Below, piece after piece: positions 1 to 64,000 of a stretch of DNA of 64,000 nucleotides. The position numbers and the translations under genes were made by a program. The notes under the pieces are model-generated. The model saw only the letters and a program-made list of their open reading frames with translations, was not told the origin of the DNA and searched no databases. The stretch is from an uncultured bacterium. GTDB taxonomy: Bacteria; Bacillota_I; Bacilli_A; RFN20; CAG-826. The DNA lies in assembly GCA_949290395.1 (NCBI GenBank), contig CASERQ010000004.1:12457-76456 (forward strand), in the 5' to 3' direction. How positions within the stretch are numbered: the stretch's first letter is position 1; the number at the start of each line of letters is the position of its first letter.

Positions 1-510
1 CTTTTAAATGATAAAGACATTACTGGTTTAAACGAAAAAGAGTTAGCAAAGTTTAGGCAAAATGATATTGGATTTGTTTTCCAATTTTATAACTTAATTT
101 CTTCTTTAACTGCATATGAAAATATATATCTCGCTTCATCTTTAGTAAAAACTCATTTTGATCCTATGCAAATTTTAGAACTTGTTGGGTTAAAAAATAG
201 AGCTAATAATTTTCCAAGTCAATTATCAGGAGGAGAACAGCAAAGAATCTCAATTGCTAGAGCTTTAGTTAAAAATCCAACTCTTTTACTTTGCGATGAA
301 CCAACAGGTGCACTTGATTCTAAAACAGGTGTTGAAATCATGGATCTCCTTTATAGAGTTTGTAAGACTCAAAACAAAACCGTAATAGTAGTTACTCATA
401 ACAAAGCATTAACTGTAATTGCTGATAGAATTCTTGAAATTCAAGATGGGCATTTAATTAACAATTATCTTATTAAAAAACCTGGAAAAGTTAGTGATAT
501 AGTTTGGTAA
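1..510 (+). CDS. ABC transporter ATP-binding protein (MacB/LolD-like), 3' part; the gene begins upstream of the window
   Basis: Frame 1 is open from nt 1 ([10 protein letters not shown]...). Q-loop, ABC signature LSGGEQQR, Walker [13 protein letters not shown] and H-loop VTHN are present; stop at 508-510. Confidence 0.85.
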
Positions 511-511
511 T

Positions 512-3280
512 ATGCGCTTATTTAAAACTTTAGCAAAGAAATTATTCAGAGATATCTTTAAAAATTTTAAGCAATTTATCTCAATTGTTTTTATTATCGG
601 AATCTCTGTAACTTTATATGTAGGGCTTGATGCTAATGCTCAGTCTTTTGAAAATAGAGTTAATAATGTTTATCAAAAGACAAATGTGGCTGATGAATGG
701 ATTACAATAAGTCCTAATTTTGTCAATGAAGAAGAAATGGCAAGTGATCTTGCTTTTATAGAAGATTTAGCAGGAGATGATGAAGGAGGAATGGTTGAAA
801 CTAGGTTTTATCTTCCAACATCGTTAGCCTCTTTTTCTGTAAATGCTCTTGTAATGGACCATTTACCTAAAATAAATACTCCTTATGATATTGAAATGGT
901 TTATTACACCGATAAAGATTTCTTTTTTGTAGATAAAGCTTTAATTGAAAGATATGAAGAAGATACCAATACTGTTTTTAATGTTGGTGACACTTTACCT
1001 TTAAATATTGAATCTTCATTTTTAAAACAAGCAATAAATCAAATCACATCAGATCCAGAAAGTTTAACTATTATATTAGATAGCTTTATTGATGATTCAT
1101 CTCTTGATGAGACATTTAAAACACTTTTAAAAACTATATCATCTCAGTTTTCTAGTGAAATTGGTTCGATAATCAATAACATTGTTGGCGTTTTATTTTC
1201 TGAGAATCAAATTCAACTTAACTTAAAAGTTAATGGAATTATGTCTCATCCAGAAAATATTGATAATGGTGAGTTTTCAAATTCAAATTTCCTTATTTCA
1301 ACTAGGTTACTTTTAGGAAGCGTTGTTGAATATATTGGAAATAAATTTTCTTCTTCGATTTTAATAAGTGAAATCGAATCTTATATCGAAACAAGCGGAA
1401 ATACTTTAATAAATAATGTATTAACTAGAGTATTAGAGTATTTAAATGAAGGCAATAATGCATTAGCATTAGATGCTGCAATTATGGTAGTTGTTAATAC
1501 CCTTCAAAATGATATTAACGATGGAAATAATGCTGAACTTGAAGCATTTATTTCTAATCTTTATAACCAAATCGTCGTAAAACTCGCCCCAAATGTTGAT
1601 GTTGAGACTTTTGAGGTTGATGTTGAAAATCACTTTGCAAATAAAACTAATAACAACTTATTAGCGGCTTTAAAGCGTTCAAGCTATCCTTCAATGTTAC
1701 AAGTTGAAAATGATATCAATCAAGCAAAGCAACTTGCTCTTGTTTTTCCAATCATATTTTTTGTAGTCGCTTTATTGATTGTTTTAACTACAATATCTTC
1801 TTTAATCTTAAAAGACAGAGTACAAATTGGAACCTTTAAAGCGCTTGGAATTAGAAAGAGAAATATTGCTTTTTATTATCTTGCCGAGATGAATATTGTT
1901 TCTTTACTTGGCGTAATAATTGGGTTTATTGTTGGACCTTTATTATTGCCTTTCATCATGAATATAAAATATAACATTTTATATTCGTTACCACAAATGG
2001 AATATTATTTCCCATGGTTAACTGCTTTTATAGTATTTATTATTGTTGCTGTTTTGGTTAGCGGACTTACCTTAATTCTTTTATATAGTGAATTAAAAGA
2101 AATGCCAACTGAAACAATGAGAACAAAAGCTCCTAAGATTCAAAAATTTAAGGCACATAAACATATCATTAAAAACACATCATTTATGATGGCCATTCGT
2201 AATATTAAAGTTCACTTTGCTAAATCATTAATGGTTGTAATTGGTGTTATGGGTTGCACTGGATTATTAATCTGTGGAATGGGGATTGATGATACTTTAA
2301 ATTATGGTAAAAACTGTGATTTAGAAAATTTCTACGATTCAGACATTACAATAGGCTTAAATGGTTCTATGGATAGAGGTCTACTTACTGAAGAACTTTT
2401 AAGATATGAAGAAGTTGAAAAAGTAGAAGAATACAGTGTTATCGCAGGTAATATAAATGCTACAGATGCAACAATAACCACGCAAATCTACGGTGTAAAT
2501 CAAAATTCTGACTTTTTTAAATTTGATAAAGATACTATTGATGGAGTTTGGGAACCAAGCGGAATTGCTTTGACTGAATCAGTGGCTGAAGATTTAGGCG
2601 TACAAGTTGGAGATGAAGTTAATTTTGATATTAATGGAACAGTTTATACAAAAGAAGTTGTTTATATTTTCTATGCTTTCTTTGTAAATGGGGCATATCT
2701 TTATACCGACACTGAACCAGAACTTTTTAAGACTTCAACGAATTGTTGGGTTGATCTTAAAGAAGGAGTTAACGGCAATGCTTTTAAAGAAAAAGTTTTA
2801 GCAGAAAATACTCATGTTTCATCATGCGCAACAAAAGAAGATATGAGAGTAACTATTGATGGCTACATGTCTTCAATTGGAATGATGACAAATACTGTTA
2901 AAGTTTTTGCAATTTTACTCGCCATTGTTGTTTTAATTAATCTTTCCATATTAAATACCAATGAAAGAATGCGTGAACTTGCAACTTTAAAAGTTTTAGG
3001 TTTCTCTAGAACTAAAATTGTTATGTCTTTAACTATTGAAATGCTTATTTTAACTATAGTTGGTGGTTTACTCGGCTTAGCTATTGGTCTACCTTTAGAA
3101 TATTTAGTTTTAAGTGTTAATGAAACGCCTCTAGTCTCATGGTTATATCTAGTTTATCCAGAAACATATGTAATTTCTTTCTTTATAAGCGTCTTAACTG
3201 CTTCAGTTGTTAACTTATTTATGTATTTTAAAGTCGATAAGATTTCAATGAGCGAATCATTAAAGAGCGTCGACGAATAA
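512..3280 (+). CDS. FtsX/MacB-family ABC permease with very large extracytoplasmic domain (922 aa)
   Basis: N-terminal TM helix, about 380 aa hydrophilic domain, TM cluster, second large loop, C-terminal FtsX-like 3-TM bundle. Start is 1 nt after the upstream ATPase stop. Confidence 0.8.
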   Translation: MRLFKTLAKKLFRDIFKNFKQFISIVFIIGISVTLYVGLDANAQSFENRVNNVYQKTNVADEWITISPNFVNEEEMASDLAFIEDLAGDDEGGMVETRFYLPTSLASFSVNALVMDHLPKINTPYDIEMVYYTDKDFFFVDKALIERYEEDTNTVFNVGDTLPLNIESSFLKQAINQITSDPESLTIILDSFIDDSSLDETFKTLLKTISSQFSSEIGSIINNIVGVLFSENQIQLNLKVNGIMSHPENIDNGEFSNSNFLISTRLLLGSVVEYIGNKFSSSILISEIESYIETSGNTLINNVLTRVLEYLNEGNNALALDAAIMVVVNTLQNDINDGNNAELEAFISNLYNQIVVKLAPNVDVETFEVDVENHFANKTNNNLLAALKRSSYPSMLQVENDINQAKQLALVFPIIFFVVALLIVLTTISSLILKDRVQIGTFKALGIRKRNIAFYYLAEMNIVSLLGVIIGFIVGPLLLPFIMNIKYNILYSLPQMEYYFPWLTAFIVFIIVAVLVSGLTLILLYSELKEMPTETMRTKAPKIQKFKAHKHIIKNTSFMMAIRNIKVHFAKSLMVVIGVMGCTGLLICGMGIDDTLNYGKNCDLENFYDSDITIGLNGSMDRGLLTEELLRYEEVEKVEEYSVIAGNINATDATITTQIYGVNQNSDFFKFDKDTIDGVWEPSGIALTESVAEDLGVQVGDEVNFDINGTVYTKEVVYIFYAFFVNGAYLYTDTEPELFKTSTNCWVDLKEGVNGNAFKEKVLAENTHVSSCATKEDMRVTIDGYMSSIGMMTNTVKVFAILLAIVVLINLSILNTNERMRELATLKVLGFSRTKIVMSLTIEMLILTIVGGLLGLAIGLPLEYLVLSVNETPLVSWLYLVYPETYVISFFISVLTASVVNLFMYFKVDKISMSESLKSVDE

Positions 3281-3382
3281 TTTTAAATATTGGTCATAAT
3301 AAAAAATTTTTAAGAATTTTTATAATTATCTACTTTTTATATAGTAGAGGTCATATGCATCAAGCATAAGATTTTTTCTATC

Positions 3383-3720
3383 GCCAAAGGTTAAAGGCGT
3401 TAAAACTTGCTTATTAGTGAAAACCTAGTAAGTTATTGACAACAGGCGAGGCACTTAAAAAGTTAATAACCGAAAGGCTATAAACTAATAAGTTGTTAGG
3501 AGTTATGGAAAATGTCATATGTCTGATTCTGATTTTATTGATCATTCGAGAGATAAAGAAAGATGATGGCAGACATGACCATCATCACAACTAACAACCA
3601 CTTTATAAAGTGCTCTCGCCTCTTGTTTCAAGATTACGAGGTAAGGACATATTAGTAAAAGTTGAACGGAAAGGCAATAGAGGGGCAAAAAATTTCAGTC
3701 TGTCACTTGAACAATTAGAT
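3383..3720. ncRNA. GC-enriched structured element of unknown class between convergent genes; contains a candidate 29-aa hydrophobic ORF (3505..3594)
   Basis: Long-range complement caggcgaggcactt (3441-3455) / aagtgctctcgcctcttg (3609-3626). Nested complements gtcatatgtctg / cagacatgac and gatgatgg / ccatcatc. GC is well above the flanks. Confidence 0.3.
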
Positions 3721-3837
3721 ATACTGGAAATAATTTTATATTTTTATTGAAAATATACATATAAACAAATAACTTTCCAAAATTTGTGTAAAAAAAGATG
3801 CGGCAGGGCAATCTACCGCATCGTGAAGGGGTTATAT

Positions 3838-3868
3838 CCTCGGAGTACCGAGGTTTTTTTCTTTTTTG
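3838..3868 (+). terminator. Rho-independent terminator (cctcggagtaccgagg + T-run)
   Basis: Perfect 6-bp GC-rich stem with 4-nt loop followed by tttttttctttttt. It lies in a convergent intergenic region and implies a short plus-strand transcript ending here. Confidence 0.5.
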
Positions 3869-4045
3869 TGGGTATTAAAGGGGGGAGTATACCCACAACT
3901 ATATAAACAAGCGAACTATATTCTTGTTTATAAGCAAGTTAAGGCAATTACGGTGGAATTATATCTCTCAATAATTCCTAACAGATATCTTTTATACTAT
4001 TAATACAGGCTAGTTGAAAGTTTGTTGGAAAAATTTTAAATATTT

Positions 4046-4996
4046 TTAAAGATTTTTTTCTAGCGTTTCAATTTCGCCTTCTTCATTGAAAGTATAAGTA
4101 CAAACAATAGGCTTATCATCGACATTTTCTTCATTGTATGAACATTCATAATTCATAGAACCTTTATCGAAAACTTTGAAGATAAGTTTATTATTTAGTC
4201 CTTTTCGAGAAAGAATAAATTGATTATAGCCTTCTTTATTTAAAAAGTTACAATTAAAAATATTCTCTTGTTGATATTTAAATGAAAAATCAATTGATGA
4301 ATCTTTGTTTTCGGTTACGTTAATTGCGTAATCTTTATAAGGTATGGTTGTTGGATTTAATGAAATATTTAATAAACAGGAACGATCAACAACTTTTCCG
4401 CCAATATTAATTTCCATAATTGGCTCAGAAGCATTGAAAACGCTGCTCTTTGAGAAAAGATAAGCCTTAAATGAGTTAAGATCCTTCTTTTTAAATAAAA
4501 TATCGTAGTCTTTCTTTAAGAAATTATCTTTAATGGTTTCTTTAATATTGAATTTTTCATTATTTAATTCTTTTTCAGTATTTTCGAAAGAGTAATTAAT
4601 TCTATCTTTGTTAGTATAAGTGTAATTTAAAAAAGCAATGGTTGGTAAAGCGTGATCATTAATATAATTATCATCTAAGTTTATAGAATCCATAGTGTTA
4701 TTTTCGATAGCAAGTCGAGCTAAACCCAAAGATCCAACAATATGAGATGCGAAATTATAATTTTCGATGCTATCATAAACGCTTTCGATGTAAGTTAATG
4801 GTAATGCAAGTGTTAAACCTAAAACCGATGCAGCTACAGCGATATTAACCGCACCTAAAACAAATCCACCCTTATTAATGATTCTAGGTTTCTTACTGAC
4901 GAATGAAACTTCGCTCATTTTAAGGATGTCATTTGAGGTAATGTCGATTTGCTCGGTTTCAAATGCTTCTTTTATTTCATTTTCTAAGTTTTTCAT
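4046..4996 (-). CDS. Putative anti-sigma factor (single-pass membrane protein with extracytoplasmic domain)
   Basis: Overlaps the 3' end of the ECF sigma gene by 20 nt. Has a cytoplasmic N-terminal segment of about 45 aa, one TM helix (GGFVLGAVNIAVAASVLGLTLALPL) and a large C-terminal domain. No family motif recognised. Confidence 0.55.
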   Translation of the reverse strand: MKNLENEIKEAFETEQIDITSNDILKMSEVSFVSKKPRIINKGGFVLGAVNIAVAASVLGLTLALPLTYIESVYDSIENYNFASHIVGSLGLARLAIENNTMDSINLDDNYINDHALPTIAFLNYTYTNKDRINYSFENTEKELNNEKFNIKETIKDNFLKKDYDILFKKKDLNSFKAYLFSKSSVFNASEPIMEINIGGKVVDRSCLLNISLNPTTIPYKDYAINVTENKDSSIDFSFKYQQENIFNCNFLNKEGYNQFILSRKGLNNKLIFKVFDKGSMNYECSYNEENVDDKPIVCTYTFNEEGEIETLEKNL

Positions 4997-5513
4997 TTGT
5001 GAGAGCCTCTCTAACTTTTTTTAACCCCTCATTGTATTGCCATCTTACTGTGTTCTCGTTTCTTCCAAGGGTTTCAGCGATTTCCTTATATTCTAATCCG
5101 TTAATTAATCTGAGAATAATTACGTTAAAGACATCAGGAGTTAAAACCTCTTTCATAACGCGAATTATTTCACTGTGATCAACATAATCTTCTTCCTCAA
5201 TAGAAGCATTCTCTAATGGAAGTTCTGGATCTTCAACATATCTTTTATTCTTTTCGATATAGTTTAAAGAAAGATTACGTGAAGTAGTGTAAAGATAGCC
5301 AAGGATTGATCTATCTGGAGTCATGTCTCCTATATTCTTAATAAATTTAATATAAGTGTCGCTAAGAATATCTTCTGTAGCCTCCTTAGATTTTAAGTAA
5401 GAATATATGTTCGCAAAAATTTTACCTTTAGTGTCGCTATAGATTTCATTAAAGGCAGTTTTATCGCCTGCGATAAATCTTTGACATAACTTGTAAAGCT
5501 CAATATCCTTCAT
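4977..5513 (-). CDS. ECF-type RNA polymerase sigma-70 factor
   Basis: Region-2-like N-terminus and a C-terminal region-4 HTH (YKEIAETLGRNENTVRWQYNEGLKKVRE). 178 aa. Translationally coupled to the downstream membrane protein. Confidence 0.75.
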   Translation of the reverse strand: MKDIELYKLCQRFIAGDKTAFNEIYSDTKGKIFANIYSYLKSKEATEDILSDTYIKFIKNIGDMTPDRSILGYLYTTSRNLSLNYIEKNKRYVEDPELPLENASIEEEDYVDHSEIIRVMKEVLTPDVFNVIILRLINGLEYKEIAETLGRNENTVRWQYNEGLKKVREALTNEKLRK

Positions 5514-5582
5514 ATATTAATACAGATAAAAATAAAAATTGTTTGCGACGAATAAGAATAGTTTAATTTAGTATAAACTTTT

Positions 5583-5613
5583 TGTAAAACAAAAGAACGC
5601 TTTTTCGCGTTCT
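5583..5613 (-). terminator. Rho-independent terminator for typA
   Basis: On the minus strand reads gaacgc-gaaaaa-gcgttc followed by ttttgtttt. Confidence 0.6.
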
Positions 5614-5636
5614 TACCGTGTTTATTGGTGCTGGTG

Positions 5637-7451
5637 TTATTTATTTCTTGCTTCCCATTTCTTTCTTTGAGCATCGTTAAGAATTCTTTTTCTCATACGG
5701 AAGTAGTTTGGAGTAACTTCAACGAGCTCATCAGAGTTGATGTAATCTAAGCAAGCTTCAAGAGTCATCTTTCTTGGAGATTTTAAGACAACAGTTTGAT
5801 CTTTATTTGCGCTTCTTTGGTTTGTTAAGTTCTTGGTTTGACAAACATTAACACTTAAATCTGTATCGTATTTATTTTCGCCAACAATCATGCCCTCATA
5901 AATTTGTTCACCTGGATAGATAAACATAACACCTCTTTCTTCAACGTGTTGAATTGCATAAGGTGTAGATTGACCAGTTTCTGTTGCAACTAATACACCA
6001 ATTTGTCTTTCACCAATCTTACCAGTTGCGATTGGACGATATTCTCTAAAAGTATGTGCGATAATTCCATAACCTTTAGTTAAGGTTAAGAAGTTTGTAA
6101 CAAAGCCAATTAAACCTCTTGAAGGAATGATGTAATTGATTTTTGTATTTACATCCCCAGCATCCATATCGATGAGTTCAGCGTCTCTTGAACCAAGACT
6201 TGTCATAACGTCCCCAACAAAGTCGTTAGGGATTTCAACACTTAAATCTTCGTATGGTTCACATTTTTGTCCATCGATTTCTTTGATGATAACTTGAGGA
6301 CGAGAAACTTCGAGTTCGTAGCCTTCTCTTCTCATGTTTTCAATTAAGATACCAAGATGTAATTCGCCTCTTCCTGAAACAATCCAAGTTTCTGAATTAG
6401 GGACACGACTTACTTTTAATGAAACATCTTTTTGAGCTTCTTTGAAAAGACGATCTTCAATTTGTCTTGCTGTTAAAAGTTTTCCATCTTTTCCACTAAA
6501 TGGAGAAGAGTTGGTTCCAAAAGTCATTTGAAGAGTTGGTTCATCAATATGAAGTGGTGGAAGTGGATCAATAGCACCATTGTCACAAATTGTTTCGCCA
6601 ATATTAATATCTGGTAAACCAGCTACAGCAACTATTTCTCCCGCAGAAGCTTCTTCAATTTCAACTTTTTTAAGTCCATAGTAACCAATTAATTTTAAGA
6701 TTTTAAATTGCTTTGTGGAGCCATCAAGTCTTGCACAAGTTACGGTTTGACCAACTTTAATTGTACCTCTTTGAATTCTTCCAATAGCCATTCTTCCAAC
6801 ATAATCATTGTAATCAGAAAGAGCACATTGAAGTTGAAGTGGTCCTTCCTCTTGTACTTTTGGTTCAGGAATTTCTTTAACAATGAGATCGAAAATTGGA
6901 TCCATTCCTGGTTTTTGCATGCTTGGAGATGGGTCAAGTGAGCTTGTTCCATTTAATGCGCTAGTATAAGCAACCTTGAAATCTAAGAATTCATCTGGAG
7001 CACCAAGTTCGATAAATAAATTTAGAACTTCATCAACGGCTTTTTGCGGATTAGCATTTGCTCTATCAATTTTATTAATAACAACGACTGGTTTAACGTT
7101 TGCTTCAATAGCTTTTTTTAGAACGAAACGAGTTTGTGGCATTGTTCCTTCAAAAGCATCAACTAAAAGTAAACATCCATCGACCATGTGCATGATTCTT
7201 TCAACTTCGCCACCAAAATCAGCATGCCCTGGAGTATCAAGAATATTGATCTTGTAATCGTTATATTTGACAGAAGTAGTTTTAGCTAAAATTGTGATAC
7301 CTCTTTCTCTTTCAATTGCGTTTGAATCCATTGCTCTATCTTCTAACTTTTCGTTTTCTCTAAAAGTTCCGGAGCATTTTAAAAGTTGGTTAACTAATGT
7401 AGTTTTACCATGGTCAACGTGAGCGATAATTGCAACATTTCTCATTTTCAT
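5637..7451 (-). CDS. typA: GTP-binding translational GTPase TypA/BipA
   Basis: G1 [11 protein letters not shown]3 DTPGHADF, G4 NKID; EF-G-like domain architecture. Start chosen at MKMRNV (ATG 7449-7451) 7 nt downstream of an aaaggagg SD; the ORF track's earlier ATG has no SD. Confidence 0.9.
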
Positions 7452-7822
7452 AAGAGGTACCTCCTTTAAAAGCATTAATAAAAATATCACAATTGACTTT
7501 TAGTTTAAACAGCGAATATTTCATAGAAATATTCATTAAAAATCAGTCTTAAGATTAAAAATTACAATTTCAAAAAGCAATTTTGGATGTTATTTCATGA
7601 TGGATTTTCCAAAAACCCTGCAAAAGCCAACTTTTTTATAGTTTTTAAGAGTTTAAAAGTCTAATTTTATGTAGCGATTTTGAGAATTTAGAAGTCTTGT
7701 TTAGCAGATTTTAAGAAAACGCTTTCATAATTTAATGACAAATTGGCCACACGAAAATGACGATATTATAAAACTATGTTTTATACTTTAAAAAACCCAT
7801 ATACCTAGATATAATTTTAAAC

Positions 7823-10684
7823 ATGGCAATAAACGAGATTACTATTAAAGGGGCGAAGGTTAATAATCTTAAAGATATCAACTTAACAATCCCAAAAGAT
7901 AAATTGATTGTATTTACAGGAGTTAGCGGAAGTGGAAAGTCAACTCTTGCTTTTGATACTATTTTTGCTGAAGGCCAAAGAAGATATGTTGAATCTCTTT
8001 CTAGCTATGCAAGACAATTTTTAGGTAACTTTGAAAAACCTGATGTTGAATCAATTGAAGGATTATCTCCTGCAATTGCTATTGACCAAAAAAGTGTTTC
8101 TCATAACCCTAGATCAACTGTAGGAACGGTTACTGAGATTTACGATTATTTACGTTTACTTTATGCGCGAATTGGTATTCCTTATTGTCCAACGCACAAT
8201 GTTCCAATTGTAGCTTTTTCAATTCAAAAGATTACCGATATCATCATGAAAAATCCTTTAAACACAAGGATTCAAATTTTAGCTCCAATTGTTAGGAACG
8301 AAAAAGGAACTTTTAAAGACACAATTGCAAAAATTAGATCTAATGGTTTTACAAGAGTTAGAGTTGATGGAAATATGTCTTTAATTGAAGAAGTTTCTGA
8401 ATTAGAAAAGAACAAAAGACACAACATCGATATTGTTATCGATAGAATTGTTTTAAAACCAGAAAATAGAAGCCGTGTTTTTGAGGCGGTTGAACTTGCT
8501 AGTGAATGGGCAAATGGTTTTGTTCTTGTTTTAACTAATGAAGAAGAAAATTTATATAGTGAACATAACGCTTGTCCAGAATGTGGATTTACCGTTCCTA
8601 AGCTTGAACCACGTTTATTTTCATTTAATTCGCCTTTAGGATGTTGCCCTGTTTGTGGTGGACTTGGTATTTCTCAAGAAGTTGATATCAATTTATTGGT
8701 TCCTGATAAAACTAAATCAATTAATCAAGGCGCTATTGTTTATTATAAAAATATTGTTGGTTCTCAAAATTTAGATTGGCAACAATTTAAATATTTAATG
8801 GATCATTATCACATTGATTGTGATAAACCTTTTAAAGAATTAACTGAAGATGATATCGATATTATTTTAAATGGAAGTAGAGAGCCACTTCATTTTACTT
8901 TGCGTTCTTCAAGTGGAAATATCCAACATCGTGATGGCTATATTGAAGGCTTAAAAACTAGACTTGAAAGATTATATAAAGATACAACAAGTGAATTTAA
9001 TAGAGAATGGTATGGCTCTTTCTTAAAAGATAAAGAATGTACAAAATGCCATGGAGCTAGACTTAATGATCAAGTTTTAAGTGTTAAAATCGATGGATTA
9101 AATATCTATGAAGCAACTTGCTTGCCTTTAGATAAATTTTATGAATTTATTCATGGATTAAGAAGCAAGATAAGTGGACACGATTTAGCAGTTTCTCAAA
9201 TGATTATTACGGAAATTGAAAATAGAAGCAAATTCTTAATTGATGTCGGACTTGACTATCTAACACTTGCTAGAATGTCGATGACTTTAAGTGGTGGCGA
9301 ATCTCAAAGAATCAGACTTGCAACTCAAATTGGAAGTAAATTGTCTGGGGTTTTATATGTTTTAGATGAACCATCAATTGGACTTCACCAAAGAGACAGT
9401 GAAAAACTCATCGCAACTTTAAAAGAAATGAGAGATTTAGGAAACACTCTTATTGTTGTAGAACACGATGAAGAAATGATTCGCGCAGCTGATTTTATTG
9501 TTGATATCGGGCCTGGGGCAGGAGTTCATGGTGGCGAAGTTGTCGCAAGTGGCTCTTTAAAAGATATTGAAGATGCACCTAACTCAATAACTGGACAATA
9601 TTTATCTGGAAAAGAAGCAATCAGCGTTCCTTTAACTCGTAGAAAAGGAAATGGAAAATTCTTAGAAATCAAAGGGTGTACAATAAATAATCTTAAGAAT
9701 GTGAGCGCAAAATTCCCTCTTGGAAGTTTTATTTGTGTAACTGGCGTTAGTGGAAGTGGAAAATCCTCACTAGTTAACGAAACACTTTATAATTCAATTT
9801 ATGGAATTATGGAACATAAAGATGTAGATCATGGGCCATACACTGAATTATTAGGTTTAGAAAATATTGATAAAGTTATTAATATTTCTCAAGAACCAAT
9901 TGGAAGAACCCCAAGAAGTAACCCAGCAACATATGTTAAAGCATTTGATGATATAAGGGACATTTTTGCTCAAACAATTGATGCAAAAGCTCATGGATTT
10001 GATAAAGGTAGATTTTCTTTTAATGTGCCTGGCGGAAGATGTGAACATTGCCAAGGTGCAGGTGTTACAAGAATTCCAATGAATTTTTTACCAGATGTTT
10101 ATGTTAAATGTGATGAATGTGATGGTAAAAGATATAATGAAGAAACTTTACAAGTTACTTATAAAGGAAAAAACATCTATGATGTTTTAGAAATGACAAT
10201 TGAAGATGCTTATGAATTCTTTAAACCTCATGTATCTCTTGCAAGGAAACTTAAAACATTAATTGATGTTGGACTTGGTTATATTAAAGTTGGGCAACCT
10301 GCTACGACTTTATCAGGTGGTGAAGCTCAAAGAGTTAAACTTGCCTATTATTTACAAAGAAGATCAACCGGAAAAACTTTATATATATTAGATGAACCTA
10401 CAACAGGCTTACACGTTAATGATGTCAAAAAACTTTTAGAAGTCTTAGAAAGAATTGTTGATAATGGTGACACTGTCATTGTTATTGAACACAATTTAGA
10501 CGTTATAAAAGTTGCTGACTACATTATAGATTTAGGACCAGAAGGTGGTAATAAAGGGGGAACCATTATTGCAACTGGCACTCCAGAAAAAATTGCTCAA
10601 GTAGAAGAGAGCTTTACTGGGTTATACTTAAAGAGGGTCCTTTTAGAAGATCAAAAAAGAAAGGAGGCATTGAAGAATGAGTGA
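7823..10684 (+). CDS. uvrA: Excinuclease ABC subunit A
   Basis: 953 aa. Two ABC ATPase modules (GVSGSGKST twice), zinc-finger CxxC pairs, signature LSGGESQR / LSGGEAQR. Confidence 0.95.
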   Translation: MAINEITIKGAKVNNLKDINLTIPKDKLIVFTGVSGSGKSTLAFDTIFAEGQRRYVESLSSYARQFLGNFEKPDVESIEGLSPAIAIDQKSVSHNPRSTVGTVTEIYDYLRLLYARIGIPYCPTHNVPIVAFSIQKITDIIMKNPLNTRIQILAPIVRNEKGTFKDTIAKIRSNGFTRVRVDGNMSLIEEVSELEKNKRHNIDIVIDRIVLKPENRSRVFEAVELASEWANGFVLVLTNEEENLYSEHNACPECGFTVPKLEPRLFSFNSPLGCCPVCGGLGISQEVDINLLVPDKTKSINQGAIVYYKNIVGSQNLDWQQFKYLMDHYHIDCDKPFKELTEDDIDIILNGSREPLHFTLRSSSGNIQHRDGYIEGLKTRLERLYKDTTSEFNREWYGSFLKDKECTKCHGARLNDQVLSVKIDGLNIYEATCLPLDKFYEFIHGLRSKISGHDLAVSQMIITEIENRSKFLIDVGLDYLTLARMSMTLSGGESQRIRLATQIGSKLSGVLYVLDEPSIGLHQRDSEKLIATLKEMRDLGNTLIVVEHDEEMIRAADFIVDIGPGAGVHGGEVVASGSLKDIEDAPNSITGQYLSGKEAISVPLTRRKGNGKFLEIKGCTINNLKNVSAKFPLGSFICVTGVSGSGKSSLVNETLYNSIYGIMEHKDVDHGPYTELLGLENIDKVINISQEPIGRTPRSNPATYVKAFDDIRDIFAQTIDAKAHGFDKGRFSFNVPGGRCEHCQGAGVTRIPMNFLPDVYVKCDECDGKRYNEETLQVTYKGKNIYDVLEMTIEDAYEFFKPHVSLARKLKTLIDVGLGYIKVGQPATTLSGGEAQRVKLAYYLQRRSTGKTLYILDEPTTGLHVNDVKKLLEVLERIVDNGDTVIVIEHNLDVIKVADYIIDLGPEGGNKGGTIIATGTPEKIAQVEESFTGLYLKRVLLEDQKRKEALKNE

Positions 10685-12221
10685 TGTAATTTATTATATT
10701 GCAATGGCATTATTCTTAATTGGTGCTATTGGTTATGGTGTCTTTTTATATCGCACTATAAAAGATAAATTAAGATTGACATTCGATGTCTTAATCAAGA
10801 AAAATACTTTAGTTTTAGGGGGTTTTTCATTAGGAATAGTACTTTCTTTAGTATTATTTACCGTTGCGTTTTATGTGGATCCAGTAACTTTAAGTTATGT
10901 AAGTAGTAAGGAAGGACTTGTAATTGATGCTGGTCATCAATTCTTATCTTATTTCTTTATTATACTTTTTGCTGTTTCTATGATGGCTTTTATCACGGCC
11001 TTTTTCTATTATTTCTTCTTTAATAATTTTGAAGATAAATTTAGAAAATGGTTCAAGATAATAATGTATTCATCAATCCCACTCATGTTTGTTTTCTTCA
11101 TATTAATGAGTGAAGGGAACGCACCTTATTTGACTTATCCATTATGTAATTCTTTATATATTGGAAAACATGGAATCAAATTTATTAATACTTATTCTCA
11201 TCCAGAACCATTTTTTATTTATGAATCTGGAAGTGGATATGTGCTTGATGGCGGAATTTCCATTGCATTCTATGCAGTCTTTATTTTAAGCGGAGCTTTA
11301 CTTGTATTTGCTTTATCAGATCATTTAACTTACAAATATTATGGAAAACATGGTCTCTTAACAACTTGCTTTTTAATTGCTTTCCCTATGGGACTTATTG
11401 GCGCAAGATTATGGTATGTTGTTTTAGATATTTCTAAACTTGGTGGATCATCTCACTTTGTAACTAACCCTATTTCCATCCTTTATTTTAATGAAGGTGG
11501 ACTTGGCATTATGGGAGGCGCAATACTTGGAATTATTTCAGGAGTTGGCGTCATGCTTTACTTTAAATACATTAAAAAGAATCCTGATTTTACAAAAATG
11601 AGTTATTTAAGACTTGCTGATTTTATTGTTCCAGCAATTCTTATTGCTCAAGCTATTGGTAGATTTGGTAACTTCTTTAATGCTGAAGTTCATGGAAATG
11701 AAATTCCATTTAGTTCGCTTTCTTGGTTACCAACATTCATGCAATATAACTATCAATTTAATTATGCAACGCAAATTAGTGATTTAACTCAGGCTTATTT
11801 ACCTCTTTCAATCATGGAAACAATTACTAATTTAACAGGATATTTTGTAATCTATTTTGGAATTGTTAAAGGTTTAGGTAAATATCATGCTCCAGGAAGT
11901 GGAGTTGGCTGGTATCTTGTTTGGTATGGAGCAACAAGAGCTTTTCTTGAACCATTAAGATATGGCGAGTTTGAATATCAAGCAAGTGTTGATACAGCTT
12001 ATATTATGATTGCTGGAGGCCTTGCAATTGTTGCTTTCTTTATCGTATTTAAGATTTTAAAAGATAAAAAACTTTGGATCTTTAAAAATTCAACATTTAA
12101 AGATGAAATTTTAGTTAATGAAGAATTAAGTAACAAAGAATTATTAAGAAACGTAATTATTCTTGGCTCTTTCTTACTTATCATGATTATTGTAATTACG
12201 GTTTTATTTAATATATGGTAA
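10677..12221 (+). CDS. lgt: Prolipoprotein diacylglyceryl transferase, long form with extra N-terminal membrane domain
   Basis: Lgt signature GRFGNFFNAEVHG and G-rich motif in the C-terminal half. 514 aa, polytopic. Overlaps the uvrA stop by 8 nt. Confidence 0.8.
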   Translation: MSDVIYYIAMALFLIGAIGYGVFLYRTIKDKLRLTFDVLIKKNTLVLGGFSLGIVLSLVLFTVAFYVDPVTLSYVSSKEGLVIDAGHQFLSYFFIILFAVSMMAFITAFFYYFFFNNFEDKFRKWFKIIMYSSIPLMFVFFILMSEGNAPYLTYPLCNSLYIGKHGIKFINTYSHPEPFFIYESGSGYVLDGGISIAFYAVFILSGALLVFALSDHLTYKYYGKHGLLTTCFLIAFPMGLIGARLWYVVLDISKLGGSSHFVTNPISILYFNEGGLGIMGGAILGIISGVGVMLYFKYIKKNPDFTKMSYLRLADFIVPAILIAQAIGRFGNFFNAEVHGNEIPFSSLSWLPTFMQYNYQFNYATQISDLTQAYLPLSIMETITNLTGYFVIYFGIVKGLGKYHAPGSGVGWYLVWYGATRAFLEPLRYGEFEYQASVDTAYIMIAGGLAIVAFFIVFKILKDKKLWIFKNSTFKDEILVNEELSNKELLRNVIILGSFLLIMIIVITVLFNIW

Positions 12222-12859
12222 AACTTTTAATCTTTGATATGGATGGCACTCTTGTTGATACAGATGAAGTGCTATATCAAACATGGAAAGAATTATTTAT
12301 TAGATACAAACCAAAAGATTATAAAATTGATCGAGAATTTATAAGAGGATTTTCTGGACCACCAATTGAAGAATCAATTCATAGAGCTTTTCCAGAATTT
12401 GATCCTAAATTTATTAAAGAAAAATATACTGAAGCAACAAGAAAATATTACACTGATGAATTTTTAAGAATATTTCCTTCTTCAAAAGAAGTATTAGCGA
12501 AGCTCAAAGAAGAAGGCTATGTCTTAACAATTGGAACATCAAAAAATCGTAAAATGACTGAATATTGTTTAAAAAAGTTTGGTTTTTATGATTATTTTGA
12601 TTCAATGATTACTTCAACTGACCCTTACGCTCATAAACCAGATCCTGCAATTATTAATGCGCTAATAGAACGTTATAAGGTTAGCGAAAGTGAAACGCTT
12701 ATGATTGGTGATACATCTTTTGATGCATTAGCCGCAAGGAATGCTCACGTTAAATCAGTTCTTGTTAGGCTCTGTCCAAGAATCTATGAAAAAGATAAAT
12801 TACCTGATTATTTTGTAGATTCTTATGAAGAACTTTATAAATTGATCAAAACTTTATAA
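12215..12859 (+). CDS. HAD-superfamily hydrolase (PpaX-like pyrophosphatase/phosphatase)
   Basis: Motif I LIFDMDGTLVDT, motif III K, motif IV GDTSFD. Position directly after lgt mirrors the Bacillus hprK-lgt-yvoD-ppaX neighbourhood. Confidence 0.7.
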   Translation: MVKLLIFDMDGTLVDTDEVLYQTWKELFIRYKPKDYKIDREFIRGFSGPPIEESIHRAFPEFDPKFIKEKYTEATRKYYTDEFLRIFPSSKEVLAKLKEEGYVLTIGTSKNRKMTEYCLKKFGFYDYFDSMITSTDPYAHKPDPAIINALIERYKVSESETLMIGDTSFDALAARNAHVKSVLVRLCPRIYEKDKLPDYFVDSYEELYKLIKTL

Positions 12860-12883
12860 AAAAATTTAAGAATTTTATGAATT

Positions 12884-12914
12884 ACCTCCTTTGTATTAGT
12901 AAAGGAGGTTTTTT
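12884..12914 (+). terminator. Terminator/attenuator hairpin whose 3' arm contains the SD of the next gene
   Basis: 9-bp stem acctccttt (12884-12892) / aaaggaggt (12901-12909), 8-nt loop, six Ts. ATG of the following ABC gene is at 12916. Confidence 0.6.
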
Positions 12915-12915
12915 A

Positions 12916-14943
12916 ATGTTAGAAGTTAAAGGCATTTCTAAGTCTTTTAAGATAGATAACGAAAGAGAAAATGTAGTTTTAAATAACATTAACTTTTCTT
13001 TACCTGACAAAGGATTTTATTTTGTTATTGGAAAAAGTGGCTCAGGAAAATCAACTTTATTAAATATTCTTATGGGACTTATGAAACCAGATGAAGGTGA
13101 AGTTTTATATAAAAATAAAGATATAACAAAATTAAATTTAGAAGAGTTAAGCAACTTTTTAAAAGACGATATTGGAATTATTTTTCAATCATATAATTTG
13201 TTTGAAGATTTAACAGTTAAAGAAAATCTAGCAATAACAAGATCAATAAAAGGTATAGAAGGTTTAGAAAAAGAATCAACTTTATTATATCGTTATGGAT
13301 TAAGTGATAAACTTGAACAAAAAGTTTCTCTTTTAAGTGGTGGCGAAAAGCAAAGACTTGCTCTTGTTAGAAGTTTGCTGTCTAGCCCAAAAATCTTATT
13401 TTGCGATGAACCAACTGGTGCTTTAGATTCTTATAACAGCACTCTTTTGATGGACGAACTTAGAATTTTAAGTAGGGAAATTTTAGTTGTTTGTGTAAGT
13501 CACAATTTAGAGTTATTTAAAGAATATAATGATGGTTACATTCTTTTAGAAGATGGAAATATTAAGGAAAAGTGTCTTGATAAAAAGGTAAGTTCAATAA
13601 AAAAAGAAAGTGAAGATTTAGAAAAAGAAGTAAAAGGAGATAAAAAATATACCAACATTATTTCAAGAAAAAACATAAAGAAAAATACTAAATTTAATGT
13701 AATTAATTTGATTTCTGCAGGGTTTTCGATATTAATCATGGTAATTTCACTATTCTTTAATAGCGGGATCAAAAATGCTAAAACTACTTTCTTAAATAGT
13801 TATGGAGACTTTAATGTCTTTAGAGTTTCTAAAGTTAAGGAAGAAGAAATTGAAGATTCATTAATTAACTTAGTTAAGTCTGAAAAGCCAACTTATAGTG
13901 AAGTTCAAACCTTAGTTTATGATATAAAAGATTGTTTAATTTTTGATGATTATTCTTACTTTTTTTCGGGAGAAAAGAAAATAAGAGTGGATGGAAAAAG
14001 TTATGAAAATTTTACTTTAAAACCCTATTTTATAAAAACTCATGAAGCAAAAGACATCATTGTAAATGAGAATTTTGCACTTAAATATAAAGAAGTTTTC
14101 AATAAAAAATTGAATGTCGGAGATGAGATTTCTTTAGAAATTAATCAGAAATATGTCTATTACAATTCGACAAAACAAGAAAATATTGATGAAAATTTTA
14201 ATGTTGAGCTTACTTTCAATGTTAAAGAAATTCGCAAGGAGTTTTCTTATTTAAATTCGGCGACTTTATATTATTCACCAATTTACATTGAAGCAATTTT
14301 AAATAGTGAAACAGCAAGAAAAACAACTGAAATTGAAAATAAAGAAGTGTCGTTTTTAGATCTTTTAAACAATGCTTCATCAAGCGATCAAATTACAAAT
14401 TATTCTTATGATGTTATATCTTTAAATGATGAATCTTATTTAAAAATTAACGAGCTCATTGATAAGGAAAATAGTGGAAATTTAGAGATAACTAACGACT
14501 CAAAAATCGTTGTAGATTCATTCATCACACTTAGCGATAGTGTTTTTCTAGGAGTTAATATTTTCATATTTATTGCAGTTATTACATCGCTCTTTGTTTC
14601 AGGATTTTTAAGTTATTCTTCAAGTTTGAGAAATAGGAAAGAAAGTGCGATTTTATCAATTTTGGGCGCAAAACCTAAAGATATTATAAAAATTTATATA
14701 AAAGAAGAGATGAGTTACACACTAATTGGACTAATATTAGGTGTGATTTTATCAATACTTTTATCATTGATTTTGAACCATTATCTTAGTTCGTTTTTCA
14801 TTACATCGACTTTAATTAATATCAACTATTTAACTTTAATGGTCATATTTATTTTGCTTCTTATTCTTAATTATTCGGTTGATTTTTTGACATTAAAATT
14901 TCAAAAAAGTAAAAAGGTTTATGAGGAGTTAAAAGAAGCGTGA
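12916..14943 (+). CDS. Fused ABC ATPase-FtsX permease (MacB-like)
   Basis: N-terminal ABC ATPase ([26 protein letters not shown]), then TM, large loop, FtsX-like C-terminus. Start at MLEVKG with aaaggagg SD (ORF track start 12877 lacks an SD). Confidence 0.8.
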   Translation: MLEVKGISKSFKIDNERENVVLNNINFSLPDKGFYFVIGKSGSGKSTLLNILMGLMKPDEGEVLYKNKDITKLNLEELSNFLKDDIGIIFQSYNLFEDLTVKENLAITRSIKGIEGLEKESTLLYRYGLSDKLEQKVSLLSGGEKQRLALVRSLLSSPKILFCDEPTGALDSYNSTLLMDELRILSREILVVCVSHNLELFKEYNDGYILLEDGNIKEKCLDKKVSSIKKESEDLEKEVKGDKKYTNIISRKNIKKNTKFNVINLISAGFSILIMVISLFFNSGIKNAKTTFLNSYGDFNVFRVSKVKEEEIEDSLINLVKSEKPTYSEVQTLVYDIKDCLIFDDYSYFFSGEKKIRVDGKSYENFTLKPYFIKTHEAKDIIVNENFALKYKEVFNKKLNVGDEISLEINQKYVYYNSTKQENIDENFNVELTFNVKEIRKEFSYLNSATLYYSPIYIEAILNSETARKTTEIENKEVSFLDLLNNASSSDQITNYSYDVISLNDESYLKINELIDKENSGNLEITNDSKIVVDSFITLSDSVFLGVNIFIFIAVITSLFVSGFLSYSSSLRNRKESAILSILGAKPKDIIKIYIKEEMSYTLIGLILGVILSILLSLILNHYLSSFFITSTLININYLTLMVIFILLLILNYSVDFLTLKFQKSKKVYEELKEA

Positions 14944-17705
14944 AGATAGTCGTTAAGAATCTTACTAAAAAGTTTAAAGATAGAGTTTTATATAAGAATT
15001 TTTCTTTTGAATTCAAAGAGAAAACTTTTTATTCAATTGTTGGCGAAAGTGGATGTGGGAAGTCAACATTTCTTAATCTTCTATCATTAAACGACCCTGA
15101 TTTTGAAGGCGAAATTAACTATGGAGAGTTTTCTTATTCAAAGTTAACTGATAGCGAAAAACGAGATTTAAAAATTAAAAACTTTGGCTTTGTTTTTCAA
15201 AACTTTAACCTTTTTGAAGAGGATACTGTTTATAACAATTTAAGAGTAGTTCTTGATTCTATTGTAGATGAGAAAGAAGAAGTAAAACTTCGTCGCGTTG
15301 AAGAAATTCTAAAGATTCTTGATATAGAAAAACTTAAAGACTCTTATGTTAGAAATTTAAGTGGCGGCGAAAAACAAAGAGTTGCAATTGGAAGAGCGCT
15401 CATTACATCTCCAGAATATATATTTTGCGATGAACCAACTGGAAGTTTAGATGAAGAAAATACTATTAGAGTTTTTGAATTATTAAAGGAAATAAGTAGT
15501 TATTCAACAATCATTCTTGTTACTCATGATAAGAAAAACGCTGAAAAATACTCTGATTATATTTTAGAAATTAAGGATGAAAAGATTAGTCCTAGTTTTC
15601 ATAGTGTAAATTCTAGAGAAAATAGTATTCAAATTATGAATCTTAAAAAGAAGAAAAAATATGCATCATTATCGTCGAAATTTATATTTGGCCATTTTAA
15701 AAATCTTTTTAAAATAAGAAAAATTAGAAACCTTATTAAAAGTACATTATTGTCCTTATCTTTTATATCTGCTGGACTAGCAATTACTCTAACTTCGTCT
15801 TTAAATAATGGAATAACTTCCTCGTTTAGTTCTTTACTCAGCGATAACCAGATAGTAATAAAAAAGAAAAATTCTTCAAATAAAGTTATTGATTATTATT
15901 CTTCAAATAATCAGACAATCCAAGGTTTGCTTGCTAGATATCCTGAAGATATTCGAAGATATGGTGTTAATTATTTAGTGGATTTTGAAAATTATTTCAT
16001 CGATGGAAACGATCTTTATTCAATTAACTCAAATAACAAACGAAAATTAACGGGTTTTACTGCCCGTCACTTTAATGAATTCATTTATTTTAACTTAGAA
16101 GATGAATTAGTTATTTACCCAGAAATAAAAGAAGAACTTAAAGAAGATGAAATCGTACTTTCCCTTTCTTTTGATCAAATGAAAGAGATGTGCCTAGAAT
16201 TACAAATTTTAAGAAACTTTGAAAGTTTAGGAAATTATTTAAAGACAAATGATTATTATGTTTCTTTAGAACTTGCAAATTATTCTTGGCAGTATACTGA
16301 CGAACAAGTTTTTAAAATAAAAGGCGTTGTGTTTGATAACAAGAACCGAATTTATCATACTAGTCCAATTTTTAATGAAACAGTTTTTGAGGAAAAGATG
16401 AGGTTCCCGACTTCAAATAAAATAGATAAAGTTGAAGATTACCCGCGGATGTTTAAGAAGGTATATTTTATTGAAACAAAGACATTTCAAAGCTCTTTAT
16501 TGAATAAACTTTTCTATGATGAAAGATATAAAAATTTTATTTTTGATATTGATTCAAGCGAATATTCTCCTCTTAATTATGACTCCAAAAGTTTAAATAA
16601 TAAGATATACGTTTATGATGCTTTTAAAGATGCGATTGATATAGAAATTATTGATAATTTAAAGGAAAATGGAATTCATTTTGATAACTATTTTTATTCA
16701 ACTCCAGCTGGATATTTTAATAATGGAATGAGCATTTTTACTGGATTTAATAATCCAACATTTTTCTCTTTAGAGGAAGAGAAATTAGATAATATAATTG
16801 ATGCATATTCTAGAGTAAAAGCAGAAGAAATTTATAATATTGAGGTACCAGAAAATGTAGTCGATGCTTTTGCTTTAAAACCCACATCTGATAACGTTAA
16901 GTTTAAGGTTATTGATGAACCATTAAATCTTAGAGAAATTATAATTAGTAAGGGTTTTGCGGAGATTTTAAGTAAAAACATTGAAAATAACGAAGATATT
17001 TATGTGACAATGTTAGTAGAAAGTACCTTAAATGATGGTATTTTAGATACCACTTTTAGGACAATCAAACTTAAGATAAGAGCGATTATCGAAGAAGATA
17101 AAAGTGTCTCAATTTATCAAAACAAAGATTACTCAATTTCTTTATTTCGCGATCTATTTAAAGTATCTTCTTTTAGGTTAATTCCTAATTCAATTATTTT
17201 AGAAATGAATGAAAAAATCGATGAAGAAAACCTTAAAAAATTAAACACTTTATATGATGAGTATGAATTTCAAAATCCATTACTTGAAATAGAAAAAAGT
17301 GTAAATGAATCAACAAGTTTTCTTCGTTACATTCTTTATGCTTTTGCTTTAATAAGCTTAATTAGTTCAATCATTTTAAGCTTCATAATCACTTACATTA
17401 ATGCTAACGAACAGAGAAACGAAATTCGTTTATTAAAAATATTAGGCTTTAAAGATAAAGAGATTCTAAAGATGTTTGTAGTGGACAATATTTTTAGCTC
17501 TTTCCTTAGTATTTTAGTATCGTTTGCAAGTTTGATTTTTATAAATTTTCTTGTTGGGAATGCATTAGGGAAAGCGATAGGACTAACTCGTATTAATTTA
17601 TTTAACGCGCTATCAATCTTTACAATTTTAGCTTTAGCAATTCTTATAGTTTTCTTTGCAAGTTTTGGAACTAGAAGCGTAATTAAAGAAGAAGCCTTAA
17701 ATTAA
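14940..17705 (+). CDS. Fused ABC ATPase-FtsX permease (MacB-like) with about 550-aa extracytoplasmic domain
   Basis: GTG start overlapping the previous TGA. GESGCGKST, LSGGEKQR, CDEPTGSLD, then TM, huge loop, C-terminal FtsX TM bundle. Confidence 0.75.
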   Translation: MKIVVKNLTKKFKDRVLYKNFSFEFKEKTFYSIVGESGCGKSTFLNLLSLNDPDFEGEINYGEFSYSKLTDSEKRDLKIKNFGFVFQNFNLFEEDTVYNNLRVVLDSIVDEKEEVKLRRVEEILKILDIEKLKDSYVRNLSGGEKQRVAIGRALITSPEYIFCDEPTGSLDEENTIRVFELLKEISSYSTIILVTHDKKNAEKYSDYILEIKDEKISPSFHSVNSRENSIQIMNLKKKKKYASLSSKFIFGHFKNLFKIRKIRNLIKSTLLSLSFISAGLAITLTSSLNNGITSSFSSLLSDNQIVIKKKNSSNKVIDYYSSNNQTIQGLLARYPEDIRRYGVNYLVDFENYFIDGNDLYSINSNNKRKLTGFTARHFNEFIYFNLEDELVIYPEIKEELKEDEIVLSLSFDQMKEMCLELQILRNFESLGNYLKTNDYYVSLELANYSWQYTDEQVFKIKGVVFDNKNRIYHTSPIFNETVFEEKMRFPTSNKIDKVEDYPRMFKKVYFIETKTFQSSLLNKLFYDERYKNFIFDIDSSEYSPLNYDSKSLNNKIYVYDAFKDAIDIEIIDNLKENGIHFDNYFYSTPAGYFNNGMSIFTGFNNPTFFSLEEEKLDNIIDAYSRVKAEEIYNIEVPENVVDAFALKPTSDNVKFKVIDEPLNLREIIISKGFAEILSKNIENNEDIYVTMLVESTLNDGILDTTFRTIKLKIRAIIEEDKSVSIYQNKDYSISLFRDLFKVSSFRLIPNSIILEMNEKIDEENLKKLNTLYDEYEFQNPLLEIEKSVNESTSFLRYILYAFALISLISSIILSFIITYINANEQRNEIRLLKILGFKDKEILKMFVVDNIFSSFLSILVSFASLIFINFLVGNALGKAIGLTRINLFNALSIFTILALAILIVFFASFGTRSVIKEEALN

Positions 17706-17782
17706 GCATTAAAAGTTATACTTTTAATGATTTTTGATAAAGATTGCTATATAATTACTTCGATTTAGGAGAAATTATATTT

Positions 17783-18886
17783 ATGGGTTTAAAAGCAGGT
17801 ATTGTTGGACTTCCAAATGTTGGTAAATCAACTTTGTTTAACGCAATCACAAATAGTAATGTGGAAGCAGCAAATTATCCATTTGCAACAATCAAACCAA
17901 ATGTTGGAACTGTTATTGTTCCGGATGAGAGAGTTGATAACTTAGTAAAGATTTTTAATCCAAAAAAGACTATTTATTCAACTTTTGAGTTTTGTGATAT
18001 TGCTGGTCTTGTAAAAGGGGCAAGTAAAGGCGAAGGATTAGGAAATCAATTTTTATCTCATATTAGAGAAACGGATGCAATTATTGAAGTTGTCCGTTGC
18101 TTTGATGATCCTGAAATTATCCACGTTGAAAACACAGTCGATCCAATTAGAGATATTGAAATTATTAATCTTGAACTCGTTATGGCTGATTTAGAAACTT
18201 GCCAAAATAGACTTTCAAAGATTGAAAATAAAGCTCGTATCTCTAAAGACAAAGAAGCTTTAATTGAAGTTAATCTTTTAAACAAAGCTAAAGAATGTTT
18301 ACAAAACGAAAAGGCATTAAGAAGTTTAGAATTCAGTGAAGAAGAACTTAAAATTGCTAAAAACTTTAATTTTTTAACTTTAAAACCAATTATTTATGTC
18401 GCTAATGTTGCAGATAGTGATTTAAGTAATCTAGATGCTTCAAAATACTATAAAGCAGTTGAGAAATATGCTAGCAAAGAAGGGTCACAAGTTATTGCAA
18501 TAAGCTGTGAAATCGAAGCAGAGCTTTCTAGATATTCAAAAGAAGAAAAAGAAGAATTCTTAAAAACACTTGGCGTTGAGATGAGTGGATTAGATAAACT
18601 TGCCCGTAGTGCTTATAAATTATTAAATCTTTCTACTTTCTTTACGGTAGGAGCTGATGAAGTTAGAGCGTGGACTTTTAAAAACGGAATGAGTGCTCCA
18701 GATTGCGCTGGAATTATTCACACTGATTTTAAAAAAGGTTTCATCAAAGCTGAAGTTTATACTTATGAAGACATCATGAAATATAAAAACGAAACAGCTT
18801 TAAAAGAAGCTGGAAAATTAAGAATCGAAGGTAAAGATTATATTGCTAAAGATGGAGATATCTTCTTCTTTAGATTCAATGTTTAA
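17783..18886 (+). CDS. ychF: Ribosome-binding ATPase YchF
   Basis: MGLKAGIVGLPNVGKSTLFNA, OBG-type G domain with TGS C-terminus. aggag SD 8 nt upstream of ATG 17783. Confidence 0.9.
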   Translation: MGLKAGIVGLPNVGKSTLFNAITNSNVEAANYPFATIKPNVGTVIVPDERVDNLVKIFNPKKTIYSTFEFCDIAGLVKGASKGEGLGNQFLSHIRETDAIIEVVRCFDDPEIIHVENTVDPIRDIEIINLELVMADLETCQNRLSKIENKARISKDKEALIEVNLLNKAKECLQNEKALRSLEFSEEELKIAKNFNFLTLKPIIYVANVADSDLSNLDASKYYKAVEKYASKEGSQVIAISCEIEAELSRYSKEEKEEFLKTLGVEMSGLDKLARSAYKLLNLSTFFTVGADEVRAWTFKNGMSAPDCAGIIHTDFKKGFIKAEVYTYEDIMKYKNETALKEAGKLRIEGKDYIAKDGDIFFFRFNV

Positions 18887-18888
18887 TT

Positions 18889-19368
18889 ATGAAGATTGGT
18901 TTTAGTAAAGACATTCATATTTTAAAAAAAGGAATTCCTTTAATTTTAGGTGGAGTTAATATTCCTAATGATTATGGACTTGAAAGTCATAGTGATGGAG
19001 ATTGCTTAACGCACGCTATTGTTGAAGCAATATTTGGTGCATTAAACGTAGGCGATTTAGGCAAACACTTTCCACCAAATGATAATAAATATAAAGGCGT
19101 TTCTTCATTAACTTTTTTAGATTATGCTAAAGATTTATTAGAAAAAGAAGGTTATAAAGTAGAAAACATTGATGCCTTTATTTCTTGCGAAAAACCTAAA
19201 TTAAAAGGGTTTTTGGATAAAATGGGGGAAAATATTTCTCTTCATTTAGGAGTAGATGTTAGACGAATTTCTTTAAAAGCAGGAACTAACGAAGGAGTTG
19301 GGCCTGTTGGAAGAGAGGAAGCCATTGAAGCCTATTGTGTAGTGTTAATTAATGAGGTAACAAGATGA
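18889..19368 (+). CDS. ispF: 2-C-methyl-D-erythritol 2,4-cyclodiphosphate synthase
   Basis: 159 aa. Motifs SHSDGDCLTHAIVEAIFGA and conserved GxxxxHSDxD typical of IspF. Confidence 0.85.
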   Translation: MKIGFSKDIHILKKGIPLILGGVNIPNDYGLESHSDGDCLTHAIVEAIFGALNVGDLGKHFPPNDNKYKGVSSLTFLDYAKDLLEKEGYKVENIDAFISCEKPKLKGFLDKMGENISLHLGVDVRRISLKAGTNEGVGPVGREEAIEAYCVVLINEVTR

Positions 19369-20801
19369 GTGAAAAAGTAAGAGTAAGATATGCACCTTCT
19401 CCAACCGGATATTTACATATTGGTGGAGCAAGAAGTGCTTTGTTTAACTATTTATATGCTAAAAAATATAACGGGGATTTTGTTTTTAGAATTGAAGACA
19501 CCGATATTGAAAGAAATATTCCAGGAGCTGAAGAAAGTCAACTTCATGATTTAATTTGGCTTGGAATCATTCCAGATGAATCTCCAGAAAAACCAAATCC
19601 AAAATATGCTCCATATCGTCAAATGGCGAAATTAGATATTTATAAAGCTTATGCTCAAAAACTTGTTGATATGGGTGTTGCTTATGAATGTTATTGCTCT
19701 GAAGATGAACTTGCTGAAATGAAAGAAGAGCAACTTTCTAATGGCGTTAAATCCTTTAAATACAATAGACATTGTCTCCATCTTAGCGAAGAAGAAAAAG
19801 AAAAATATAGAAAAGAAGGTAGAAAACCTACTATTAGATTAAAGATGAGCGAAAATCATGAATTTAAATTTCATGATCTTGTAAGAGGAGATGTTTCATT
19901 TAATAGTAACGATATTGGTGATTTCGTTATTATGAAATCAAATGGAATCCCTACTTATAACTTTGCTGTTGTAATTGACGATCATCTTATGGAGATAACT
20001 CATGTTTTAAGAGGTGAGGAACACCTTTCAAATACACCAAAACAGTTACAAATCTATGAGTATTTTGGATGGGAGCCTCCAAAGTTTGGTCATATGACAA
20101 TTATTGTTAATCCAAATGGCAAGAAACTTTCAAAAAGAGACCACAACATTTTACAGTTTATGTCTCAATATAAAGAATTAGGATATATTCCAGAAGCTAT
20201 ATTTAATTTCTTGTTTTTACTTGGTTGGACAAGTGAAGACAATAAAGAAATTTTTACAAAAGAAGAAGCAATCGAAGCTTTTGATCCTGCTAGACTTTCT
20301 TCTTCACCATCAATGTTTGATAATAAGAGACTACTTTGGACAAATAGTTACTATATTAAACATATGAATGATGAAGATTACTTCTCTTTCATTCTTCCAT
20401 TTATTAAAAAGATTGATTTCTTAAAAGCTAAGACAGATGAAGAACTTAAAAAGATTGCTTTAATCTTTAAACAAGAAATTCACACTGGAGCTGAAATTAT
20501 TGATCTATTAAATGAGATTGTTGTAAGAAAAGAAAAACTTAGCGAAGAAGAAGAGACAGTTTTAGCAAAAGAAACTTCTCCAAAAGTTATTGAAGTTTTT
20601 AAGAAAAAGCTACAAAACCTAATTGAAATTAATGAAACTAGCGTTAAGGCTTTATTTAAAGAAACTCAAACTGAAACTGGTATTAAAGGAAAAGATTTAT
20701 ATATGCCAATTAGAATTAAATTAACTGGTGAAATGCATGGCATTGAAATGTTTAATATCATTGATATTTTAGGAAAAGAAGAGACACTTTCTAGACTTTA
20801 A
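19365..20801 (+). CDS. gltX: Glutamate--tRNA ligase
   Basis: HIGH-class signature (PSPTGYLHIGGARSALFNY), KMSKS-like KLSKR, 478 aa. Confidence 0.92.
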   Translation: MSEKVRVRYAPSPTGYLHIGGARSALFNYLYAKKYNGDFVFRIEDTDIERNIPGAEESQLHDLIWLGIIPDESPEKPNPKYAPYRQMAKLDIYKAYAQKLVDMGVAYECYCSEDELAEMKEEQLSNGVKSFKYNRHCLHLSEEEKEKYRKEGRKPTIRLKMSENHEFKFHDLVRGDVSFNSNDIGDFVIMKSNGIPTYNFAVVIDDHLMEITHVLRGEEHLSNTPKQLQIYEYFGWEPPKFGHMTIIVNPNGKKLSKRDHNILQFMSQYKELGYIPEAIFNFLFLLGWTSEDNKEIFTKEEAIEAFDPARLSSSPSMFDNKRLLWTNSYYIKHMNDEDYFSFILPFIKKIDFLKAKTDEELKKIALIFKQEIHTGAEIIDLLNEIVVRKEKLSEEEETVLAKETSPKVIEVFKKKLQNLIEINETSVKALFKETQTETGIKGKDLYMPIRIKLTGEMHGIEMFNIIDILGKEETLSRL

Positions 20802-20854
20802 TATATAGCAATTTAGCACTTATTTATTTATAATTTATGCGCGAGGTAAATGAA

Positions 20855-21265
20855 ATGACTGAAAATTATAAGAATGAATCAATGGTAGATGTTGCATATT
20901 CCTACCTTAAAGAAATCAATAGAAGCGTCAAATTTAATGAATTATACGATGCAGTTAGTGAAAGAATTGGTTTCTCACAAGTAGAAAAAGAAGATAAAAT
21001 CTCTGTTTTTTATACAAACTTATCCCTTGATGGAAGATTTGTTACATTAGGTAACAATGAATGGGATTTAAGAAGTAACCAAACATACGACAAAGTTCAT
21101 ATCGATATGGCTGATATCTATACTGATATGGATGAAGAAACAAAAGCTAATACTGATTTTGAAGAATACAGTAAAGAAGAGATCGAAGCTGAAGGTATTG
21201 AAGATGAAAGCGATGAAGAAGCTGATGACACCCCAGATTACGATCATCCAGCAAAACTTGATTAA
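20855..21265 (+). CDS. rpoE: DNA-directed RNA polymerase delta subunit
   Basis: N-terminal HARE-HTH-like domain similar to B. subtilis RpoE (FYTNLSLDGRFVTLGNNEWDLRS vs [23 protein letters not shown]) and a D/E-rich acidic tail. Start at MTENYK with gaggt SD. Confidence 0.85.
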   Translation: MTENYKNESMVDVAYSYLKEINRSVKFNELYDAVSERIGFSQVEKEDKISVFYTNLSLDGRFVTLGNNEWDLRSNQTYDKVHIDMADIYTDMDEETKANTDFEEYSKEEIEAEGIEDESDEEADDTPDYDHPAKLD

Positions 21266-21297
21266 TTAAGGAAATAATTTTTAGGAGGAAATAAATT

Positions 21298-22176
21298 ATG
21301 GCATTAGTTAGTGCTACCGAAATGATCAACAAAGCTCATGAAGGTCATTATGCAATTGCTGCTTTTAACATTAATAACCTTGAATGGACAAAATCCATCT
21401 TAGAAGCTGTTGAAGCAACAAAAACACCAGTTATCTTAGAAGTCTCTGAAGGTGCTGCAAAGTATATGTGCGGATATAAGACTGTTGCAACAATGGTCAA
21501 AAATATTCACGATGCATTACATATTACAGTTCCAGTTGCTTTACACCTTGATCATGGATCATATGAAGGAGCTAAAGCTTGTATTGAAGCAGGATTTACT
21601 TCAGTTATGTTTGATGGTTCCCACTATCCATTTGAAGAAAACTTAAAGAAGAGTAAAGAACTCATTGAACTTGCTCATTCAAAAGGAATTTCCATTGAAT
21701 GTGAAGTTGGTGGAATTGGCGGAAGTGAAGACGGCGTCACTTCAGCTGGAGAAAAAGCAGATCCAGAAGAATGTAGAATCATTGCTGAACTTGGTGTTGA
21801 TTTCTTAGCTGCTGGTATTGGAAATATTCATGGTATTTATCCTGCAGATTGGAAAGGTTTAGACTTTGATGTTTTAAAGAGAATTCAAGATGCAACAAAT
21901 GGTAAACCTCTTGTTTTACATGGCGGCACAGGAATTCCTTACGACATGGTTAGAAAAGCAATTACTCTTGGCGTAAGCAAAGTTAACGTCAATACTGAAC
22001 TTCAACTTGTGTTTGCAGACGCAACAAGAAAATACATTGAATCAGGTAAAGACTTAGATAAAGATAAGAAAGGCTTTGATCCAAGAAAGTTATTAAAACC
22101 TGGCTGCGAAGCAATTAAAGAAAAAGTTATTGATATCGTAAAGAACTTTGGTTCATACGGTAAAGCTGCTGAATAA
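21298..22176 (+). CDS. fba: Fructose-bisphosphate aldolase, class II
   Basis: HLDHG metal-binding motif, GGTGIP, 292 aa. ggagg SD. Confidence 0.92.
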   Translation: MALVSATEMINKAHEGHYAIAAFNINNLEWTKSILEAVEATKTPVILEVSEGAAKYMCGYKTVATMVKNIHDALHITVPVALHLDHGSYEGAKACIEAGFTSVMFDGSHYPFEENLKKSKELIELAHSKGISIECEVGGIGGSEDGVTSAGEKADPEECRIIAELGVDFLAAGIGNIHGIYPADWKGLDFDVLKRIQDATNGKPLVLHGGTGIPYDMVRKAITLGVSKVNVNTELQLVFADATRKYIESGKDLDKDKKGFDPRKLLKPGCEAIKEKVIDIVKNFGSYGKAAE

Positions 22177-22183
22177 TTAAATT

Positions 22184-22219
22184 AAATACTCTGCTTGGTT
22201 TAAAGCAGAGTATTTTTTT
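22184..22219 (+). terminator. Rho-independent terminator after fba
   Basis: aaatactctgcttt / aaagcagagtattt stem followed by a T-run. Confidence 0.75.
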
Positions 22220-22244
22220 CTCTAAAAGGAGGAGTTGAATTAAT

Positions 22245-23024
22245 ATGTATCAAAAAGAATTAGGGCTTATGTTAGTTGCTGCAAAAGAAGCAAGTAAAAA
22301 CATTATGAAATATTATAAAGAAGGATTTCATACTGAATATAAAGATGATGATTCTCCTGTTACAGAAGCTGATAAAACAAGCGATGTTTTAATTAGAAAT
22401 ATTTTAAGTAAAGAATTTCCTGGATATGCTTTTTTAACTGAAGAAAGTCGCGATGATAAATCAAGATTAAATAACGACTTTGTATTTATTATTGACCCAC
22501 TTGATGGAACAGAAGATTACGTTCATAAAGATGATGAATTCACAGTAAATATTGCTTTATGTTATAAGCATGAAATAGTTGCTAGTGTTATAGCAGCTCC
22601 TGCTTTTAATGAATATTATTTTGCTGTTCTTAATGAAGGCGCTTATAAAATTGATGCTAATGGGAACAAGACAAAATTACATGTTTCAGATAAAACAAAT
22701 GACTTAACTTGCTTTACAAGTGTCTACCATTTAGCAGAGAAAGAAGTCGAAACAATTAAAAAGCATAGTGATAAAATATGTTATAGTGTCAAAAAAGGTA
22801 GTAGTCTAAAAGGGTGTTACATTGCTGAAGGCAAGGGAGAAATTTCATATAGATTAACCTCTGGAACCAAAGAATGGGACACCGCAGCCTTTGATTTAAT
22901 AGTAAGAGAAGCTGGTGGATTTGTAGTCAAACTTGATGGCACAAGAATGATATATAATAGGGAAGAAGTAAGAAATTTAGAACCTTATATAATTGTAAAT
23001 AAACTTGAAAATATCTTAATTTAA
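22245..23024 (+). CDS. Inositol monophosphatase / 3'(2'),5'-bisphosphate nucleotidase family protein
   Basis: IMPase motifs FLTEESRDD, IIDPLDGTEDY, WDTAA. aaggagg SD. Confidence 0.8.
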   Translation: MYQKELGLMLVAAKEASKNIMKYYKEGFHTEYKDDDSPVTEADKTSDVLIRNILSKEFPGYAFLTEESRDDKSRLNNDFVFIIDPLDGTEDYVHKDDEFTVNIALCYKHEIVASVIAAPAFNEYYFAVLNEGAYKIDANGNKTKLHVSDKTNDLTCFTSVYHLAEKEVETIKKHSDKICYSVKKGSSLKGCYIAEGKGEISYRLTSGTKEWDTAAFDLIVREAGGFVVKLDGTRMIYNREEVRNLEPYIIVNKLENILI

Positions 23025-23337
23025 TAAGGTTTTGCGGTGTTTTTTATCTTTAAATCACACTTATTTAAGAATGGGTAAAACATAAATTGCTCATTCTTTT
23101 TTTCTGTATAGACGCCTATATGTAAACATATAGGAGGTTAAAAACTAAAAATTTTTAACTCTGTAAAACTTTAAAAAATGAAAAAAATTTCATCCTGAAA
23201 TCGAAAAACTTTTGTTAATAATAGATATAGGCTTGCGCTTATGAACAAGAAACTTATTGGTTTAATATCTGCTGCTGTCCTAACCGTTTGTGCTGGGGTT
23301 CTCAAAAAAATAATATTTAGTTAATAATAAGAAATAA

Positions 23338-23364
23338 GAAAAGCGGACAACCGCTTTTTCTTTT
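23338..23364 (+). terminator. Rho-independent terminator (aagcgg acaa ccgctt + T-run)
   Basis: Follows a 27-codon signal-peptide-like mini-ORF (23241..23324). Confidence 0.55.
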
Positions 23365-23438
23365 GCTCTGAGCCAAAAATATCATAAAACTTACATTTTT
23401 TTACAATTTTATATATAAGTTTATGTTATAATACGCAC

Positions 23439-24212
23439 ATGAATGAACTTGAAATAAAAGGCATAAGTAAGAAATTTAAACTATCTAAAAAGCAACAAAA
23501 AACTAATAAAACAAATAATGAATATTTAGTAGCACTTAAAGATTTTTCTTTATCTCTTCATGAAGGAGAAATTTATGGCTTACTTGGTCCTAATGGTGCC
23601 GGTAAAACAACAGCATTAAGAATAATTGCTTCTTTAATAAGTGTTGATGGAGGAGAAATATTCTTAAATAATGAAAACATATATAAAGATATAAGTGCAT
23701 ATCGCAAAATGATTGGTTTTTTAACGAGTGAACTAAAACTTGATGATTTCTTTACGCCTGATTATACCTTTACTTATATTTCTAGATTATATGGATTAAG
23801 TGAAGAAAAGATTAAAGAAAGAAAAGAAGAACTCTTTAATAGATTTGGTATTACTTCTTTTAAAGATGTGAAGATTCATGATTTATCAACAGGTATGAAA
23901 CAAAAAGTTTCTCTTGCTGTTTCTTTATGTAATGATCCTGAAATTATCATCTTTGATGAGCCAACTAATGGACTTGATATTGTTGCTAGTAAAGATGTCG
24001 AAGACTATCTTTTATCATTAAAGAAAGAAAATAAAATTATTCTAATTTCTACTCACATTTTTTCTATCATTGAGAAGCTTTGCGACAGAGTCGCAATCAT
24101 CTTAGATGGTGAATTAAAATTAAGTGGCCATTTAAAAGAAATTACAAAAGAAAAATCTTTAGATGATGTTTTCTTTGAGTTATATGAGGAGCATTCTAAT
24201 GAAAAACATTAA
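23439..24212 (+). CDS. ABC transporter ATP-binding protein (ABC-2 type exporter)
   Basis: GLLGPNGAGKTT, LSTGMKQK, IIFDEPTNGLD. A TATAAT box ends 9 nt before the ATG and there is no SD, so possibly leaderless. Confidence 0.85.
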   Translation: MNELEIKGISKKFKLSKKQQKTNKTNNEYLVALKDFSLSLHEGEIYGLLGPNGAGKTTALRIIASLISVDGGEIFLNNENIYKDISAYRKMIGFLTSELKLDDFFTPDYTFTYISRLYGLSEEKIKERKEELFNRFGITSFKDVKIHDLSTGMKQKVSLAVSLCNDPEIIIFDEPTNGLDIVASKDVEDYLLSLKKENKIILISTHIFSIIEKLCDRVAIILDGELKLSGHLKEITKEKSLDDVFFELYEEHSNEKH

Positions 24213-25422
24213 AACCATCTTTTTAAAAGAAATGAAAAGGTTCTTTACTGAACCTAGAATGCTTGCAGCATTATTTTTACCAGGAATTATTATTTGTCTT
24301 ATCTATAGTTTATTGGGTGGCTTTATGGAATCAAATTTCTCTATAAATTCTGGAGAACCATCAAATTATACATATAACATTGCTTATACTGATAACTTTC
24401 AAAGCGAAGCACAAAATGATATCGAACCATTAATTATCCAAAGTTTTGAAAGTTATGTTTCTTTAGAAGAAACAACAAACACAGTTAATGTAACTTCCTT
24501 AAAAGTAAGTGAAGTAGAAAACATTAAAGAAGAAGTTGTTAAAGGAAACTATGATTTACTTCTTGTTTTTGATGATAAATTTGAAGAAAAGATATTCTTA
24601 AACGAAAACGAAACTAAACCTAATCTTTCCCTTTTTTATAATGGTGCAAACGAAACTTCAACATATGTATATAGCTTATTTTCTTCTTTTATTACAACAA
24701 CTTATACAAATTATACAGTTAACATAAAAGATAATAACTTCGTAGAAGCTAATTTAAGTAATGAAGATTATACTTTTAAAAATATTATGAGTTTTGTTTT
24801 ACCTCTTGTAACAATCTCTTTACTTTTCTCAACTGTAATGTCTGTATGTCCTGAAGCAATAGCTGGAGAAAAAGAAAGAGGAACTCTTGCTTCAATACTT
24901 TTAACTCCTATTAAAAGAAGTGAACTTGCAATTGGTAAAATCCTTGCCTTAATTGTTGTTAGTTTAGCAAGTGGTATTGTGTCTTTCCTTGGACTTATTA
25001 TTTCTCTTCCTAAGTTATATGGAGGAGGAATGACTTTAACTAACCTTTTCTCACTTGGCTCTTTTATCATGCTTTTATTACTTATGATAACTTCTCTTCT
25101 TGTTTTTGTTGCTTTAGGTTTATGCGTTTCTTCATTTTCTAAATCTATTAAAGAAGCAAGTTCTTATCTTACTCCTTTAATGACAATTTTAATGATTGCT
25201 GCAATTGTTCCTTTTAGTGTCGATATGAGTAATATTGGCTTTGCTTTTATTCCACTTTTAAACATTGTTTCATCAATGAATCTATTACTTAAAGAGAGTG
25301 CATTAAATATTTTGTTACCTTATTTTTCAATAACAGTTGTGATAAATATTCTTTTAACAGCGGTTTTAATATTTATAATTACAAAGTTATTTAATAGCGA
25401 AAACATAATGTTTCAACGTTAA
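24199..25422 (+). CDS. ABC-2 family transporter permease
   Basis: N-terminal TM, extracytoplasmic loop of about 150 aa, five C-terminal TMs. Start at MKNIKTIF with gagga SD, overlapping the upstream stop by 14 nt. Confidence 0.75.
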   Translation: MKNIKTIFLKEMKRFFTEPRMLAALFLPGIIICLIYSLLGGFMESNFSINSGEPSNYTYNIAYTDNFQSEAQNDIEPLIIQSFESYVSLEETTNTVNVTSLKVSEVENIKEEVVKGNYDLLLVFDDKFEEKIFLNENETKPNLSLFYNGANETSTYVYSLFSSFITTTYTNYTVNIKDNNFVEANLSNEDYTFKNIMSFVLPLVTISLLFSTVMSVCPEAIAGEKERGTLASILLTPIKRSELAIGKILALIVVSLASGIVSFLGLIISLPKLYGGGMTLTNLFSLGSFIMLLLLMITSLLVFVALGLCVSSFSKSIKEASSYLTPLMTILMIAAIVPFSVDMSNIGFAFIPLLNIVSSMNLLLKESALNILLPYFSITVVINILLTAVLIFIITKLFNSENIMFQR

Positions 25423-25462
25423 ATAAGTTGAGATTTGCAAGGTTTTTAGTTAAAACAATAGT

Positions 25463-25506
25463 AAAACAAAAAGCGAGACAAGTGTGATATGTCTCGCTTT
25501 TTAAAA
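25463..25506. terminator. Bidirectional rho-independent terminator between convergent genes
   Basis: aagcgagaca / tgtctcgctt 10-bp stem flanked by A-run and T-run. Confidence 0.7.
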
Positions 25507-25523
25507 GGTTTAATTAAAAGAAA

Positions 25524-25808
25524 TTAGTTTTGAGATTTGATATTTCTCATTGCTTCTTGGACGGCGGCTTTATCACTAGCAAGTCTAACAGCAATAACTC
25601 CAGGCACCTCTTCCATCAAAATAACTTCGATTCCTTCTTCGATGTCATTATTAATTAATGCGCAACCTTCACAAGCTCCATGAATATTTACATAAACTAT
25701 TCCATCTTCAAAAGAATCAAAAGTAACATCCCCTCCATCTCTTTGAAGGAATGGTCTTATTTTATCTAATGTTTTAATAATAAGTTTTTCTGTTTGTTCG
25801 TTATCCAT
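25524..25808 (-). CDS. NifU C-terminal-domain (Nfu-type) Fe-S cluster assembly protein
   Basis: 94 aa, conserved GACxGC motif (HGACEGCA). YutI-like. Confidence 0.75.
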   Translation of the reverse strand: MDNEQTEKLIIKTLDKIRPFLQRDGGDVTFDSFEDGIVYVNIHGACEGCALINNDIEEGIEVILMEEVPGVIAVRLASDKAAVQEAMRNIKSQN

Positions 25809-25952
25809 AAAATCACCTTAAATATTCTATTCATCTTGCTAGATAAAATAAAGAAAAATACTAAATTAAATTTTTAGAAATTTTCTTAGTATTTATATTA
25901 TTCAAAATTACTTTTTATTTTTTGGAGTTCGGTAAATGTTTATAATTTATTT

Positions 25953-28541
25953 ATGTTTAAAATCGAGAACTTAGGAAAGATATATAAAAGCTCTAAAAAG
26001 ATAGAAACTGTTGCGTTAAAAAATATAAATCTTGTTTTACCTAATAAAGGTTTTGTTATTGTTTTGGGAAAATCAGGAAGTGGGAAATCCACTTTATTAA
26101 ATCTACTTTCAGCGTTAGACAACAAAACAAGTGGAAAAATATATTTTAATAATCTTGATTATGATGCTTTAAGTGCTCAAGAAAAAACAACTTTAACTAA
26201 CAAAGAATTTGGCTTTGCTTTTCAAAGAGATGCTTTAATTAAAGAATTCACAGTTTATGATAATCTCCGACTTGTTTTAAATATTTTAGGCAAAGATATA
26301 AGTTTAGAAGAGTTAAAATCTTATTTAAAAGATTTTGATTTAAGTGAGGATTATTTAAAAAAATATCCTAGTGAACTTTCGGCTGGAGAAAGAGCCCGTG
26401 TTTCTTTATTAAGAGCTTTGATTAAAAAACCTAAAGTTTTGTTTGCTGATGAACCAACAGGAAATGTTGATCATAAAACAGCTCTTCTTGTTTTAAACAT
26501 TTTAGAAAAATATTCTAAAGAAATGCTTGTTATTATGGTTACTCATAATCAAGATGATGCCTATAAATATGCTGATAGATTAATCTTTCTTCAAGATGGA
26601 GTAGTTATTAAAGATTTAACAAAAAGAAAAGAAACAAGAAATGATTTTTATATCGATAAAAATGGTAACTTATATTTACCATACGCAAAAGCATTAAATG
26701 ATACTGAATTGCTCCTTTTAAATAACAAAAAACCAAATGCTAGAATCTATCAAAACAAATACGATTTTTATGAAACAAGTATTAAAGATATTGAACCTCA
26801 AATAATTGAGACAAAAAAGACTAAAACTAAAAATCATTTTAACTACGCTTTAAAATTACTTTTTAAGCGTTCTTTTTTTGTATGCTTGATGAGTTTTATA
26901 GTAGCTTTTTTAATGGTTGTAGGAAATATAGGTTACAATTTGTCGATTTATAGCTCTTCTCAAAGTAGAGAAAACTATAAAGCTATCCTAAACGAAAATC
27001 CAGTATATGCTAATAGAAAAGTAATTGATGATATTAATGATTTAATAACTTCTTTAGAAGAGATTGATGAAGAAACAATTAGTGAAATAGAAAGCAGATA
27101 CGATGGAAACGTTTATAGAATGTATCCTATAACAATGTTTAGTTATGGAACAACATTTAGGAAATCTGGTTATTTTTCTTGTGCTAAAGAGCCTTATATT
27201 TATAATCAAACTAATGGAACGCTTGTTTGTGATGTTGATTATTTAAGAGATTTATTTGGCATAGATGGTGAGCTAAAACTTGCTGCAGGAGAAATAAAAG
27301 AAAACTCAAGTGGCGTTATAATTACTGACTACCTAGCTGACTCTTTAAAGTATTCTTCAAATAATGGAGTATTTTATCCAGCTCCTTATGAGGACTTATT
27401 AAAAGTAAAGTTCCCTTTTAATTTAAAAATTGATGCAATCATTGAAACTAATTATGAAGGAAAGTTTAAAGAAGAACTTGCTACAATTCCTTCAGCCATC
27501 ACAACCTATGTAACTCATGCAATGCTTTATGATAAGTTATTTGATTATTATTCGGTTTTGTTTTCGGTGAATCAAAATTTTATAAATGATTATATAGAAT
27601 CAGCTTTAAATTCTGACCATCGAATATTTGATGCTTACTTTAATAAAAACGCGGTAACAGTAAATGATAAAAAGGCTACTTGTGATTTTACTGATTTAAG
27701 AATAAGTTTTGATGAAGCTTTAAATAAAGGTGAAGTTATTCTTAACTTAGATTTATATAACAAAATTATGGGAAGTGAATTTTATTCTCTTGATGAGCTT
27801 AAAAAAGAAGACTACGAAAATCTAAATGTTAAACTAGACAGCTACACGTCTTATTTTACTGATGCACCTAAAATAACTTTAAATAGTTTAAAGTTAAAAA
27901 CTATGTATCCATTTAATGGTTCGATGAAAATGTTTGTTTCTAAAGAAGATTTTAAAGATATTTTGCTTGCTTCTTATGTACCAGTTAGACTCTATTTTAA
28001 TGGACTAAAATTAAATCCCTCTTTAGCAAGTTTTTTAGAAAAAGAAGGCCTTTCTGAATACTTTTTGATGGATAACGCACTTTTAAATATAGAAGAAGTA
28101 GTTTTGATCTTTTCTGATGTTTTTAAAACTTTAGTGATAGTAATGCTTGTATTATCTTTATTTTTTGTGATTTTAATTGTTACTTTAGTTTTAAGAAAAG
28201 ACAAAGGAAATATAGGAATATTTAGAGCACTAGGTTTACAGATTAAAGACATCAATAAGTTATATATTTTGACTTTTATTGCTGTTTTAATCTTAGGAAT
28301 ATTCTTCTTATTTTTAGGTACATATTTAGGAAATATGCTCTGTAATTCTTTACTAGTAAACGGCTTTGAAATGTATATGGATTATGCAACTTTATATGGC
28401 TTAACTTTCCTAGATTATAATATTGTTTCAACTCTAATTTTAGGAGTCATCCTTGTTGTTTTTGTTTTAGTTTCCTTAATCATTCCTTATTTTGTTATTA
28501 AGAAAAATAAACCTATAGATATACTTAGGAATAATGAATAA
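25953..28541 (+). CDS. Fused ABC ATPase-FtsX permease (MacB-like) with large extracytoplasmic domain
   Basis: GKSGSGKST, LSAGERAR, ADEPTGNVD, then TM, about 400-aa loop, FtsX-type C-terminus. Confidence 0.75.
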   Translation: MFKIENLGKIYKSSKKIETVALKNINLVLPNKGFVIVLGKSGSGKSTLLNLLSALDNKTSGKIYFNNLDYDALSAQEKTTLTNKEFGFAFQRDALIKEFTVYDNLRLVLNILGKDISLEELKSYLKDFDLSEDYLKKYPSELSAGERARVSLLRALIKKPKVLFADEPTGNVDHKTALLVLNILEKYSKEMLVIMVTHNQDDAYKYADRLIFLQDGVVIKDLTKRKETRNDFYIDKNGNLYLPYAKALNDTELLLLNNKKPNARIYQNKYDFYETSIKDIEPQIIETKKTKTKNHFNYALKLLFKRSFFVCLMSFIVAFLMVVGNIGYNLSIYSSSQSRENYKAILNENPVYANRKVIDDINDLITSLEEIDEETISEIESRYDGNVYRMYPITMFSYGTTFRKSGYFSCAKEPYIYNQTNGTLVCDVDYLRDLFGIDGELKLAAGEIKENSSGVIITDYLADSLKYSSNNGVFYPAPYEDLLKVKFPFNLKIDAIIETNYEGKFKEELATIPSAITTYVTHAMLYDKLFDYYSVLFSVNQNFINDYIESALNSDHRIFDAYFNKNAVTVNDKKATCDFTDLRISFDEALNKGEVILNLDLYNKIMGSEFYSLDELKKEDYENLNVKLDSYTSYFTDAPKITLNSLKLKTMYPFNGSMKMFVSKEDFKDILLASYVPVRLYFNGLKLNPSLASFLEKEGLSEYFLMDNALLNIEEVVLIFSDVFKTLVIVMLVLSLFFVILIVTLVLRKDKGNIGIFRALGLQIKDINKLYILTFIAVLILGIFFLFLGTYLGNMLCNSLLVNGFEMYMDYATLYGLTFLDYNIVSTLILGVILVVFVLVSLIIPYFVIKKNKPIDILRNNE

Positions 28542-28593
28542 TTAGTAATCGTTCTTTGAATCTTATAGTATAGTTTTCTTAGATTTTTGCTTT

Positions 28594-29943
28594 TTAAAAA
28601 TACAAGGTTTCTTCTAAAGGCACATTTTCTATAAACATGATGTAGTAGATTGGTAAGTAAATGACTTTCTCTTTTTTGTATACTGTTCTTTCGTTTGACA
28701 AAACATATCCGTGTTTTATTTTATATTCGCTATTTGAAAGAAATTTATTGAGTGCACTATGAACCGTATAATCTTTGCCAGATTTAACTTCGATAGGTAA
28801 AGTGCAGAGATTATTATAGTTATCAATAAGATAGTCTACTTCGCCTTTCAGTCTATTGTCGTAATAATATAATTCATATCCATGAGCTATAAGTTCGCTT
28901 GCTACAACATTTTCATAAACTGAGCCAAGATTAATACTTTTCTTATCATCAAGAACGGCATGAATGTTAGTTCCGTATAAAATGTTAGTGAGTAGACCGA
29001 CATCATTTAAATATAGTTTTAATAGATTTTTAGTTTCCGAACTTTTTAGTGGATAGACTGGATTAGAAATGGCTTTAACTTCTAACGAGATCCCTGCATT
29101 AATGAGATAATCAAATTCATCAGCATAAGCAGAAAATCTTGATCCCTTTTTATCTTCTATATCTTTTACTACAAGACGTTTTTTCTTGTTTTCTAGATTC
29201 GATGGGATTAAATCATATATTCGAGAAATTTTTAATTTATGTTCCTTGTCATACTTTGAAGCGTCGGCTTTATAGTATTCGTGTATTTCACTTTGGAGTT
29301 CTCTAACAAGTTTAATGTTATGTGTAGCAAGATAAGTGTTAACAACGTCAGGAAGCCCGCCGACTAGAAGATATTTCCTGAATAAATCCATTAGCCTGTT
29401 ATGAAGATTTTCGTCGAGGCTTTCAAGATTAATAAATTTATTTCGAATTGTTTCAATTGCGAATTTGTTAAATCCATTAGCTATAAGGAACTCTTCAAAA
29501 TCTAAAGGGTACATACGTATTTTACGAATGCTACCCATTGGAATAGAAGTTGTGTTGGCTAGAGTCACTCCAAGAAGAGAACCGCTAGCGATATATGTAA
29601 ATCTATCTTCATCTTTTAAAAATTTTAATAGTGTAAGTAAATCAGGATATTGTTGGATTTCGTCAATAAAAATTATCGTATCTTTTTTTGAACCAAGTTT
29701 ACTCCCAGCAACAGCACTTAATTCTAAGTAAAAATCCTCGGTAGTTTTAACTTCCGAAAAAAGTTTATCGCCGTTAAAATCTTCTACCATATTGATTTCA
29801 ACAAAGTTAGGAAAAAGTTGTTCGGCAACTCTTCTGACTATAAAAGTTTTACCAACTTGTCTTGCGCCATCGATTATTAGAATTTTTTTGGAATTTAATC
29901 TTAAATGATCTTCTATTGTTTTTTCTATTTTTCTAAATAACAT
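28594..29943 (-). CDS. AAA+ superfamily ATPase of the COG1373/DUF4143 type
   Basis: Walker A GARQVGKT, Walker B IFIDEIQ, C-terminal DUF4143-like region. 449 aa. Confidence 0.65.
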   Translation of the reverse strand: MLFRKIEKTIEDHLRLNSKKILIIDGARQVGKTFIVRRVAEQLFPNFVEINMVEDFNGDKLFSEVKTTEDFYLELSAVAGSKLGSKKDTIIFIDEIQQYPDLLTLLKFLKDEDRFTYIASGSLLGVTLANTTSIPMGSIRKIRMYPLDFEEFLIANGFNKFAIETIRNKFINLESLDENLHNRLMDLFRKYLLVGGLPDVVNTYLATHNIKLVRELQSEIHEYYKADASKYDKEHKLKISRIYDLIPSNLENKKKRLVVKDIEDKKGSRFSAYADEFDYLINAGISLEVKAISNPVYPLKSSETKNLLKLYLNDVGLLTNILYGTNIHAVLDDKKSINLGSVYENVVASELIAHGYELYYYDNRLKGEVDYLIDNYNNLCTLPIEVKSGKDYTVHSALNKFLSNSEYKIKHGYVLSNERTVYKKEKVIYLPIYYIMFIENVPLEETLYF

Positions 29944-29965
29944 TGATAACTCCTAACATGACTTT

Positions 29966-30098
29966 TACACTTTTCAATATAATTTTAGTCATCAAAATTA
30001 CACTTTTCAATAAAAATTCTGGTTTAAAAATACACTTTTCAATAAATTTTCACTATTAAAAAATACACTTTTCAAAATAATTAACATAGTTAATTTGG
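29966..30098. repeat. Four tandem degenerate direct repeats (period 32-33 nt) with conserved core ACACTTTTCAA(T/A)A
   Basis: Core starts at 29967, 30000, 30032 and 30065. Directly upstream of the COG1373 ATPase start (minus strand). Confidence 0.7.
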
Positions 30099-30619
30099 AG
30101 TGGCGACTTTAAATTCAAATTAAAATTTCATAAAATAATGAAGATTTGCAAGTTTAAGATGCAAAAATGAAAGATAATTGTGCAAATGATATATGGCTTT
30201 CCATCAAGAAACGTCAATATGATAAAAGCTGTAAAACCATCTTTATTTCTTGGAAGAATTTAACTAGGCAAATAATGTCTTAATGAAGTTGTTGAAGTCT
30301 TATAAAGAATAGTTCTTTTAAAACAAAAAATATGTAGGTAAAAAATGCTAAAAATATAAAAATAAATCTAAGTTTCGGTCCAATTTCGTCAAAAAGCGGA
30401 GTTTAACGAGTTACATCTCATTTGATTTAAATTGCGTCAATAAAGATAAGTAAATATATTACATTAATAAACAACGAAAAACCTATATTAAAAAGTAAAA
30501 ACTATGCAAATCCTTAGTATTTTTTATTTTTTAAAGAGTGAGATTTGAGAGGAGACTTAATATAGTCCGTTGGTTCGAACCTTTTTAAAGTCGCAATTTT
30601 ACTTCCTGGATCTCAAGGC

Positions 30620-30647
30620 ACAAAAAAAGACGAATTTCTTCGTCTCA
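30620..30647 (-). terminator. Rho-independent terminator of the tRNA operon
   Basis: Minus strand reads agacgaa-gaaa-ttcgtct followed by ttttttt. Confidence 0.7.
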
Positions 30648-30708
30648 CTCTATATTACGATTTGTATCTTGCTCTTAGCTTGATACAGGTTCGGGTTTTT
30701 AAGTTTTG

Positions 30709-30797
30709 TGGTGCCCGGGACCGGAATCGAACCGGTACGGTATTGCTACCACAGGATTTTAAGTCCTGCGCGTCTACCTATTCCGCCACCTGGGCAC
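30709..30797 (-). tRNA. tRNA-Leu (anticodon TAA), class II, CCA encoded
   Basis: Reverse complement gtgcccaggtggcggaataggtagacgcgcaggacttaaaatcctg...ggttcgattccggtcccgggcacca. Long variable arm. Confidence 0.85.
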
Positions 30798-30802
30798 GAT
30801 AG

Positions 30803-30878
30803 TGGTGATCCACTGGAGATTCGAACTCCAGACCCCTTGATTAAAAGTCAAGTGCTCTACCGACTGAGCTAGTGGATC
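30803..30878 (-). tRNA. tRNA-Lys (anticodon TTT), CCA encoded
   Basis: Reverse complement gatccactagctcagtcggtagagcacttgacttttaatcaagg...ttcgaatctccagtggatcacca. Confidence 0.85.
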
Positions 30879-30887
30879 ATATGTTAA

Positions 30888-30963
30888 TGGCTGGGGTGGC
30901 TGGACTCGAACCAGCGAAATGACAGAGTCAAAGTCTGTTGCCTTACCTCTTGGCTACACCCCA
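30888..30963 (-). tRNA. tRNA-Gln (anticodon TTG), CCA encoded
   Basis: Reverse complement tggggtgtagccaagaggtaaggcaacagactttgactctgtc...ggttcgagtccagccaccccagcca. Confidence 0.85.
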
Positions 30964-30971
30964 AGACCTTT

Positions 30972-31055
30972 TGGTGGGAGGGGGCAGATTCGAACTGCCG
31001 AACCCGAAGGAATTGATTTACAGTCAACCGCGTTTAGCCACTTCGCTACCCTCCC
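30972..31055 (-). tRNA. tRNA-Tyr (anticodon GTA), class II, CCA encoded
   Basis: Reverse complement gggagggtagcgaagtggctaaacgcggttgactgtaaatcaa...ttcgaatctgccccctcccacca. Confidence 0.85.
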
Positions 31056-31075
31056 GGCTATATATTTCACGTTAA

Positions 31076-31151
31076 TGGTGGATGTTACAGGGCTTGAACC
31101 TATGACCTCCGCCGTGTAAAGGCGATGCTCTCCCAGCTGAGCTAAACATCC
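31076..31151 (-). tRNA. tRNA-Val (anticodon TAC), CCA encoded
   Basis: Reverse complement ggatgtttagctcagctgggagagcatcgcctttacacggcgg...ggttcaagccctgtaacatccacca. Confidence 0.85.
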
Positions 31152-31175
31152 GTTCTACGACTAACGCGCTTAATA

Positions 31176-31203
31176 AATATATCAAAGGTGCTAAATTGTG
31201 TCA
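31176..31203 (-). promoter_or_regulatory. Sigma-70 promoter of the tRNA operon (TTGACA - 16 nt - TATATT)
   Basis: Minus strand reads ttgaca caatttagcacctttga tatatt, about 25 nt upstream of tRNA-Val. Flanked by tcaaaggtgc / gcacctttga inverted repeats. Confidence 0.6.
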
Positions 31204-31298
31204 ATAAAATTTTTGACGAATTTTAAGCGCACCTTTGATAATGAGAAGCAATTAACTTAGCTTATTTTAAGCGCGTTGCCTTAAAGATTTTTAATTAA

Positions 31299-32588
31299 TT
31301 AGAATCCAGGTTTTCCAAGTAAATGGAACATGTTTTTCTTATAGACTTCAACACCTGGTTGGTTGAATGGGTTAAGTCCATTAAGGTAAGCACTCATAGC
31401 GCAAGCCTTCATATGGAAATAAAGAAGTTCGCCAAGAGTTCTAGGAGTAAGTTTATCAATAGTTAAGGTGATATTTGGAACGTTTCCAACGTGTCCATGA
31501 GCTTGAAGAGTTCCTTCATAAGCTTTTTTATTAACATAAGATAATTTTTTACCGGCAATGTAATTTAAGTTATCTAAGTTATCTTTATCGTAAGGAATTG
31601 TTACATCAGCATTTGGTTCTTCAATATAGGTAACAGTTTCAAATAAGATTTTACTTCCCTCTTGAATGAATTGTCCTAAAGAGTGGAGGTCTGTTGTAAA
31701 GATACAACTTGTAACAAGAAGTGATTTTCCTTCTTTTCCTTCAGATTCATCATAGAGTTGTTTGATCCAGCCGTTTAAACATTCAAGACGTGGTTCATAA
31801 GCTGTGACCATTTCAACTTTACAGCCTCTTAAATATAATGCGTGTCTTTCAAGAGCATATTTATAAGCTTCGTTTTGATCTAAATCTTCACTTGAATAGT
31901 TTTTGACCCCATCCTTAAGGCCTTTAATGAATTCATTAATATCAATTCCAGCACAAGCAATAGGGAATAAACCAACAGGAGACATAACTGAGAATCTTCC
32001 ACCAATATCTCCAGGAAGTTCAAATGTTTCATATCCTTCAGTATCACTAAGTTGTCTTAATGCACCTTTTTCTTTATCAGTAATTGCAACGATTGCATCT
32101 TTTGCTTTTTCTTTTCCATAACGAGCTTCAGCAAGTTCTTTAAGGATTCTAAAAGAAATGGATGTTTCAGTAGTAGTACCTGATTTAGAAATAACACAAA
32201 CACAGAAATCTTTATCTTTGATGAAATTTAATACTTCGTTTGTATAGTTTGGATCAAGTGTGTTTCCTAAATAGACAATTTTCATTTTGTCTGTAGAATA
32301 TAAGCCATTAATTGCTTCAATAACAGCACGAGGACCAAGATATGATCCACCAATTCCACAAACAACTAAGACTTCAAAGTTATCTCTAAAGAAATTAGCT
32401 TTTTTGATAATTCGATCAATTTCGCTTCTTTCAAGTCTTACTGGATAATCAAGCCAGCCAAGGAAATCTCCACCAGCTCCAGTTTTATCAACAATAATTT
32501 TATTAATTTCTCTTACTCTATCTTTCCAAATAGAAGGAATATAGAGATCATCTTGTTTACAATATTCAAATCCGACTTTAATACTCAT
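31299..32588 (-). CDS. pgi: Glucose-6-phosphate isomerase
   Basis: 429 aa, Firmicutes-type PGI. Sugar-isomerase (SIS) motifs including GGRFS. Confidence 0.9.
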   Translation of the reverse strand: MSIKVGFEYCKQDDLYIPSIWKDRVREINKIIVDKTGAGGDFLGWLDYPVRLERSEIDRIIKKANFFRDNFEVLVVCGIGGSYLGPRAVIEAINGLYSTDKMKIVYLGNTLDPNYTNEVLNFIKDKDFCVCVISKSGTTTETSISFRILKELAEARYGKEKAKDAIVAITDKEKGALRQLSDTEGYETFELPGDIGGRFSVMSPVGLFPIACAGIDINEFIKGLKDGVKNYSSEDLDQNEAYKYALERHALYLRGCKVEMVTAYEPRLECLNGWIKQLYDESEGKEGKSLLVTSCIFTTDLHSLGQFIQEGSKILFETVTYIEEPNADVTIPYDKDNLDNLNYIAGKKLSYVNKKAYEGTLQAHGHVGNVPNITLTIDKLTPRTLGELLYFHMKACAMSAYLNGLNPFNQPGVEVYKKNMFHLLGKPGF

Positions 32589-32970
32589 TTTTGCTTTCCC
32601 TTTCTAACTCTTCATTTATCATCTTAGGAAGTGATTTTTCGAGTTTTGAAAAATCAATTTCTTTTAGATACGCAGTAATTTTTTTGGAAGGAAGTATTTC
32701 CCTATATGGATTTAAATCACTTGGTAAATCTTTAATTGAGACGTTTAAGAATTTTGTATCTTTATCGACCCTTTTAATAGTTACTGTGATTTCATCTCCA
32801 ACTGAAAAATAACTATAGATATTGTTTACAAAGTTTGTTGAAATCTCGCTTATATGAAGTAGCCCAATATAGCCATTATCAAAAGAAAGAAAGGCACCAT
32901 ATTTTTTGATGCTTGTTATGATTCCTTCGACAATATCTCCTTCAATGTATGGACTATTTCCCAAAATCAA
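32578..32970 (-). CDS. S1 RNA-binding domain protein (YugI / general stress protein 13-like)
   Basis: 130 aa. S1 fold signature GDIVEGIITSIKKYGAFLSF...GLLHISEIS. Confidence 0.7.
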   Translation of the reverse strand: MILGNSPYIEGDIVEGIITSIKKYGAFLSFDNGYIGLLHISEISTNFVNNIYSYFSVGDEITVTIKRVDKDTKFLNVSIKDLPSDLNPYREILPSKKITAYLKEIDFSKLEKSLPKMINEELERESKNEY

Positions 32971-33655
32971 TATCCTCCGCTAATTTTTCAAATATTTTTA
33001 AATCGTCTTTAGTTGTGATTTTAAAATTTAATTCACTACCTTCAACAATTTTAATTTTGGCTCCACAAGACATAGCAATAGAAGTGTCATCTAAGAAAGT
33101 AAAGTTATTACTTTCTTTAGCTTTTAAATGAGCCTGGTAAATTATAGCAAATTTAAAGGCTTGTGGTGTTTGAAGTTTATATAAATGATTACGATTTATT
33201 GAATTTAAAATGTTACCATTTTCTTCTTTACATAAAGAATCTATTAAAGGTGTTGCAATTGTCGCTCCTTCATTTGTCTTTAATGTATTAATAAGTTCTA
33301 AGATATTTTCCTTTTTTATAAGTGCTCTACAAGCATCATGAATTAAAACAAAATCATCAGGTTTTGCAAGGTTTTTGACTGAGTTTAAAGCGTTAAAAAC
33401 GCTTTCTTGACGGGTAGAGCCACCTAAAACATACTTTACATTATGCTTAAAAGAATGAGTTAAAAGATACTCTTTTATAAAGTTTTCGTAATCTTTATTT
33501 ATTACTAAGTAGATATCATTAGTCTCTTTTAAGTTATCAAAAGTAAATAAAGGATATTCAAAAATATAATGATTTTTAACCTCAATAAATTGCTTTGGAG
33601 TTTCTCCTCCAAAGCGCGTTGATGATCCAGCAAGTAGAAGTATAATATGTGTCAT
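32954..33655 (-). CDS. ispD: 2-C-methyl-D-erythritol 4-phosphate cytidylyltransferase
   Basis: N-terminal LLAGSSTRFGGETPKQF nucleotidyltransferase motif, 233 aa. Confidence 0.8.
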   Translation of the reverse strand: MTHIILLLAGSSTRFGGETPKQFIEVKNHYIFEYPLFTFDNLKETNDIYLVINKDYENFIKEYLLTHSFKHNVKYVLGGSTRQESVFNALNSVKNLAKPDDFVLIHDACRALIKKENILELINTLKTNEGATIATPLIDSLCKEENGNILNSINRNHLYKLQTPQAFKFAIIYQAHLKAKESNNFTFLDDTSIAMSCGAKIKIVEGSELNFKITTKDDLKIFEKLAEDIDFGK

Positions 33656-34488
33656 TATAATTTTTCTTCGATTTTTTCGCGTTTTAATTCAAGAGTTTCG
33701 CGAATTGAAATACCATCAATTATAAGTTTAACAACTTTTTCAAGTTCGGAATTAGAAGAGTAGTCAGCTTTACAAATATAATTTACTCTTCCATCTTCAA
33801 ATAGATGAGCGACTTTGTCTTGTCCGTTTTTAGGATAAACCGCAATTGAAGATCCACCATTTTCTTTAACAAGAATCATACAAGGAACATCAGTTAATCC
33901 ATCTCCCATATAAATCATATTTTGATAAATAATACGTCTTTTAGGAGTTTTTTCGTTGATTTCTTTATCATCGTTGGTGTTTATTACGCCTTTTGAGATT
34001 CTAAAAATGTATTGCGTTTTAAGAGTGTAGTTAACAGTGGTGCGTGGCCAAAAAGCAAGACCATTTTCATCATAAAGATATTCGCTACCAAAGACTTGTT
34101 TAAATTCTTTAAATATAGGACAACCTTCAACAATTTCTTTGTTGCCGCTTGTGATGAGATAGTGCTCTGCAATAAGCCCTCTTTGAGCGGCGTATTCATT
34201 GATTCTCGAAAACCAAGTGGTGACGCCATCAAAAAATTTGATGTTTTTGCCGCACTCCTTGAGAAACTCTTTATTAAGAGGAATGTTTTCTTCTTTAGCG
34301 CACTTTATCATCATATATAGATAACCTAAGATTTTATCCATATCATATTTTTTACAAAATTCTTCTGTGAGTGCCCAAAACTCTTCTGGAGTATATCCAA
34401 GTTTTGGTATGAAACTAAAATTTTGCATGTCTTGAAGAGCTAAAGTTCGATCAAAGTCATACATTAAAGCGATAATTGGTTTTGCCAT
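33655..34488 (-). CDS. HAD-superfamily hydrolase
   Basis: Motif I YDFDRTL at N-terminus, motif IV GDGLTDVP. 277 aa. Confidence 0.6.
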   Translation of the reverse strand: MAKPIIALMYDFDRTLALQDMQNFSFIPKLGYTPEEFWALTEEFCKKYDMDKILGYLYMMIKCAKEENIPLNKEFLKECGKNIKFFDGVTTWFSRINEYAAQRGLIAEHYLITSGNKEIVEGCPIFKEFKQVFGSEYLYDENGLAFWPRTTVNYTLKTQYIFRISKGVINTNDDKEINEKTPKRRIIYQNMIYMGDGLTDVPCMILVKENGGSSIAVYPKNGQDKVAHLFEDGRVNYICKADYSSNSELEKVVKLIIDGISIRETLELKREKIEEKL

Positions 34489-34508
34489 ATTTTCTTTACC
34501 TCGAAATT

Positions 34509-34538
34509 ATTCTATCAAATTAAGTAGATTTTAGTCAA
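34509..34538 (-). promoter_or_regulatory. Sigma-70 promoter for the HAD-ispD-S1-pgi operon (TTGACT - 18 nt - TAGAAT)
   Basis: Minus strand reads ttgact aaaatctacttaatttga tagaat, then gaggtaaag SD. Overlaps the divergent start region of the 34560 gene. Confidence 0.55.
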
Positions 34539-34559
34539 AAAAGGTGGTATTTTACGGGT

Positions 34560-35114
34560 ATGTTTCTAAATGTTTTACTTTCTACTAGAGAAACAGTAAT
34601 AACTGTAATTCTTATAATAATAGGAGTGGCTTTACTTGCTTATTTGATTTTGCTTAGTGTCTCCTTTTATTTTATGCATTACTTTAAAAGAGACATTAAT
34701 ATTAAAAAAGATTCCATTAATTTAATTCTTTTTCAAAAGATTGATTTATTAATTAAGTTATCTTTAATTATGGAACCATTTTTAGAAGAGAATAATCCTT
34801 TAAGATTAATGAGTGATAACAAAGAGTTTAAGTTATATCAAAAGATTGAACCAAGTGAATTTGAAGAGTTTTATGTATATACTGAAAAAATGCTTCAACT
34901 AGCTCAAAAAGTTTATATTGATTCTGACTTAAATGAATATAAGAAAACTGTTGAAGAAATCTTTTTAACAATAGAAGAGTTAAATCAAAAATATTTCCAA
35001 GCCACTCAACTTTATAACACCTCAGTTATTGCTTATAATTATTGGTACAATTTATTCTCAACAAAATGGGTTAAAAAATTATTTTTCATGAAAACTATAG
35101 ATTCAATCAAATAG
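34560..35114 (+). CDS. Hypothetical membrane-anchored protein
   Basis: N-terminal TM helix (ITVILIIIGVALLAYLILLSV), 184 aa. No family motif recognised. Confidence 0.45.
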   Translation: MFLNVLLSTRETVITVILIIIGVALLAYLILLSVSFYFMHYFKRDINIKKDSINLILFQKIDLLIKLSLIMEPFLEENNPLRLMSDNKEFKLYQKIEPSEFEEFYVYTEKMLQLAQKVYIDSDLNEYKKTVEEIFLTIEELNQKYFQATQLYNTSVIAYNYWYNLFSTKWVKKLFFMKTIDSIK

Positions 35115-35128
35115 ATGGAGGTACAAAA

Positions 35129-36826
35129 ATGAAATTTGAAGATATGAAGCTTAGAGTTCCTAATTTAAATAGGATCGAAGCACAAACTAGAGTTTTAACT
35201 GATTTACTTAAAAATGCTCAAAATGAAAATGACGCTATTAAAGCAGTTAACAAATATTTTCGCTTAGAAAATGATGTTAATAGCGATATCACAATTATTA
35301 CAATTCGCTTTACTTTAGATACGCAAAATGAAACATATCGTAAGGCTCAAGAAAAGGTAGATGAAATCTCGCCTCTAATCAATAATTATTTTAAAAGATT
35401 TGAAAAAGCAATGCTTGAATCAAGCTTTAGAGATGCATTAGAAAAGAAATTTGGAAAACTTCTTTTCACTCAAATTGAAAATGGGTTTAAAACATTTGAT
35501 GAAAAAATCATCCCTGAACTTCAAGAAGAAAATAAACTTGTAAGTGAATATGAAGCTTTACTTGCTAGCGCTGAACTTCACTATAAAGGAGAAGTACTTA
35601 ATCTTTCTCAAATTGGCAAATATATGTCTAGTGAAGATAGAGAAACCCGTATTGAAGCCGCAAAACTTTATTATGGATTCTTGAGTGAAAACGACGCAAA
35701 ACTTGGAGAAATTTACGATAAACTTGTAAAAGTTAGAACCAAGATGGCTAGAGAACTTGGATACGAAAACTATATCAAATTTGGCTATCTTAGACTTGGA
35801 AGAGTAGATTATGATGCAAAACTTGTTGAAGGATATAGAGAACAAATTAAACGTGATGTTGTACCTCTTGTCCATCAATTAAGAAAAAAACAAGCCAAGA
35901 GACTTGGCTTTAAAAACCCAATTTTCCTTGACTATAATCTTTTCTATAAGGGGGGCAATCCTAAACCAATTGGCCCAACAAGTTATCTTGTAGAATCAGC
36001 AAGTAAGATGTATCACGAAATGAATGAAGAAAGTGGTAAGTTCTTCGACTTCATGGTTGAAAATAACTTAATGGATTTAGACGCTAAAAAAGGAAAACAA
36101 GGCGGAGGATATATGACTTATATTCCTCGCTACAAAGCTCCATTTATTTTCGCTAATTCAAATGGAACATCAGGAGATGTTGATACACTTACTCACGAAG
36201 TAGGACACGCTTTCCAAGGATATTTATGTAGAAATATTAAAGTCCCAAGTTATCAATCTCCAACCTTAGAAGCTTGTGAAATTGATTCAATGTCGATGGA
36301 ATTTTTTGCTTATCCATGGATGAATCTTTTCTTTGGAGAAAATGCTACAAAATATAAGATGCATCATTTAGATGGCGCTATCTCTTTCTTACCATATGGA
36401 GCAGAAGTTGATGAATTCCAACACTTTGTTTATGAACATCCTGAAGCAACACATGAAGAAAGATGTGCTAAATGGAGTAAACTTGAAAAAGTCTATCGTC
36501 CATGGCTTGATTTCGGCGATTTTGAGTATCTTAAAAATGGCAAAATGTGGATTAGACAACATCACATTTATGGAACGCCATTCTATTATATCGACTATAC
36601 TTTAGCTCAAGTTTTAGCTCTTCAATTTAAATGTGAAATGGACAAAAATAGAGATAAAGCATTTAAGAAATATATTAAGCTCTTAAAGATGGGAGGAAAA
36701 TATCCTTTCTTAACTCTTGTTGAAAAAGATCATTTAAGAAATCCATTTATTGATGGAAACGTCATTAAAGTAATTAAACCTCAAATGAAAGTTCTTAAAG
36801 CTTTAGAAAAAGAAATTGAAGGATAG
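35129..36826 (+). CDS. pepF: Oligoendopeptidase F (M3B family)
   Basis: 565 aa. Zinc motif HEVGHAFQG and downstream E. ggagg SD. Confidence 0.85.
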   Translation: MKFEDMKLRVPNLNRIEAQTRVLTDLLKNAQNENDAIKAVNKYFRLENDVNSDITIITIRFTLDTQNETYRKAQEKVDEISPLINNYFKRFEKAMLESSFRDALEKKFGKLLFTQIENGFKTFDEKIIPELQEENKLVSEYEALLASAELHYKGEVLNLSQIGKYMSSEDRETRIEAAKLYYGFLSENDAKLGEIYDKLVKVRTKMARELGYENYIKFGYLRLGRVDYDAKLVEGYREQIKRDVVPLVHQLRKKQAKRLGFKNPIFLDYNLFYKGGNPKPIGPTSYLVESASKMYHEMNEESGKFFDFMVENNLMDLDAKKGKQGGGYMTYIPRYKAPFIFANSNGTSGDVDTLTHEVGHAFQGYLCRNIKVPSYQSPTLEACEIDSMSMEFFAYPWMNLFFGENATKYKMHHLDGAISFLPYGAEVDEFQHFVYEHPEATHEERCAKWSKLEKVYRPWLDFGDFEYLKNGKMWIRQHHIYGTPFYYIDYTLAQVLALQFKCEMDKNRDKAFKKYIKLLKMGGKYPFLTLVEKDHLRNPFIDGNVIKVIKPQMKVLKALEKEIEG

Positions 36827-36854
36827 AAGTAATAAGATTCTTAGAAAAAAATTA

Positions 36855-36884
36855 AAATAGCTTGCCCTGAGGCAAGCTATTTTA
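36855..36884. terminator. Bidirectional terminator between pepF and the TSCPD gene
   Basis: aatagcttgcc ctga ggcaagctatt stem-loop with flanking A/T runs. Confidence 0.65.
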
Positions 36885-37148
36885 CTAATTTTCTTTTAAT
36901 ATATCTGCAATTGCTAAGGCAAGTTGATCAGGACAACTTGTAGGTTTTCTCGCGCACGTTGTCCCTTTTAAGATATCTTTAATTTCTTCTAAGGTTCTTC
37001 CTTTACAAAGTTTTGCAACGCCCGCTGTATTTCCAGGGCATCCATATAAGAAAGAAACGCTATCTATAATGTGAGTTGAATCATCATAAGTGATTGTTAC
37101 ACTTTGAGAACAAGTGCCCACATTTTTATGAGTATATGTTTTAAGCAT
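36885..37148 (-). CDS. TSCPD-domain protein
   Basis: 87 aa with the eponymous TSCPDQL motif and conserved Cys residues. Confidence 0.6.
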   Translation of the reverse strand: MLKTYTHKNVGTCSQSVTITYDDSTHIIDSVSFLYGCPGNTAGVAKLCKGRTLEEIKDILKGTTCARKPTSCPDQLALAIADILKEN

Positions 37149-37729
37149 TAAAGTTTAACAATTTCTCCATAGACTTCGCCAAAGCAGTTTCCTGCATTGC
37201 ATTCATCGGTATCGATATGCATTGCAAGTGCATAGCTTGGAGAAACTCTAATTACTGTATCACCAAATACAATGTTTCTGCCATTATTTGCTTCAACTTT
37301 AACCCAAACAATGTCACCACTTTTTACATTAAACTTTTCTGCATCAGCTGGAGTCATATGAATATGACGTTTAGCAATGATACAACCTTCTTTAAGTTCA
37401 ATGGTTTTACCATTTTCTGGGTTTTTAATTGTAATAGGTGCGCTACCTTTAATATCGCCACTTTCTCTAACTGGAGCTTTGATTCCAAGAGTTCTTGCTT
37501 CAGTAGCGCTGATTTCAACTTGATTATCTTTTCTTTCTGGTCCAAGAATTGAAGCGAGCATGCTTCCTTTTGGTCCAATGATTTCTAATTTAGTAGTAGA
37601 TGCATATTGTCCTGGTTGGGAAAGCATTTTCTTTGGAGTTAACTCAAAATCTGGGCTAAATAAATAATCTAATGCTTCTCTTGTAACGTGAACGTGTCTT
37701 GCACTGGTTTCGACTAAAATCTTATCCAT
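37148..37729 (-). CDS. PduL-type phosphate acyltransferase (phosphate propanoyl/acetyl-transferase)
   Basis: Two PduL repeats with SARHVHV and AKRHIHM motifs, 193 aa. Confidence 0.6.
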   Translation of the reverse strand: MDKILVETSARHVHVTREALDYLFSPDFELTPKKMLSQPGQYASTTKLEIIGPKGSMLASILGPERKDNQVEISATEARTLGIKAPVRESGDIKGSAPITIKNPENGKTIELKEGCIIAKRHIHMTPADAEKFNVKSGDIVWVKVEANNGRNIVFGDTVIRVSPSYALAMHIDTDECNAGNCFGEVYGEIVKL

Positions 37730-37878
37730 TAATATTTCCTCCTCTTTAGCCGTATTTTATTATATCAAGTTTTGCTAATCGTGTGAGAAGAAAACGCACA
37801 ATATTGAAGCAGAGAATATGCTAAAAGTGAAAATTAGAGATTTACAAAGTTGATGATCTATGGTAGATTAATATGCAC

Positions 37879-37963
37879 GCGCGAGTGGCGGAACTGGTAG
37901 ACGCGTACGTTTGAGGGGCGTATAGGTATTCCTGTGTGAGTTCGATTCTCATCCCGCGCACCA
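37879..37963 (+). tRNA. tRNA-Leu (anticodon GAG), class II, CCA encoded
   Basis: gcgcgag-tg-gcggaactggtagacgc...anticodon loop ttGAGgg...gagttcgattctcatcccgcgcacca. One A/C mismatch in the acceptor stem. Confidence 0.75.
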
Positions 37964-37976
37964 CTATAAATCTTAT

Positions 37977-38018
37977 CCCCTATTTCACTAGAAGTTGAAA
38001 TAGGGGTTTTCTTTTGCT
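37977..38018 (+). terminator. Rho-independent terminator after tRNA-Leu(GAG)
   Basis: cccctatttcac / gtgaaatagggg-like stem (cccctatttcactagaagttgaaatagggg) followed by ttttctttt. Confidence 0.7.
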
Positions 38019-38316
38019 TAAAAGAGAACTTCGAAAAATAACCGTTTCGAACTTTCTCGGACTTCGGCTCTTAAGATTTTAAAAGGTGAATGCTGTGTGT
38101 TTTGAAGCGATAATCTCGCAAAATTCATATTATTTTTAGAAAAACTACTTAAATTTGTGCTTTTAATATTTTAATTTAAGCTTCTAATAATTCGGACAAG
38201 TTCGATAATAAGTTCGAACTATGTTTTTGACTTCTAACAACCTTCCCAACAAAATATTTAAAATTCTATGCTAATATAATATTGAAAAAGAATTAATTAT
38301 TATTTTTGGGGATAAT

Positions 38317-38778
38317 ATGACTTTACAAGCAATCTCTAATTTAGAAAATTACATTACGACTATTATATTTGGATGTGTAGCAATTATTTATAATCTTTTA
38401 TTTTTAGTATTAGGTATTATTTTTGTTATCAAGAAAACTGATCTTAATTATACTTTTGGATATAGAAGTGCTTTTGCTTTATCTTCAGCAAATAGATGGA
38501 GATGGTGTAATAAAGTATTCTTTTTCTCTGTATTTATAACTCAACCAATATTTTTAATTATGAATGTTGCAATTTTTATAGTTTCCTTAATTTATACCTT
38601 GTCATTTGCTTGGATTGTTCTTTCTTTTGCGATATCAATAGCAATACTAATTCCTATATCACTATTTGTTGAAATATACGGAAGAAGAAAGTTTAAAGAT
38701 GAAGATATAGGAGAAGTTAAGCCTTTAATAGAAAACGAGCAATCTAAAAAGCAAGAGATTGATGAGTTTTGGAGCTGA
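38317..38778 (+). CDS. Hypothetical small integral membrane protein
   Basis: 153 aa, 3-4 predicted TM helices, charged C-terminal tail. First gene of the accessory island. Confidence 0.45.
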   Translation: MTLQAISNLENYITTIIFGCVAIIYNLLFLVLGIIFVIKKTDLNYTFGYRSAFALSSANRWRWCNKVFFFSVFITQPIFLIMNVAIFIVSLIYTLSFAWIVLSFAISIAILIPISLFVEIYGRRKFKDEDIGEVKPLIENEQSKKQEIDEFWS

Positions 38779-38864
38779 TTGAACTGTATTGAGCCGCTAT
38801 AAAGTCGAATAACAGCGATTATTGACGTTTTCAATACGAAATCGATATTTTCTGAAAATTAATT

Positions 38865-39893
38865 TTACTCAATAATCTCTTTTTGTTGTTTTTCATTTGT
38901 ATTCTTATTTTCATATTTTTTAATACTCTTAAAGCCAAAATAATAGAAATTTCTCAATCTATTAGATAACTCCTCATTATCTAAAACTAAAGCATCGCTC
39001 CCAAAACGTAAAAAGTATTGGAATAGTTGGTTAATAGAAGCCTCAAAATAGTAAATATCATCTTCAATTAATATTGGTTTAGGTCGATTAATAAATATTT
39101 TTGTATAAGACTTTTGGCCTTTTTTAGTTAATTTAATTTTACATTTTATTATCGGAGAATTTATAAAGTGTGGCTCGTTTTTATCTAGATCTTTCTCTAT
39201 TTTTTCCTTTAAAGATGGAGATAAGTTGTCCTTAAAAGATCTAGAAACTCGCAAATCTTTTAATTTATAGAGGTTAATTACGTTATATGTAGTGGATGTG
39301 TAATAAATTAAATAGGCAAATTGTCTATCTTTTGAATTAAAAATACCTAATGGAGACACTTCGTATTTTATTTCTGTCCCCTTGTTATTTATAACTTTAA
39401 AGAAAATTTGTTTGTTGTTTTTAATGGCACTTTTAATTAAATCTATTTCTTCTTTAAATATAATTCTTTCTCTTTCGTCTTGATTAAGCTTTGCGTATTC
39501 ATTAAATAATTTCCTCAAATAACCGCTTAGAGTAAAGATGTATGAGTACTCGCTATATTCAATATCAAGTAAAGCGCCTTCAGATTCTTTTGTTGATATA
39601 AATGTTAATTCGCAATCTTTTTTAGTATCTGATTCTTCGTTTTTTTCTTTTATTTTCAATATTTCATGAACTAAATCTTCCTTGTTTTTATTGTCTTTTA
39701 AAAGGAGAAGTAGGTTATTTTCAAGCTTGCTAATTTTACTATTGATTACTTCATAGTAATTAGAAATTAGTCGATTAATAAACCTATTTTTGTTTGAACT
39801 GCCATCATTTTTTGCAAATCTAAAAGCATCAATATCATTTAGTAATACTGAATACGTGTAATATGATAACATTACTTTATATTTGTGTGACAT
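38865..39893 (-). CDS. Hypothetical protein (342 aa)
   Basis: Long ORF with K/E/N-rich composition. No recognisable catalytic motif. Confidence 0.45.
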   Translation of the reverse strand: MSHKYKVMLSYYTYSVLLNDIDAFRFAKNDGSSNKNRFINRLISNYYEVINSKISKLENNLLLLLKDNKNKEDLVHEILKIKEKNEESDTKKDCELTFISTKESEGALLDIEYSEYSYIFTLSGYLRKLFNEYAKLNQDERERIIFKEEIDLIKSAIKNNKQIFFKVINNKGTEIKYEVSPLGIFNSKDRQFAYLIYYTSTTYNVINLYKLKDLRVSRSFKDNLSPSLKEKIEKDLDKNEPHFINSPIIKCKIKLTKKGQKSYTKIFINRPKPILIEDDIYYFEASINQLFQYFLRFGSDALVLDNEELSNRLRNFYYFGFKSIKKYENKNTNEKQQKEIIE

Positions 39894-40019
39894 AAGTATA
39901 TATTTTATCTACCTTTTATTTATTAAATTTATCAAATAGTACGATATTTATCAATAAAATTACATACTATATAATTTTTATTTTCTAGCATTTCACTTAA
40001 TAAAATTTACACTTATAAT

Positions 40020-40600
40020 GTTCATGTAACCTGATGAAGTTGGTCTTACAGACCGTCAGGATTCTTAGAATGTGAGTGGTTTAATAAGGATACTTGTTAA
40101 ATGACGAATATCTTATATAGAGATATATAAGGAAGGCTATTAAATTAACCTTATTCTAAGAAGTGCTTTTATTAAATTTTAAAAGTTAAAGCAACGAGTG
40201 ATCCGGATCTATAAGTGACTAAAAGCTAGCTGGTCCGCCATACTGCTAGTAGTGTGAGAGACTACCAGGTAAGAGGCAAACTCAATAAGGATCTCTGAGG
40301 TGACGTTTAAGCAATTAAACTATAAGGATTGCAAAGGTACGAGTAGCTAAATATAGACTCAGCTTGGCGAATGAATGGTTATCTTTTTAGGAAAGTAATA
40401 CCGACGTTTAGTGAAAGTTACTAGGTTTATCTAGTTTAATCTTTAAGTCTTCGATAGAAGATGGGGTTAGTAGTGTATAAGTCGCTCTTATACGCTTGGG
40501 CTAACTTCGATTAATGGCTGAAGAAACAGAGTTTAATAAAAGTAAGGCGAAGGCCTACGCTTTAAAAATATTTACCCATCAATAAATGGGTAAATATTTT
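40020..40600 (+). ncRNA. Candidate large structured RNA of unknown class (about 575 nt)
   Basis: Strong GC enrichment against AT-rich flanks; no ORF over 40 codons. Putative promoter (tttcac...17 nt...tataat at 40013-40018). Strong terminator aaaaatatttacccatcaataaatgggtaaatattttttt at 40563-40600. Confidence 0.4.
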
Positions 40601-40737
40601 TTTATTATTCGATTTCTTTAAGTAATATTTTATTGATTTAGTAAATGCCTCGTGACAGCATTTTCATGTTCATACAACTTCATGTTGCATCATTCTTCTT
40701 TAAATATATTGGATGATTTATAAATTTAATTTTTTAA

Positions 40738-40772
40738 AATGTCCAAAAATTCGGACATTTATTTTTTTGTAT
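40738..40772 (+). terminator. Hairpin + T-run (aaatgtcc aaaaattc ggacattt atttttttg), terminator-like
   Basis: 8-bp stem and T7 tract about 50 nt upstream of the FtsH-like gene. Could be an attenuator or the end of a short transcript. Confidence 0.45.
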
Positions 40773-40821
40773 TTAGAACGATAAAAAATCTGGTTTAGAT
40801 TTAAGGCAAGGAGATTTAGAA

Positions 40822-42051
40822 ATGGAAAAAAATGTATTCTTAAAAAACGTTTATGGTTATAAAAAGATTAAAGATGAGTTGTTCTTAATTAGAAGTTGGT
40901 ATCTAGATGAAAAAATTAAGGAAGAAAAGAAAGAGTTTCTTCCTAAAGGTATCCTTTTCTATGGTGAACCAGGCAATGGCAAAACTTTATTATTAAGGGA
41001 ATATTCAAAAAGCTTTGGTTTTAAGGTGTTTGTATTTGAAGGAAAGGAGGAAAACTTAAACAAGAATTTAATTAGTATTTACGAGAACGCCAAAAAAGAA
41101 AAAAATGCAATTGTTGTTATTGATGAATTAGATAGGTTGGTTAAAAGAGATGATAAATTAGAAAGAATCCTACAAACCCAACTTGATGGTCTTAATAACG
41201 AAGGAACTGTCCTCACTTTAGCAAGTGCTAACGATTACGATGCCTTGCCAGATGCTTTATTAAGAGAAGGTCGATTTGATAGAAAATTCTGTATTGATGT
41301 CGAAGATAAAAAAGATAATAAAGAAATTTTAGAAAAGCTTTTAAAAGAAAGAGAATTTAATATTAATGAATATGAACTTGAAGAATTAAACCTGCAATTA
41401 TTTGGTGAACCCATCAGTAAAATCAAATCCCTCTTGAATAGCGTATGCTTTAGATATGGGAAAAGTGCAAGCATTGATGATTTCTTAAAGGAATATTCTT
41501 TTAACGAATCAGGACATATTCAAGATGATAACTTAAATGTACCGGATTATGTTGCTGTTCATGAAGCAGGACACGCTTTATATGCAAAATTATTCGCTAA
41601 AAGATTAATTTTCTTAAGAGTAAATTGTAATAAAGAAGGTGGGAAAACGCACTGCTCTAGTTATGATAATATTCAAGACAGCGTTTATTGCTATAATCGT
41701 ATCGAAACGTCTCTTGCAGGAATGGCAGCAGAAGAAATTATCTTCGGCAAGCATAATGTTGGATGTAACAATGATATGAAAAAAGCATACGAAATGTCTT
41801 ATACAATTATGAATAATTCTATGCTTAATGGGTTAGATTTCTACTCACCAGCCCTTTATACAATTAATAACGGTCCTTCTGAATATGAAATGATGAAACA
41901 TGGAATTAGAACAAGTAAATTTATTGAAAAAGAGTTTAAACTCGTTAAAAAAAGATTAAAAAAATATAAAAAAGAAATCTTATTAATCGCAAAAATTATT
42001 AAAGAAAAGAGATGTTTGACTAGAGACGACATTAAAAATGTATTAGATTAA
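40822..42051 (+). CDS. Soluble FtsH-like AAA+ ATPase / M41 zinc-metalloprotease fusion (no TM or periplasmic domain)
   Basis: Walker A GEPGNGKT, Walker B VVIDELD, AAA arginine finger LREGRFDRKF (cf. FtsH RPGRFDR), HEXXH HEAGHAL, FtsH-like LAGMAAEEIIFG. aaggag SD. Confidence 0.8.
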   Translation: MEKNVFLKNVYGYKKIKDELFLIRSWYLDEKIKEEKKEFLPKGILFYGEPGNGKTLLLREYSKSFGFKVFVFEGKEENLNKNLISIYENAKKEKNAIVVIDELDRLVKRDDKLERILQTQLDGLNNEGTVLTLASANDYDALPDALLREGRFDRKFCIDVEDKKDNKEILEKLLKEREFNINEYELEELNLQLFGEPISKIKSLLNSVCFRYGKSASIDDFLKEYSFNESGHIQDDNLNVPDYVAVHEAGHALYAKLFAKRLIFLRVNCNKEGGKTHCSSYDNIQDSVYCYNRIETSLAGMAAEEIIFGKHNVGCNNDMKKAYEMSYTIMNNSMLNGLDFYSPALYTINNGPSEYEMMKHGIRTSKFIEKEFKLVKKRLKKYKKEILLIAKIIKEKRCLTRDDIKNVLD

Positions 42052-42084
42052 TTCAAAATGAGAATAAAAAAGAAGGAGTTAAAT

Positions 42085-43536
42085 ATGACATACGATATCA
42101 CTCGACTAGTAGAATTCGTGTTAAAAAAGTATAGTGATTATTACCATCCAATGTATAAGTCAGATGTACATAAAAAGGTTAATGAGTTAATTCGATTAGA
42201 AGACCACGAAGCAAAAGATATCGATAGAAAAACTATTTATAGTGCTATTGAAAAGCTAAAGAACGGGCCAAAAGAAACTAAAATTGTTGATTGTGAAAAC
42301 AAAAGAAAAATTTATTTCGATAATTGGGAAAAACTTAATGACTTTATAATTCTCTTTAGTAAACTTGATCCTGAAAATAAACAAGGGGCTCTAGATTTAT
42401 TTAAGGATGAAATTAGCGAATACCAGTATAAGAATTTCCAAAATATCATCAATGAAAACTTTAATAAAAGTGGCGATATTTATAAAAGCAAAAGCCGAAT
42501 TCTTCGTGAAAATCAAAATAAAATTACAGATATTATTAAAGAAAGAAAATGTGCAAGAATTACCGATTTTAATGGAGACACAAAAAATATTATCCCTCGA
42601 GAAGTTTTATTAAATTCTGACGGCAATATTTGTGTTAAAGGAATCACATTTAACGATCAAAGAACTAGAGGAAAAGTAATGGCAATAGACTTTTCAAATA
42701 TTAGAGAAGTTGATGAGGTAAGTTTTTTTGACATCGAAGCTATTTGTGACAACGTATGTAGAAATGTGAATCCAGAGGATAAAAAGGAGATTAAAGAATA
42801 TTATTCAAAGATGAACTTCCTTTCAACAGATAACTTATTTACTGCTGATTCAATTGAAGATATTTTAAAGAATGAAGATTTAAAAATTTATGTTGAAGAT
42901 GAAGTCATGTATTATTCTTATTCAACCGACGAATTAGATTTTGATCTTTTTTTCGATTTTATGAATGAGAAATTGGGTGAATTCAAAAAGAATGATAAAT
43001 TACTTAATAAAATAAAAAAAGTCTTCTATTCATCATTATTTTTGCAAAATAATAAAGGTGACAATTGCTGGGAAGACAAAAAGAGTATTGCTGAAGATTT
43101 AAACGATCTTGCAAAGATTACAGAATACGACATCGTCTATTATTCAATTCTAAAAAAACTATATGTTGATGGGGATAAATATGAATGCGCGAAAGCAATA
43201 GAAGTAGATAAACTTATTAAACGTCCTAAGCAATATGTTTCTGATTATGATGAATTCGATACATTAGCTAGTGTTACATGTGCTAAAAGAAGGATTGACT
43301 GGGCCTTATTCTTGGTTCACCAAAACACCCATTTTCTTTGTTATAAAGGCTGCGACAAAAAAATATTTAAAAAATTAATTTTGCTGGTCGAAGAAAATTG
43401 TGAATTTAACTCTTACCTTATGACTATTCTTAAATCTGCTTTAGAGAAAGCGGGAATCGTTGTATTAAAGAATTCTCAAGCTGACAATTTAGAAGAAATT
43501 AAAAAAATGTATTTCAAATACTTTGATATTGAATAA
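42085..43536 (+). CDS. Hypothetical protein co-transcribed with the FtsH-like gene; N-terminal wHTH-like segment
   Basis: Begins 34 nt after the upstream stop with gaaggag SD. N-terminus RKTIYSAIEKL resembles the HTH of DeoR/WYL-type regulators; the rest has no recognised domain. Confidence 0.45.
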   Translation: MTYDITRLVEFVLKKYSDYYHPMYKSDVHKKVNELIRLEDHEAKDIDRKTIYSAIEKLKNGPKETKIVDCENKRKIYFDNWEKLNDFIILFSKLDPENKQGALDLFKDEISEYQYKNFQNIINENFNKSGDIYKSKSRILRENQNKITDIIKERKCARITDFNGDTKNIIPREVLLNSDGNICVKGITFNDQRTRGKVMAIDFSNIREVDEVSFFDIEAICDNVCRNVNPEDKKEIKEYYSKMNFLSTDNLFTADSIEDILKNEDLKIYVEDEVMYYSYSTDELDFDLFFDFMNEKLGEFKKNDKLLNKIKKVFYSSLFLQNNKGDNCWEDKKSIAEDLNDLAKITEYDIVYYSILKKLYVDGDKYECAKAIEVDKLIKRPKQYVSDYDEFDTLASVTCAKRRIDWALFLVHQNTHFLCYKGCDKKIFKKLILLVEENCEFNSYLMTILKSALEKAGIVVLKNSQADNLEEIKKMYFKYFDIE

Positions 43537-43820
43537 TTAGAATGGTAGAAATTGTCAACGTGTGAAGAACAAAACTTTAAAAAATTTGAGAAATTGTTTT
43601 TATTTCTTAAACTATTTCAGGAATTAAATCTTTAATAAAATCAGTAGTTTCATATGTGATAGGTAAAGATAGTAAGCCATTAAAAATTTGCTTATTCAGC
43701 ATTTTAGTCTAACTAATTCAAAATATAAATTGAACTTAGCTTATGCTATTTTAGAATCATAGTAAAATCCATGTTATTCATTAATTTATATTTAAGAATT
43801 ATGTATGAAAGGAGCATGTT

Positions 43821-44636
43821 ATGGAAAAAACAGATTTTATGAAACTTATAATAGATAATGTTTCAAATTTTAAAGGCAGCGTTGGAAAAAGGTACCTTTC
43901 ATGGGAATATTGTTATGAAGAATTTTATAAAGCGATAGAAGATGTAAAAAACGGGAAAAGCATTGATAATAATAGATATTTATATCTGAGTCTTCATTTA
44001 GCATTTTATCTTGCTTCCTGGGGCATGTATCGAGGATCTTCGTTTCTTTTGAAATTCGACTATAAAGTTCATTTACCAACAGTAAAATTGATTTTAAATG
44101 AAAAATATTCTTCATTGCTTTGTTTTAATCGGGACAAAACAGCCAAGAATTATAATCAAAATTTGGAACTGTTATTTGGGAAGGATGGCAATGAAGGTTT
44201 GGTGCAGGAAATTAAAGACATCTATCTAAAGTTAAAGTTAGAAGTAAAAAATTCTAAAAATAATAGCACAATAGTTAGTGTTAGCGATGAAACCGATGCT
44301 AAGGAAAATAGCGATGAATATGTATCTGAGATCTTAGTAAGTAAGATTTTATTGGGAACTTTAGGGTGTGTTCCTGCATACGATACTATGCTAAAAAGAG
44401 CTTTAAAATCAGCAAGAGATGATTATGGACTTAAAATTTGTTCTAAGTTCGGAAAAAAATCTATTGAAAGCATAGTTGGATTTTGTAATGACATGAAAAA
44501 GTTGCTTGATAATAGAGAAAAAATATTTTTAGAAAACAATGTTAAAATAGAATATCCACTGATGAAAATTTTAGATATGGGTCTTTGGGAAATTGGAAAA
44601 CAAGAGATTGACAAAGAAAAAGAGGGAACGAAATGA
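43821..44636 (+). CDS. Hypothetical protein (271 aa)
   Basis: aaaggag SD. No motif recognised. Confidence 0.45.
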   Translation: MEKTDFMKLIIDNVSNFKGSVGKRYLSWEYCYEEFYKAIEDVKNGKSIDNNRYLYLSLHLAFYLASWGMYRGSSFLLKFDYKVHLPTVKLILNEKYSSLLCFNRDKTAKNYNQNLELLFGKDGNEGLVQEIKDIYLKLKLEVKNSKNNSTIVSVSDETDAKENSDEYVSEILVSKILLGTLGCVPAYDTMLKRALKSARDDYGLKICSKFGKKSIESIVGFCNDMKKLLDNREKIFLENNVKIEYPLMKILDMGLWEIGKQEIDKEKEGTK

Positions 44637-44940
44637 AGAAGAAATACGTCAATTTTCGCACTTTTATTCGCATGCATTCCTTCTAACGTTTTGCTGAAAA
44701 TATAACAAAGCCTTTAAATTGATTTATTTAGTTAAATTGTAACTTTGCTTGTTAGAGCAATACTGGGTTCTTAGAAGAAAAATAAATAGGAGATGTTGTT
44801 GCCAAGGCTTTTAAAGTAATTTTAGGGCAGTTTAGATAAAATTAATTAATTTAAAATAAGGTACGTTAAAAGTAAAGTTAATCTCATAGAATAAAATAAT
44901 ATTTTGGGAAAAATTAAAACTTTTGATTGGAGTAAAGCTT

Positions 44941-45702
44941 ATGACACAAAAAGTAATTGTAGAAAATGTTGAAATGGAGAAGATATCAAAATTATTAGAG
45001 TTAAAGGAAGAGTACTTGTCCACCCTTGATGATAAAATATACAATAGTTTACTTGTATTAAGGAAATATTTAGAAGTCGATAAATCTTATAATGGTAAAT
45101 TTACGACCTTTAAATATAACAAGAATACGAAATTAATTATTGTTGGCACTATAACTCCGCCAGAAACTGATTTTTATTACTGTAAATATAGCAAGAAACC
45201 AAATTATAATACTTTGAATTATTTATTCGACTATTATAAAGACAAAGTCACTTTAATAGAGGATGAAAGATACAAAGAAGATATAAACAATTTAAAAAAG
45301 GATCTTGCAAACGATAAAAATAATAAAAATTATTATATCGACTTGTTAATAAATGCGCTTAATGATAGAGGGGTTTTATTCTTGGATGTAGTCAAAAAAG
45401 TTTTGAGACCTGCTTCCTCTAAAGATGCAGATTTTGTTTGCTTATCTTTGGATTGGGAAAGTTTTTTAGAACCTTTAAAAGATTTTTTTGCTAAGGATTC
45501 GTCGCTTAAGATTGTTACAAACAGCTTAGATGCTGAAGGTTATTTTAAAAAAATAATCAAAAAAGTGAATGTTAAAACAGGATCTAATTATAAATTTAAA
45601 GAAAATATGAAGAATTACAAACGTCTCACACAAATAACAAGGGGAGAAAAAATGAAAAACAAGAATAAAGAAGAACGGGGGGAATTATTAAGTAGCTTAT
45701 AA
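44941..45702 (+). CDS. Hypothetical protein (254 aa)
   Basis: Start at MTQKV (ggag SD). Lys/Asn-rich C-terminus. Confidence 0.4.
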   Translation: MTQKVIVENVEMEKISKLLELKEEYLSTLDDKIYNSLLVLRKYLEVDKSYNGKFTTFKYNKNTKLIIVGTITPPETDFYYCKYSKKPNYNTLNYLFDYYKDKVTLIEDERYKEDINNLKKDLANDKNNKNYYIDLLINALNDRGVLFLDVVKKVLRPASSKDADFVCLSLDWESFLEPLKDFFAKDSSLKIVTNSLDAEGYFKKIIKKVNVKTGSNYKFKENMKNYKRLTQITRGEKMKNKNKEERGELLSSL

Positions 45703-46070
45703 ATCTTTTTTAAAACTATTGCCGATTTCTTTCTTATTTTTCTTAATATAACTTTAAAAATAATCTATAGAAGTTATGCCTGAAAATTAAACAAATTAAA
45801 TTCGATGTATTATTAAAAATATATTGGTGGTTGCATCTTTTTATGTTTTTATAATTAAACAAATTAAGAGATATAATTTATAAATGATTAGTGAAGATTA
45901 ATCTAAATATTGGGAATGAAAATATTCCTGTTCCCGTCAAATCAATACCATAAGAGTGCACATAAAATTTGCATTATTTTCTTAATAATGTACATATATT
46001 AGAACATTTTGGGATGTTTTCAGTTTTTATTTTCCTAAAGCCTATAATGTATCATGCAGGAGGAAAATAG

Positions 46071-46697
46071 ATGATATTCAGCAGTGAAATTAAATTAAAA
46101 AGTTATATTGAAGTTCTTAAAAATGAACCTTTAAATGCGATTATTGAAGAATATAAAGGTTTTGTTAAACTCACAGATGTTGTTGATTTTTTTATAAAAA
46201 GAATAGCTTTTACATTTGCAAAAATTTCTAAAGAAATTAAAAACTATTATATTAAAGATAAGAATTTTAAAGAATTAGAAAAATATTCATATAATATATG
46301 TCACCGAGCTTATTTAAGACTAAATAATCTGGATTTAATCTTAAAAAATCAAAGTTTTGAAAAGTTGATTGAATTATATAAAGACTCTGTTATTAGTAAA
46401 GTTCCCGATTTATCAAACAAAGCAAGCATGTTGAAAGATATAAAAAGACTTTATAATGTTTATTTTGAACGTAATGGTAAATTTAGTGAACTTAAAGATA
46501 AAATATTTAGGGCTAAAGCCGTCTGTCTAGCTTGTTTAGAAAAATTTGGGGTAAAAATTCCTAATACAGAAGGACTTTTTATGCACGCTTTTGTCGCGGA
46601 TTATTTTTATGAAACAGAAGCTCTTAAAAAGGCTAACGCACTTGCAGAAGACTTTTATTTATTAGAATTATTTTCTATTTGCTCGAGTTTGAATTAG
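46071..46697 (+). CDS. Hypothetical protein (208 aa)
   Basis: caggagg SD and TATAAT box upstream. No motif recognised. Confidence 0.45.
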   Translation: MIFSSEIKLKSYIEVLKNEPLNAIIEEYKGFVKLTDVVDFFIKRIAFTFAKISKEIKNYYIKDKNFKELEKYSYNICHRAYLRLNNLDLILKNQSFEKLIELYKDSVISKVPDLSNKASMLKDIKRLYNVYFERNGKFSELKDKIFRAKAVCLACLEKFGVKIPNTEGLFMHAFVADYFYETEALKKANALAEDFYLLELFSICSSLN

Positions 46698-46715
46698 AAT
46701 TTGTGGAGGTTGTAG

Positions 46716-47429
46716 ATGCTTTATATTGATTATGTTATTAAAGAAAGATATATAAACGAAACATTTAAAAATATTACTAGAAATGAAGATGCTTTAGATA
46801 CATTGAATAAAGAGTCATTTAATTTGCGTGTTCAAAAAAATCTTTTAAACGAAGTATACCTCGATCTATTAGCGTTCTTAGATAAGTTATTAATTTCAGG
46901 CAGAAAATATAATGGTCCTGAAATTTATGATTATAAAGAAATATTAGAAGAATTTCTTAAAAATATCAAAATGAAAATTCATGAAACAAATACAAATCTT
47001 CATAAAGCAACTCATATTGAAGTTAGTTTATTTAATTGTGTTGATGTAAATGAAGATTTGATTATTTATAAAAGATTCATCAAATTCAATAAATTTCCTA
47101 AATATTTAAAGCAGAAAAATATAGATGATTATAAGTTGTTTCTATCTTGTGAATTTGATGATTGCTTTGGCGCAGGCGGACTACTTACTAAAATAAAAGG
47201 TGTAATTACTGATCTTAGCGATTATGTAGAGCTATTTGAACAACAAGTGATCGACAGCAAAAGTAAACTTGAAGAAGCATTAAGTAACTGCAAGTATTTC
47301 ACAAACGACCTTCCAGTGTTAACAAGAGGAAGCAGTTTTGAGATGCTTTATTCATTTTTACTCACGAAATTATTAAATGGATTAAAGAAAATATATAACG
47401 AAGGAGTTGGTTATGTGACTCTGAATTAA
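46716..47429 (+). CDS. Hypothetical protein (237 aa)
   Basis: gtggagg SD, 18 nt after the previous stop (co-transcribed pair). Confidence 0.45.
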   Translation: MLYIDYVIKERYINETFKNITRNEDALDTLNKESFNLRVQKNLLNEVYLDLLAFLDKLLISGRKYNGPEIYDYKEILEEFLKNIKMKIHETNTNLHKATHIEVSLFNCVDVNEDLIIYKRFIKFNKFPKYLKQKNIDDYKLFLSCEFDDCFGAGGLLTKIKGVITDLSDYVELFEQQVIDSKSKLEEALSNCKYFTNDLPVLTRGSSFEMLYSFLLTKLLNGLKKIYNEGVGYVTLN

Positions 47430-47542
47430 TTTTGCATTATTAAATAACTTTTAATGCGCTTTAAAATGAAAATATTTTTGAAGCAATATTTTGTTATTCA
47501 TGATTAATCTTTAATATGAAAATTGAAAGGTAATTAAATAGA

Positions 47543-48118
47543 TTGAATCAATTATTAAAAATTATAAAAGAAAGGAGTTTTATCATTAAAATAATTTTAT
47601 TGGATAGAAACTATATGATGGTTTTAGCACGGCAAAAATATTTTGAGAGTGAAAAAGAAGTTGAAATAGTTTGTGATGCAGTAGAACATTATTTATCAAA
47701 AAACTTTGTTGATGGAATCGTAACTCCGGGAAATTCTTATGGAATAATGACTGGCGGCTTTGATAAAGGTATTAGAAATTATTTTGGTTTGGCTTTAGAG
47801 AATAAAATCCAAAATTATATAGATTCAAATTTGCATTTTAAACAACAAGTTGGAACAAGTTTTATTATTGAAGGTGGCAAAAATAATATTAAAGTTATTC
47901 ATACACCTACAATGGAAGAACCTTCTGAAATTAAAGATTTAAACGTAATTTACCTTTCCACTATGTCTTCTTTAAAACTTGCAAAGAAAAACGATTTAAA
48001 TTCTGTAATTCTCCCTGCTTTTGGTGGAGCAACAGGGAAAGTAAATTTCTTTAAAGTTTCTGAATTAATGTATAAAGCTTTCAAAGATTTTAAGAAGCAA
48101 TCACTTAAATGCGTGTAA
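47543..48118 (+). CDS. Macro-domain-like protein (putative ADP-ribose binding/processing)
   Basis: VDGIVTPGNSYGIMTGGFDKGIRNYFG aligns to the macro core [27 protein letters not shown] (N-G-GG-D-G-I-G positions conserved). Start uncertain: TTG 47543 or ATG 47615. Confidence 0.45.
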   Translation: MNQLLKIIKERSFIIKIILLDRNYMMVLARQKYFESEKEVEIVCDAVEHYLSKNFVDGIVTPGNSYGIMTGGFDKGIRNYFGLALENKIQNYIDSNLHFKQQVGTSFIIEGGKNNIKVIHTPTMEEPSEIKDLNVIYLSTMSSLKLAKKNDLNSVILPAFGGATGKVNFFKVSELMYKAFKDFKKQSLKCV

Positions 48119-48184
48119 AAATAATTTAAAAGGGTTATATTGTATTGAAAGGTTATTGAGTAATTTTGATTAAAAAATTATATT

Positions 48185-49411
48185 ATGAGTAAATTTTCAA
48201 CAAGTGAAATTCATCGCATTGAACTTTTAATCACTATTTCTTATTTATTAAAATTTAGTGATTCAAAACATCCTGTTTCGCAACTTGATATTTGTCGTTA
48301 TGCTACAAATTTTGGTTTGAAGTTTGATGAAAATAATCTTGCTGGAAATGACATTAGAAGACAAAGAATTAAAGATGTTTTAGTTTTTCTTGAAGATCTT
48401 TCGAATAGAAATTTCATTGATTTTCCTTTTAAAGTTTTGTCTACGGATAAAGGAAAATATTATATAGAGAATAAGTTTCGTCTTTCAAAAGGGGATATTT
48501 TTAATGTTGTTTTATCTATTGAAAATAATAGGTACATCAAAGACGAAGTGTCGAAAGACTTAATTGATAAAATATTAAACATTTTATCTTCAAAATATGA
48601 AAAAATCGATTTTGAGGCTACATTAAAACAGGTAATTTCTCCAAAACGCAAGTGTTCGAATTATACAGCAGCATCCCTTAGTAAGTTGATGAATGCCATA
48701 AAAAAAGAGAGAATAGTTCAGCTAAGGCAATTAAAATATGAATATGATGAGATTAAAAAAGATTTCATTTTAAAAGACGTGAAAAAATGGTATCGAGTTT
48801 ATACAATTAAAGAATATAATGGCAAATTATATGCTTTGTTAATTGCTGTTGTTGATGGGGAAATCATTTTAGAGGACGTTAGATCTATCTACATTACAGG
48901 TCAAAAAAAGCGGACTTTTGCAGAAGATTTCGTTAAAAATAGAGATTTAAATCGTTTATTTATTGAAAATAACGTTAACGGAAAATCGATAGATGCTTAT
49001 ATAAAAGAAGCTAAAATGCCTTTAAATCCAAATACAAAGAAGATATCTTTCTCTTTTAAAGGATTGTATTTAAGAATGATAGAAACATCGTTTAGAGATT
49101 ATTTTTCTGAAACTTTAAATTTTGTAATTTGTAATGATTTTAAAATTGAAAATACGGGCAATGAGACAAGACTTATTAGTTTAGATTCTCAATCTTCGGA
49201 AAAACTGACGGAGAAATACATGTTATCTAAAATAATTGATGAGAACATTAACGTCATTGTCAATATTTCAATTAATATGGACGGCTTTACAAATTGGATA
49301 TTATCCAATCCATTGATACCGCAAATAATTACAGTTTATAATGGTCATATAAATAAAACTTTAGCTCAACATTTTCAAGCGTTAGCAAAGAAATACGAAA
49401 AATATCTATAG
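48185..49411 (+). CDS. Hypothetical protein with N-terminal HTH-like and central WYL-like beta-rich segment (putative regulator)
   Basis: N-terminus IHRIELLITISYLLKFSDSKHPVSQLDICRYATNFGL is HTH-like. KWYRVYTIKEYNGKLYALLIAVVDGEIILEDVRSIYI resembles the WYL core (WYL...RxFRLDRI). Confidence 0.35.
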   Translation: MSKFSTSEIHRIELLITISYLLKFSDSKHPVSQLDICRYATNFGLKFDENNLAGNDIRRQRIKDVLVFLEDLSNRNFIDFPFKVLSTDKGKYYIENKFRLSKGDIFNVVLSIENNRYIKDEVSKDLIDKILNILSSKYEKIDFEATLKQVISPKRKCSNYTAASLSKLMNAIKKERIVQLRQLKYEYDEIKKDFILKDVKKWYRVYTIKEYNGKLYALLIAVVDGEIILEDVRSIYITGQKKRTFAEDFVKNRDLNRLFIENNVNGKSIDAYIKEAKMPLNPNTKKISFSFKGLYLRMIETSFRDYFSETLNFVICNDFKIENTGNETRLISLDSQSSEKLTEKYMLSKIIDENINVIVNISINMDGFTNWILSNPLIPQIITVYNGHINKTLAQHFQALAKKYEKYL

Positions 49412-49816
49412 GCATAATTTTTGAGTTTATTTTTACTAAAAATTAGTATAAAAAGCGCCGACGTTGGTAGTCTTATATTCCCAAATGTGACGCTTTTTAT
49501 TTTATTTTTATCACTTACCTTTTTAACTAAAAAATGACTTAAGTTCAATTTGTGCTTTTTTATTTTTTGAATATTTTAGTTGCTACATCAAAAACACCAT
49601 CTAAATATTAATGGTTATATATTTAATTTTTGTTCACTTCTATGAACATTTTTGATTTTAAACGCAAATAAGTTCATTTAATAATTAAACTATCATCAAG
49701 GAGGAATGAATTGCAAATTGACTTAAATTTACATAAAAACTTTTAAATAACAAAAAACAACCAAAAATCAATTTTATGAAAGTTTTGCATGGTTTTCGTC
49801 TATTTATTTATAGAAA

Positions 49817-50110
49817 ATGAAATTGGAGTTTGAGATTAGTGATGATGATTACAAAATGCTGCAAAAGTATTTTTCTCTAAACGGAGAAACCTTAGAAAGC
49901 ATTATTCAAAGTAAAATCAAAGAAGGTCTAAAAAGTATAGAAACAATTAAAAAAGAGAATGAAAAAAATAAAGTTGCGATGAAAATTATAAAAAATATAA
50001 AAGAGAGGAGACTTGTAGATTTGAGTATTGTCAAAATACAAAAAATATATAATATAGGTTTTCCGCTTTCGGGAAAGATATATTTTTATCACAAGTTGTT
50101 CGTTGAATAG
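49817..50110 (+). CDS. Hypothetical small protein (97 aa) immediately upstream of the second FtsH-like gene
   Basis: ORF ends at the second FtsH-like gene, 38 nt before its start at 50151. No SD. Helical, K/E-rich. Confidence 0.35.
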   Translation: MKLEFEISDDDYKMLQKYFSLNGETLESIIQSKIKEGLKSIETIKKENEKNKVAMKIIKNIKERRLVDLSIVKIQKIYNIGFPLSGKIYFYHKLFVE

Positions 50111-50150
50111 TAAATATAGATTATTAAAAAAAGAAAGGAAATTTATAGAT

Positions 50151-51482
50151 ATGGAGAATCAAAAAGTTTTTGGCAAAGTAATTGGTTGTGAAACGCAAAT
50201 TAATGAGTTAATTAATATTATTAACTGGTTTAAAAATAGTGAGAAAAACAAAATGAAGGGACTAGATGTACCTAGAGGTATTATTCTTTATGGAAAGCCA
50301 GGAAATGGTAAATCATTAATAATGAGAGAATTAAAAAATTATCTGAGTGATACTCCATGCTATGTTTATAATCGCGAGTCTTTCAATGTCGTCAAAGAAC
50401 TTAATAATCTCTTTCAGAAAGCAAGCTTAGACAGTAAAGCTGTTATTTTAATCGATGAATTAGATTTATTAATTGACAAAGATAAAAGTGTAGTTAGATG
50501 TTTACAAGAAAATCTCGATGGAATCGAAGAAGTTAGTAAAAATATATTAGTAGTCACGGCTTGTAACTATTTATACGATATACCTGAGCCTCTAAAAAGA
50601 AGAGGAAGATTATCGTCATTAATTGCTTTTTCTTGTCCCAACACAGACGAAATTATCAAGCTTGTTAAAAATCAGATTGATAAATATGGTCTTAATAAAG
50701 AAATAGCTGAAGATGATGAATTGATTAATGCTTTTAATGGTGATTCATTTGTAACTATTAAGTCGATGATTGATGAAACGATTTTAACAAAGGGATCTTT
50801 TGATATAAATAGTGACGATATTATTGAAACTATATATAAATATGAAAATGGATCGATTAAAAATAAAGAAAAATCTCCATTTAATGTCGCAATACATGAA
50901 GCTGGTCATATTATATTAAATTTAAAGTATGCTCACGCAAATAAATTAAGTGGGGTAAAAATTAATGGCGGTCAAGGTTATTGTGTTTCTAAACAAACAA
51001 ACGAGTCAACTAAATATAGTGATTTTTTAAATAGGGCAGAAATTTTCTTGGCTGGGAGACAAGCCGAAAGAATTTTCTTCAAAGAAGGTAGTATTGGATG
51101 TAGCGATGATTTAGAAAGTGCAAGGCACATTGTTTATTCACTTGTTAATAGTTGCGGCTATTTAGGTTTAGGGTATGTACTTCCTAAAGAACATAATAGA
51201 AATCATAGTGTCTCTGCTTTCAAACTCAATAAGAACGAAAAGAAAGAAGAAAAAATTCTAAAAAGATTAGACAAAAAAGTTTACCGATATTTAAAAGGCA
51301 AAAAGAAATTGGTATATAATTTGGCTGAAGCTATTTACGAAAAAGGATATATGACAGCTAAAGAGATAAAAAGATTTGTTGAAAATTATTATAGTCGTTC
51401 TCAACAAAGCCTGCCTAATATCGAGAATAAAAAAGTTATACAACAAGAAATTTTTGATTTAAATAAATTGAAAGCTTTCTAA
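50151..51482 (+). CDS. Soluble FtsH-like AAA+ ATPase / M41 zinc-metalloprotease fusion, paralog 2
   Basis: N-terminus MENQKVFGKVIGCETQINEL parallels paralog 1 MEKNVFLKNVYGYKKIKDEL. GKPGNGKS, ILIDELD, HEAGHII, FLAGRQAERIFF. SD aaaggaaa; ORF-track TTG 50103 is less likely. Confidence 0.75.
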   Translation: MENQKVFGKVIGCETQINELINIINWFKNSEKNKMKGLDVPRGIILYGKPGNGKSLIMRELKNYLSDTPCYVYNRESFNVVKELNNLFQKASLDSKAVILIDELDLLIDKDKSVVRCLQENLDGIEEVSKNILVVTACNYLYDIPEPLKRRGRLSSLIAFSCPNTDEIIKLVKNQIDKYGLNKEIAEDDELINAFNGDSFVTIKSMIDETILTKGSFDINSDDIIETIYKYENGSIKNKEKSPFNVAIHEAGHIILNLKYAHANKLSGVKINGGQGYCVSKQTNESTKYSDFLNRAEIFLAGRQAERIFFKEGSIGCSDDLESARHIVYSLVNSCGYLGLGYVLPKEHNRNHSVSAFKLNKNEKKEEKILKRLDKKVYRYLKGKKKLVYNLAEAIYEKGYMTAKEIKRFVENYYSRSQQSLPNIENKKVIQQEIFDLNKLKAF

Positions 51483-51827
51483 TTTGCAAAAGTAAAACAT
51501 CTATTTAGCAATAGCGATTTCTGTAAAAGGTAGTAAAGTCATGCTACCTTTTTTTGTTTTTCTTTATAAACTTTTTTAAAAAAGATTTTTTTATATCGAT
51601 TTTGCGAGTTTTTTAGAATAAGCTTATAAAATATGAAACCAAAAAACTAATAATGTCTAAGATAAGGCAAACAATTGAATATCATAAAGAAATTACCATA
51701 AAAATTGATTTCGAACTGTGGTCTATAAGCGTTTCTTATTTTAGTTTTATTATCCTAGAGCGTTTTTTGTCGCTTATATAAAATCACATGCTTAGATAGC
51801 AGTATAATTGACCTTTGAAATTTATTA

Positions 51828-52367
51828 TTAACTTTTCTCGATTATTAAAAATAAGTCAATTTTACTTTCTTCTGCAATATTTATATTCTTGTTTGTATTA
51901 CTAACGGCTGCATACAAAAAGAAGTTAAAATATAAATTTTCTTTAAAATTCTTATTTGAAAAGATATTTGCTTTTAAATAATATTTCCCACTAGTGATAT
52001 TTAATATGGCTTCATTTTTGTCGATGACTAAATTAAAATCCCATTCATCATCAATCTTTGAATAAGATATATTTTGCAATTTAAGCTTACTCCATTCTTC
52101 GTTTGTTAACTCTTCTAATTGATTTATTAATCTAAAGAGATTTAAAATCTCATCGGCTTTTGCTTTAGCGTTTTCGTCGTTAAAGAACTTATCATCCATA
52201 CATAAGTAAGCTTCTAATGAATAAGGAAGCCCTAATTCACCAAATAAACTAAAGCTATATGTTTGTATTAAATTCTTAACATTATCTAAAAAAGAGCGAT
52301 AAGTAATATTAAAATCTAATGTTGTTATAAGTTCTTTGCTGTTTAGTAGCAAGGAGTATTTATTCAT
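51828..52367 (-). CDS. Hypothetical protein (179 aa)
   Basis: Single ORF on the opposite strand at the island's distal edge. Confidence 0.4.
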   Translation of the reverse strand: MNKYSLLLNSKELITTLDFNITYRSFLDNVKNLIQTYSFSLFGELGLPYSLEAYLCMDDKFFNDENAKAKADEILNLFRLINQLEELTNEEWSKLKLQNISYSKIDDEWDFNLVIDKNEAILNITSGKYYLKANIFSNKNFKENLYFNFFLYAAVSNTNKNINIAEESKIDLFLIIEKS

Positions 52368-52802
52368 ATTTTTTAATTTTAGTATTTTTATGGAAAATAG
52401 TTAAATATCTTCCACAAAACGGAATAGGTTCTTTTTTTGACTTATCAAGAAATGCTTTCATATTTCTAGTTAAGTTGTTATTTTTGTTAAGAACCTTATC
52501 ATCATTATGCACAATTCAAAGGGCTTTTACCATAAAAAAGTATTCAAATTTTACTATCTTTTGTTGCAATTACTTTGTTAAATTAAAAGGGTTTTGTTTT
52601 GTTTTTTTTAAGATTTGTGCGTTTTGTCAGGTTCAAATTCTCGTGCCATAAATATATTCATAAAAGCTTTGGATAAATTTATGGAGTGTATCCTTTATTT
52701 AATCGTTTGTGCTTGGATTGCCTCTTATTTATATCAATTTCTAAAAAGTCAAAAAAGTATATTTTTATAACTTTTATATACATGTAAGCGAAAATATCTT
52801 GT

Positions 52803-52824
52803 TGTTATAATGTAAGCGCTTACA
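52803..52824 (+). promoter_or_regulatory. rhaB promoter: extended -10 (TGtTATAAT) overlapped by a perfect consensus cre palindrome TGTAAGCGCTTACA
   Basis: tgttataat at 52803-52811; cre at 52811-52824; extra half-site tgtaagcg at 52783-52790. Confidence 0.65.
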
Positions 52825-52826
52825 AT

Positions 52827-54260
52827 ATGAAAGTCATAGCAGTCGATTTAGGAGCAACTAGTGGAAGAGTAGTTGTTGTAACATTTAATGAAGGAATAAT
52901 CGAAACCGAAATTATTCATCGTTTTTCATCATACTTAATTAATGAAAACGACACATTAAAATGGGATTTAGAGAAGATTTTTTCTAATATCAGTGTTGGA
53001 ATTAATAAAAGTTTGGATTTATATAATGATATAAAGAGTATCGGAATTGACTCCTTTGGTTGCGATTATATTAAAATCGAAGACTTGAATACTTTAAAAG
53101 CAAGAGCATATCGTGACGTATCAAATATTGAATTTTCAAAGAAGTTATTAAGCAAACATAATTATCAAGAAATATATAAAGAAAGCGGAATACAATTTTT
53201 ACCATTTAATACAATTTTTCAACTCTATCAAGATAAAGAAAGAGGAGAATTATCGAAAGTTTTGATGATTCCTGATTATTTAAATTATAGATTAACTAAT
53301 GTATTTTCTTCTGAATTAACTAATTTATCAACAACTGGAATGCTTGATAAAAGCACTCAAACTATCTCAAGAAAGTTGACTGATTTAATTAATTTAAAAG
53401 AAAATCCATTTTACAAAACGTATAAACCAGGTGAAAAAATAGGTGAATACATTTATAAAGATAGAAAAGTTGATGTTATTTCTGTTTGTAGTCATGATAC
53501 TGCAAGTGCTGTTTTTGCAACGCCTCTTGATGAGGGAAGTTGCTATATATCTAGCGGAACTTGGTCTTTATTTGGTGATTTGTTAGATAAACCAATCGCA
53601 AACGAACTTTCTTATAAATATAACTTTACAAATGAAGTTGGTTATAATGGGAAAATTCGTTTTTTAAAAAACATAATGGGTCAATTTATTGTAGAAGAAG
53701 TCAAAAAAGAGTTTGAGAAAGATCAAAATCGCGAAATTAAGTATCAAGAAGTCACTTCTAAAATAAAAGGGATGTCAAACGATGTTTATATTGATGTTGA
53801 TTTTAAAGATTTCCAAACTCCAGGAAACATGAGAGAAAAGATTAATAAATATTTAAAGTCTACAAATCAACACGAACTTAAATCTGTTTATGAGTTTGTA
53901 CTTTGTATTTATGAATCGTTAGCTTATAAATACAGAATTGTATTTGAAAAACTTAAAGAATTAACAAAGAAAGAATATAAAAAATTGTTTGTTATAGGTG
54001 GAGCGAATCAATCTGAAGTTTTAAATAACTTAGTCGCAAACTATTTAAACATTGATGTTTATATTGGAGAAAGCGAGGCTTCAACTATAGGGAACGCTCT
54101 TGTTCAATTTGTTTCTTTAAATGAACTAAATGAAGAGAGCAAAGATGAAGTTTTGCAAAACAGAATTAAAAAGATAATAAAACCAACAATAGCAAAGGGC
54201 TTAATTGATTTAAAAATCAAAGAAATAAATAAAGTTTTAGGAGGTTTTTTGAATGAATAA
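52827..54260 (+). CDS. rhaB: Rhamnulokinase
   Basis: FGGY kinase N-terminus MKVIAVDLGATSGR. Operon context with rhaA/rhaD. Confidence 0.8.
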   Translation: MKVIAVDLGATSGRVVVVTFNEGIIETEIIHRFSSYLINENDTLKWDLEKIFSNISVGINKSLDLYNDIKSIGIDSFGCDYIKIEDLNTLKARAYRDVSNIEFSKKLLSKHNYQEIYKESGIQFLPFNTIFQLYQDKERGELSKVLMIPDYLNYRLTNVFSSELTNLSTTGMLDKSTQTISRKLTDLINLKENPFYKTYKPGEKIGEYIYKDRKVDVISVCSHDTASAVFATPLDEGSCYISSGTWSLFGDLLDKPIANELSYKYNFTNEVGYNGKIRFLKNIMGQFIVEEVKKEFEKDQNREIKYQEVTSKIKGMSNDVYIDVDFKDFQTPGNMREKINKYLKSTNQHELKSVYEFVLCIYESLAYKYRIVFEKLKELTKKEYKKLFVIGGANQSEVLNNLVANYLNIDVYIGESEASTIGNALVQFVSLNELNEESKDEVLQNRIKKIIKPTIAKGLIDLKIKEINKVLGGFLNE

Positions 54261-55509
54261 AGAAGTTTTACAACGTTATGAAAGCGCTAAGAAAGCCTAT
54301 AAAAAAATAGGTGTTGATACTGATGAAGCTATCAAAAAATTATCTAATATAAAAATTTCTCTTCATTGCTGGCAAGGTGATGATGTTAAAGGATTTCTTT
54401 CTAATGAGGACTTAAGTGGTGGTATTCAATCAACAGGTAATTATCCTTATAGAGCAAGAAACGTTCAAGAATTAAGACAAGATATTGAAAAAGTTTTAAG
54501 TTTACTTCCTGGAAAATTCAAAGTTAACCTTCATTCAACTTACTTAGATACAAATGAAACAGTAACTTTAGATAAAATTGAACCACGTCATTATGAAAGC
54601 TGGGTAAAGTGGGCTAAGAAAGTAGGAGTTGGTTTGGATTTTAATCCAACTTGTTTCTCTCATCCTTTAGCAGCAGAAGGTTTTACTTTATCTTCGCCAA
54701 ATGATGAAATTAGGAATTTCTGGATTGAACATTGTAAAAGAGCTAGAAAAATTGGCGAATATTTTGGTAAAGAACTTGGTGAACCAGCTGTTACAAATAT
54801 CTGGATTCCAGATGGCATGAAGGATATTCCTTATAATAGAACTTATTATAGAGAAAGATTAAAAGATGCTTTAGACCAAATTTTTGAAGAAAAAATCAAT
54901 CCAAAATATAACATTGACGCTCTTGAATCAAAGTTATTTGGTATTGGTTTAGAGAGTTACACTGTTGGTAGTAATGAATTTCATTTAGGTTATGCTGCTA
55001 AAAATAATATTGCGCTTACATTAGACTCTGGACACTTCCATCCTACTGAATATATAAGCGATAAGATTAGTGCTGTTTTACTATTTGTTCCACATTTATT
55101 ACTTCATGTTTCTCGTCCTGTTAGATGGGATAGCGATCATGTTGTTATTCTTGATGATGAATTAAATGAAATTGCTCATAGTCTCGTTAGAACAAATTTA
55201 ATTGAAAAAACAAGTATTGGTCTTGATTTCTTTGATGGATCAATTAATAGAATTGCAGCTTGGGTAATTGGAACGAGATCAACCTTAAAAGCTTTATTAA
55301 AGGCATACTTAGAACCAACTGAATATTTAAAGAAGATTGAACTTGATGGAAATTACACTGATAGATTAGCAATTATTGAAGAACTTAAAGCTTTCCCATT
55401 TGGCGATGTTTTCGACTATTATTGTGAACTTAATGGTGTTCCAACAGGTCTTGATGCCTTAAAAGAAATTCATAGTTACGAAAAGAATGTTTTAGCAAAA
55501 AGAGGTTAA
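54253..55509 (+). CDS. rhaA: L-rhamnose isomerase
   Basis: Near-colinear match to E. coli RhaA blocks (HCWQGDDV, GGIQSTGNYP, NIWIPDGMKDI, SGHFHPTE, LLLHVSRPVRWDSDHVV, GLDFFD, INRIAAWVIGTR). Confidence 0.95.
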   Translation: MNKEVLQRYESAKKAYKKIGVDTDEAIKKLSNIKISLHCWQGDDVKGFLSNEDLSGGIQSTGNYPYRARNVQELRQDIEKVLSLLPGKFKVNLHSTYLDTNETVTLDKIEPRHYESWVKWAKKVGVGLDFNPTCFSHPLAAEGFTLSSPNDEIRNFWIEHCKRARKIGEYFGKELGEPAVTNIWIPDGMKDIPYNRTYYRERLKDALDQIFEEKINPKYNIDALESKLFGIGLESYTVGSNEFHLGYAAKNNIALTLDSGHFHPTEYISDKISAVLLFVPHLLLHVSRPVRWDSDHVVILDDELNEIAHSLVRTNLIEKTSIGLDFFDGSINRIAAWVIGTRSTLKALLKAYLEPTEYLKKIELDGNYTDRLAIIEELKAFPFGDVFDYYCELNGVPTGLDALKEIHSYEKNVLAKRG

Positions 55510-55512
55510 GTT

Positions 55513-56340
55513 ATGAAAGTTTTAGAAGCAAAGTTTGTTCAAGATTTTATTAATTTATGTAATGAGGGCTATTTAAAAGGATGGCACGAAAGAAACGGTG
55601 GTAACTTAACTTATCGAATAAAAGACGAAGAAATATCTTTAATTTGCGAGGAATTTAATTATAATAATGAATTTAGAGATATAGGAACAGAAGTAAAAGA
55701 TTTGGCTAATGAATACTTTTTAGTTACAGGAAGTGGCAAGTTCATGATGAACGTTAAAAGAGATCCTGAAGGAAGTATTTGTATTATTAAAGTTGATGAA
55801 ACTGGAACTAAATATCAAATTGTTTGGGGTTTAGTAAATGGCGGACATCCTACAAGTGAATTACCAAGTCACTTAATGAATATGGAAGTCATTAAAAAAA
55901 GAACTAATGGAAAATATAGAGTGGTTTACCATTGTCATGCAACAAACGTAATTGCCCTTACCTTTGTCTTACCTTTAGATGAAAAAGTCTTTACTCGTGA
56001 ACTCTGGCAAATGGCTACTGAATGTTGCATTGTTTTCCCAAGTGGCGTAGGAATCTGCAAATGGATGGTGCCGGGCGGAAGAGAAATTGCAGTTGAAACT
56101 TCAAAACTAGTTAAAGAGTATGATGCTGTAATTTGGGCTCACCATGGCTTATTCAGTGTTGGCGAAGACTTTGATTCAACATTTGGACTCGCCGACACAA
56201 TTGAAAAGAGTGCTGAAATCTTAGTTAAGGTTCTTTCTATCACTGATAAGAAATTACAAACAATCACAGATAAAGAACTCCTTTCTTTAGAAAAAGATTT
56301 CAACGTTAAGTTAAATAGAAAATTCATTAATGAGGACTAA
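55513..56340 (+). CDS. rhaD: Rhamnulose-1-phosphate aldolase
   Basis: Class II aldolase/adducin blocks matching E. coli RhaD ([27 protein letters not shown]). Confidence 0.9.
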
Positions 56341-56342
56341 TT

Positions 56343-58064
56343 ATGGCTACAGCTGAACAAAAACTAGAAAAAAGAAATGAAAAAATTAAACAAAAAGCTT
56401 TAGAGAAACAACGAATTCGTATTCATGACAGAATGAATGCTTATGAAAAGAAGCATAAAAGAGAAAGAAAAATTGCTCCAAAAGATTCTTTTATTTCTTT
56501 ACAACATATCAATAAAATTTATGACAACCATGTCCAAGCAGTTTTTGATTTTAACTTGGAAATTAAAAAACATGAATTTATTGTTTTTGTTGGTCCTTCT
56601 GGTTGTGGTAAATCTACTACACTTAGAATGATTGCTGGCTTAGAAGATATAACCAGTGGCGATCTTTATATTGATAAAACATATGCAAATGAACTTGAGC
56701 CAAAAAATAGAGATATCGCAATGGTCTTCCAAAGTTACGCTCTTTATCCTCATATGAGCGTATTTGGAAACATGGCTTTTGGTCTTAAAATTAGAAAAGT
56801 TCCTAGAGTTGTTTATGACAAAGAAGGTAATGAAGTTAAAGAAATTGCTAAAGGTTTAATTAGAGATTATAAAAGAGAGAAAAATAAATTAACTAAATTT
56901 TTAGCTGAAGCACAAAAAGAAAATAAAGAAGAGCAAATCAAGCTCTTAAACGAAGCTATTAAAGAACTTGATGAAAAGATTGAATATCTATCCACTCATG
57001 AAGTTACCAAAATTAGAAATCAACATCTTCCAAAAGAAGAAATTGAAAAAAGAGTTACTGAAGCTAGTGAAATTCTTCAAATTAAAGAATATCTATCTCG
57101 TAAGCCAAAAGCTCTCAGCGGTGGACAATGTCAAAGAGTTGCTTTAGGTAGAGCGATTGTTAGAAATGCAAAAGTCTTCTTAATGGATGAACCATTATCC
57201 AATCTTGATGCTAAGCTACGTGTTAGCATGAGAAGTGAAATTATTAAACTTCATAACAAACTCAATGCAACAACAATTTACGTTACTCATGATCAAACTG
57301 AAGCTATGACAATGGCAACACGTATTGTTGTTATGAATAAAGGTTATATTCAACAAATTGGTACACCAATTGAAATTTATAATCATCCAGCAAACATTTT
57401 CGTTGCAACCTTTATTGGAAGCCCTGCAATGAATCTTTATGAAGTTGAGTTAGATGTAGATTCTATTGTTTTTGAAAACGGACTTAAGATTAAACTTCCT
57501 CATGAATTCTCATTGGCAAGTACAAAGTTCTTTGAAGAATATCCAATTGAATTAGAAAAAGAACTCGCAGAATACGAAGAAAATTTTGCTGAAAGAAATG
57601 AATTAAGAGATAAAATTAATCATTTAAGAGAGGTTTTGGCTAAGCAAAATAAAGATTTAGTCAAGAATCTTATTAATAAAGAGATTGAAAAACTTACTCA
57701 TGAATTAAATGTTGTCGAAAATAGTGATGAAAAGAGAAATTACTTAATTAATGCTATTAAGGAATATAAAGAAACTAACGTAAATACCAAACGTAAGTTA
57801 GTGTTTGGTATTAGACCAGAAGACATTTATCAAGAAGGTCATGTTGATACCGAAGGAACATTATCTCAAAAGTTTGATTTAGATATTTCTGTTGCTGAAC
57901 TTTTAGGTAATGAATATTTCTTACACTGTGATTTTGCTAATAAAGAAATTGTTGCAAAAGTAACAGCCAAAAAACTTATTAATGTTGATGAGAAAGTTTC
58001 TATCTATTTAGACTTAAGCAAAGCACATTTGTTTGATAAAATATCTACTAAATTAATTAAGTAA
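56343..58064 (+). CDS. Sugar ABC transporter ATP-binding protein (MsmK/MalK-like) with K/E-rich N-terminal extension and two coiled-coil insertions
   Basis: [34 protein letters not shown]-loop VTHD. 573 aa versus about 370 for canonical MalK. One insert lies between Q-loop and signature, one in the C-terminal regulatory domain. Confidence 0.8.
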
Positions 58065-58067
58065 TTT

Positions 58068-59414
58068 ATGCAAAAAGAAATTTATTCTAAATATAAAAAC
58101 GAAGTTCCTGCGACTTTTGGAAGAAGAGCGGAAGCTTCCTTGATTGATAGTTTAATTATTGTTGTTCTAAGTTTTTTATTGATAATTGGGGGAGTTGAGA
58201 TATTAGGCATCACCCCTTTTTATCAAACTTGGAATAATAATTTAAATGAGGCGAGAATTGCTTGTTATAAAATTGAAGAAGAGGCAAAACTCTATGAGTT
58301 TACAGACAATGAAGATGGTCAATATCTTAATCTTGTTCAGCCAGAAGACACCTTTGAAGACTACGCCTTAAGACAAATTTTAGTAGTTTACGAAAAAGAT
58401 AAAGATAACTTTCTCGCTCTTACTAATCAAACTGAAATTTCAAATCCAAAAGGCTTAACACCTGCAAGTTATGAAACTGATAATTTAGCTTACTTTTTCT
58501 CCACTTATGTTCCTGAACATAATGAGTATCAAGGAATTGAGTATGACTTGATGGATATGAAAGGAAAAAGTGGCGCAGAATTTTATTATCAAATCTTAAA
58601 TGATAATGCAGTTGATACAACAATGTATGTTTTAGACTATGAAAATTACACTTTACCATATCTAAAAACAGAGTTTGCTGCTAATTTATATCGTTATTTA
58701 TTTTTAGATCAATCAAATTTCCAAGTTGGTCTTACTTCTTACAACTTACTTGCTAAAAACTATCAAAACATGTGGAATCTTGCAGTTGATGAATTAATTG
58801 ATAGTTCACGCTACCAAGAACACTATCAAATTTATATGGAAAATTATGCTTATTCTTCATATGGAGTTGATGTTGTTTGTGTTCTTGCATATCTTGTTTC
58901 GTTTTTATTAGCGTTTGTTTTACCAAATATAATTTTTAAAACATCCACTAGCTGGGGTAAATATTTCTTAAAGATGAGTGCAGTAAGAACTGACTCAGAA
59001 AATCCAACTTTCTTAAATTATTTCTTAAAACATCTTGTTAATTTCTTTTCATATGCACCTTTATTATTAATAAGTTGCTTCTTTGGAGGAGGATTAGATA
59101 CCGGATGGATGTATCCTGTCTTTGAAATTGGAGAAGTAGGATTCTCGTTATTTAATATCACTGCAATTCTTTTAGTATTACCAATTGTCAGCGTTATTCT
59201 TGTTCTTGCAAGAAGCAAAAAGCAATCTTTAAGTGATTTAGCTGGTTCATTAACAATTGTAGATACAAGATATTATGTAGATCCTGAAGAATTTACAGAA
59301 GAAAAGAAAAAAGAAATCGAAGAAAAAGATAAAGATAAAATAGTTAATGTTGAAAAAACATATTTTGATTCAAGTTGCTTCAATAGTAAAGAGGATGAAA
59401 ATAAAGAAAGTTAG
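58068..59414 (+). CDS. RDD-family membrane protein
   Basis: N-terminal RDD motif region FGRRAEASLIDSLIIVVLSF. Several TM helices, 448 aa. Confidence 0.55.
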   Translation: MQKEIYSKYKNEVPATFGRRAEASLIDSLIIVVLSFLLIIGGVEILGITPFYQTWNNNLNEARIACYKIEEEAKLYEFTDNEDGQYLNLVQPEDTFEDYALRQILVVYEKDKDNFLALTNQTEISNPKGLTPASYETDNLAYFFSTYVPEHNEYQGIEYDLMDMKGKSGAEFYYQILNDNAVDTTMYVLDYENYTLPYLKTEFAANLYRYLFLDQSNFQVGLTSYNLLAKNYQNMWNLAVDELIDSSRYQEHYQIYMENYAYSSYGVDVVCVLAYLVSFLLAFVLPNIIFKTSTSWGKYFLKMSAVRTDSENPTFLNYFLKHLVNFFSYAPLLLISCFFGGGLDTGWMYPVFEIGEVGFSLFNITAILLVLPIVSVILVLARSKKQSLSDLAGSLTIVDTRYYVDPEEFTEEKKKEIEEKDKDKIVNVEKTYFDSSCFNSKEDENKES

Positions 59415-60269
59415 GATAAATTTTTATATTTAGAAGGAACAATCCCGTAATAATTCTTAAACTCTTTTGAAAAATAAAATTGATTTTTATAGCCAACACT
59501 TTCAGCAACTTGAAGAACACTAAAATTATTTTGGCTTAAAAGTTCGCTAGCTTTTTCCATTCTTATCTTAATCAAATATTGAATTGGAGTAATCTTAGCG
59601 TATTTCTTAAAAAGTCTAGTTAAATACGATTGAGTAAAATAAAAATGGTTGGCAATTATTGCGATATTTAAATCGGGATCGTTGTAGTTATCTTCTATAT
59701 AACGTTTGATTTTAATGATTTTAAGTTCATGTTTATTTAAATCAGTATTTTCAATTTTTCTTTGGCAATCATTGATGAGAGAAGCAAAAATATCGAGCAA
59801 AAAATTCGTAGAATATATGGTATCTGTGTCTTTTTTTCTTTTTGTATAGATATTTTTGTAATAGTCGATTGTTTTTAAAACACTATTAAAAGAAGTGATT
59901 TTAAAGAAATACTCCTTAGCAAAGTTAGTATTCGCTAAAAGTTTAGGAACGGCATCTCCATCAAATTCAAACCAAACATACTCCCAAGGTTTTTCGTTAT
60001 CTTGTTTATATATAAATGTTTTATTAGGAGGTATTAAAAAGCAGCTCCCTGGTCCTAATGTTGTTTTTGTATTATCAAATTCTATATGGCCATAGCCGTT
60101 AAGAATTACGTGAAAGGTGTAAAGTGGTTTTTTAATAGTAAGAGTAGGTTTGTTGCTCTTACATCTTTCATAGCCGACAACTGAAATGCGAATATCATTA
60201 AATAGATTATGATTGATGTATTTATAATATAAGGCATTTCTCAAATTTATATTATTCATGTAATTCATT
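59411..60269 (-). CDS. AraC-family transcriptional regulator (cupin + HTH), probable rhamnose-cluster regulator
   Basis: C-terminal AraC HTH YLTRLFKKYAKITPIQYLIKIRMEKASELL...YKNQFYFSKEFKNYYGIVPS. Start ambiguous (60269 or 60325). Divergent from the ABC permease genes. Confidence 0.75.
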
Positions 60270-60344
60270 TTAAAACAAAATATGAAAATGTCAAAAAAAT
60301 ATATATATTTATCAATTCCATACATGTTAATGGAATTATTTGCT

Positions 60345-60366
60345 TGATAAAATGTAAGCGCTTACA
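60345..60366 (+). promoter_or_regulatory. Promoter of the permease/SBP operon with a second perfect cre palindrome TGTAAGCGCTTACA
   Basis: tgataaaat extended -10-like at 60345-60353; cre at 60353-60366; aaaaggacaaaac SD region follows. Confidence 0.6.
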
Positions 60367-60383
60367 TAAAAGGACAAAACAAA

Positions 60384-61346
60384 ATGGAAAGAACACTAAG
60401 ATTTGAAGACTTGGTAAGAAAGCCTAAAAACAGAACTTTTGCCAATAAGATTGGTTTGGTTTTAATTTTGATGGCTTTACCAGCTGTAGTTTATATATTT
60501 ATCTTTCATTACATGCCTTTAGAAGGGTTAATTATTGCTTTTAAAGATTATAATTCCTTCCAAGGTATGTTTAATTCTCCTTGGACAAGCATGGGTGGGT
60601 TCCAACATTTTTATAACTTCGTAACTTCACCTAATTTCTGGCAGATTTTGAGAAACACTTTAGTTTTAAGTGTCTTATCAATCTTGTTTAATTCACTTTT
60701 ACCAATTATCTTTGCTCTTTTCTTAAATGAAATCAGAGCAAAAGGATATAAAAAGACCATACAACTTATAATGTATGCTCCTTACTTTATTTCAACTGTT
60801 GTTTTAGTTGGTATGTTATTTGCTTTCTTTGATGCAGATAGTGGTATCTTTACAAACATTCTGGTTTCGTTAGGTTTTGAAAAACAAAACTTAATGGAAA
60901 ATCCAGATGCATTTGCAATGATTTATGTTTTAAGTGGCGTTTGGCAAGGTTTAGGTTGGTGGAGCATTGTTTATATGGGAACTTTAGCTAACGTCGATCC
61001 TAATTTACATGATGCTGCAATTATTGATGGTGCTGGCAGATTTAGAAGAATTTTCTATATCAATTTACCAGCAATCATCCCTATGGCAGTCATTATGTTT
61101 ATCATGTCAATCGGCAACATCTTAAATGTTGGATTTGAAAAAGTTTGGTTAATGCAACTTTCAACCAACTTATCAACGAGTGAAATCATATCGACTTATG
61201 TTTATAGAATTTCCTTCCCATCATTTGGATTACCTCAATTCTCTTATGCAACAGCTATTGGCTTATTTAACAGTGTTATCAATATCATAATTCTTTGGGC
61301 CGCTAACTTTATAAGTAAGAAAGTTAGTAACAATTCTCTTTGGTAG
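60384..61346 (+). CDS. Sugar ABC transporter permease (LplB/MalF-like)
   Basis: 6 TMs. EAA-loop region (IDGAGRFRRIFYINLPAI). Confidence 0.8.
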   Translation: MERTLRFEDLVRKPKNRTFANKIGLVLILMALPAVVYIFIFHYMPLEGLIIAFKDYNSFQGMFNSPWTSMGGFQHFYNFVTSPNFWQILRNTLVLSVLSILFNSLLPIIFALFLNEIRAKGYKKTIQLIMYAPYFISTVVLVGMLFAFFDADSGIFTNILVSLGFEKQNLMENPDAFAMIYVLSGVWQGLGWWSIVYMGTLANVDPNLHDAAIIDGAGRFRRIFYINLPAIIPMAVIMFIMSIGNILNVGFEKVWLMQLSTNLSTSEIISTYVYRISFPSFGLPQFSYATAIGLFNSVINIIILWAANFISKKVSNNSLW

Positions 61347-61355
61347 GTAGTAGTT

Positions 61356-62225
61356 ATGAATAGAAGAGCGACTAAAAAAGACAAAATATTTAATGGGATT
61401 CTCATGGCAGTCATGGGACTCATCGCAATCTTATTCTTAATACCATTAATTCACGTTCTTGCTTGTAGTTTTTCAAGCGCAGATCAAGTTGTTGCTGGTA
61501 ACGTTGGTTTGCTTCCAATAGATTTTACTATTGATGGATACAAAGAAGTTTTTAACGAAGAAAGTTTATCTCGTGGTTTCTTAAATTCTTTATTCTACAC
61601 AGCAGTTGGCACAATTATTCAAGTTACTCTCCAATTGCTTTGTGCTTATCCATTAAGTAGAAGAGATTTTAAAGGGAGAAAAATTCTTAATATATTCCTT
61701 GTTTTAACAATGTTTGTAAGTGGTGGAATGATTCCAACCTACTTGCTCATCTCTCAATTGCATATGATCAATACAATTTGGGCAATTATTATTCCTGGTT
61801 GTGTTAGCGTATTTAACATTATTGTTATTCGTACATATATTGAATCAAGTATTCCAAACGAAATCCAAGAAGCTGCAAAGATTGATGGATGTGGAGATTT
61901 TGCAATTTTCTTAAAGATAATTATTCCTCTTTCTAGACCAATAATTGCAGTTATGATTCTTTATGCGGTTGTCGGATATTGGAACAATTACTTCAATGCT
62001 TTACTTTATGTACAAGATACAAGTTTGTTCCCACTCCAAAAAGTTTTACAAGATTTATTAATCACTAATACCAGCAGTGTTGGTGGTGGTGATGTAGATA
62101 TTAATATGGCTGAACAATTAAAATACGTAACTATTGTTGTTAGTAGCTTACCACTTTTAGTTATTTATCCATTCTTCCAAAAATATTTTGAAAAAGGCGT
62201 TATTGTTGGGGGCGTTAAAGGTTAA
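61356..62225 (+). CDS. Sugar ABC transporter permease (LplC/MalG-like)
   Basis: 6 TMs. EAA motif EAAKIDGCGDFAIFLKIIIPL. Confidence 0.8.
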   Translation: MNRRATKKDKIFNGILMAVMGLIAILFLIPLIHVLACSFSSADQVVAGNVGLLPIDFTIDGYKEVFNEESLSRGFLNSLFYTAVGTIIQVTLQLLCAYPLSRRDFKGRKILNIFLVLTMFVSGGMIPTYLLISQLHMINTIWAIIIPGCVSVFNIIVIRTYIESSIPNEIQEAAKIDGCGDFAIFLKIIIPLSRPIIAVMILYAVVGYWNNYFNALLYVQDTSLFPLQKVLQDLLITNTSSVGGGDVDINMAEQLKYVTIVVSSLPLLVIYPFFQKYFEKGVIVGGVKG

Positions 62226-62239
62226 TCGGAGGCTCATTT

Positions 62240-63964
62240 ATGAAAAAAAGTTGTTTGTTAGTTTTATTAGGCGTTGCGCTCAGTGGAATAACACTAGCAA
62301 GTTGTGGAGGAAGTAATGCAACTGGATATAATCCAGATAACTTCCTACCAAATGGTACAGCAGAGAATCCTTATCAAATTGTTAAGGAACCTGTTACTAT
62401 CGAAATTTTTGCACCACATAGCGCAGGAAATCCTGAATATAACACTCTTAAAATGTTCACTCATTTAGAGAAAATTACTAATTTAAAATTCAATTTTACA
62501 ACTGTTGATACAGGTGGATATGCAAATAGAAGAGCTTCTATTTGGGAAGATGCAAACTATAAACCTGATTTATTCTTATTTAATAATCCAATTGCAGAGC
62601 AAGTTCAATTCCAAGAAATGGGATTTAACGCTTTTGTTCCTTTTAATGATACTAACTATACAATTAAACCTGGAACAACTATAGCTGGCGTTAGTCAAGA
62701 AGTTCAAGTTGGGAGTCTTATTGATAATTATATGCCTAACTATAAAGCAGGACTTGAAAGTAACTGGGGAGTTGATAGAGCTAAAGAAGATGCAGAAGCT
62801 ATTGCAACATTAAAAGATGGCAAAATGTATTGCTCTTTATCGGTTAAGACTGTTCCAAGAGATTTAACATTTAAAATGTTTATTAATGAAACTTGGATTA
62901 ACAATTTAAATTCCCGTTATAACTTAGGATTGAAATCACCAGATGAAATTAAAACAATTGAAGATTATTTAGAAATCTTAAGAGCATTTAAACAATATGA
63001 CGCTAACCAAAATGGTGATCCAAATGATGAAGTTCCTGTTACTTCAAAGTCTTTAGAATACTTAAGAAACTTTATTCTTGCTTCTTATGGATATGTCCAA
63101 GGTGGCGTTGAAATTGAAAATGATGGAAGTGCATTTACGTATGTTCCTTATACTGAAGCTTATAGAAATTATTTAAAAATTGCTAATACGATGTGGACTG
63201 AAGGCTTAATGGATGCTTCAACTTTCTCAATCACAACTGATGCGCAAATGGCAACAAAAGGCCAGCAAGGTGTTTTAGGAAGCTTTTCAAGCGCTGCTCC
63301 TTATATTGCAGTTGGCTATGAATATGATGATCAATATAAAGCTTTTGGCCCTTTAACAAGTGAATACTATACTGGTACACCATTACAACTTGGTTATGGC
63401 ACATTTATTCCAGATGGTGCATGTATTCCTCAAACTAGTGCTTATGTTAGAGAAGTTGCTAGATTACTCGACATTATGTATAGCGATTTAGGAGCTCAAC
63501 TTATTTCTTATGGTGTTGAAAACGAAGACTGGACCTGGGATGATGCTGATCATACATCTTGGACATTCCACGTCCCTGATACTTGGACTGGAAACCAAGA
63601 AGATTATAGAGCAACTATAACTCCAAACGTTGGTAGTGGTAGTGCTTTATTCTGGGACAATGAGTTTGTTGGAAAAATGAACGATGATATTATCGAAGAC
63701 TTAAATGCAATGAGCGAAAGATATATGCCTTATCTTAAAGTTCCAGAACCATCAAATTATAAATTTACAAGTACAGAATATAATGAAATTTCTCGTATTA
63801 AAGCTGCTTTAGATCCTCAACTTGAATACTTAGAAGCAAGTTTTATTAGAGGCGAAAGAGATCCATATAATGATGCGGATTGGGAAGCCTTCAAAACTGC
63901 TTTAAAAGGATATGGAGCAGACGAATTACTTGGATATTATAATACAATGTTATCAAGGTACTGA
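62240..63964 (+). CDS. Extracellular solute-binding lipoprotein (family 1, LplA-like) for the ABC sugar transporter
   Basis: Signal peptide with lipobox LASC. 574 aa. Immediately follows the two permeases. Confidence 0.75.
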   Translation: MKKSCLLVLLGVALSGITLASCGGSNATGYNPDNFLPNGTAENPYQIVKEPVTIEIFAPHSAGNPEYNTLKMFTHLEKITNLKFNFTTVDTGGYANRRASIWEDANYKPDLFLFNNPIAEQVQFQEMGFNAFVPFNDTNYTIKPGTTIAGVSQEVQVGSLIDNYMPNYKAGLESNWGVDRAKEDAEAIATLKDGKMYCSLSVKTVPRDLTFKMFINETWINNLNSRYNLGLKSPDEIKTIEDYLEILRAFKQYDANQNGDPNDEVPVTSKSLEYLRNFILASYGYVQGGVEIENDGSAFTYVPYTEAYRNYLKIANTMWTEGLMDASTFSITTDAQMATKGQQGVLGSFSSAAPYIAVGYEYDDQYKAFGPLTSEYYTGTPLQLGYGTFIPDGACIPQTSAYVREVARLLDIMYSDLGAQLISYGVENEDWTWDDADHTSWTFHVPDTWTGNQEDYRATITPNVGSGSALFWDNEFVGKMNDDIIEDLNAMSERYMPYLKVPEPSNYKFTSTEYNEISRIKAALDPQLEYLEASFIRGERDPYNDADWEAFKTALKGYGADELLGYYNTMLSRY

Positions 63965-63966
63965 TT

Positions 63967-64000
63967 ATGAAACTTAAGAAAATAGCGTTGTTTTGCACGA
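63967..64000 (+). CDS. 5' end of a further ORF (MKLKKIALFCT...), truncated by the window
   Basis: ATG 3 nt after the upstream stop. Only 11 codons visible. Confidence 0.3.
   Translation, partial: MKLKKIALFCT

Follow-up and report, generated by a model that had tools for sequence, protein, structure and literature searches.

The feature lies in an intergenic gap of the window, by which we mean the whole stretch of 64,000 nucleotides analysed here. It forms the core of an insert of about 500 bp (about 3288-3790) located between the stop codon of an FtsX-type ABC permease gene and a conserved neighbouring sRNA. The insert was present in 8/8 haplotypes of the source species and missing at the same site in 6/6 sister-species loci, whose UvrA is about 90% identical; the gap accordingly measures 766 bp here versus 263-340 bp in the six sister loci. 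This presence/absence pattern argues for a toxin-antitoxin reading of the element. One of the sister loci (L013) was assembled from a human gut metagenome. The conserved C-rich sRNA is the better-supported biological object of this intergenic region. A 316-aa ORF called 'anti-sigma' in the preliminary description owes that label solely to a 20-nt overlap with an ECF sigma gene and gave no Pfam match. No Pfam match was obtained for the other ORFs of the intergenic gap either.

At its left end, the insert demonstrably consists of duplicated sequence. The paralogue of this fragment spans the final ~25 nt of a HAD-hydrolase gene and the promoter, 5'UTR and anti-SD hairpin of an ABC gene starting at 12917. 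Blastn aligned the two copies with 81% over 52 nt (E = 4e-6), and local alignment gave a score of 31 versus 16.4 ± 2.0 in shuffles. The copy near the element contains a perfect TATAAT (3321-3326), a hairpin CTACT/AGTAG (3330-3334/3343-3347) and an SD-like AGAGG (3346-3350), followed by a 4-codon mini-ORF from ATG 3355 to TAA 3369. Because it derives from the promoter/5'UTR region of another gene, this left end may function as a promoter, and a promoter of its own for the element is plausible. We also considered that the insert might be a decayed pseudogene of a neighbour. Blastx against stop-free segments of at least 60 aa from the window and the loci returned only self-matches besides one at E = 0.87, and this candidate was rejected; the marginal match reflects the promoter paralogy.

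Two convergent terminators lie at the right boundary. The hairpin at 3797-3822 is the predicted terminator of the minus-strand sRNA, while the hairpin at 3838-3853, followed by a T-run, is predicted to terminate plus-strand transcripts. We found no plus-strand terminator between the permease stop codon (3280) and 3838-3853. Permease operon transcripts must therefore run through the element, and such read-through, like any transcript of the element itself, would end at 3838-3853.

Inside the insert, the 29-codon ORF of the preliminary description could be confirmed on the plus strand, from ATG 3505 to TAA 3592-3594, with the predicted product MENVICLILILLIIREIKKDDGRHDHHHN. The AGGAG reported 2 nt from the start codon is also there, with 'TT' alone before the ATG. 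Such spacing is abnormal for efficient initiation. The same AGGAG is better placed, at 9 nt, for an out-of-frame ATG (3512) that opens a 4-codon ORF, and both observations argue against the toxin-antitoxin reading. In favour of it, this ORF is the only one among the 270 ATG ORFs of 20-60 aa in the window to encode 11 or more uninterrupted hydrophobic residues. Between N3 and I17, 12/15 residues are I, V, L or C, and the tail reads REIKKDDGRHDHHHN. The hydrophobic run of 11 residues is too short for a canonical membrane-spanning helix, a further point against the toxin-antitoxin reading. Across haplotypes the tail is DDGRHDHHH(N/T/H), rich in His and Asp.

The long-range helix, first put at 13-14 bp (3441-3455 with 3609-3626), is present and slightly longer (P1; table 1). 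It has 17-18 pairs, one bulged T3614 and one C3443/C3622 mismatch, and encloses 151 nt, close to the domain of about 150 nt originally described. P1 is the best long-range duplex of the insert, at -25.5 kcal/mol versus -15.6 ± 1.8 (mean, s.d.) in 100 dinucleotide shuffles of the 516-nt insert, of which 0/100 reached the observed value. The 194-nt domain 3437-3630 folds on the plus strand with -59.3 kcal/mol (z = -6.56), and the span 3383-3720 with z = -3.71. The pair probability of P1 was ~1.0 in the 516-nt context and in 5/6 distinct haplotype folds. Neither the helix nor the domain fold is anywhere near what chance would give, in line with a toxin-antitoxin element. The span had also been described as GC-rich, which is true relative to its surroundings (30-40% GC versus 19-28% in the immediate flanks) and not otherwise.

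Occlusion of the ribosome-binding site was borne out in part. P3, an 8-bp helix with a pair probability of 0.96-0.99, covers the first two SD bases, and the AUG is paired with p 0.84-0.88, but the GAG bases of the SD are paired with p of just 0.35-0.59. Pairing of the start region with codons 22-26 does exist (3514-3525 with 3570-3579, codons 23-26) as a minor alternative with a probability of ~0.12, in competition with the local hairpin P4 (probability 0.83). P4 looks like a terminator on the minus strand, as TTTCTTTATC follows it there; the plus strand has no U-tract at this position.

Table 1. Features of the insert and its boundaries, in window coordinates.
Feature	Position	Strand	Remarks
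Insert left end	3282-3350	+	Paralogue of window 12834-12905
Outer imperfect 5' arm of rod	3399-3436	+	Pairs with 3628-3666; MFE structure, inverted repeat
P1 5' arm	3438-3456	+	Polymorphisms C3452T (G.U on + strand) and G3446A (A.C mismatch)
P2 hairpin, putative 5'UTR	3461-3486	+	Within least variable part of insert
P3 5' strand GUUGUUAG	3492-3499	+	Pairs with CUAACAAC at 3591-3598, overlapping stop codon
SD-like AGGAG	3498-3502	+	Direct sequence reading
29-codon ORF	3505-3594	+	Variants N3S, N29T, N29H; 3 synonymous sites (3529, 3552, 3558)
Hypothetical antisense RNA, ~190 nt	3555-3745	-	Ends inferred from positions of promoter-like and terminator-like motifs only
P4 hairpin GATGATGG...CCATCATC	3562-3586	both	Inside codons 20-28; invariant in all haplotypes
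P1 3' arm	3608-3627	+	C3619T in L017 gives G.U on + strand
Outer 3' arm of rod and tail	3628-3720	+	Most polymorphic part; indels at 3687 and 3704
Promoter-like TTGGAA-17-TATATT	3752-3780	-	Consensus motif; hexamers invariant in 8 haplotypes
Insert right boundary	3797-3860	both	Two convergent terminators, conserved in sister species

We then compared the eight haplotypes of the species. The SD, ATG and TAA were invariant in 8/8, and the ORF was intact in all of them. Codons 4-28 carried three synonymous and no non-synonymous changes, and 9/9 indel events of the insert fell outside the ORF. Indels did hit each of the four other ORFs of at least 30 aa in the span (3414..3545 and 3542..3688 on the minus strand, 3563..3655 and 3610..3750 on the plus strand), which, judging from the indel positions, would be frameshifted in some haplotypes. 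The putative 5'UTR and ORF core (3459-3594) varied at 7/136 sites; in the flanking genes, 12% of 4-fold sites vary (uncorrected binomial p = 0.006, with very few sites and with the sub-region picked after seeing the data). Its first part, 3459-3504, had a single variable site in 46 nt and was the least variable part of the insert. The intact ORF, its synonymous changes, the position of the indels and the low variability of the core all point towards a toxin-antitoxin element. As to conservation in relatives, which the preliminary description had named as a check, the six sister loci all lacked the insert.

Each P1 arm had 2/22 variable sites, about the neutral rate. In the haplotypes L001/L002/L018, a 16-nt stretch (3423-3438) is deleted, P1 has an A.C mismatch and P3 is broken, in L001/L018 through deletion of C3595 and changes at 3598-3601. 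The probability of P1 drops to 0.22 in this group, and the MFE of the domain goes from -59 to -45 kcal/mol. This suggests either that the clamp is dispensable or that those alleles are decaying. Both the neutral rate in P1 and the loss of structure count against the toxin-antitoxin reading.

A candidate antisense RNA is suggested by a promoter-like sequence on the minus strand. Its hexamers are invariant while its spacer varies at three positions (3759, 3769, 3771), and the terminator-like hairpin 3586-3562 is invariant as well, in favour of the toxin-antitoxin reading. The hypothetical transcript would cover the end of the ORF from codon 18 to codon 29 as well as its 3' flank; the fold predicted for this RNA is unremarkable (z = -1.2). 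Against an antitoxin, promoter-like sites were barely enriched (7 found versus 4.1 ± 1.8 expected in shuffles), and one spurious terminator-like match is expected about a third of the time. Another promoter candidate, TTGCTT-16-TAAGTT at the 5' edge of P1 (3407-3434), was rejected; it agrees with the consensus at 6/12 positions and is deleted or mutated in L001/L002/L018 and in L019.

Searches for relatives were performed with the DNA and with the peptide in two versions, of 29 and 33 aa. Hmmscan of both versions detected no toxin family of Pfam or NCBIfam at E <= 10; its sole matches, Syndecan and Insulin_TMD, were noise. Blastn in distant mode with the 516-nt insert did not match plasmids or phages. 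Viral contigs gave 0 matches in three scans, with a hairpin 25-mer, with a two-arm P1 pattern and with a degenerate back-translation of codons 1-14. A 19-mer of the P1 3' arm occurred in two GTDB genomes (a Paludibacteraceae MAG and Lachnospiraceae G11); neither match extends past the 19-mer, and we consider both to be chance. Blastn, tblastn and nhmmer returned only self-matches from the window and 19 fetched loci when we looked for second copies. In the databases searched, no homologue or paralogue of the element was found at the DNA or the peptide level, which argues against a toxin-antitoxin system.

Type I toxins can be recognized by simple heuristics, namely a length below 60-70 aa, at least 10 hydrophobic residues per 15-aa stretch and a polar or charged C-terminus (PMC2887945). 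The peptide described here, with 29 aa, 12/15 hydrophobic residues and a charged C-terminus, agrees with this ORF criterion of Fozo et al. 2010 (PMC2887945), and it occupies a free-standing intergenic site that varies among close relatives. Tandem or multiple copies, frequent but not obligatory in type I systems, were not found in the window and the 19 loci. The type I toxin architecture initially proposed is partly supported: the heuristics, the integrity of the ORF and the candidate antisense motifs speak for the generic idea, and the 2-nt SD spacing and the weakened P1 in L001/L002/L018 are weaknesses.

The evidence speaks against the more specific Fst/Ldr-like label, and the missing signatures also count against the toxin-antitoxin reading. 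In members of this family, the transmembrane segment contains a P/D/S/T-XXX-G(C) motif and is separated from the charged C-terminus by a conserved Trp, replaced by Val in the prototype (PMC7472228). The peptide has no Trp, at its hydrophobic/tail boundary (I14-R15) or elsewhere. The P/D/S/T-XXX-G motif is also absent: residues 1-21 contain neither Pro nor Gly, and the single Gly (G22) belongs to the charged tail. The par locus, moreover, has convergent promoters, a shared bidirectional terminator and DRa/DRb repeats that provide a second complementarity at the start region (PMC7472228). Here, the terminator is not bidirectional, the U-tract of P4 being on the minus strand only. Par-like direct repeats (3468-3482/3665-3679, 13/15 match) were rejected as being at chance level, and are destroyed in L009/L010, L014 and L017. 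What the locus does share with par (Fst/RNA II) of pAD1 is a short peptide that is hydrophobic in its N-terminal part and ends in a charged tail. The par mRNA has helices that sequester the SD region, in addition to an end-to-end 'upstream helix' (PMC7472228); P1 and P3 are comparable in part, P1 being a strong long-range helix and P3 pairing the 5' edge of the SD only. The Fst helix has ~24 residues versus the 11-residue run here, and the peptide matches no family profile.

We compared the element with three further groups of systems. In hok/sok, pairing between distant 5' and 3' sequences folds the full-length toxin mRNA into a compact form that is not translated, and P1 recalls this fold-back inhibition. 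The hok pairing, however, involves the true transcript ends, and activation occurs by 3' trimming, whereas P1 is internal to any predicted transcript (3330-3865). ZorO of zor-orz from E. coli O157:H7, a hydrophobic peptide of 29 aa, was identified with the same heuristics, and the gap measures 1.2 kb with the locus and 0.3 kb without it (PMC2887945), mirroring the 766 versus 263-340 bp here. Unlike the present element, which is single-copy in the examined sequence and known from sequence alone, zor-orz is a tandem duplicate whose sRNA and toxicity were shown experimentally; ZorO has no sequence similarity to the 29-codon ORF. The zor-orz antitoxin overlaps the 5'UTR of the toxin mRNA, not its 3' end. 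In bsrG/SR4, txpA/RatA and yonT/SR6, type I systems of the Firmicute Bacillus subtilis, a convergent antisense RNA covers the 3' end of the toxin mRNA, the geometry that the hypothetical 3745-to-3555 RNA would have. Antisense RNAs of the bsrG/SR4 type affect the decay and the RBS structure of the toxin mRNA (PMC3834814, PMC5848175). Unlike our candidate, these toxins have 38-59 aa, full-length transmembrane segments, prophage-like surroundings and mapped RNAs; the antisense RNA here consists of a promoter-like and terminator-like pair only, and the peptide has no Pfam/NCBIfam match.

Given a fold well in excess of shuffles, an ORF of unusual composition, the presence/absence pattern and the reduced polymorphism of the 5'UTR and ORF, we tentatively favour, at less than even confidence, an orphan, species-specific type I toxin-antitoxin-like cassette. 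From these observations we infer two transcripts, translation of the ORF, toxicity of its product and antisense control. The plus-strand transcript would stem either from the captured copy of a promoter at ~3321 or from read-through of the ABC permease operon, and its product would be a small, hydrophobic peptide whose charged tail is rich in His. P1 would enclose the whole translation unit and P3 would tie the 5' edge of the SD to the region of the stop codon; with the AUG mostly paired as well, little translation is expected from the full-length RNA. The convergent RNA proposed for the minus strand, from ~3745 to the hairpin 3586-3562, would have full complementarity to both the 3' arm of P1 and the 3' third of the ORF. 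Through this complementarity it could repress translation or trigger RNase III cleavage, in the manner of SR4 and other antitoxins that overlap the 3' end. A real cassette would be a type I toxin-antitoxin-like module that belongs to no detectable family, in an uncultured gut bacterium of low GC content. It would also be an example of the origin and turnover of such modules at the level of species, here via capture of a duplicated promoter fragment beside a palindrome, and would bear on the open question of how orphan micro-proteins and type I toxins originate. Whichever explanation holds, its practical importance is limited, the element being confined to one species and so far a sequence prediction.

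Nearly as likely, a neutral relic would explain the locus. A duplicated promoter/5'UTR fragment and an imperfect inverted duplication would have become fixed in one species at an indel-prone junction, leaving a DNA-level palindrome and a fortuitous ORF. Several observations agree with this possibility. The insert as a whole varies at 45/503 sites (8.9%), close to the 12% of 4-fold sites, and 3627-3720 at 15 sites in 94 nt (16%). The minus strand of the 194-nt domain is nearly as stable as the plus strand (z = -5.81 versus -6.56), which tells against the toxin-antitoxin reading: the palindrome contains almost no G.U pairs and folds about equally on both strands, so that folding energy can assign neither the strand nor whether the palindrome acts as RNA or DNA. 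Its arms extend as decayed inverted repeats of ~60 nt, and much of the structure is gone in one haplotype group. The duplicated left end includes dead coding sequence of another gene, the junction holds extra sequence of another kind in locus L006, and the element has no relatives anywhere we searched. A relic would not, however, be expected to have a 5'UTR and ORF core less variable than 4-fold sites, an ORF intact in all haplotypes with only synonymous changes in its core, or a hydrophobic run that is a 1-in-270 event among small ORFs. In addition, 2/3 P1 substitutions are G.U-compatible on the plus strand. If the relic explanation is correct, the locus becomes a useful negative example, in which a strong fold z-score and a hydrophobic mini-ORF are insufficient evidence for a toxin-antitoxin locus.

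The G.U-compatible changes on the plus strand would also suit a structured non-coding RNA for which the ORF is irrelevant, an explanation we consider unlikely. Such an RNA could be a long structured 3'UTR of the permease operon, acting as mRNA stabilizer or as insulator of the junction with the convergent neighbouring sRNA, or an independent or 3'UTR-derived sRNA. The exceptional fold, the operon transcripts that must cross the element and the conservation of P2 and the 5'UTR, the most conserved part, are consistent with it. The structured RNA raised as an alternative in the preliminary description found no support as a conserved family: Rfam had no match in 3281-3796, at gathering thresholds or even at E <= 10, and the element is confined to one species. 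It is missing from all sister species examined, although they share the operon and the sRNA. Conservation of P1 and P3 does not exceed that of neutral sites, and one haplotype group has both of them broken. Just past the stop codon, at 3595-3606, 5/12 positions vary or carry an indel; constraint thus appears to end at the stop codon, which speaks for a coding role more than for a structural one and also favours the toxin-antitoxin reading.

Slightly less probable still is that the ORF belongs to a very young, lineage-restricted gene that arose in a single species of a human-gut-associated genus, in which a promoter/5'UTR fragment duplicated from 12834-12905 was joined to a palindrome and the hydrophobic, His-tailed ORF came under purifying selection. 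If so, the locus would show the de novo origin of a toxin-like micro-protein caught in the act, perhaps of a whole toxin-antitoxin cassette without relatives.

It also seems improbable that the ORF encodes a small membrane-associated peptide other than a toxin, for example a His-rich micro-protein, metal-binding or associated with the transporter, that is expressed together with the upstream ABC permease. The ORF does lie directly downstream of the FtsX-type permease gene, in the same orientation and with no terminator between them; its conservation signals would apply equally to such a peptide, and a tail rich in His and Asp would suit it. Sister species with the same transporter, however, lack the ORF, its RBS is poorly spaced and its hydrophobic segment very short. 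Phmmer with the 33-aa version found 0 homologues at E <= 0.001 among 1.84 billion protein representatives, a search of low power for so short a query.

A MITE-like miniature inverted-repeat mobile element, or a remnant of one, is very improbable: the insert is single-copy in the window and all fetched loci, shows no target-site duplication flanking either the palindrome or the insert, has boundaries (about 3288 and 3790) that lie off the inverted repeats, which are internal, and matched nothing in the phage, plasmid, viral or GTDB scans beyond the chance 19-mer, even though it differs in presence between close species and has long terminal-like inverted repeats that nhmmer detects as similarity of the element to its own reverse complement (E = 0.019).

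The element, a folded domain with a 29-codon ORF, sits in a 766-bp gap separating two convergent genes, one for an FtsX-type ABC permease and one a 316-aa ORF that, because it overlaps an ECF sigma-factor gene, probably encodes the anti-sigma factor of that gene. Haplotype contigs were chosen by the same or near-identical flanking proteins, and the element was present in all eight haplotypes so obtained for the species (window/L003, L001/L002, L009/L010, L014, L015, L017, L018 and L019). Gene order is the same in six sister-species loci (L004, L005, L006, L011, L012 and L013, one of them from a human gut metagenome), with 40–42% identity to the window in the anti-sigma protein and about 90% in UvrA. 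Their gap spans only 263–340 bp and the alignment skips from window 3287 to 3816, which indicates a ~500-bp insert (about 3288–3790) with the element as its core, fitting exactly between the stop codon of the permease gene and the conserved convergent terminator pair. The insert has no plus-strand terminator of its own, and transcription of the permease operon must therefore continue across it.

At its left end the insert has ~70 nt (3282–3350) paralogous to window 12834–12905 (alignment score 31 versus 16.4±2.0 in shuffles), a stretch made up of the final 25 nt of a HAD-hydrolase gene together with an ABC gene's promoter and 5'UTR. This makes the insert a chimera, plausibly with a captured promoter (TATAAT at 3321–3326). 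At the source of the duplicated fragment, 12834–12916 holds the 5'UTR hairpin of a fused ABC ATPase-permease gene (start 12917), in which the anti-SD ACCTCCTTT pairs with the gene's own SD AAAGGAGGT. An equivalent hairpin of different sequence (ACTCCTTT...AAAGGAGT) is kept in a sister species (L011, 2760–2830), which suggests a conserved device masking translation. At the permease/sRNA junction (window 3281–3796), another sister locus carries a different, unrelated ~80-nt extra sequence (L006, about 5117–5280) with its own terminator-like hairpin and CTCCCCCC motif, pointing to an indel hot spot.

We found no match for the element in Rfam at gathering thresholds, nor even at E ≤ 10, and it is not a member of any Rfam family. 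Pfam and NCBIfam returned nothing for the 29-codon peptide at E ≤ 10; a phmmer search of 1.84 billion protein representatives, blastn comparisons with phage and plasmid collections and three pattern scans of viral contigs were also without a match. A 19-mer scan of 185,579 GTDB species genomes yielded only two chance matches, neither of which extends, and within the window and every fetched locus blastn, tblastn, nhmmer and blastx revealed no relative. As all searches were empty, the element is, by these comparisons, a single-species orphan.

The preliminary description had the 29-codon ORF right, with AGGAG (3498–3502) only 2 nt from the ATG. It alone, among 270 ATG ORFs of 20–60 aa in the window, encodes an uninterrupted hydrophobic run of at least 11 residues. 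Two plus-strand 4-codon mini-ORFs have better-spaced SD-like motifs: 3355–3369 (AGAGG-4 nt-ATG, encoding MHQA) and 3512–3526 (AGGAG-9 nt-ATG, encoding MSYV), the latter overlapping the ORF start out of frame. The long-range helix (P1) was likewise recovered, slightly longer than first described. The structure exceeds chance: the best long-range duplex reached −25.5 kcal/mol versus a mean of −15.6 (s.d. 1.8), with none of 100 dinucleotide shuffles as good, and fold z was −6.56 for the 194-nt domain (plus strand), −3.71 for the originally described span (3383–3720) and −5.6 for the hypothetical full transcript (3330–3865). On the minus strand the domain folds nearly as well (z = −5.81), and the helices are Watson–Crick almost throughout, so folding energy fits either strand and also a DNA-level palindrome. 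Pairing of the start region with codons 23–26, noted earlier, does exist, at only ~12% probability versus 83% for hairpin P4, and the SD proved partly rather than fully occluded in the predicted fold.

Features of the locus and variable sites within the species (window positions)
Feature	Position	Strand	Variable sites	Remark
FtsX-type ABC permease, 922 aa	512-3280	+		
Whole insert	3288-3790		45/503 (8.9%)	
P1 long-range helix	3438-3456 with 3608-3627	+		17-18 pairs, one bulge, one mismatch; encloses 151 nt
5'UTR	3459-3504		1/46 (2.2%)	
5'UTR plus ORF	3459-3594		7/136 (5.1%)	
Hairpin P2	3461-3486	+		inside P1
Helix P3	3492-3499 with 3591-3598	+		connects SD 5' edge to stop-codon region
29-codon ORF	3505 (ATG) to 3594 (TAA)	+	6/90 (6.7%)	encodes MENVICLILILLIIREIKKDDGRHDHHHN
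Hairpin P4	3562-3586	+		within codons 20-28
Outer 3' arm and tail	3627-3720		15/94 (16%)	
Terminator hairpin	3797-3822	-		conserved in sister species
Terminator hairpin and T-run	3838-3853	+		conserved in sister species
316-aa ORF, candidate anti-sigma	4046-4996	-		no Pfam match
ECF sigma-factor gene	4977-5513	-		overlapped by 316-aa ORF
4-fold degenerate sites	flanking genes		52/433 (12%)	
Five-gene tRNA cluster	30712-31151	-		
tRNA gene	37879-37960	+		
ROOL RNA, full-length	40007-40576	+		195.5 bits vs gathering score 99.1

Within the species, the structure was protected less clearly than the ORF. With variable 4-fold degenerate sites of the flanking genes as neutral yardstick, the 5'UTR plus ORF, a region picked after the data were seen, gave an uncorrected binomial p of 0.006. 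Just 3' of the stop codon (3595–3606), 5 of 12 positions are variable or carry an indel. The ORF is intact in all eight haplotypes, all nine indel events of the insert lie outside it, and codons 4–28 hold three synonymous and no non-synonymous changes (those of the whole ORF are N3S, N29T and N29H). Each of the four other ORFs of at least 30 aa in the element's span (3414–3545 and 3542–3688, minus; 3563–3655 and 3610–3750, plus) contains indels whose positions predict frameshifts in some haplotypes. In the P1 arms variation is close to the neutral rate. On the plus strand, C3452T and C3619T produce G.U pairs and G3446A an A.C mismatch, the minus-strand equivalent of this mismatch being a G.U pair. 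L001, L002 and L018 combine this mismatch with a 16-nt deletion (3423–3438) and loss of P3; here P1 probability falls to 0.22 and domain MFE shifts from −59 to −45 kcal/mol. The pattern, built on very few events, points more to the peptide and the region of translation initiation as the constrained parts than to the clamp (closure of P1 and P3 around the ORF).

The best-supported reading, still a tentative candidate, is an orphan type I toxin–antitoxin-like cassette. Its plus-strand RNA would carry the small hydrophobic ORF locked within P1 and P3. Converging on this transcript, a minus-strand RNA would run from a promoter-like TTGGAA-17-TATATT (3780–3752; hexamers invariant, three spacer positions variable) to a terminator-like hairpin (3586–3562); its sequence would be complementary to the last third of the ORF and to the downstream arm of P1. 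This putative geometry, antisense overlap at the toxin 3' end, is that of bsrG/SR4-type systems (PMC3834814), and gap size varies by strain or species at zor-orz (PMC2887945) as it does here. By analogy, the element would hypothetically work as Firmicute type I systems with 3' overlap do, under fold-back control of the hok/fst style. The type I idea of the preliminary description survives, with partial support, as a generic candidate that passes the heuristics of Fozo et al. for type I toxins (PMC2887945), and loses its Fst/Ldr-like label. We rejected membership of that superfamily because family profiles gave no match and because a Trp at the boundary of hydrophobic segment and tail, the P/D/S/T-XXX-G motif, a bidirectional terminator and conserved DRa/DRb repeats (PMC7472228) are all absent. 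Counting against this toxin–antitoxin reading are the 2-nt SD–ATG spacing, a hydrophobic run of just 11 residues, the failure to find paralogues or homologues, weak promoter and terminator evidence and the clamp broken in one haplotype group.

A neutral relic, chimeric and with a palindrome at the DNA level, would accommodate the folding energies and is nearly as likely, though the intact ORF speaks against it. A structured 3'UTR or sRNA, for which the fold speaks and the lesser protection of the structure does not, is improbable. A non-toxic micro-protein linked to the transporter, compatible with constraint on the peptide, has still less likelihood, and a MITE-like remnant is barely credible for an element with no relative in the window or the fetched loci.

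The more solid functional RNA of this intergenic region is a C-rich candidate sRNA of ~200 nt directly right of the element (3797–4030, minus strand), with equivalents in all six sister loci. Its promoter-like TTTTTCCAACAAA-N15/16-TGTATTAAT is conserved, and it comprises four hairpins and a terminator (3822–3797), with the C-rich loop CUCCCCCCUUU invariant and ACCCCUUCA single-stranded; the fold of the whole sRNA has z = −5.8. Compensatory changes occur at eight base pairs among eight sequences. Within the species 2.5% of its sites vary, versus 12% at 4-fold sites, and its conservation is far above that of the flanking anti-sigma protein (40–42% identical). Rfam gave no match for it. RsaE/RoxS-type sRNAs use C-rich motifs to target SD sequences, a logic of which the C-rich motifs of the candidate sRNA are reminiscent.

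Follow-up and report, generated by a model that had tools for sequence, protein, structure and literature searches.

A strain-variable island in an uncultured Bacilli species combines a WYL1-like protein paired with ROOL RNA, soluble FtsH-like AAA+/M41 proteins and variable cargo

The window analyzed here, a 64,000-nt stretch of DNA from an uncultured low-GC Bacilli species of the gut or rumen, carries a strain-variable island of 13,939 bp (38784..52722, no strand assigned) at a recombination hotspot where the defence-type cargo differs from strain to strain. It is built as a mosaic, not as one system, from three separable modules: a WYL1-like protein with a ROOL RNA, a pair of FtsH-like proteins that lack pore loops, and a set of cargo genes. 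We regard this explanation, taken as a whole, as reasonably likely, and the island probably points to a new inducible defence module. The defence role is circumstantial, as the guilt-by-association argument from context has no formal background control.

The island lies between a core membrane-protein gene on its left and rhaB on its right. In five conspecific contigs (L115, L117, L119, L120 and L121) window position 38783 is joined to 52723 (blastn), and the flanks around this empty site are 97-99% identical to those of the window. Junction alignment shows that the island replaces a spacer of ~50 nt present in the empty-site strains. Among the conspecific contigs the site exists in three states: empty (n = 5), occupied by a DpnII-type restriction-modification (R-M) cassette (n = 1), or occupied by a differently loaded island (n = 1). 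The allele of L118 at this position holds DpnII/MTase/T5orf172 and that of L116 holds MazG, a Schlafen-helicase and a second WYL/AAA-M41 set, while the PTAC protein is identical across contigs carrying alternative alleles. The R-M allele is inserted ~70 nt off the window's junction (junction alignment). It is these three allele states between nearly identical flanks that identify the site as a hotspot. A sequence-only reading of this DNA had proposed an accessory island at 37964-52650 and a presence/absence comparison across relatives; that comparison bears the island out and moves its left limit, as the gene for an SdpI-like membrane protein of 153 aa (38317..38778, +) is core, present in all alleles and outside the island. 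All 13 ORFs that it counted between the tRNA and rhaB were recovered at a length of at least 90 aa.

The modules are separable because other genomes carry single blocks of the island: L042 has only the h408-h97-AAA459 block and L291-L299 only the WYL-ROOL part, and L116 swaps cargo after AAA409. The window and L116 have WYL342-ROOL-AAA409 in common and differ from ~42190 onwards, a recombination breakpoint within the 5' end of h492 (blastn). The suggested check of composition gave a divided answer, with a GC content of 26.8% in the island against 30.1% in the rest of the window (second lowest among 101 windows of 14 kb) and no difference in GC3. Terminator-like sites are mildly enriched in the island (8 versus 3.2 ± 1.9 expected by chance). 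Promoter-like matches stay at chance level (100 versus 94.3 ± 8.9), a correction to the separate promoters proposed for its spacers.

The first module opens with WYL342 (38865..39893, −), a 342-aa ORF previously set down as hypothetical that belongs to a known family, WYL1. PADLOC assigns it to WYL (E 1e-11), and its AF2 model (pLDDT 86.9) comprises two RHH-like beta-alpha-alpha units, a WYL barrel and a WCX-like domain. Foldseek aligns this model over its full length with 6OAW (E 5e-17, TM 0.66), and the WYL342 family profile finds WYL1 in the PDB at E 3e-25. Judged by profile and predicted fold, the ORF is a full-length WYL1 homologue. Its WYL-WCX domains match those of DriD and PafBC at least as closely as those of CapW and BrxR (Foldseek).

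Divergent from WYL342 stands a full-length ROOL RNA (Rfam RF03087; 40007..40576, +), identified by cmscan at 195.5 bits (gathering score, 99.1) over model positions 1-574 and closed by an intrinsic-terminator-like hairpin (40564..40601, +). A GC-rich structured RNA of about 575 nt had been anticipated here; an RNA of ~570 nt is indeed present, but it is the known ROOL and its GC content is 35%. ROOL lies divergent from WYL342 homologues, 112-134 nt away, in eight lineages, the pair being seen in the window, L116, L005, L293/L294, L291, L292, L297, L298 and L299. Across the paired loci WYL342 identity falls from 100% to 27% and ROOL identity from 83% to 44%, so that the two co-diverge. In three of these lineages no protease gene is nearby, and several of the cassettes stand among ordinary metabolic genes. 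L295 and L296 have WYL342 homologues without ROOL, and in 166 other loci, mostly phage-type, ROOL occurs with neither WYL342 nor the protease, so the link is not a general one. Our literature search found no report of a WYL1-like protein paired with ROOL.

The divergent control region between the two genes (39894..40006), delimited by an alignment of the eight lineages and a promoter scan, contains an operator-like TATCTAC heptamer (39906-39912), a conserved block (39940-39962) and a promoter-like TTATCA-16-TATAAT (39948-39975). The window and L005 agree at every position of a 23-nt block in this spacer. The density of TATCTAC is 13.8/kb in WYL342-ROOL spacers and 0.10/kb elsewhere, an enrichment of ~140-fold; five lineages have two copies 54-56 nt apart, and exact copies are absent from the L293 and L299 spacers. 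Finding RHH-like units together with palindromic or direct repeats between divergent genes is classically a sign of a DNA operator, although the repeats could instead be promoter elements. In the mechanism that we propose, a WYL342 dimer would bind the TATCTAC / GATA-N3-TATC repeats through its ribbon-helix-helix units and control how ROOL and its own gene are transcribed, according to a nucleic-acid ligand in the WYL domain. Candidates for this ligand are ssRNA, by analogy with WYL1, ssDNA, by analogy with CapW and DriD, and ROOL itself.

A tentative alternative, which we consider possible, is that WYL342 works chiefly as an RNA-binding protein on ROOL, for instance as a cage-loading, stabilizing or sensing subunit comparable to WYL1 with Cas13d, and not as a transcription factor. 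WYL1, its closest solved full-length relative, binds ssRNA with high affinity (PMC9122601), the cages that ROOL forms contain disordered single-stranded linkers and have no known protein partner (PMC12286853), and protein and RNA co-diverge, all of which would fit such a role; the RHH-like units at the N-terminus and the spacer repeats, conserved in position, argue for DNA binding instead. The two roles are compatible, since regulation could be triggered by the binding of RNA to the WYL domain.

The second module consists of AAA409 (40822..42051, +) and AAA459 (50103..51482, +), both with Pfam matches to AAA and Peptidase_M41. They are TM-less, as the sequence-only reading had it, with no hydrophobic segment (maximum 19-aa Kyte-Doolittle means of 0.79 and 1.21); its term FtsH-like has to be narrowed, in that alignments show both pore loops to be missing as well, and the proteins are not simply FtsH. 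Walker A/B motifs, arginine residues and the HExxH...D zinc site are intact in both paralogues, and the catalytic residues are invariant in the family alignment. The AF2 model of AAA409 (pLDDT 90.1) has apo-FtsH 3KDS as its best fold match (TM 0.78). AAA459 is 27% identical to AAA409 and falls in a different subfamily (tblastn split). The family comprises ~80 clusters of members of ~410 aa clearly apart from true FtsH, and the 39 MAG loci recovered all come from gut and rumen Bacilli MAGs. On these alignments AAA409 and AAA459 belong to a family of soluble FtsH-like AAA+/M41 proteins that had not been described before. Without its pore loops the family might serve in vivo only as an ATP-driven switch and not as a protease. 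The 220-nt leader of AAA409 holds a second terminator-like hairpin (40737..40760, +), is neither conserved nor unusually structured (z = −0.64), and has no recognizable sensor element; another such hairpin lies 3' of AAA459 (51525..51552, +).

Ahead of AAA459 are h408 (48185..49411, +), a divergent wHTH-WYL-WCX regulator of the BrxR/CapW type that recurs as a partner of the protease family, and the small ORF h97 (49817..50110, +), which overlaps the AAA459 start and has no family match. The h408 sequence itself has no Pfam match; in its family, F1, WYL is found in 13/24 members and WCX in 8/24. Both proteins are 73% identical to their L042 counterparts, where h97 is again conserved with AAA459. 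With WYL342 and, weakly, the N-terminus of h492, this brings the WYL-type or related regulators of the island to three, where one or two had been expected. An F1 partner occurs at 23/40 protease loci, or 26/40 when WYL342-type proteins are counted. An S-box aptamer lies directly upstream of the protease gene in L024, with a terminator, and in L038, and upstream with an intervening 191-aa ORF in L040. Across the family the protease gene is thereby placed under the control of a sensor lying upstream, either a BrxR/CapW-type WYL regulator or an S-box SAM riboswitch, except at 14/40 loci, many on short contigs, that have neither nearby.

The third module consists of a Macro protein, predicted to bind or remove ADP-ribose, and orphan genes. 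The match to Macro claimed earlier is confirmed by Pfam (47543..48118, +; 2.5e-13; probable true start ~47615) and by an NCBIfam ADP-ribose-binding model (5e-13); the score against DarG is 19 bits, below the cut-off of 250 (NCBIfam). Macro genes flank the protease in L005, L038 and the window. The N-terminus of the orphan h492 (42058..43536, +) weakly resembles the wHTH of F1 regulators (hhalign E 2.5e-4, probability 43%), and h492 has no homologue among 41 loci. h271 (43821..44636, +) belongs to a very large uncharacterized family, and a homologue with 49% identity lies inside a SIR2 / AAA_21+RloB / MazG+Schlafen-helicase cluster. The orphan h208 (46071..46697, +) shows a weak resemblance (27%, E 3e-5) to a protein with a T5orf172 domain that occupies this hotspot in L118. 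At least h271 thus has relatives in other defence clusters, and h208 possibly does, by weak similarity only. The remaining orphans are h259 (44923..45702, +), which has no family match, h237 (46716..47429, +), translationally close to h208, and h179 (51828..52367, −) at the right edge. No integrase and no R-M, CRISPR or TA system was recognized in the island by Pfam, PADLOC, PHROGs or NCBIfam, in agreement with the sequence-only reading, and PADLOC and NCBIfam gave only domain-level matches to IetA, DarG and WYL. Its undescribed system survives insofar as PADLOC calls no known one; what we find is a mosaic whose RNA and 342-aa ORF belong to known families.

In the proposed mechanism the FtsH-like proteins would be inducible ATP-dependent metalloprotease effectors, switched on by infection-type cues (ssDNA or DNA damage; SAM depletion), that cleave specific host or phage proteins with an abortive or antiviral outcome and without processive threading. 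For AAA459 the sensor would be h408, followed by h97. Members of the protease family frequently lie next to R-M, GmrSD or McrBC genes, and the neighbours recorded include GmrSD, McrBC, DpnII, methyltransferases, HsdR, DUF3427+PLD, Fic, AAA_13 and AAA_14/DUF4143. The defence or stress island read from the sequence is to this extent supported, as relatives of its genes stand in defence-type neighbourhoods elsewhere; its function remains circumstantial.

It is unlikely, though arguable, that the modules are accessory stress-response genes without an antiviral role, serving a DNA-damage-type regulon, proteolysis under stress or SAM starvation, and ROOL in stationary phase. PafBC and DriD are WYL regulators that drive a DNA-damage-type regulon, and they match the WYL-WCX domains at least as well as CapW/BrxR; S-box control, seen here at the protease, classically marks methionine/SAM metabolism; and WYL-ROOL cassettes occur among metabolic genes. 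In L. salivarius ROOL also builds up during stationary phase (PMC5643018). Against this stand the strain-level presence/absence of the genes, the R-M system at the same site, the restriction and abortive-infection-type domains around the protease, and the S-box-protease unit of L024, which abuts a Type I R-M HsdR. The family is moreover patchy and multi-copy, a distribution typical of defence genes.

Quite unlikely is a regulatory cassette in which the protease degrades the WYL repressor on a signal and thereby switches on downstream cargo, much as CapP cleaves CapH and ImmA cleaves ImmR. The WYL + AAA-M41 pair is conserved next to highly variable genes, the window and L116 combine a common WYL342-ROOL-AAA409 with different cargo, and pore-loop loss fits a dedicated single-substrate protease. 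In three lineages, however, the protease follows a riboswitch and there is no WYL protein that it could degrade, L043 and L015 have tandem proteases without cargo in between, and many of the genes downstream are housekeeping genes or run in the opposite direction.

A degraded prophage or integrative element inserted at tRNA-Leu(GAG) (37879-37963, 820 nt from the island), with ROOL as a phage leftover, is highly improbable and largely refuted: ROOL is typically borne by phages and prophages near tRNAs (PMC5737381, PMC12286853) and IMG/VR holds 46 ROOL loci, but Pfam, PHROGs and a flanking-repeat search revealed no integrase, recombinase, capsid, tail or terminase match and no att repeats at the island (PHROGs gave generic ATPase matches only), the phage collection yielded no megablast or tblastn match, IMG/VR has no members of the FtsH-like family, and the R-M allele is offset from the window's junction. 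The tRNA beside which the island had earlier been placed is incidental and not its insertion site, because a core gene lies between, att repeats are absent, and no tRNA accompanies nine further WYL-ROOL or ROOL-protease loci.

Our preferred reading is a hotspot island built of separable modules. The AAA409/AAA459 family keeps the fold of true FtsH but has lost the TM region and both pore loops. WYL342, by fold and sequence, is a full-length homologue of WYL1 (PDB 6OAW), the ssRNA-binding accessory protein of Cas13d, and would give ROOL, an enigmatic cage-forming RNA, its first conserved protein partner.

The accessory island noticed in the sequence-only reading holds, with its borders corrected to 38784-52722. 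We compared the window by blastn with 10 conspecific contigs, retrieved by the exact sequence of the flanking PTAC protein; the exact RhaA sequence had no entry. Five of these (L115, L117, L119, L120 and L121; L-numbers designate other contigs or loci compared with the window) carry an empty allele in which window position 38783 abuts 52723, the flanks are 97-99% identical to the window, and the gene for a 153-aa membrane protein is kept with rhaB directly next. This delimits the variable segment to 38784-52722 (13,939 bp) and makes the 153-aa membrane gene, whose product has an SdpI-type match below the Pfam threshold, a core gene. L116 matches the window up to ~42190, which covers the WYL342, ROOL and AAA409 genes described below, and then carries a MazG-like protein, a Schlafen-group-3 helicase, a 209-aa ORF, and a further WYL and AAA-M41 pair. 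L118 carries a T5orf172 protein, two DNA methyltransferases, and a DpnII endonuclease just beyond the same site. The proposed presence/absence polymorphism is thus seen as five empty, one DpnII R-M, and one alternative-cargo allele. Junction alignment places the island in the position of a ~50-nt spacer right after the membrane-gene stop codon, and the L118 R-M cassette enters ~70 nt further on. A comparison of composition, which had been suggested along with the island, gave a GC content of 26.8% versus 30.1% for the rest of the window (~29% overall), with GC3 the same.

The insertion had also been read as tRNA-adjacent. The interval from tRNA-Leu(GAG) (37879-37963, ARAGORN) to rhaB/rhaA contains 13 ORFs of at least 90 aa, but the core membrane gene separates tRNA and island, there is no integrase, and no direct repeats flank the island. 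We therefore discarded an integrative element aimed at the tRNA; accessory cargo of defence type enters here at a recombination hotspot. A scan for sigma-70 promoters as a sign of many transcription units was uninformative in this AT-rich DNA (100 found, 94 expected). Two other features of the region were observed. A cluster of five tRNAs (Leu-UAA, Lys, Gln, Tyr, Val) on the minus strand at 30709-31151, 7 kb upstream of the island, is kept in all conspecific contigs. An rve-family transposase and a 112-aa ORF lie beside an AAA_14/DUF4143 gene in L119 (17671-18411) and are missing from the other contigs, a second strain polymorphism close to the left flank of the window.

The GC-rich structured RNA proposed in the island is indeed structured but not new: the plus strand at 40007-40576 encodes a full-length ROOL RNA (RF03087). 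Its score is 195.5 bits (gathering score 99.1), and the match spans model positions 1-574 of 574; it retains the conserved sequence blocks and ends in a terminator hairpin. Few bacterial non-coding RNAs are as large or as elaborate as ROOL, whose nanocage structure was solved in 2025. Other members are known from cryo-EM to self-assemble into homo-octameric nanocages (PMC12286853), and ROOL papers to 2026 state the function and protein partner as unknown (PMC5737381, PMC12286853, PMC12990946).

Divergent from ROOL, across a spacer at 39894-40006, is the gene for WYL342, a 342-aa minus-strand protein (38865-39893). Among WYL342 homologues down to 44% identity, the opposite strand encodes a full-length ROOL in all contexts examined but L296 (49%), and ROOL is also found opposite a homologue at 27% identity (L299). 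These ROOL copies score 174-213 bits (Rfam), with 5' ends 112-134 nt from the start codon of the WYL342 homologue. The pairs comprise those of the window (113 nt), L116, and L005 (112 nt), together with L293/L294 (74% protein identity), L291 (55%), L292 (50%), L298 (45%), L297 (44%), and L299 (27%). ROOL is absent beside the homologues of L296 and L295 (30%), and in L295 a divergent AAA-M41 gene takes its place. Three ROOL-positive WYL342 lineages have no protease within 7 kb, and no tRNA was found near the other WYL342-ROOL lineages. ROOL identity drops from 83% to 44% in parallel with that of the WYL342-type protein. The heptamer TATCTAC occurs at 13.8/kb in the WYL342-ROOL spacers versus 0.10/kb elsewhere in the same loci; it is present twice, 54-56 nt apart, in five lineages, and the L292 and L297 spacers hold the perfect palindrome GTAGATA-N3-TATCTAC. 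The spacer alignment also contains a TAGTAT -10-like box ahead of ROOL. The divergent WYL342-ROOL arrangement is thus conserved, and operator-like repeats separate the two genes. We found no published report of a WYL1-like/ROOL divergent pairing, and no paper of the library searched names both ROOL and WYL.

WYL342 had been listed as hypothetical, yet by fold and profile it matches the known WYL1 family. It has a PADLOC WYL match (E 1e-11), and its AlphaFold model (pLDDT 86.9) consists of two beta-alpha-alpha (ribbon-helix-helix-like) units (4-64, 93-134), a WYL barrel, and a WCX-like domain. The best Foldseek match is WYL1 (6OAW), which aligns over the full length (E 5.3e-17, TM 0.66/0.59) and beats the next matches by ten orders of magnitude; DriD, PafBC, CapW, and BrxR align to the C-terminal half only. 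A profile of the WYL342 family (32 clusters) searched against the PDB matches WYL1 at E 3.2e-25, residues 7-325 on 26-390. By model and profile, WYL342 is a full-length WYL1 homologue that includes the N-terminal ribbon-helix-helix region. No cas13d, other Cas-like ORF or domain, or CRISPR array occurs near WYL342 in 10 contexts (the window and nine homologues). A WYL match in Fusobacterium, directly after hflX with no space for ROOL, is not of the WYL342-ROOL cassette.

High-affinity ssRNA binding has been reported for WYL1 (PMC9122601), and the WYL342-ROOL spacers carry operator-like repeats. That WYL342 acts purely through RNA binding to ROOL is possible but somewhat unlikely. Our proposal is that a nucleic-acid ligand would cue WYL342 to gate ROOL transcription, and that WYL342 may bind ROOL as well. 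A WYL1-type gene linked to ROOL at a constant distance supplies a definite protein for co-purification with the RNA, and the operator-like repeats together with this gene offer a regulatory switch to manipulate. With a candidate partner and a putative switch to work on, the question of ROOL function becomes directly testable.

The relation of ROOL to the proteases of the island is looser. ROOL lies 0.2-3 kb from the protease in 4/40 protease loci (the window, L005, L021, and L024). In a sample of 166 further ROOL loci drawn with a three-block pattern, of which 46 came from viral contigs, neither the protease nor a WYL342-type gene was found. ROOL as an obligate protease partner is thus rejected, and the protease is not a general ROOL partner. 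LSL_1884, a ROOL neighbour in L. salivarius, was considered as a WYL342 relative and rejected, with no tblastn match on any L. salivarius plasmid. An S-box riboswitch directly adjoins ROOL in two unrelated loci. In L292 (6071-6158, minus strand) it lies just downstream of ROOL, ahead of an N-formylglutamate amidohydrolase gene, and in L024 (9196-9970) a 113-nt spacer separates it from a divergently oriented ROOL.

Two proteins of the island had been described as TM-less FtsH-like AAA+/M41 proteases. AAA409 (40822-42051) and AAA459 (50103-51482) both match AAA and Peptidase_M41 (Pfam), and their TM-less character stands (maximum hydropathy 0.79 and 1.21, respectively). They are not simply FtsH, since both pore loops are deleted as well. 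A database search with AAA409 yielded ~80 clusters of TM-less AAA+M41 proteins of ~410 aa, parted from true FtsH by a clear score gap. AAA409 scores 100.5 bits against the FtsH equivalog TIGR01241 (cut-off 600) and 28.3 bits against the IetA-type anti-phage ATPase model (cut-off 510; both NCBIfam). A 44-sequence alignment shows no variation in Walker A/B, the sensor-1 Asn, the RxGRFD arginines, HExxH, or the third zinc-ligand Asp. When nine family members were aligned with five genuine FtsH sequences, the N-terminal TM/periplasmic region was absent from every member, and all nine shared two deletions, one of 6 residues that coincides precisely with the pore-1 loop F-[VA]-G-x-G and one of 11 residues that follows Walker B and falls in the region of the pore-2 loop. 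The FtsH pore-1 aromatic-hydrophobic-Gly motif serves substrate translocation. An AlphaFold model of AAA409 from the family alignment (pLDDT 90.1, pTM 0.82) best matches apo-FtsH 3KDS (TM 0.78/0.75), followed by AFG3L2 and YME1. The alignments and the model thus describe a soluble, pore-loop-less FtsH-like AAA+/M41 protein, and the window proteins fall in two subfamilies, AAA409-type and AAA459-type. Deletion of both pore loops with the ATPase and zinc-site residues kept would imply a non-threading action.

We identified 39 loci of this family in a species-representative genome collection, all from uncultured gut or rumen MAGs assigned to Bacilli, "Mollicutes", Erysipelotrichaceae or Enteromonas; no family-level members were found in IMG/VR. 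In all-against-all ORF clustering the dominant partner is the family of the island ORF h408, present at 23/40 loci and mostly adjacent to the protease. Pfam WYL is found in 13/24 members of the h408 family and WCX in 8/24, with no Pfam match for h408 itself, and the N-terminal consensus motif suggests a resemblance to the BrxR-type wHTH. An iterated search places WYL342-type proteins in the same superfamily, which brings the WYL-partner count to 26/40 loci. L042 carries h408, the small ORF h97, and AAA459 at 70-73% identity with the rest of the island absent, so this block is a separable module in which h97 is conserved along with AAA459. The N-terminus of h97 (49817-50110), LEFEISDDDYKMLQKYFSLNGETLESIIQSKIKEGL, resembles by eye a ribbon-helix-helix antitoxin or regulator motif, and small ORFs (F10, F15, ~100-176 aa) occupy the position of h97 between WYL gene and protease elsewhere.

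A second kind of upstream sensor takes the place of the WYL gene in two loci: a complete S-box SAM riboswitch lies directly before the protease in L024 (9843-9970) and L038 (9666-9754). In L040 an S-box (9155-9243) is found upstream of the protease with a 191-aa ORF between. Each of the three aptamers exceeds the gathering threshold set by Rfam. The L024 aptamer is succeeded by a terminator/antiterminator located ~25 nt ahead of the ribosome-binding site, and the next operon after the S-box-protease unit encodes a Type I R-M HsdR. A further S-box aptamer, L022:4906-4989, is listed with the AAA-M41-linked set. The AAA-M41 gene is a non-canonical S-box target, and protease expression could respond to SAM depletion. 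Before AAA409, no riboswitch or structured leader was found in Rfam at E<=1; its leader is not conserved in L005 and has a folding z-score of -0.64.

Within 3 kb of the protease genes we found GmrSD_N, McrBC, DpnII, cytosine and N6/N4 methyltransferases, ResIII/SWI2_SNF2, and DUF3427+PLD, as well as Fic, PDDEXK_4, AAA_13, AAA_14/DUF4143, ADP-ribosylglycohydrolase, NUDIX, and Macro. The proteases form a distinct pore-loop-less family tied to WYL regulators or an S-box in restriction-rich neighbourhoods. No paper was found describing an M41-type defence protease, a WYL and FtsH-like pair, or a SAM-riboswitch-controlled defence gene. Other elements were noted at individual loci. In L021 a 700-aa AAA_13 ATPase (10203-12305) lies between the AAA-M41 gene and ROOL, with a second AAA-M41 paralogue 1.3 kb past ROOL; the PrrC/RloC anticodon nucleases belong to the AAA_13 family of Pfam. 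A group II intron D1-D4 fragment (L026:5355-5519) and a DUF3800-XI RNA (L025:1766-1813) lie a few kb from protease family members.

The remaining cargo is less readily classified. The Macro protein (47543-48118, Pfam) has counterparts directly beside AAA-M41 genes, giving three lineages in all (L005:11320-12039, L038:11310-12068, and the window). Macro, ADP-ribosylglycohydrolase, and NUDIX genes near the proteases hint at an ADP-ribose theme. There is no DarTG: the window Macro protein scores 19.2 bits against a DarG cut-off of 250 (NCBIfam), and neither Pfam nor PADLOC finds DarT (DUF4433) among the neighbours. The h271 ORF (43821-44636) is part of a very large family without a Pfam model (more than 4,800 clusters at 90% identity), and a 49% homologue sits between SIR2+DUF5662 and AAA_21+RloB plus MazG-like and Schlafen helicase genes; DUF7662, N-terminal on some h271 relatives, was uninformative. 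The h492 ORF weakly shares a wHTH-like N-terminus with the regulators. We rejected h208 as a T5orf172 nuclease: the pairwise match is weak (27%, E 3e-5), a GIY-YIG-like motif is not evident, and the strong jackhmmer E-value is an iteration artefact. The ORFs h259, h237, and h179 are orphans with no family match; PHROGs, PADLOC, and NCBIfam gave nothing on orphan ORFs past domain-level AAA, Macro, and WYL matches. PADLOC on the other island ORFs likewise returned domain-level matches only (IetA, AbiO, TRIP13, DarG), in agreement with the sequence-only reading that no known defence system is recognisable.

We infer that the island probably serves antiviral defence; the defence-island reading offered earlier from sequence gains support from population and context evidence. 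The locus is built from known kinds: a defence hotspot, a WYL-regulated effector, and a ROOL locus. Housekeeping genes are interspersed among the defence-type neighbours of the protease. A general stress response as the role of the island modules is, in our judgement, unlikely. A regulatory-cassette role for the protease, which is found beside WYL regulators or an S-box and among R-M genes, is doubtful. A prophage remnant is largely excluded, with no integrase/recombinase, att direct repeats, or phage structural or replication genes found for the island and no DNA match of the whole island to phage and plasmid collections by megablast. Under antiviral defence, the protease would be an inducible effector triggered by ssDNA/DNA-damage cues or SAM depletion.

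We further propose, tentatively and as a rather unlikely model, that ROOL belongs to an inducible stress or antiviral module with a WYL1-like sensor-controller, perhaps a cage binder, and a linked S-box/protease SAM guard. A dedicated WYL1-like protein would sense a nucleic-acid cue, control ROOL production, and perhaps load or bind the cage. In some lineages the ROOL module would be wired to the pore-loop-less metalloprotease, alternatively triggered via the S-box on SAM depletion, and the S-box-protease unit would guard against phage SAM-degrading anti-restriction enzymes. If true, ROOL would gain its first functional and regulatory context, and the protease would found a new family of defence proteins. 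The FtsH fold, the pore-loop loss, the WYL or SAM-riboswitch control, and the R-M-rich neighbourhoods make the protease family a candidate new class of inducible defence effector, and a SAM riboswitch on a defence-type gene would be an unprecedented sensing of phage anti-restriction SAM depletion. The hosts, RF39-like Bacilli of gut and rumen, have received little study, and most of their defence repertoire is uncharted. What is most valuable here goes partly beyond the sequence-only reading, namely the WYL1-like/ROOL pair and the pore-loop-less FtsH-like family with its interchangeable sensors.

The site resembles the core-genome defence hotspots of E. coli (PMC10121019) in its core flanks, alternative cargo including R-M, empty allele, and absence of a dedicated integrase. 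It differs in its uncultured low-GC Bacilli lineage, in cargo that includes a structured RNA, and in families missing from current defence catalogues. The window ROOL is a typical member (Rfam RF03087; Weinberg et al. 2017) by its full-length covariance-model match, conserved blocks, and terminator, but it is chromosomal, in a non-prophage strain-variable island outside a tRNA array, and in conserved divergent pairing with a WYL1-like gene. WYL342 shares the full-length RHH-WYL-C-terminal-domain architecture of RspWYL1 (PDB 6OAW), the type VI-D CRISPR-Cas13d accessory protein, and both come from gut Firmicutes; identity is only ~20%, and WYL1 goes with Cas13d whereas the conserved neighbour of the WYL342 family is ROOL. 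The h408 family resembles the BrxR/CapW/PafBC/DriD regulators in a putative wHTH-like N-terminal signature and, in part of its members, in WYL and WCX; like BrxR and CapW, it is encoded directly upstream of a candidate effector. The gene it would control is an FtsH-like AAA+/M41 gene, and h408 itself is too divergent for Pfam.

The AAA409 family has AAA+ and M41 in the same order and fold as FtsH/HflB (TIGR01241; 3KDS, 2CE7) and AFG3L2/YME1, and shares Walker A/B, RxGRFD, HExxH, and the third zinc-ligand Asp with FtsH. Unlike FtsH, it lacks the TM/periplasmic region and both pore loops, and its genes are accessory, multi-copy, and strain-variable. IetAS (Gao et al. 2020) is an anti-phage system composed of IetA, an FtsH-like AAA+ ATPase, and IetS, an S8 protease. 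IetA models are the best matches of the FtsH-like proteins in the PADLOC defence library (E 1e-9 to 6e-11), and no IetS-like gene or S8 protease is present in the island. In both cases an FtsH/classic-clade AAA+ ATPase is coupled to a protease in a defence context; that of the island is an M41 metalloprotease fused to the ATPase rather than a separate subtilase.

Follow-up and report, generated by a model that had tools for sequence, protein, structure and literature searches.

A chromosomal ROOL RNA gene beside a divergent WYL1-like gene in an uncultured member of the Bacilli

What is encoded in a long interval free of open reading frames on the chromosome of an uncultured member of the Bacilli, and does it have anything to do with the genes around it? 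Here we address this question in a 64-kb stretch of that genome (hereafter the window, numbered from its first nucleotide), in which two genes, at 38865–39893 on the reverse strand and 40822–42051 on the forward strand, flank an interval (39894–40821) where no open reading frame of at least 25 aa was found on either strand. An initial annotation of the sequence had pointed out this lack of reading frames and proposed that the interval carries a large structured noncoding RNA of unknown class with a promoter and a terminator of its own. It had also described the segment as richer in G+C than the adjacent coding DNA, and so it is: the predicted transcript (measured over 40024–40607) has a G+C content of 34.4%, with a peak of 40% in 40200–40399, versus 25.3% in the upstream gene, 29.3% in the downstream gene and 15.4% in the 130-nt spacer between the upstream gene and the transcript. 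Because the window as a whole stands at 29.4%, the term GC-rich holds in a relative sense only. The many local complementarities that had been seen by eye are reflected in the folding energy of the RNA strand, which has a minimum of −162.3 kcal/mol compared with −128.5 ± 6.2 kcal/mol for shuffled sequences (z = −5.45; none of 100 shuffles was as good).

The class of the RNA is readily settled. A scan of the window with Rfam covariance models (cmscan) places a match to ROOL RNA (RF03087) at 40007–40576 on the forward strand, covering model positions 1–574 of 574 and thus not truncated, with a score of 195.5 bits, about twice the gathering score of 99.1, and an E-value of 1.7e-42. ROOL was the only family above threshold apart from tRNAs in all 64 kb, and no rnpB or ssrA was assigned. 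A permissive scan of 39700–40900 gave nothing besides ROOL better than E 0.24, and GOLLD, OLE, RNase P, tmRNA, 6S and raiA are therefore excluded; none of these six had a match even at E-values up to 1, and ARAGORN found no tmRNA. The initial annotation was thus right to set aside RNase P and tmRNA, and of the ornate classes that it had named on grounds of size, ROOL proved to be the correct one while OLE and GOLLD are without a match. Its ‘unknown class’ does not stand, since the window RNA belongs to a family that is already catalogued, although its score is below those of phage ROOLs (285–315 bits). Taking this together with the evidence on structure and transcription given below, we put the probability that we are dealing with a complete ROOL RNA gene, transcribed on its own, at roughly 0.93.

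ROOL RNAs were described in 2017 as molecules of ~581 nt with six multistem junctions (Weinberg et al., PMC5737381). Projected on the window RNA, the RF03087 structure comprises 148 pairs, 118 of which (80%) are canonical. Homologues were fetched with a three-motif DNA pattern, which returned 11 IMG/VR viral contigs and several GTDB genomes, all confirmed as ROOL by Rfam. The window RNA falls into a subclade with loci L018, L025, L016 and L027/L156 (83–84% RNA identity) and, more distantly, L157, L158, L162, L163 and L164 (61–73%). In a MAFFT alignment of 15 sequences, the share of cells paired under the projected structure is 60.9%, compared with 51.3% for shuffles (0 of 500 as high) and 37–45% when the partners are slid; a second alignment of 12 sequences, which contains more intermediate relatives, gives 73.3%, compared with 61.4% for shuffles (0 of 500 reach it) and 35–46% for slid partners, and double changes affecting both sides occur in 92 pairs. 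The secondary structure is therefore backed by covariation across 12–15 homologues, so that two of the checks that the initial annotation had put forward, covariation and the decisive one, cmscan, came out in favour of a large structured RNA.

Sequence conservation points the same way. The ROOL motifs GGAUAC, CUAUAAG, AGUAGC, GUGAAAGUU, GUCGCUC and GGCGAAGGCC, which are invariant or nearly so across the 15 homologues, are all found in the window RNA, with starts at 40088 (GGAUAC), 40320 (CUAUAAGG), 40342 (AGUAGC), 40411 (GUGAAAGUU), 40481 (GUCGCUC) and 40546 (GGCGAAGGCC). The A+T-rich setting, and an outermost model helix that is matched by low-complexity A/U sequence, might suggest a decayed protein gene or an ordinary spacer with a spurious Rfam match. 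Such an origin would have to account for an E-value of this size over the full model, for covariation in many helices, for the absence of any open reading frame, and for motifs held in common with 14 homologues at just 42–49% overall identity; we give it practically no weight and regard it as ruled out by the Rfam match and the covariation in both alignments.

Two further features of the ROOL fold can be located in the window RNA. The loop of one hairpin carries UGAG (40255–40258), which pairs with CUCA (40281–40284) in the junction just 3′ of the helix that encloses the loop. This loop–junction kissing pair shows compensatory changes, phage ROOLs having UGGCA/UGCCA or UUGACA/UGUCAA at the matching places and a set of homologues UGAGA/UCUCA; in the 12-sequence alignment, where it forms helix 21, 81% of its cells are paired. 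A covarying interaction of ROOL, formerly called a pseudoknot, has been recognized as the intermolecular bridge B4 (J6/8–L8) of the assembled cage (PMC12286853), and from the text of that paper we take UGAG to be L8 and CUCA to be J6/8. An automated search of the MAFFT alignment for additional covarying pseudoknots returned mostly nested helices, and nothing beyond the loop–junction pair was trusted. The palindromic kissing loop L18 (bridge B6), looked for with the text of the paper as sole guide, was not located. The second feature is a linker (40349–40406) that is poorly conserved and varies in both length and sequence among homologues; it aligns to a long unpaired stretch of the model (approximately positions 350–407) and corresponds to the disordered internal linker of the ROOL cryo-EM structure (PMC12286853).

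The ends of the transcription unit were predicted from the DNA. We place the ROOL transcript at 40026–40607 on the forward strand, its start at about G40026 (±2 nt) following from the −10 box and its end being the T-run of the terminator. The predicted promoter is of the sigma-70 type (39992–40019), with a −35 hexamer TTCACT at 39992–39997, a 16-nt spacer and a −10 hexamer TATAAT at 40014–40019, and agrees with the consensus at 10 of 12 positions; the TATAAT had been recognized by the initial annotation one base off, at 40013–40018. A consensus scan taken alone is not above chance in such A+T-rich DNA (8 sites found, 7.5 expected), and support for the promoter comes instead from conservation. 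The −10 hexamer is kept 6–8 nt upstream of (G/A)UAACC (GUAACC here, starting at 40026) in nine related loci whose spacers otherwise diverge, appearing as TATAAT, TACAAT, TAAAAT or CATAAT at that distance in L018, L025, L156, L157, L158, L162, L163 and L166, and it is from this distance in the subclade that a start at about 40026 is predicted. At the other end, a terminator scan found an intrinsic terminator (40564–40607) with a 16-bp stem, a 6-nt loop and a T-run, the stem-loop occupying 40564–40601, so that the strong terminator claimed for 40563–40600 is present. Three terminator-like sites occur in the 1.4 kb scanned where 0.3 are expected, and a second terminator-like hairpin lies at 40737–40760. 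In L018, L025 and L027/L156 a hairpin likewise follows directly after GGCGAAGGCCUA, with a different sequence in each.

These predicted ends bear on the outermost helix. In the Rfam model, P1 is an outer helix of 16 bp, which in the window would join 40013–40027 to 40558–40573; it contains seven non-canonical pairs and overlaps both the −10 box and the terminator stem. Since transcription should begin at about 40026, P1 falls on promoter and terminator DNA, and with the transcript ends as predicted at most 3–4 pairs next to the core could form in the window RNA. The window variant of ROOL may therefore lack helix P1.

The position of the RNA just upstream of a gene for an FtsH-like AAA+/M41 protein (40822–42051) in the same orientation, an arrangement repeated in L156/L027 (54% protein identity), raises the question of whether it could be a cis-acting leader, serving the protease operon as an extended 5′ UTR or a riboregulator, rather than a free-standing RNA. 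Against this, the strong terminator and the second hairpin both stand between ROOL and the gene, the downstream genes are unrelated or convergent in the other subclade loci, more distant FtsH-like homologues are without ROOL, and the ROOL of Lactobacillus salivarius is a discrete, stable RNA of 520 nt (PMC5643018). We thus consider a leader very unlikely, and a stand-alone ROOL transcript remains our reading. We also considered, and rejected, the idea that ROOL and FtsH-like proteases are linked in general: no ROOL occurs in 126 loci of more distant AAA+/M41 homologues on viral and metagenome contigs, and adjacency of the two is limited to the window and L156.

If the segment is a ROOL gene, its surroundings are not those in which the family is usually described, namely in phages or prophages near tRNA islands (PMC12286853, PMC5737381). 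All 11 of the IMG/VR ROOL loci that we fetched adjoin tRNA arrays, and the window does hold a tRNA-Leu(GAG) (37879–37963, forward strand) 2 kb upstream of ROOL. This tRNA marks the left edge of a low-GC accessory island, with G+C falling from ~0.41 to ~0.23 right after it, and ROOL lies in the stretch of ~14 kb between the tRNA and a rhamnose operon that starts at ~52800, in keeping with the accessory island of the initial annotation. A single tRNA beside a low-GC island could be taken as a trace of a classical phage or prophage ROOL, the accessory RNA of a temperate phage beside phage tRNAs.

The content of the island argues otherwise. Among its gene products are two soluble FtsH-like AAA+/M41 proteins, one protein with a Macro domain and several unknowns, and no integrase, capsid, tail or terminase gene was found in it; PHROGs searches with the island proteins returned only generic ATPase and macro-domain family matches and no phage structural genes, and PADLOC found no complete known defence system among them but weak matches to IetA, DarG and WYL only. 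A search for an att-like repeat of the tRNA-Leu end found none. The exact DNA pattern of the subclade is absent from IMG/VR and JGI metagenomes, no tRNA adjoins ROOL in the subclade loci, and the protein family of the neighbouring gene (see below) is without relatives both in IMG/VR and among GenBank phages. (A blastn search with the window ROOL against GenBank phages and PLSDB plasmids also gave no match, ROOL being too divergent for nucleotide searches.) With neither integrase nor phage structural genes, no att repeat and a subclade pattern missing from IMG/VR, the window ROOL is chromosomal and non-prophage, and we regard the phage reading as unlikely. Its atypical context leaves its membership in the family untouched, since Weinberg et al. 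had already recorded ROOLs outside prophages (PMC5737381).

Which partner, then, might a chromosomal ROOL have? The gene upstream, divergent from ROOL (38865–39893, reverse strand), encodes a protein of 342 aa in which family profiles, an AlphaFold (AF2) model and Foldseek together indicate a tandem ribbon-helix-helix (RHH) N-terminal domain, a WYL domain and a C-terminal domain. Pfam matches to WYL and WCX are weak, and the PADLOC WYL match has an E-value of 1e-11. When a profile was built from 16 members of the family, it aligned along its full length with a single solved structure, that of RspWYL1 (PDB 6OAW; E 2.7e-25, positions 7–323 of 327 against residues 26–389 of 393). The AF2 model (pLDDT 88, pTM 0.78) retrieves the same structure with Foldseek (6oaw_B, E 1.4e-15, TM 0.72, 377 columns aligned), followed by the WYL regulators DriD, PafBC, CapW and BrxR, which align over the C-terminal two-thirds (E 1e-7 to 1e-3), and displays the three domains of WYL1: a tandem RHH with a helical insertion, a WYL beta-barrel and an alpha/beta C-terminal domain. 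Judging from profile and model, the neighbour is a full-length homologue of RspWYL1, a Cas13d accessory protein of tandem-RHH/WYL/C-terminal-domain build that binds single-stranded RNA and boosts Cas13d activity (PMC5935466, PMC6547453).

No Cas13d-like reading frame and no CRISPR array or repeat family occurs in the window. RspWYL1 needs Arg131 and Arg133, on the strand of the second RHH, for binding to single-stranded RNA (PMC6547453); these residues are not conserved in the neighbour family, where the aligned strand reads YELTF; almost every member has K4 and K6 on strand 1 instead. A tblastn search for the protein on plasmids returned only a distant Fusobacterium WYL protein without a ROOL beside it, and nothing on Lactobacillus plasmids.

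We then looked at the genomic places of members of the WYL1-like family found by sequence search (loci, numbered with L). ROOL adjoins the family gene in the same divergent arrangement in nine of the 13 loci that we looked at, a count that is to be seen against a wider protein family of ~1768 representatives at 50% identity. In these nine, a full-length ROOL above the Rfam gathering score lies 112–134 nt from the start codon of the gene: the window itself, L018 (81% protein identity to the window protein), L156 (79%), L157 (55%), L158 (50%), L161 (27%), L162 (44%), L163 (45%) and L164 (44%). The contig of L166 is cut exactly at the start of ROOL, and that of L165 is cut too early to show presence or absence. 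The pairing also has gaps. L159 and L160 have the WYL1-like gene without ROOL, with an FtsH-like gene in the place of ROOL in L160; L025 and L019 have ROOL without the protein; and viral-contig ROOLs had no WYL1-like reading frame within the flanks examined. The genes on the outer sides of the pair differ between loci, and include FtsH-like protease plus Macro, GmrSD, HipA/Fic, Schlafen-AlbA and nSTAND genes.

The spacer shared by the two genes contains a conserved element. Across 10 spacers we counted 18 copies of the heptamer TATCTAC, where 0.24 are expected (maximum of three in 2000 shuffles, which ignore relatedness), and its positions relative to (G/A)UAACC are constant, at −120 and −65. 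The heptamer often lies within a GTAGATA-N3-TATCTAC palindrome, and a GATA-N2-TATC palindrome is found between the two boxes. In the window, box 1 (39906–39912, forward strand) is exact, 120 nt upstream of GUAACC and 13 nt from the start codon of the WYL1-like gene, and forms part of an imperfect palindrome, GTATATA-TTT-TATCTAC. Box 2 (39960–39968), at about −65, is degenerate (TTACATACT against the consensus TTATCTACT) and stands at the position of the exact box 2 of L018, L156, L157, L158, L162, L163 and L166. The GATA-N2-TATC palindrome lies at 39943–39952, and related palindromes occupy that place in L018 (GATAATTATC), L156 (GATATTTATC), L162 (GATAAATATC) and L164 (CGATTAATATCG). Upstream of two family genes without ROOL the boxes are absent, and in L025, which has kept ROOL and lost the gene, they have decayed.

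Do these observations reflect a functional link, or could the adjacency have arisen by chance and been passed down within a small clade of related uncultured Bacilli, with the boxes being promoter or UP elements? All positive loci stem from metagenomes of the gut or rumen type, assembled from low-GC bacteria that appear to be related, and the counts given above are not independent events, since co-inheritance among related assemblies contributes to them; RNA and protein diverge in parallel (ROOL from 84 to 44% identity, protein from 81 to 27%), the pairing is missing in the four loci just listed, and the shuffle controls take no account of relatedness. Set against this, the outside genes differ in nearly every locus while orientation and the spacing of 112–134 nt are kept, the boxes are exact at −120 and −65 though the rest of the spacer diverges, and loss of the gene in L025 went with decay of the boxes. 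Moreover, WYL regulators are as a rule encoded divergently from their targets, with their operators in the spacer between the two genes (PMC9122601). Co-inheritance without coupling is thus a doubtful account, although one to be taken seriously, and a functional coupling of ROOL and the WYL1-like protein appears reasonably probable; any specific mechanism of coupling is less certain than the coupling itself.

With these reservations we can outline how such a module might work. A cryo-EM study of 2025 has shown that ROOLs need no protein to assemble, and that the product is a hollow homo-octamer of D4 symmetry, ~28 nm across, which holds the disordered linker inside (PMC12286853); an octamer is reported for three ROOLs, env-120, Enterococcus faecalis and Firmicutes CAG:227 (PMC12286853; PMC12515178, in its summary of Ling et al.). 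By homology to these structures, the window RNA should form an octameric cage, folding into a flat monomer that would self-assemble without protein into a hollow homo-octameric nanocage of ~28 nm with its linker inside. ROOL and the divergent WYL1-family gene would make up a conserved two-gene module in this chromosomal lineage. Gene order and boxes together suggest that the TATCTAC boxes in the shared control region of 130 nt are candidate operators and that the WYL1-like protein most likely binds them, presumably through its RHH domain. Once bound, it would set the transcription of ROOL and probably its own. Box 2 would lie at about −60 from the predicted start, which is a usual position for an activator. 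This control would answer to a single-stranded nucleic-acid ligand sensed by the WYL domain, as in DriD, PafBC, CapW and BrxR (PMC9122601). Alternatively, the protein may bind ROOL RNA directly, an option that we consider because RspWYL1 prefers single-stranded RNA.

Extending this to the lineage, we suggest that in the chromosomes of uncultured gut or rumen Bacilli ROOL is the RNA half of a WYL1 module rather than an accessory of phages, that in this module the protein either switches ROOL on or off upon a nucleic-acid signal or binds the RNA, and that this module heads variable regions resembling defence islands. We hold this proposal tentatively, at slightly less than even odds. The data suggest two lifestyles for ROOL, one on phages, next to tRNA arrays, and the other chromosomal and paired with a regulator. 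The RNA of the window is a member of a catalogued family; the new lead is its pairing with a WYL1-like gene. ROOL belongs to the small number of large bacterial RNAs that have a solved and spectacular structure yet no known function or partner, and the conserved WYL1-type neighbour offers an experimental handle, or rather several: a candidate regulator, a candidate RNA-binding protein and a defined promoter. With a conserved partner and operator-like boxes, the function of ROOL becomes approachable by experiment. If the proposal is true, ROOL would for the first time have a dedicated protein put forward as its partner or regulator, and the nanocage would be linked with a response to stress or against phages.

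How does the locus compare with systems already known? The window RNA resembles the described ROOLs in its size (~580 nt), multi-junction fold, motifs, kissing pair, variable linker, stand-alone transcript and nearby tRNA. It differs from them in its lower score (195 bits, against 285–315 in phages) and in its P1, which apparently has few pairs at most and appears reduced, the conserved promoter lying right next to the core. It is also set apart by being chromosomal and non-phage and by its association with a WYL1-like gene and TATCTAC boxes, an arrangement that we did not find described; a literature search of incomplete coverage found no paper linking ROOL to WYL proteins. Perhaps the nearest parallel is the ROOL known as the lncRNA of the L. 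salivarius UCC118 megaplasmid, a stable 520-nt RNA that is more abundant than 16S rRNA and dispensable (Cousin et al., 2017, PMC5643018). Like the window copy it is non-phage, found in Bacilli, transcribed on its own and adjoined by a regulator gene, but the adjoining gene, LSL_1884, lies downstream of the RNA and has been described as coding for an HTH regulator (PMC5643018). GOLLD is likewise a large ornate RNA, which occurs in phage, tRNA-adjacent and non-phage contexts and forms an RNA-only 14-mer nanocage; its sequence and fold are unrelated to those of the window RNA, which has no Rfam GOLLD match at E-values up to 1.

On the protein side, the neighbour shares with RspWYL1 the tandem RHH with helical insertion, the Sm-like barrel of the WYL domain and the C-terminal dimerization domain. 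The two have ~19% structure-based identity, Arg131 and Arg133 are not conserved, and the neighbour is encoded beside ROOL instead of Cas13d. Compared with DriD, PafBC, CapW and BrxR, the neighbour has a tandem RHH where these regulators have a winged HTH as DNA-binding domain, and what these regulators control is protein-coding operons rather than a structured RNA. What it has in common with them is the WYL and C-terminal (WCX-like) fold, and they too are regulators whose genes lie beside their targets in defence or stress islands, with repeat operators in the promoter region and a single-stranded nucleic acid as ligand.

Downstream of ROOL, the large RNA divergent to the WYL1-like gene, the window's low-GC island carries three genes of interest (40822-42051, 47543-48118 and 50103-51482, all on the plus strand), two for FtsH-like proteins and one for a Macro-domain protein. 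Both FtsH-like proteins combine AAA+ and peptidase M41 domains with an intact HEAGH motif, and both are soluble, with Pfam hits that report no transmembrane domain. A similar arrangement occurs in related locus L156, where an FtsH-like gene (54% identity; 3893-5134) lies downstream of ROOL with a Macro gene directly after it (3096-3755), while in L160 the WYL1-like gene and an FtsH-like gene (3478-4818) are divergent with no ROOL in between. These genes may form an uncharacterised protease/Macro module controlled by the WYL1-like protein; PADLOC returned only weak hits for them, to IetA and DarG. In the window, a second terminator-like hairpin at 40737-40760 on the plus strand (AAATGTCC...GGACATTT, followed by a T-run) sits between the ROOL terminator and the start codon of the FtsH-like gene, so that this gene is shielded twice over from transcription of ROOL.

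We also identified a second promoter-like site in the spacer shared by ROOL and the WYL1-like gene (39948-39975, plus strand; TTATCA, 16-nt spacer, TATAAT), upstream of the conserved ROOL promoter and overlapping the degenerate second TATCTAC box; relatives do not conserve this site. In L025 (1341-1480, minus strand) ROOL is kept and the spacer is still recognisably related to that of the window. The boxes there have decayed (TTATATAC) and the WYL1-like gene is absent, which looks like recent loss of the protein partner. Two loci of the subclade have a SAM (S-box) riboswitch no more than a few hundred bases away from ROOL, upstream of it in L025 (1952-2054, minus strand) and immediately downstream in L158 (5071-5158, minus strand), a proximity that may be coincidence.

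In character, the wider neighbourhoods of ROOL and the WYL1-like gene are like defence islands. Three loci have an AAA_14/DUF4143 ATPase gene a few kilobases or less from the pair: the window (28594-29943, minus strand), L158 (7162-8433) and L162 (1441-2784). Other neighbours include GmrSD (L156), HipA/Fic (L163), Schlafen-AlbA plus HTH (L018) and nSTAND fragments (L158). Five host tRNAs (Leu, Lys, Gln, Tyr, Val) cluster 9 kb upstream at 30709-31151 on the minus strand, and a lone tRNA-Leu(GAG) at 37879-37963 on the plus strand coincides exactly with the drop in G+C that marks the left edge of the island. A search at the right edge for a direct repeat of this tRNA's 3' end found none.

The WYL1-like family is barely recognised by Pfam and PHROGs. 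When 1.84 billion cluster representatives were searched with a profile of the family to which the 38865-39893 protein belongs, 1768 full-length relatives (~330 aa) were recovered, 477 of them at E <= 1e-30. The Cas13d-associated branch is thus far less widespread than the WYL1-like architecture as a whole.

Follow-up and report, generated by a model that had tools for sequence, protein, structure and literature searches.

A family of soluble FtsH-like AAA+/M41 proteases without pore loops, encoded beside WYL regulators in variable islands of gut and rumen Bacilli

Using the stretch of DNA analyzed here (the window, 64,000 nucleotides), we identify two genes for soluble FtsH-like proteins belonging to a family that retains, at the sequence level, the elements for ring ATP hydrolysis (Walker A/B, sensor-1, and trans-acting Arg fingers) and for zinc proteolysis (HEAGH and an Asp), and in which the membrane anchor has been lost together with the two pore loops by which FtsH grips and threads its substrates. 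We show that the conserved neighbor of this family is a wHTH-WYL(-WCX) transcription factor, and that the family genes lie in variable islands of defense type, in which the remaining genes are exchanged from strain to strain. Our best explanation, which we hold with about as much belief as doubt, is that these genes form a cytosolic protease module that defense islands carry under tight repression, with a mechanism that context suggests; we infer this function from context alone, since no experiment or known system links a WYL regulator to an FtsH-type protease. The accepted picture of FtsH-type proteases is of machines that are anchored in the membrane and thread their substrates, and a widespread family with the ATPase and protease residues, and without the anchor and pore loops, would need another means of selecting and admitting substrates. 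The companionship with WYL regulators, the occasional SAM riboswitches, and a setting of restriction, toxin-antitoxin and ADP-ribose genes make it a candidate for an undescribed defense or stress module, in hosts, the uncultured Bacilli of gut and rumen, in which such systems have seldom been tested. The features of the window that bear on this are as follows.

38865..39893, minus strand: WYL-domain protein of cluster C6, 342 aa, divergently transcribed (PADLOC PDLC01652)
40007..40576, plus strand: full-length ROOL RNA gene that has promoter-like sites and a terminator of its own (Rfam RF03087)
40737..40770, plus strand: second terminator-like hairpin with a T-run in the leader, approximately 50 nt 5′ of the copy 1 start codon
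40822..42051, plus strand: soluble FtsH-like AAA+/M41 zinc protease, copy 1, 409 aa
42085..43536, plus strand: 483-aa ORF with a winged-helix N-terminus related to the wHTH-WYL class (hhalign, AF2), the remainder without assignment
42190, no strand: homology breakpoint with a sister strain, bounding the swappable cargo on its left (blastn and direct reading of the junction flanks)
44923..47429, plus strand: three ORFs without assignment (259, 208, and 237 aa), recurring with the copy 2 module elsewhere
47543..48118, plus strand: Macro-domain protein, predicted to bind or hydrolyze ADP-ribose (Pfam Macro, E 2.5e-13)
48185..49411, plus strand: member of cluster C1, wHTH-WYL(-WCX)-type, 408 aa, long subtype, clustering with 21 neighbors of FtsH-like genes
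49817..50110, plus strand: small conserved ORF C50, 97 aa, between the C1 member and copy 2
50103..51482, plus strand: soluble FtsH-like AAA+/M41 protease, copy 2, 459 aa from TTG 50103 (Pfam)

A soluble FtsH-type family and its missing pore loops

Copy 1 contains a Pfam AAA domain (residues 44-159, E 2.6e-22) and a Peptidase_M41 domain (residues 243-407, E 5.1e-11), and the motifs listed for it in an earlier, sequence-only reading of this DNA (GEPGNGKT, VVIDELD, REGRFDRKF, HEAGH, and AAEEIIFG) are all present in the translation. That reading had described a cytosolic FtsH-type ATPase-protease without a membrane anchor, a description that domains, fold, hydropathy, and an intact predicted zinc site (HEAGH and D318) support. 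The top Kyte-Doolittle 19-residue mean of copy 1 is 0.79, compared with 2.2-2.7 in canonical FtsH, Pfam finds no match to the periplasmic domain (PF06480), and the AlphaFold2 model (pLDDT 89.9) has as its top Foldseek matches the cytosolic part of FtsH (3kds, TM 0.78) and AFG3L2 (TM 0.82). The earlier reading had the protein start directly with the AAA module, and a search for a transmembrane segment reached upstream through a frameshift or a mis-called start found none. The 928 nt 5′ of copy 1 contain the ROOL RNA together with a pair of terminator-like hairpins, but no plus-strand ORF of at least 50 aa. In an alignment, the N-terminus of copy 1 is flush with those of approximately 45 family members of approximately 410 aa; the upstream ROOL and terminators and the coinciding family N-termini together rule out a hidden N-terminal anchor. 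As judged from its sequence, copy 1 is an intact member of a family of FtsH-type proteases that are predicted to be cytosolic and are approximately 410 aa long. Both copies score below the cut-off (600) of the FtsH equivalog model TIGR01241, with 100.5 bits for copy 1 and 109.7 bits for copy 2.

The family comprises approximately 80 sequence clusters of 395-480 aa from gut and rumen Bacilli, with hosts that include Mollicutes-like and Erysipelotrichaceae genomes. The loci examined are mostly on MAG contigs and were retrieved with one peptide pattern, and a scan of metagenome contigs returned mostly canonical FtsH and few extra family loci. None of the sources consulted for these clusters gives the family a name, and the literature searched contains no description of such a soluble FtsH-like family. 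In copy 1, the ATPase sites are Walker A (48-55), Walker B (D101/E102), sensor-1 (N137), and the Arg fingers (R148/R151), and those of the zinc protease are HEAGH (247-251) and, by sequence, D318 as third zinc ligand. The sequence-only reading had proposed an alignment with FtsH as a check on both the catalytic HEXXH with its third ligand and the pore-loop Phe. The first of these holds throughout, as H247, E248, H251, and D318 are invariant across 45 family sequences, as are K54, D101, E102, N137, R148, and R151.

The pore-loop Phe is absent from copy 1, because both pore loops are deleted. The spacing from Walker A to Walker B is 40 residues in the family versus 46-47 in canonical FtsH, and that from Walker B to the (L/M)DG motif is 18 residues versus 27, corresponding to deletions of 6 residues at pore loop 1 and approximately 9-11 at pore loop 2. 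The aromatic-hydrophobic-Gly motif of pore loop 1 is found in 1 of 75 family members versus 25 of 29 canonical sequences, and in the copy 1 model only 6 residues connect β2 (68-72) to α2 (79-91). This loss could alternatively mean that the protease-unfoldase function itself has been lost, rather than that a new mode of action has arisen.

Like FtsH and the m-AAA and i-AAA proteases (MEROPS M41, TIGR01241), the family joins one AAA module of the classical type to an M41 zinc peptidase, with the Walker A/B motifs, two Arg fingers in the second region of homology, HEXXH, the Asp ligand, and a matching whole-chain fold. It differs in having no transmembrane helices, no periplasmic domain, and neither pore loop 1 nor 2, and in its genomic setting, since FtsH is a housekeeping gene and the family occurs in variable islands beside WYL regulators. 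The chloroplast motor subunits FtsHi/Ycf2 are diverged FtsH relatives found among the structural matches (8xku, 8xks); the FtsHi proteins have the opposite pattern to the family, having lost the protease site and kept motor function and a membrane anchor. We considered whether the family consists of decaying or neutral ftsH paralogs with no specific role, as a length shorter than FtsH, missing pore loops, and multiple copies might indicate; this is scarcely credible in view of the conservation of length and of every catalytic residue over the approximately 80 clusters, down to 27% identity, the confidently predicted fold, and the conserved gene neighborhoods. The comparison with phytoplasma ftsH paralogs drawn in the sequence-only reading is not required for our interpretation. 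The family proteins might also act as poison subunits that co-assemble with the essential membrane FtsH of the host by way of conserved AAA and protease interfaces, stall the enzyme, and arrest growth (abortive infection). The retention of ring-forming parts (Arg fingers and the M41 domain) alongside the loss of translocation loops would suit such a role, and tight transcriptional control would fit a toxic product, but mixed rings with host FtsH are doubtful because identity to canonical FtsH is only 24-28%, and a mere poison would have no need of the strictly conserved proteolytic site, making this very improbable.

WYL regulators and the 483-aa ORF

Examination of the flanks demonstrated that a wHTH-WYL(-WCX) regulator is present within 3.5 kb of the FtsH-like gene at 22 of the 29 well-flanked genes, with no detectable WYL neighbor at the remaining 7 of 29. 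One cluster of these regulators, C1, adjoins FtsH-like genes in every subfamily, and reverse look-ups starting at C1 homologs recovered FtsH-like genes again. Pfam WYL is matched by 10 of 17 C1 members (best E 3.2e-10) and WCX by 7 of 17 (best E 6.2e-8); a PDB profile search using the C1 alignment gave no match. The C1 member of the window itself has no direct Pfam WYL match, and its membership is by clustering and alignment. In addition, the C6 protein encoded divergently upstream matches the PADLOC WYL model PDLC01652 (E 1.1e-11, residues 147-315), with a weak Pfam WYL match, and its position is conserved at four loci (L001, L178, L176, and L036). At five loci (L183, L029, L007, L012, and L186) another gene lies between the WYL gene and the FtsH-like gene; for these variable middle genes Pfam gave nothing but a weak PDDEXK_4 match, seen at L183 and L029, with no assignment at L007, L012, and L186.

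Several defense operons have a comparable arrangement. BrxR-BREX, CapW-CBASS, and the actinobacterial PafBC share with the family a wHTH-WYL-WCX gene immediately upstream or divergent and a defense-island setting; they differ in that the accompanying gene here encodes a soluble FtsH-like protease, and in that WYL control is here read from gene order. The literature searched did not contain a pairing of a WYL regulator with an FtsH-type protease. CapW, BrxR, and PafBC sense single-stranded DNA or related signals, and our preferred reading, a repressed protease module, assumes WYL control from gene order by analogy with these three. The protease would then be the tightly repressed payload of a defense or stress island, its production controlled by the WYL protein or, at riboswitch loci, by low SAM. 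Once made, a hexamer might work as a protease that is gated by ATP and does not thread its substrates, cleaving targets that are loosely folded or that dock specifically.

The same neighborhoods invite a different reading, in which the protease degrades the neighboring wHTH-WYL repressor once its WYL domain has bound the signal, and so derepresses the variable cargo genes located between or beside the two, as an ATP-dependent analog of ImmA/ImmR, CapP/CapH, and IrrE/DdrO. These pairs likewise place a zinc protease beside an HTH regulator in mobile or defense loci, and a functional analogy is possible, but ImmA, CapP, and IrrE are small, ATP-independent COG2856-type proteins with XRE-type repressors, whereas the family has no sequence relationship to them and has WYL partners. 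The pairing of WYL and FtsH-like genes is maintained even between subfamilies that have diverged strongly, which would be expected of an interacting pair, the variable gene is often sandwiched between the two, and both in the window and in the sister strain (L176) swappable cargo is bracketed by two FtsH-like genes. Against this, the protease is retained at loci where a SAM riboswitch is present and a WYL gene is not (L020, L033, and L034), a ring without pore loops is ill equipped to unfold a folded repressor dimer, and, going by established knowledge and the abstracts of the relevant papers, the known WYL regulators CapW, BrxR, and PafBC need no protease. We therefore regard a protease-driven switch as unlikely, and as worth keeping in view.

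The sequence-only reading had paired copy 1 with the 483-aa ORF in a soluble two-gene module. The details on which it relied are correct: the ORF starts at ATG 42085, 33 nt past the copy 1 stop, with AAGGAG 6 nt 5′ of it, and the HTH-like N-terminus is a confident winged helix in the AF2 model, where residues 1-80 form a helix-helix-helix-strand-strand arrangement with pLDDT 76-87 (below 50 outside these residues, and 46 overall). An hhalign comparison with the profile of cluster C1 (94.4%, E 8.8e-8, residues 5-156) identifies the ORF as a divergent N-terminal relative of the wHTH-WYL(-WCX) class, as far as its sequence goes. A β-rich stretch at 156-201 falls where WYL would be expected, in a region of pLDDT below 50 and beyond the end of the hhalign match at 156, and Pfam and PADLOC gave no match to WYL or WCX in this ORF. 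The partner class is conserved, but this ORF as a dedicated partner is not: it is a near-orphan, and it is swapped in the sister strain. A HMMER search of 1.84 billion representatives found only a distant homolog, P0122 (E 1.6e-5), and a 40-aa remnant, and a word-indexed search found essentially none.

The FtsH-like protein of the sister strain differs from copy 1 at 2 of 409 residues, and blastn gives 98.7% identity over 30828..42190 of the window, with no match beyond. This breakpoint falls approximately 35 codons into the 483-aa ORF, of which the sister strain keeps a 40-codon stub, followed by MazG-like and SLFN-type helicase genes in its place. In the closest family members (L001 and L178), Macro or HTH_3+HipA genes, and no 483-aa ORF, are found 3′ of the protease. 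This absence of the ORF from homologous loci largely matches the outcome that the sequence-only reading had named as refuting its module. The tight spacing and strong Shine-Dalgarno sequence, and the position of P0122 next to an FtsH-like gene (in L188), speak for joint action of the two proteins, which, given the near-orphan status of the ORF and its replacement beside a near-identical protease, we consider improbable. Under the preferred reading of a repressed protease module, the 483-aa ORF would be a fast-evolving, dispensable member of the regulator/partner class, rather than a fixed second subunit.

Variable defense-type islands

The second copy of the ATPase-protease had been placed at the other end of the island, and this location is correct. 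Copy 2 (AAA E 7.2e-17, M41 E 1.8e-16) is 27% identical to copy 1, and gene callers start it at 50151, giving 443 aa. Several of the genes between the two copies recur at other loci. For example, locus L190 contains homologs of the 259-, 208-, and 237-aa ORFs (35%, 37%, and 36% identity), of the Macro protein (73%), and of C50 (53%), the 259-aa ORF also has a homolog in L188, and the gene order around C50 is the same in L035. The Macro protein matches PADLOC DarG (E 1.8e-6), and the 259-, 208-, and 237-aa ORFs have no Pfam, PHROG, or PADLOC match. Around family loci we observe many genes of defense type, including HsdR, GmrSD, McrB/McrBC, ABC-type ATPases, HipA, and ParE/Phd, along with SLFN helicase, MazG, PD-(D/E)XK nucleases, Macro, PARG, and ADP-ribosylglycohydrolase.

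Among the island ORFs of the window, PADLOC-DB v2.0.0 (2023) gave as matches to known defense systems only WYL, an IetA-like AAA, and the DarG-like Macro. IetA is the best PADLOC name for both copies (E 1e-9 to 6e-11), with a match to the AAA module only, and the NCBIfam model NF042959 (IteA) scores them at 28.3 and 30.9 bits versus a cut-off of 510. The anti-phage system IetAS resembles the family in combining an FtsH-related AAA module with a protease in a defense context; it differs in that the IetA AAA+ ATPase works with a separate subtilase, IetS, whereas here the protease is the fused M41 domain, and neither Pfam nor PADLOC found IetS or a subtilase among the island ORFs. FtsH-type AAA domains have also been described in predicted conflict systems, the MoxR-vWA “FtsH ternary” systems of multicellular Actinobacteria and Deltaproteobacteria (Kaur et al. 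2020, PMC7159879), in which each protein has a pair of AAA domains and the first of the pair is inactive. Those systems are tied to MoxR and vWA partners, neither of which is present here.

Candidate origins were rejected in turn. A phage origin is opposed by IMG/VR, which has no close member (best 26-28% identity), by annotated phages, which reach at most 24% identity over full length, and by PHROG matches that are weak and of unknown function. Against a plasmid origin, the matches among plasmids were only canonical ftsH (at most 28.5% identity). As for a tRNA-integrated mobile element, the ORFs scanned include no integrase, and 38050..53500 contains no direct repeat of the tRNA-Leu 3′ end of at least 12 nt.

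ROOL RNA and SAM riboswitches at the family loci

A ROOL RNA gene lies directly 5′ of copy 1, a feature that the sequence-only reading had not mentioned. It matches RF03087 over model positions 1-574 with 195.5 bits (gathering score 99.1, E 1.7e-42) and differs from its counterpart in the sister strain at 1 of 570 nt. Promoter-like sites are present at 39948-39975 and 39992-40019, in a promoter scan that performed no better than on shuffled sequence, and the terminator hairpin spans 40564-40601. The leader of copy 1 (40602-40825) has no Rfam match and no unusual fold; neither a known riboswitch nor a structured leader was found there.

At each of four distinct loci (the window, L001, L016, and L020), a ROOL gene is located no more than 3 kb from an FtsH-like gene; the four ROOL sequences are highly divergent from one another, and at 3 of the 4 loci ROOL directly abuts the leader of the FtsH-like gene. 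This repeated adjacency is a testable lead. ROOL has a solved structure, but what it does and which proteins it works with are not known (PMC12286853). The protease might bind or load the ROOL nanocage, or be regulated by it, and the recurrence of the linkage with divergent ROOL sequences speaks for such a partnership. However, most FtsH-like loci examined have no ROOL, ten ROOL genes in phage contigs lie within arrays of tRNA genes that include neither an FtsH-like nor a C1 gene, the ROOL of the window has its own terminator, ROOL orientation varies between loci, and the linkage might simply reflect that both favor variable regions close to tRNA genes. We accordingly give a functional partnership only a small chance of being right. 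A broader form of the idea is that ROOL and the pore-loop-less ring are functionally coupled, with the protease and its WYL partner as the first protein component linked to the ROOL nanocage (docked, sequestered, or controlling its turnover), and with the WYL- or SAM-riboswitch-gated module as a new anti-phage system of gut Bacilli; this, too, is a long shot.

SAM-I riboswitches are found in the leaders of FtsH-like genes at five loci (L020, L033, L034, L185, and L099), and at some homologs they occur instead of a WYL gene or in addition to one. Of the 7 WYL-less loci, 3 contain a SAM-I riboswitch, and at L020 the SAM-I aptamer and a terminator directly abut the start codon of the FtsH-like gene.

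An anchorless FtsH-like family with deleted pore loops

Two open reading frames in the window contain both an AAA and an M41 domain:

40822..42051 (+), copy 1, 409 aa
50103..51482 (+), copy 2

Pfam matches in copy 1 cover AAA (residues 44-159, E 2.6e-22) and Peptidase_M41 (residues 243-407, E 5.1e-11), and a 19-residue Kyte-Doolittle scan found no hydrophobic segment, the top mean being 0.79 versus 2.2-2.7 in canonical FtsH from the same search. A frameshift or mis-called start hiding a transmembrane segment was looked for upstream and not found: the 928 nt 5′ of copy 1 contain an RNA gene along with two hairpins resembling terminators, and no + strand open reading frame of at least 50 aa, and the N-terminus is flush with those of ~45 aligned relatives of ~410 aa, which together exclude a missed anchor. 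These findings bear out the sequence-only reading, which had described an anchorless FtsH-like AAA/zinc-protease with a second copy in the same island. An AlphaFold2 model of copy 1 built on the family alignment (pLDDT 89.9) had whole cytosolic FtsH chains (3kds, TM 0.78) and AFG3L2 (TM 0.82) as its top PDB matches.

Our search of 5.8 billion clustered proteins identified ~80 clusters (P0001-P0082) of 395-480 aa that share both domains and have 28-54% identity, the lower-ranked matches being canonical FtsH (540-700 aa, 24-31% identity). The genomes come from uncultured Bacilli of the gut and rumen, 'Mollicutes', Erysipelotrichaceae and Candidatus Enteromonas; no member turned up in IMG/VR or among annotated phages and plasmids, and no source examined gives the family a name. 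Alignment of 45 sequences demonstrated that K54 (Walker A), D101/E102 (Walker B), N137 (sensor-1) and R148/R151 (Arg fingers) are invariant, as are H247/E248/H251 and D318 of the zinc site. The pore-loop Phe sought in the alignment with canonical FtsH is missing, as 6 residues are deleted from the family precisely at the pore-1 loop, where canonical proteins read ...F[VA]G[VL]G... and copy 1 merely KEENL; past Walker B, the pore-2 loop is likewise shorter by ~9-11 residues. Walker A-Walker B spacing is 40 residues versus 46-47 in canonical FtsH, Walker B-(L/M)DG spacing is 18 versus 27, and the aromatic-hydrophobic-Gly motif is present in 1 of 75 family members versus 25 of 29 canonical sequences. 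Six residues link strand 68-72 to helix 79-91 in the copy 1 model.

Because the catalytic residues are invariant, the pore loops gapped and the anchor absent, the family appears to retain ATPase and protease chemistry and has lost its anchor and substrate-threading elements; copy 1 is an intact FtsH-fold protein whose activity is predicted from conserved residues. Neutral decay could account for the lost parts and would have to leave every catalytic residue in place; we consider it extremely unlikely. Since the Arg fingers are retained, the protein would be expected to form a ring. A poison subunit for host FtsH might also keep such an interface, here together with a complete zinc site, and is very improbable.

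Copy 1 has two defining features of FtsH (AAA motifs, M41 site) and lacks three (anchor, pore loops, equivalog score); residues 3-342 align to the NCBIfam FtsH equivalog, scoring 100.5 bits where the cut-off is 600. By these sequence comparisons it probably shares the chemistry of FtsH without being its orthologue. The chloroplast FtsHi proteins, which were among the structural matches, show the opposite pattern to the family's kept chemistry and lost anchor and threading. We rejected IetA as an identity (28 bits versus a cut-off of 510, and no subtilase nearby), and likewise the 'FtsH ternary' MoxR-vWA system described by Kaur et al. Literature searches on WYL with FtsH or M41, FtsH-like proteins in defence, M41 in anti-phage roles and SAM riboswitches in anti-phage roles returned nothing describing the family, in agreement with the earlier view that a soluble two-gene module of this kind is not a described system. 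An FtsK_gamma-type winged-helix domain is fused to one family member (P0053, precomputed Pfam), and an open reading frame just 3′ of another (L181 9386-9802) has a weak Pfam match of the same type.

WYL-type neighbours and the 483-aa open reading frame

Clustering all open reading frames of 37 genome loci and the window, we observe that C1 is the only cluster widely recurrent beside FtsH-like genes. Its proteins (330-557 aa) have winged-helix-like N-termini and Pfam matches to WYL (10 of 17 members, best E 3.2e-10) and WCX (7 of 17, best E 6.2e-8). C1 adjoins every subfamily of the protease, and look-ups starting from C1 homologues land again on FtsH-like genes (L189, L190). We counted 29 non-redundant FtsH-like genes flanked by 3 kb or more on each side; for 22 of them a WYL-type neighbour lies no further than 3.5 kb away, mostly upstream on the same strand, at times divergent or downstream. 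The two copies in the window have different WYL-type proteins:

38865..39893 (-), C6 (divergent WYL cluster) protein, divergent from copy 1; PADLOC WYL E 1.1e-11
48185..49411, C1 member
49817..50110, small open reading frame, followed by copy 2

C6 is kept at L001, L178, L176 and L036. The order C1, small open reading frame, protease is also found in L035, and L189 has C1, a 104-aa open reading frame and the FtsH-like gene. Window 44923..51482 contains 259-aa, 208-aa and 237-aa open reading frames, a Macro gene, the C1 wHTH-WYL-type gene, the 97-aa C50 and the FtsH-like gene, and these constitute a conserved seven-gene set, since homologues occur in L190 and the C1-small gene-protease order recurs in L035. 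At L190 (3760-11726) the set returns next to McrBC, in permuted order and broken by an IS110 element: McrBC, FtsH-like gene, homologues of the 208-aa, 237-aa, Macro and 259-aa genes, C1, IS110, C50 homologue.

A recurrent pattern of three to four genes was also observed: a WYL regulator, a variable middle gene (a weak PDDEXK_4 match at some loci, no match at others), sometimes C4 (an 80-aa repeat protein), and the FtsH-like gene:

L183 5112-9257
L029 5800-10075
L011 2480-6219
L007 1809-5522
L186 4952-8237

The partner proposed for copy 1 was the 483-aa open reading frame immediately downstream. It does follow closely with a Shine-Dalgarno sequence (ATG 42085, 33 nt past the copy 1 stop codon, AAGGAG 6 nt upstream), and the HTH-like N-terminus ascribed to it is a confidently predicted winged helix (residues 1-80; remainder pLDDT <50). 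It is almost an orphan: apart from itself, a word-indexed search retrieved P0122 alone, and exhaustive HMMER against 1.84 billion representatives added just a 40-residue fragment to P0122 (E 1.6e-5). Together with P0122, residues 5-156 match the C1 profile (94.4% probability, E 8.8e-8), versus 50.8% for the 483-aa sequence alone, and it is probably a far-diverged relative of the C1 wHTH-WYL class. P0122 itself sits, at L188, between a homologue of the window 259-aa open reading frame and an FtsH-like gene.

The sister-strain contig L176 is 98.7% identical to window 30828..42190 (2 of 409 residues differ in the FtsH-like protein and 1 of 570 nt in the ROOL RNA), with homology ending abruptly ~35 codons into the 483-aa open reading frame, followed by a 40-codon stub, a MazG-like gene, an SLFN-type helicase, a 209-aa open reading frame, a 335-aa WYL protein and a second FtsH-like gene. 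The next-closest loci, L001 and L178 (54% identity), carry a Macro gene or HTH_3 and HipA genes downstream instead. Since it is missing at these homologous loci, the 483-aa open reading frame is not a fixed partner; the idea of a partnered soluble FtsH stands at the level of class, i.e., WYL-type neighbours, and a fixed two-gene system with this gene, close spacing included, is quite improbable. The breakpoint (window 42190, L176 11369) resembles a cargo-exchange scar.

SAM-I riboswitches and ROOL RNA

SAM-I riboswitches above the Rfam gathering score precede FtsH-like genes, or the short operons that contain them, as part of the leader:

L020 5843-5970
L033 5666-5754
L034 5155-5243
L185 7163-7250
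L099 852-976
L017 906-989

These FtsH-like loci lie inside defence-type islands, and 3 of the 7 WYL-less loci have such a riboswitch; the window has none. At L020, aptamer and terminator run straight into the ribosome-binding site and start codon. With this placement the protease would switch on as SAM falls, an unusual regulon member. Two interchangeable upstream control devices (WYL, SAM riboswitch) front a constant protease, a pattern suggesting that the protease is the payload under regulation. It would be held off by a WYL repressor or by SAM, be made upon DNA damage, infection or SAM loss, and then cut loosely folded or docked targets with no processive threading. A protease-repressor switch, in which the WYL protein itself is the target, would suit the 22 linked genes, less so the WYL-less loci, and is a possible but rather doubtful reading. 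No promoter belonging to copy 1 itself could be recognised, although scanning for promoters did no better than on shuffled sequence.

ROOL RNAs (RF03087) were identified near FtsH-like genes as follows:

window 40007..40576 (+), full-length, 195.5 bits, E 1.7e-42, flanked by C6 (the WYL gene) and copy 1
L001 5247-5827, arranged as in the window
L178 7244-7828, arranged as in the window
L176 9186-9755
L020 5196-5730 (-), on the opposite strand and 270 nt upstream, immediately ahead of the SAM riboswitch
L016 10092-10641 (-), between two FtsH-like genes

At four distinct loci, full-length ROOL (195-216 bits) lies no more than 3 kb from soluble FtsH-like genes, and since the four sequences are very divergent from one another, one recent transfer of this linkage is ruled out. 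Most family loci are without ROOL, and ten ROOLs from phage contigs (L192-L201), higher-scoring (283-333 bits) and located in tRNA arrays, are not accompanied by an FtsH-like or C1 gene. The linkage is genuine yet facultative, and could arise because both reside in variable regions close to tRNA genes. Published work gives ROOL no function and no protein partner (PMC5737381, PMC12286853), and the literature searched does not mention ROOL and FtsH together. A ROOL-linked role, to which the four loci point and the many ROOL-less ones do not, is decidedly unlikely. Partial OLE RNA matches (RF01071, 53.5 bits versus gathering 50, model positions 439-592) occur inside ROOL-carrying phage tRNA arrays:

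L193 10084-10167
L199 507-590

Defence-type surroundings

Genes near family members include HsdR, GmrSD, McrB/McrBC, AAA_13/AAA_23 ABC-type ATPases, HipA and ParE/Phd toxin-antitoxin genes, PD-(D/E)XK nucleases, REase, SLFN helicase and MazG. Our analysis shows a conserved linkage of the protease to WYL regulators within surroundings that are defence-type and swappable, and relatives with alternative SAM-riboswitch control. ADP-ribose-processing genes are repeatedly nearby, with Macro also at L190:

window 47543..48118, Macro
L001 7320-8039, Macro
L033 7310-8068, Macro
L018 7938-9509, PARG
L020 1112-1906, ADP-ribosylglycohydrolase
L025 1715-2758, ADP-ribosylglycohydrolase
L027 3036-3926, ADP-ribosylglycohydrolase
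L185 6205-7050, ADP-ribosylglycohydrolase

This recurrence hints at a tie to ADP-ribosylation conflicts. The window island extends from tRNA-Leu/PduL (37148..37963) to a rhamnose operon (52827 onward), and a scan of its open reading frames revealed no integrase, nor does it contain an att-like copy of the tRNA-Leu 3′ end. Other genes in the window are:

30709..31151 (-), five tRNA genes (Leu, Lys, Gln, Tyr, Val)
37879..37963 (+), separate tRNA-Leu(gag), ~2 kb left of the island
28594..29943 (-), AAA_14 + DUF4143 ATPase, with similar genes (cluster C3) at FtsH-like loci L007, L010, L022 and L190
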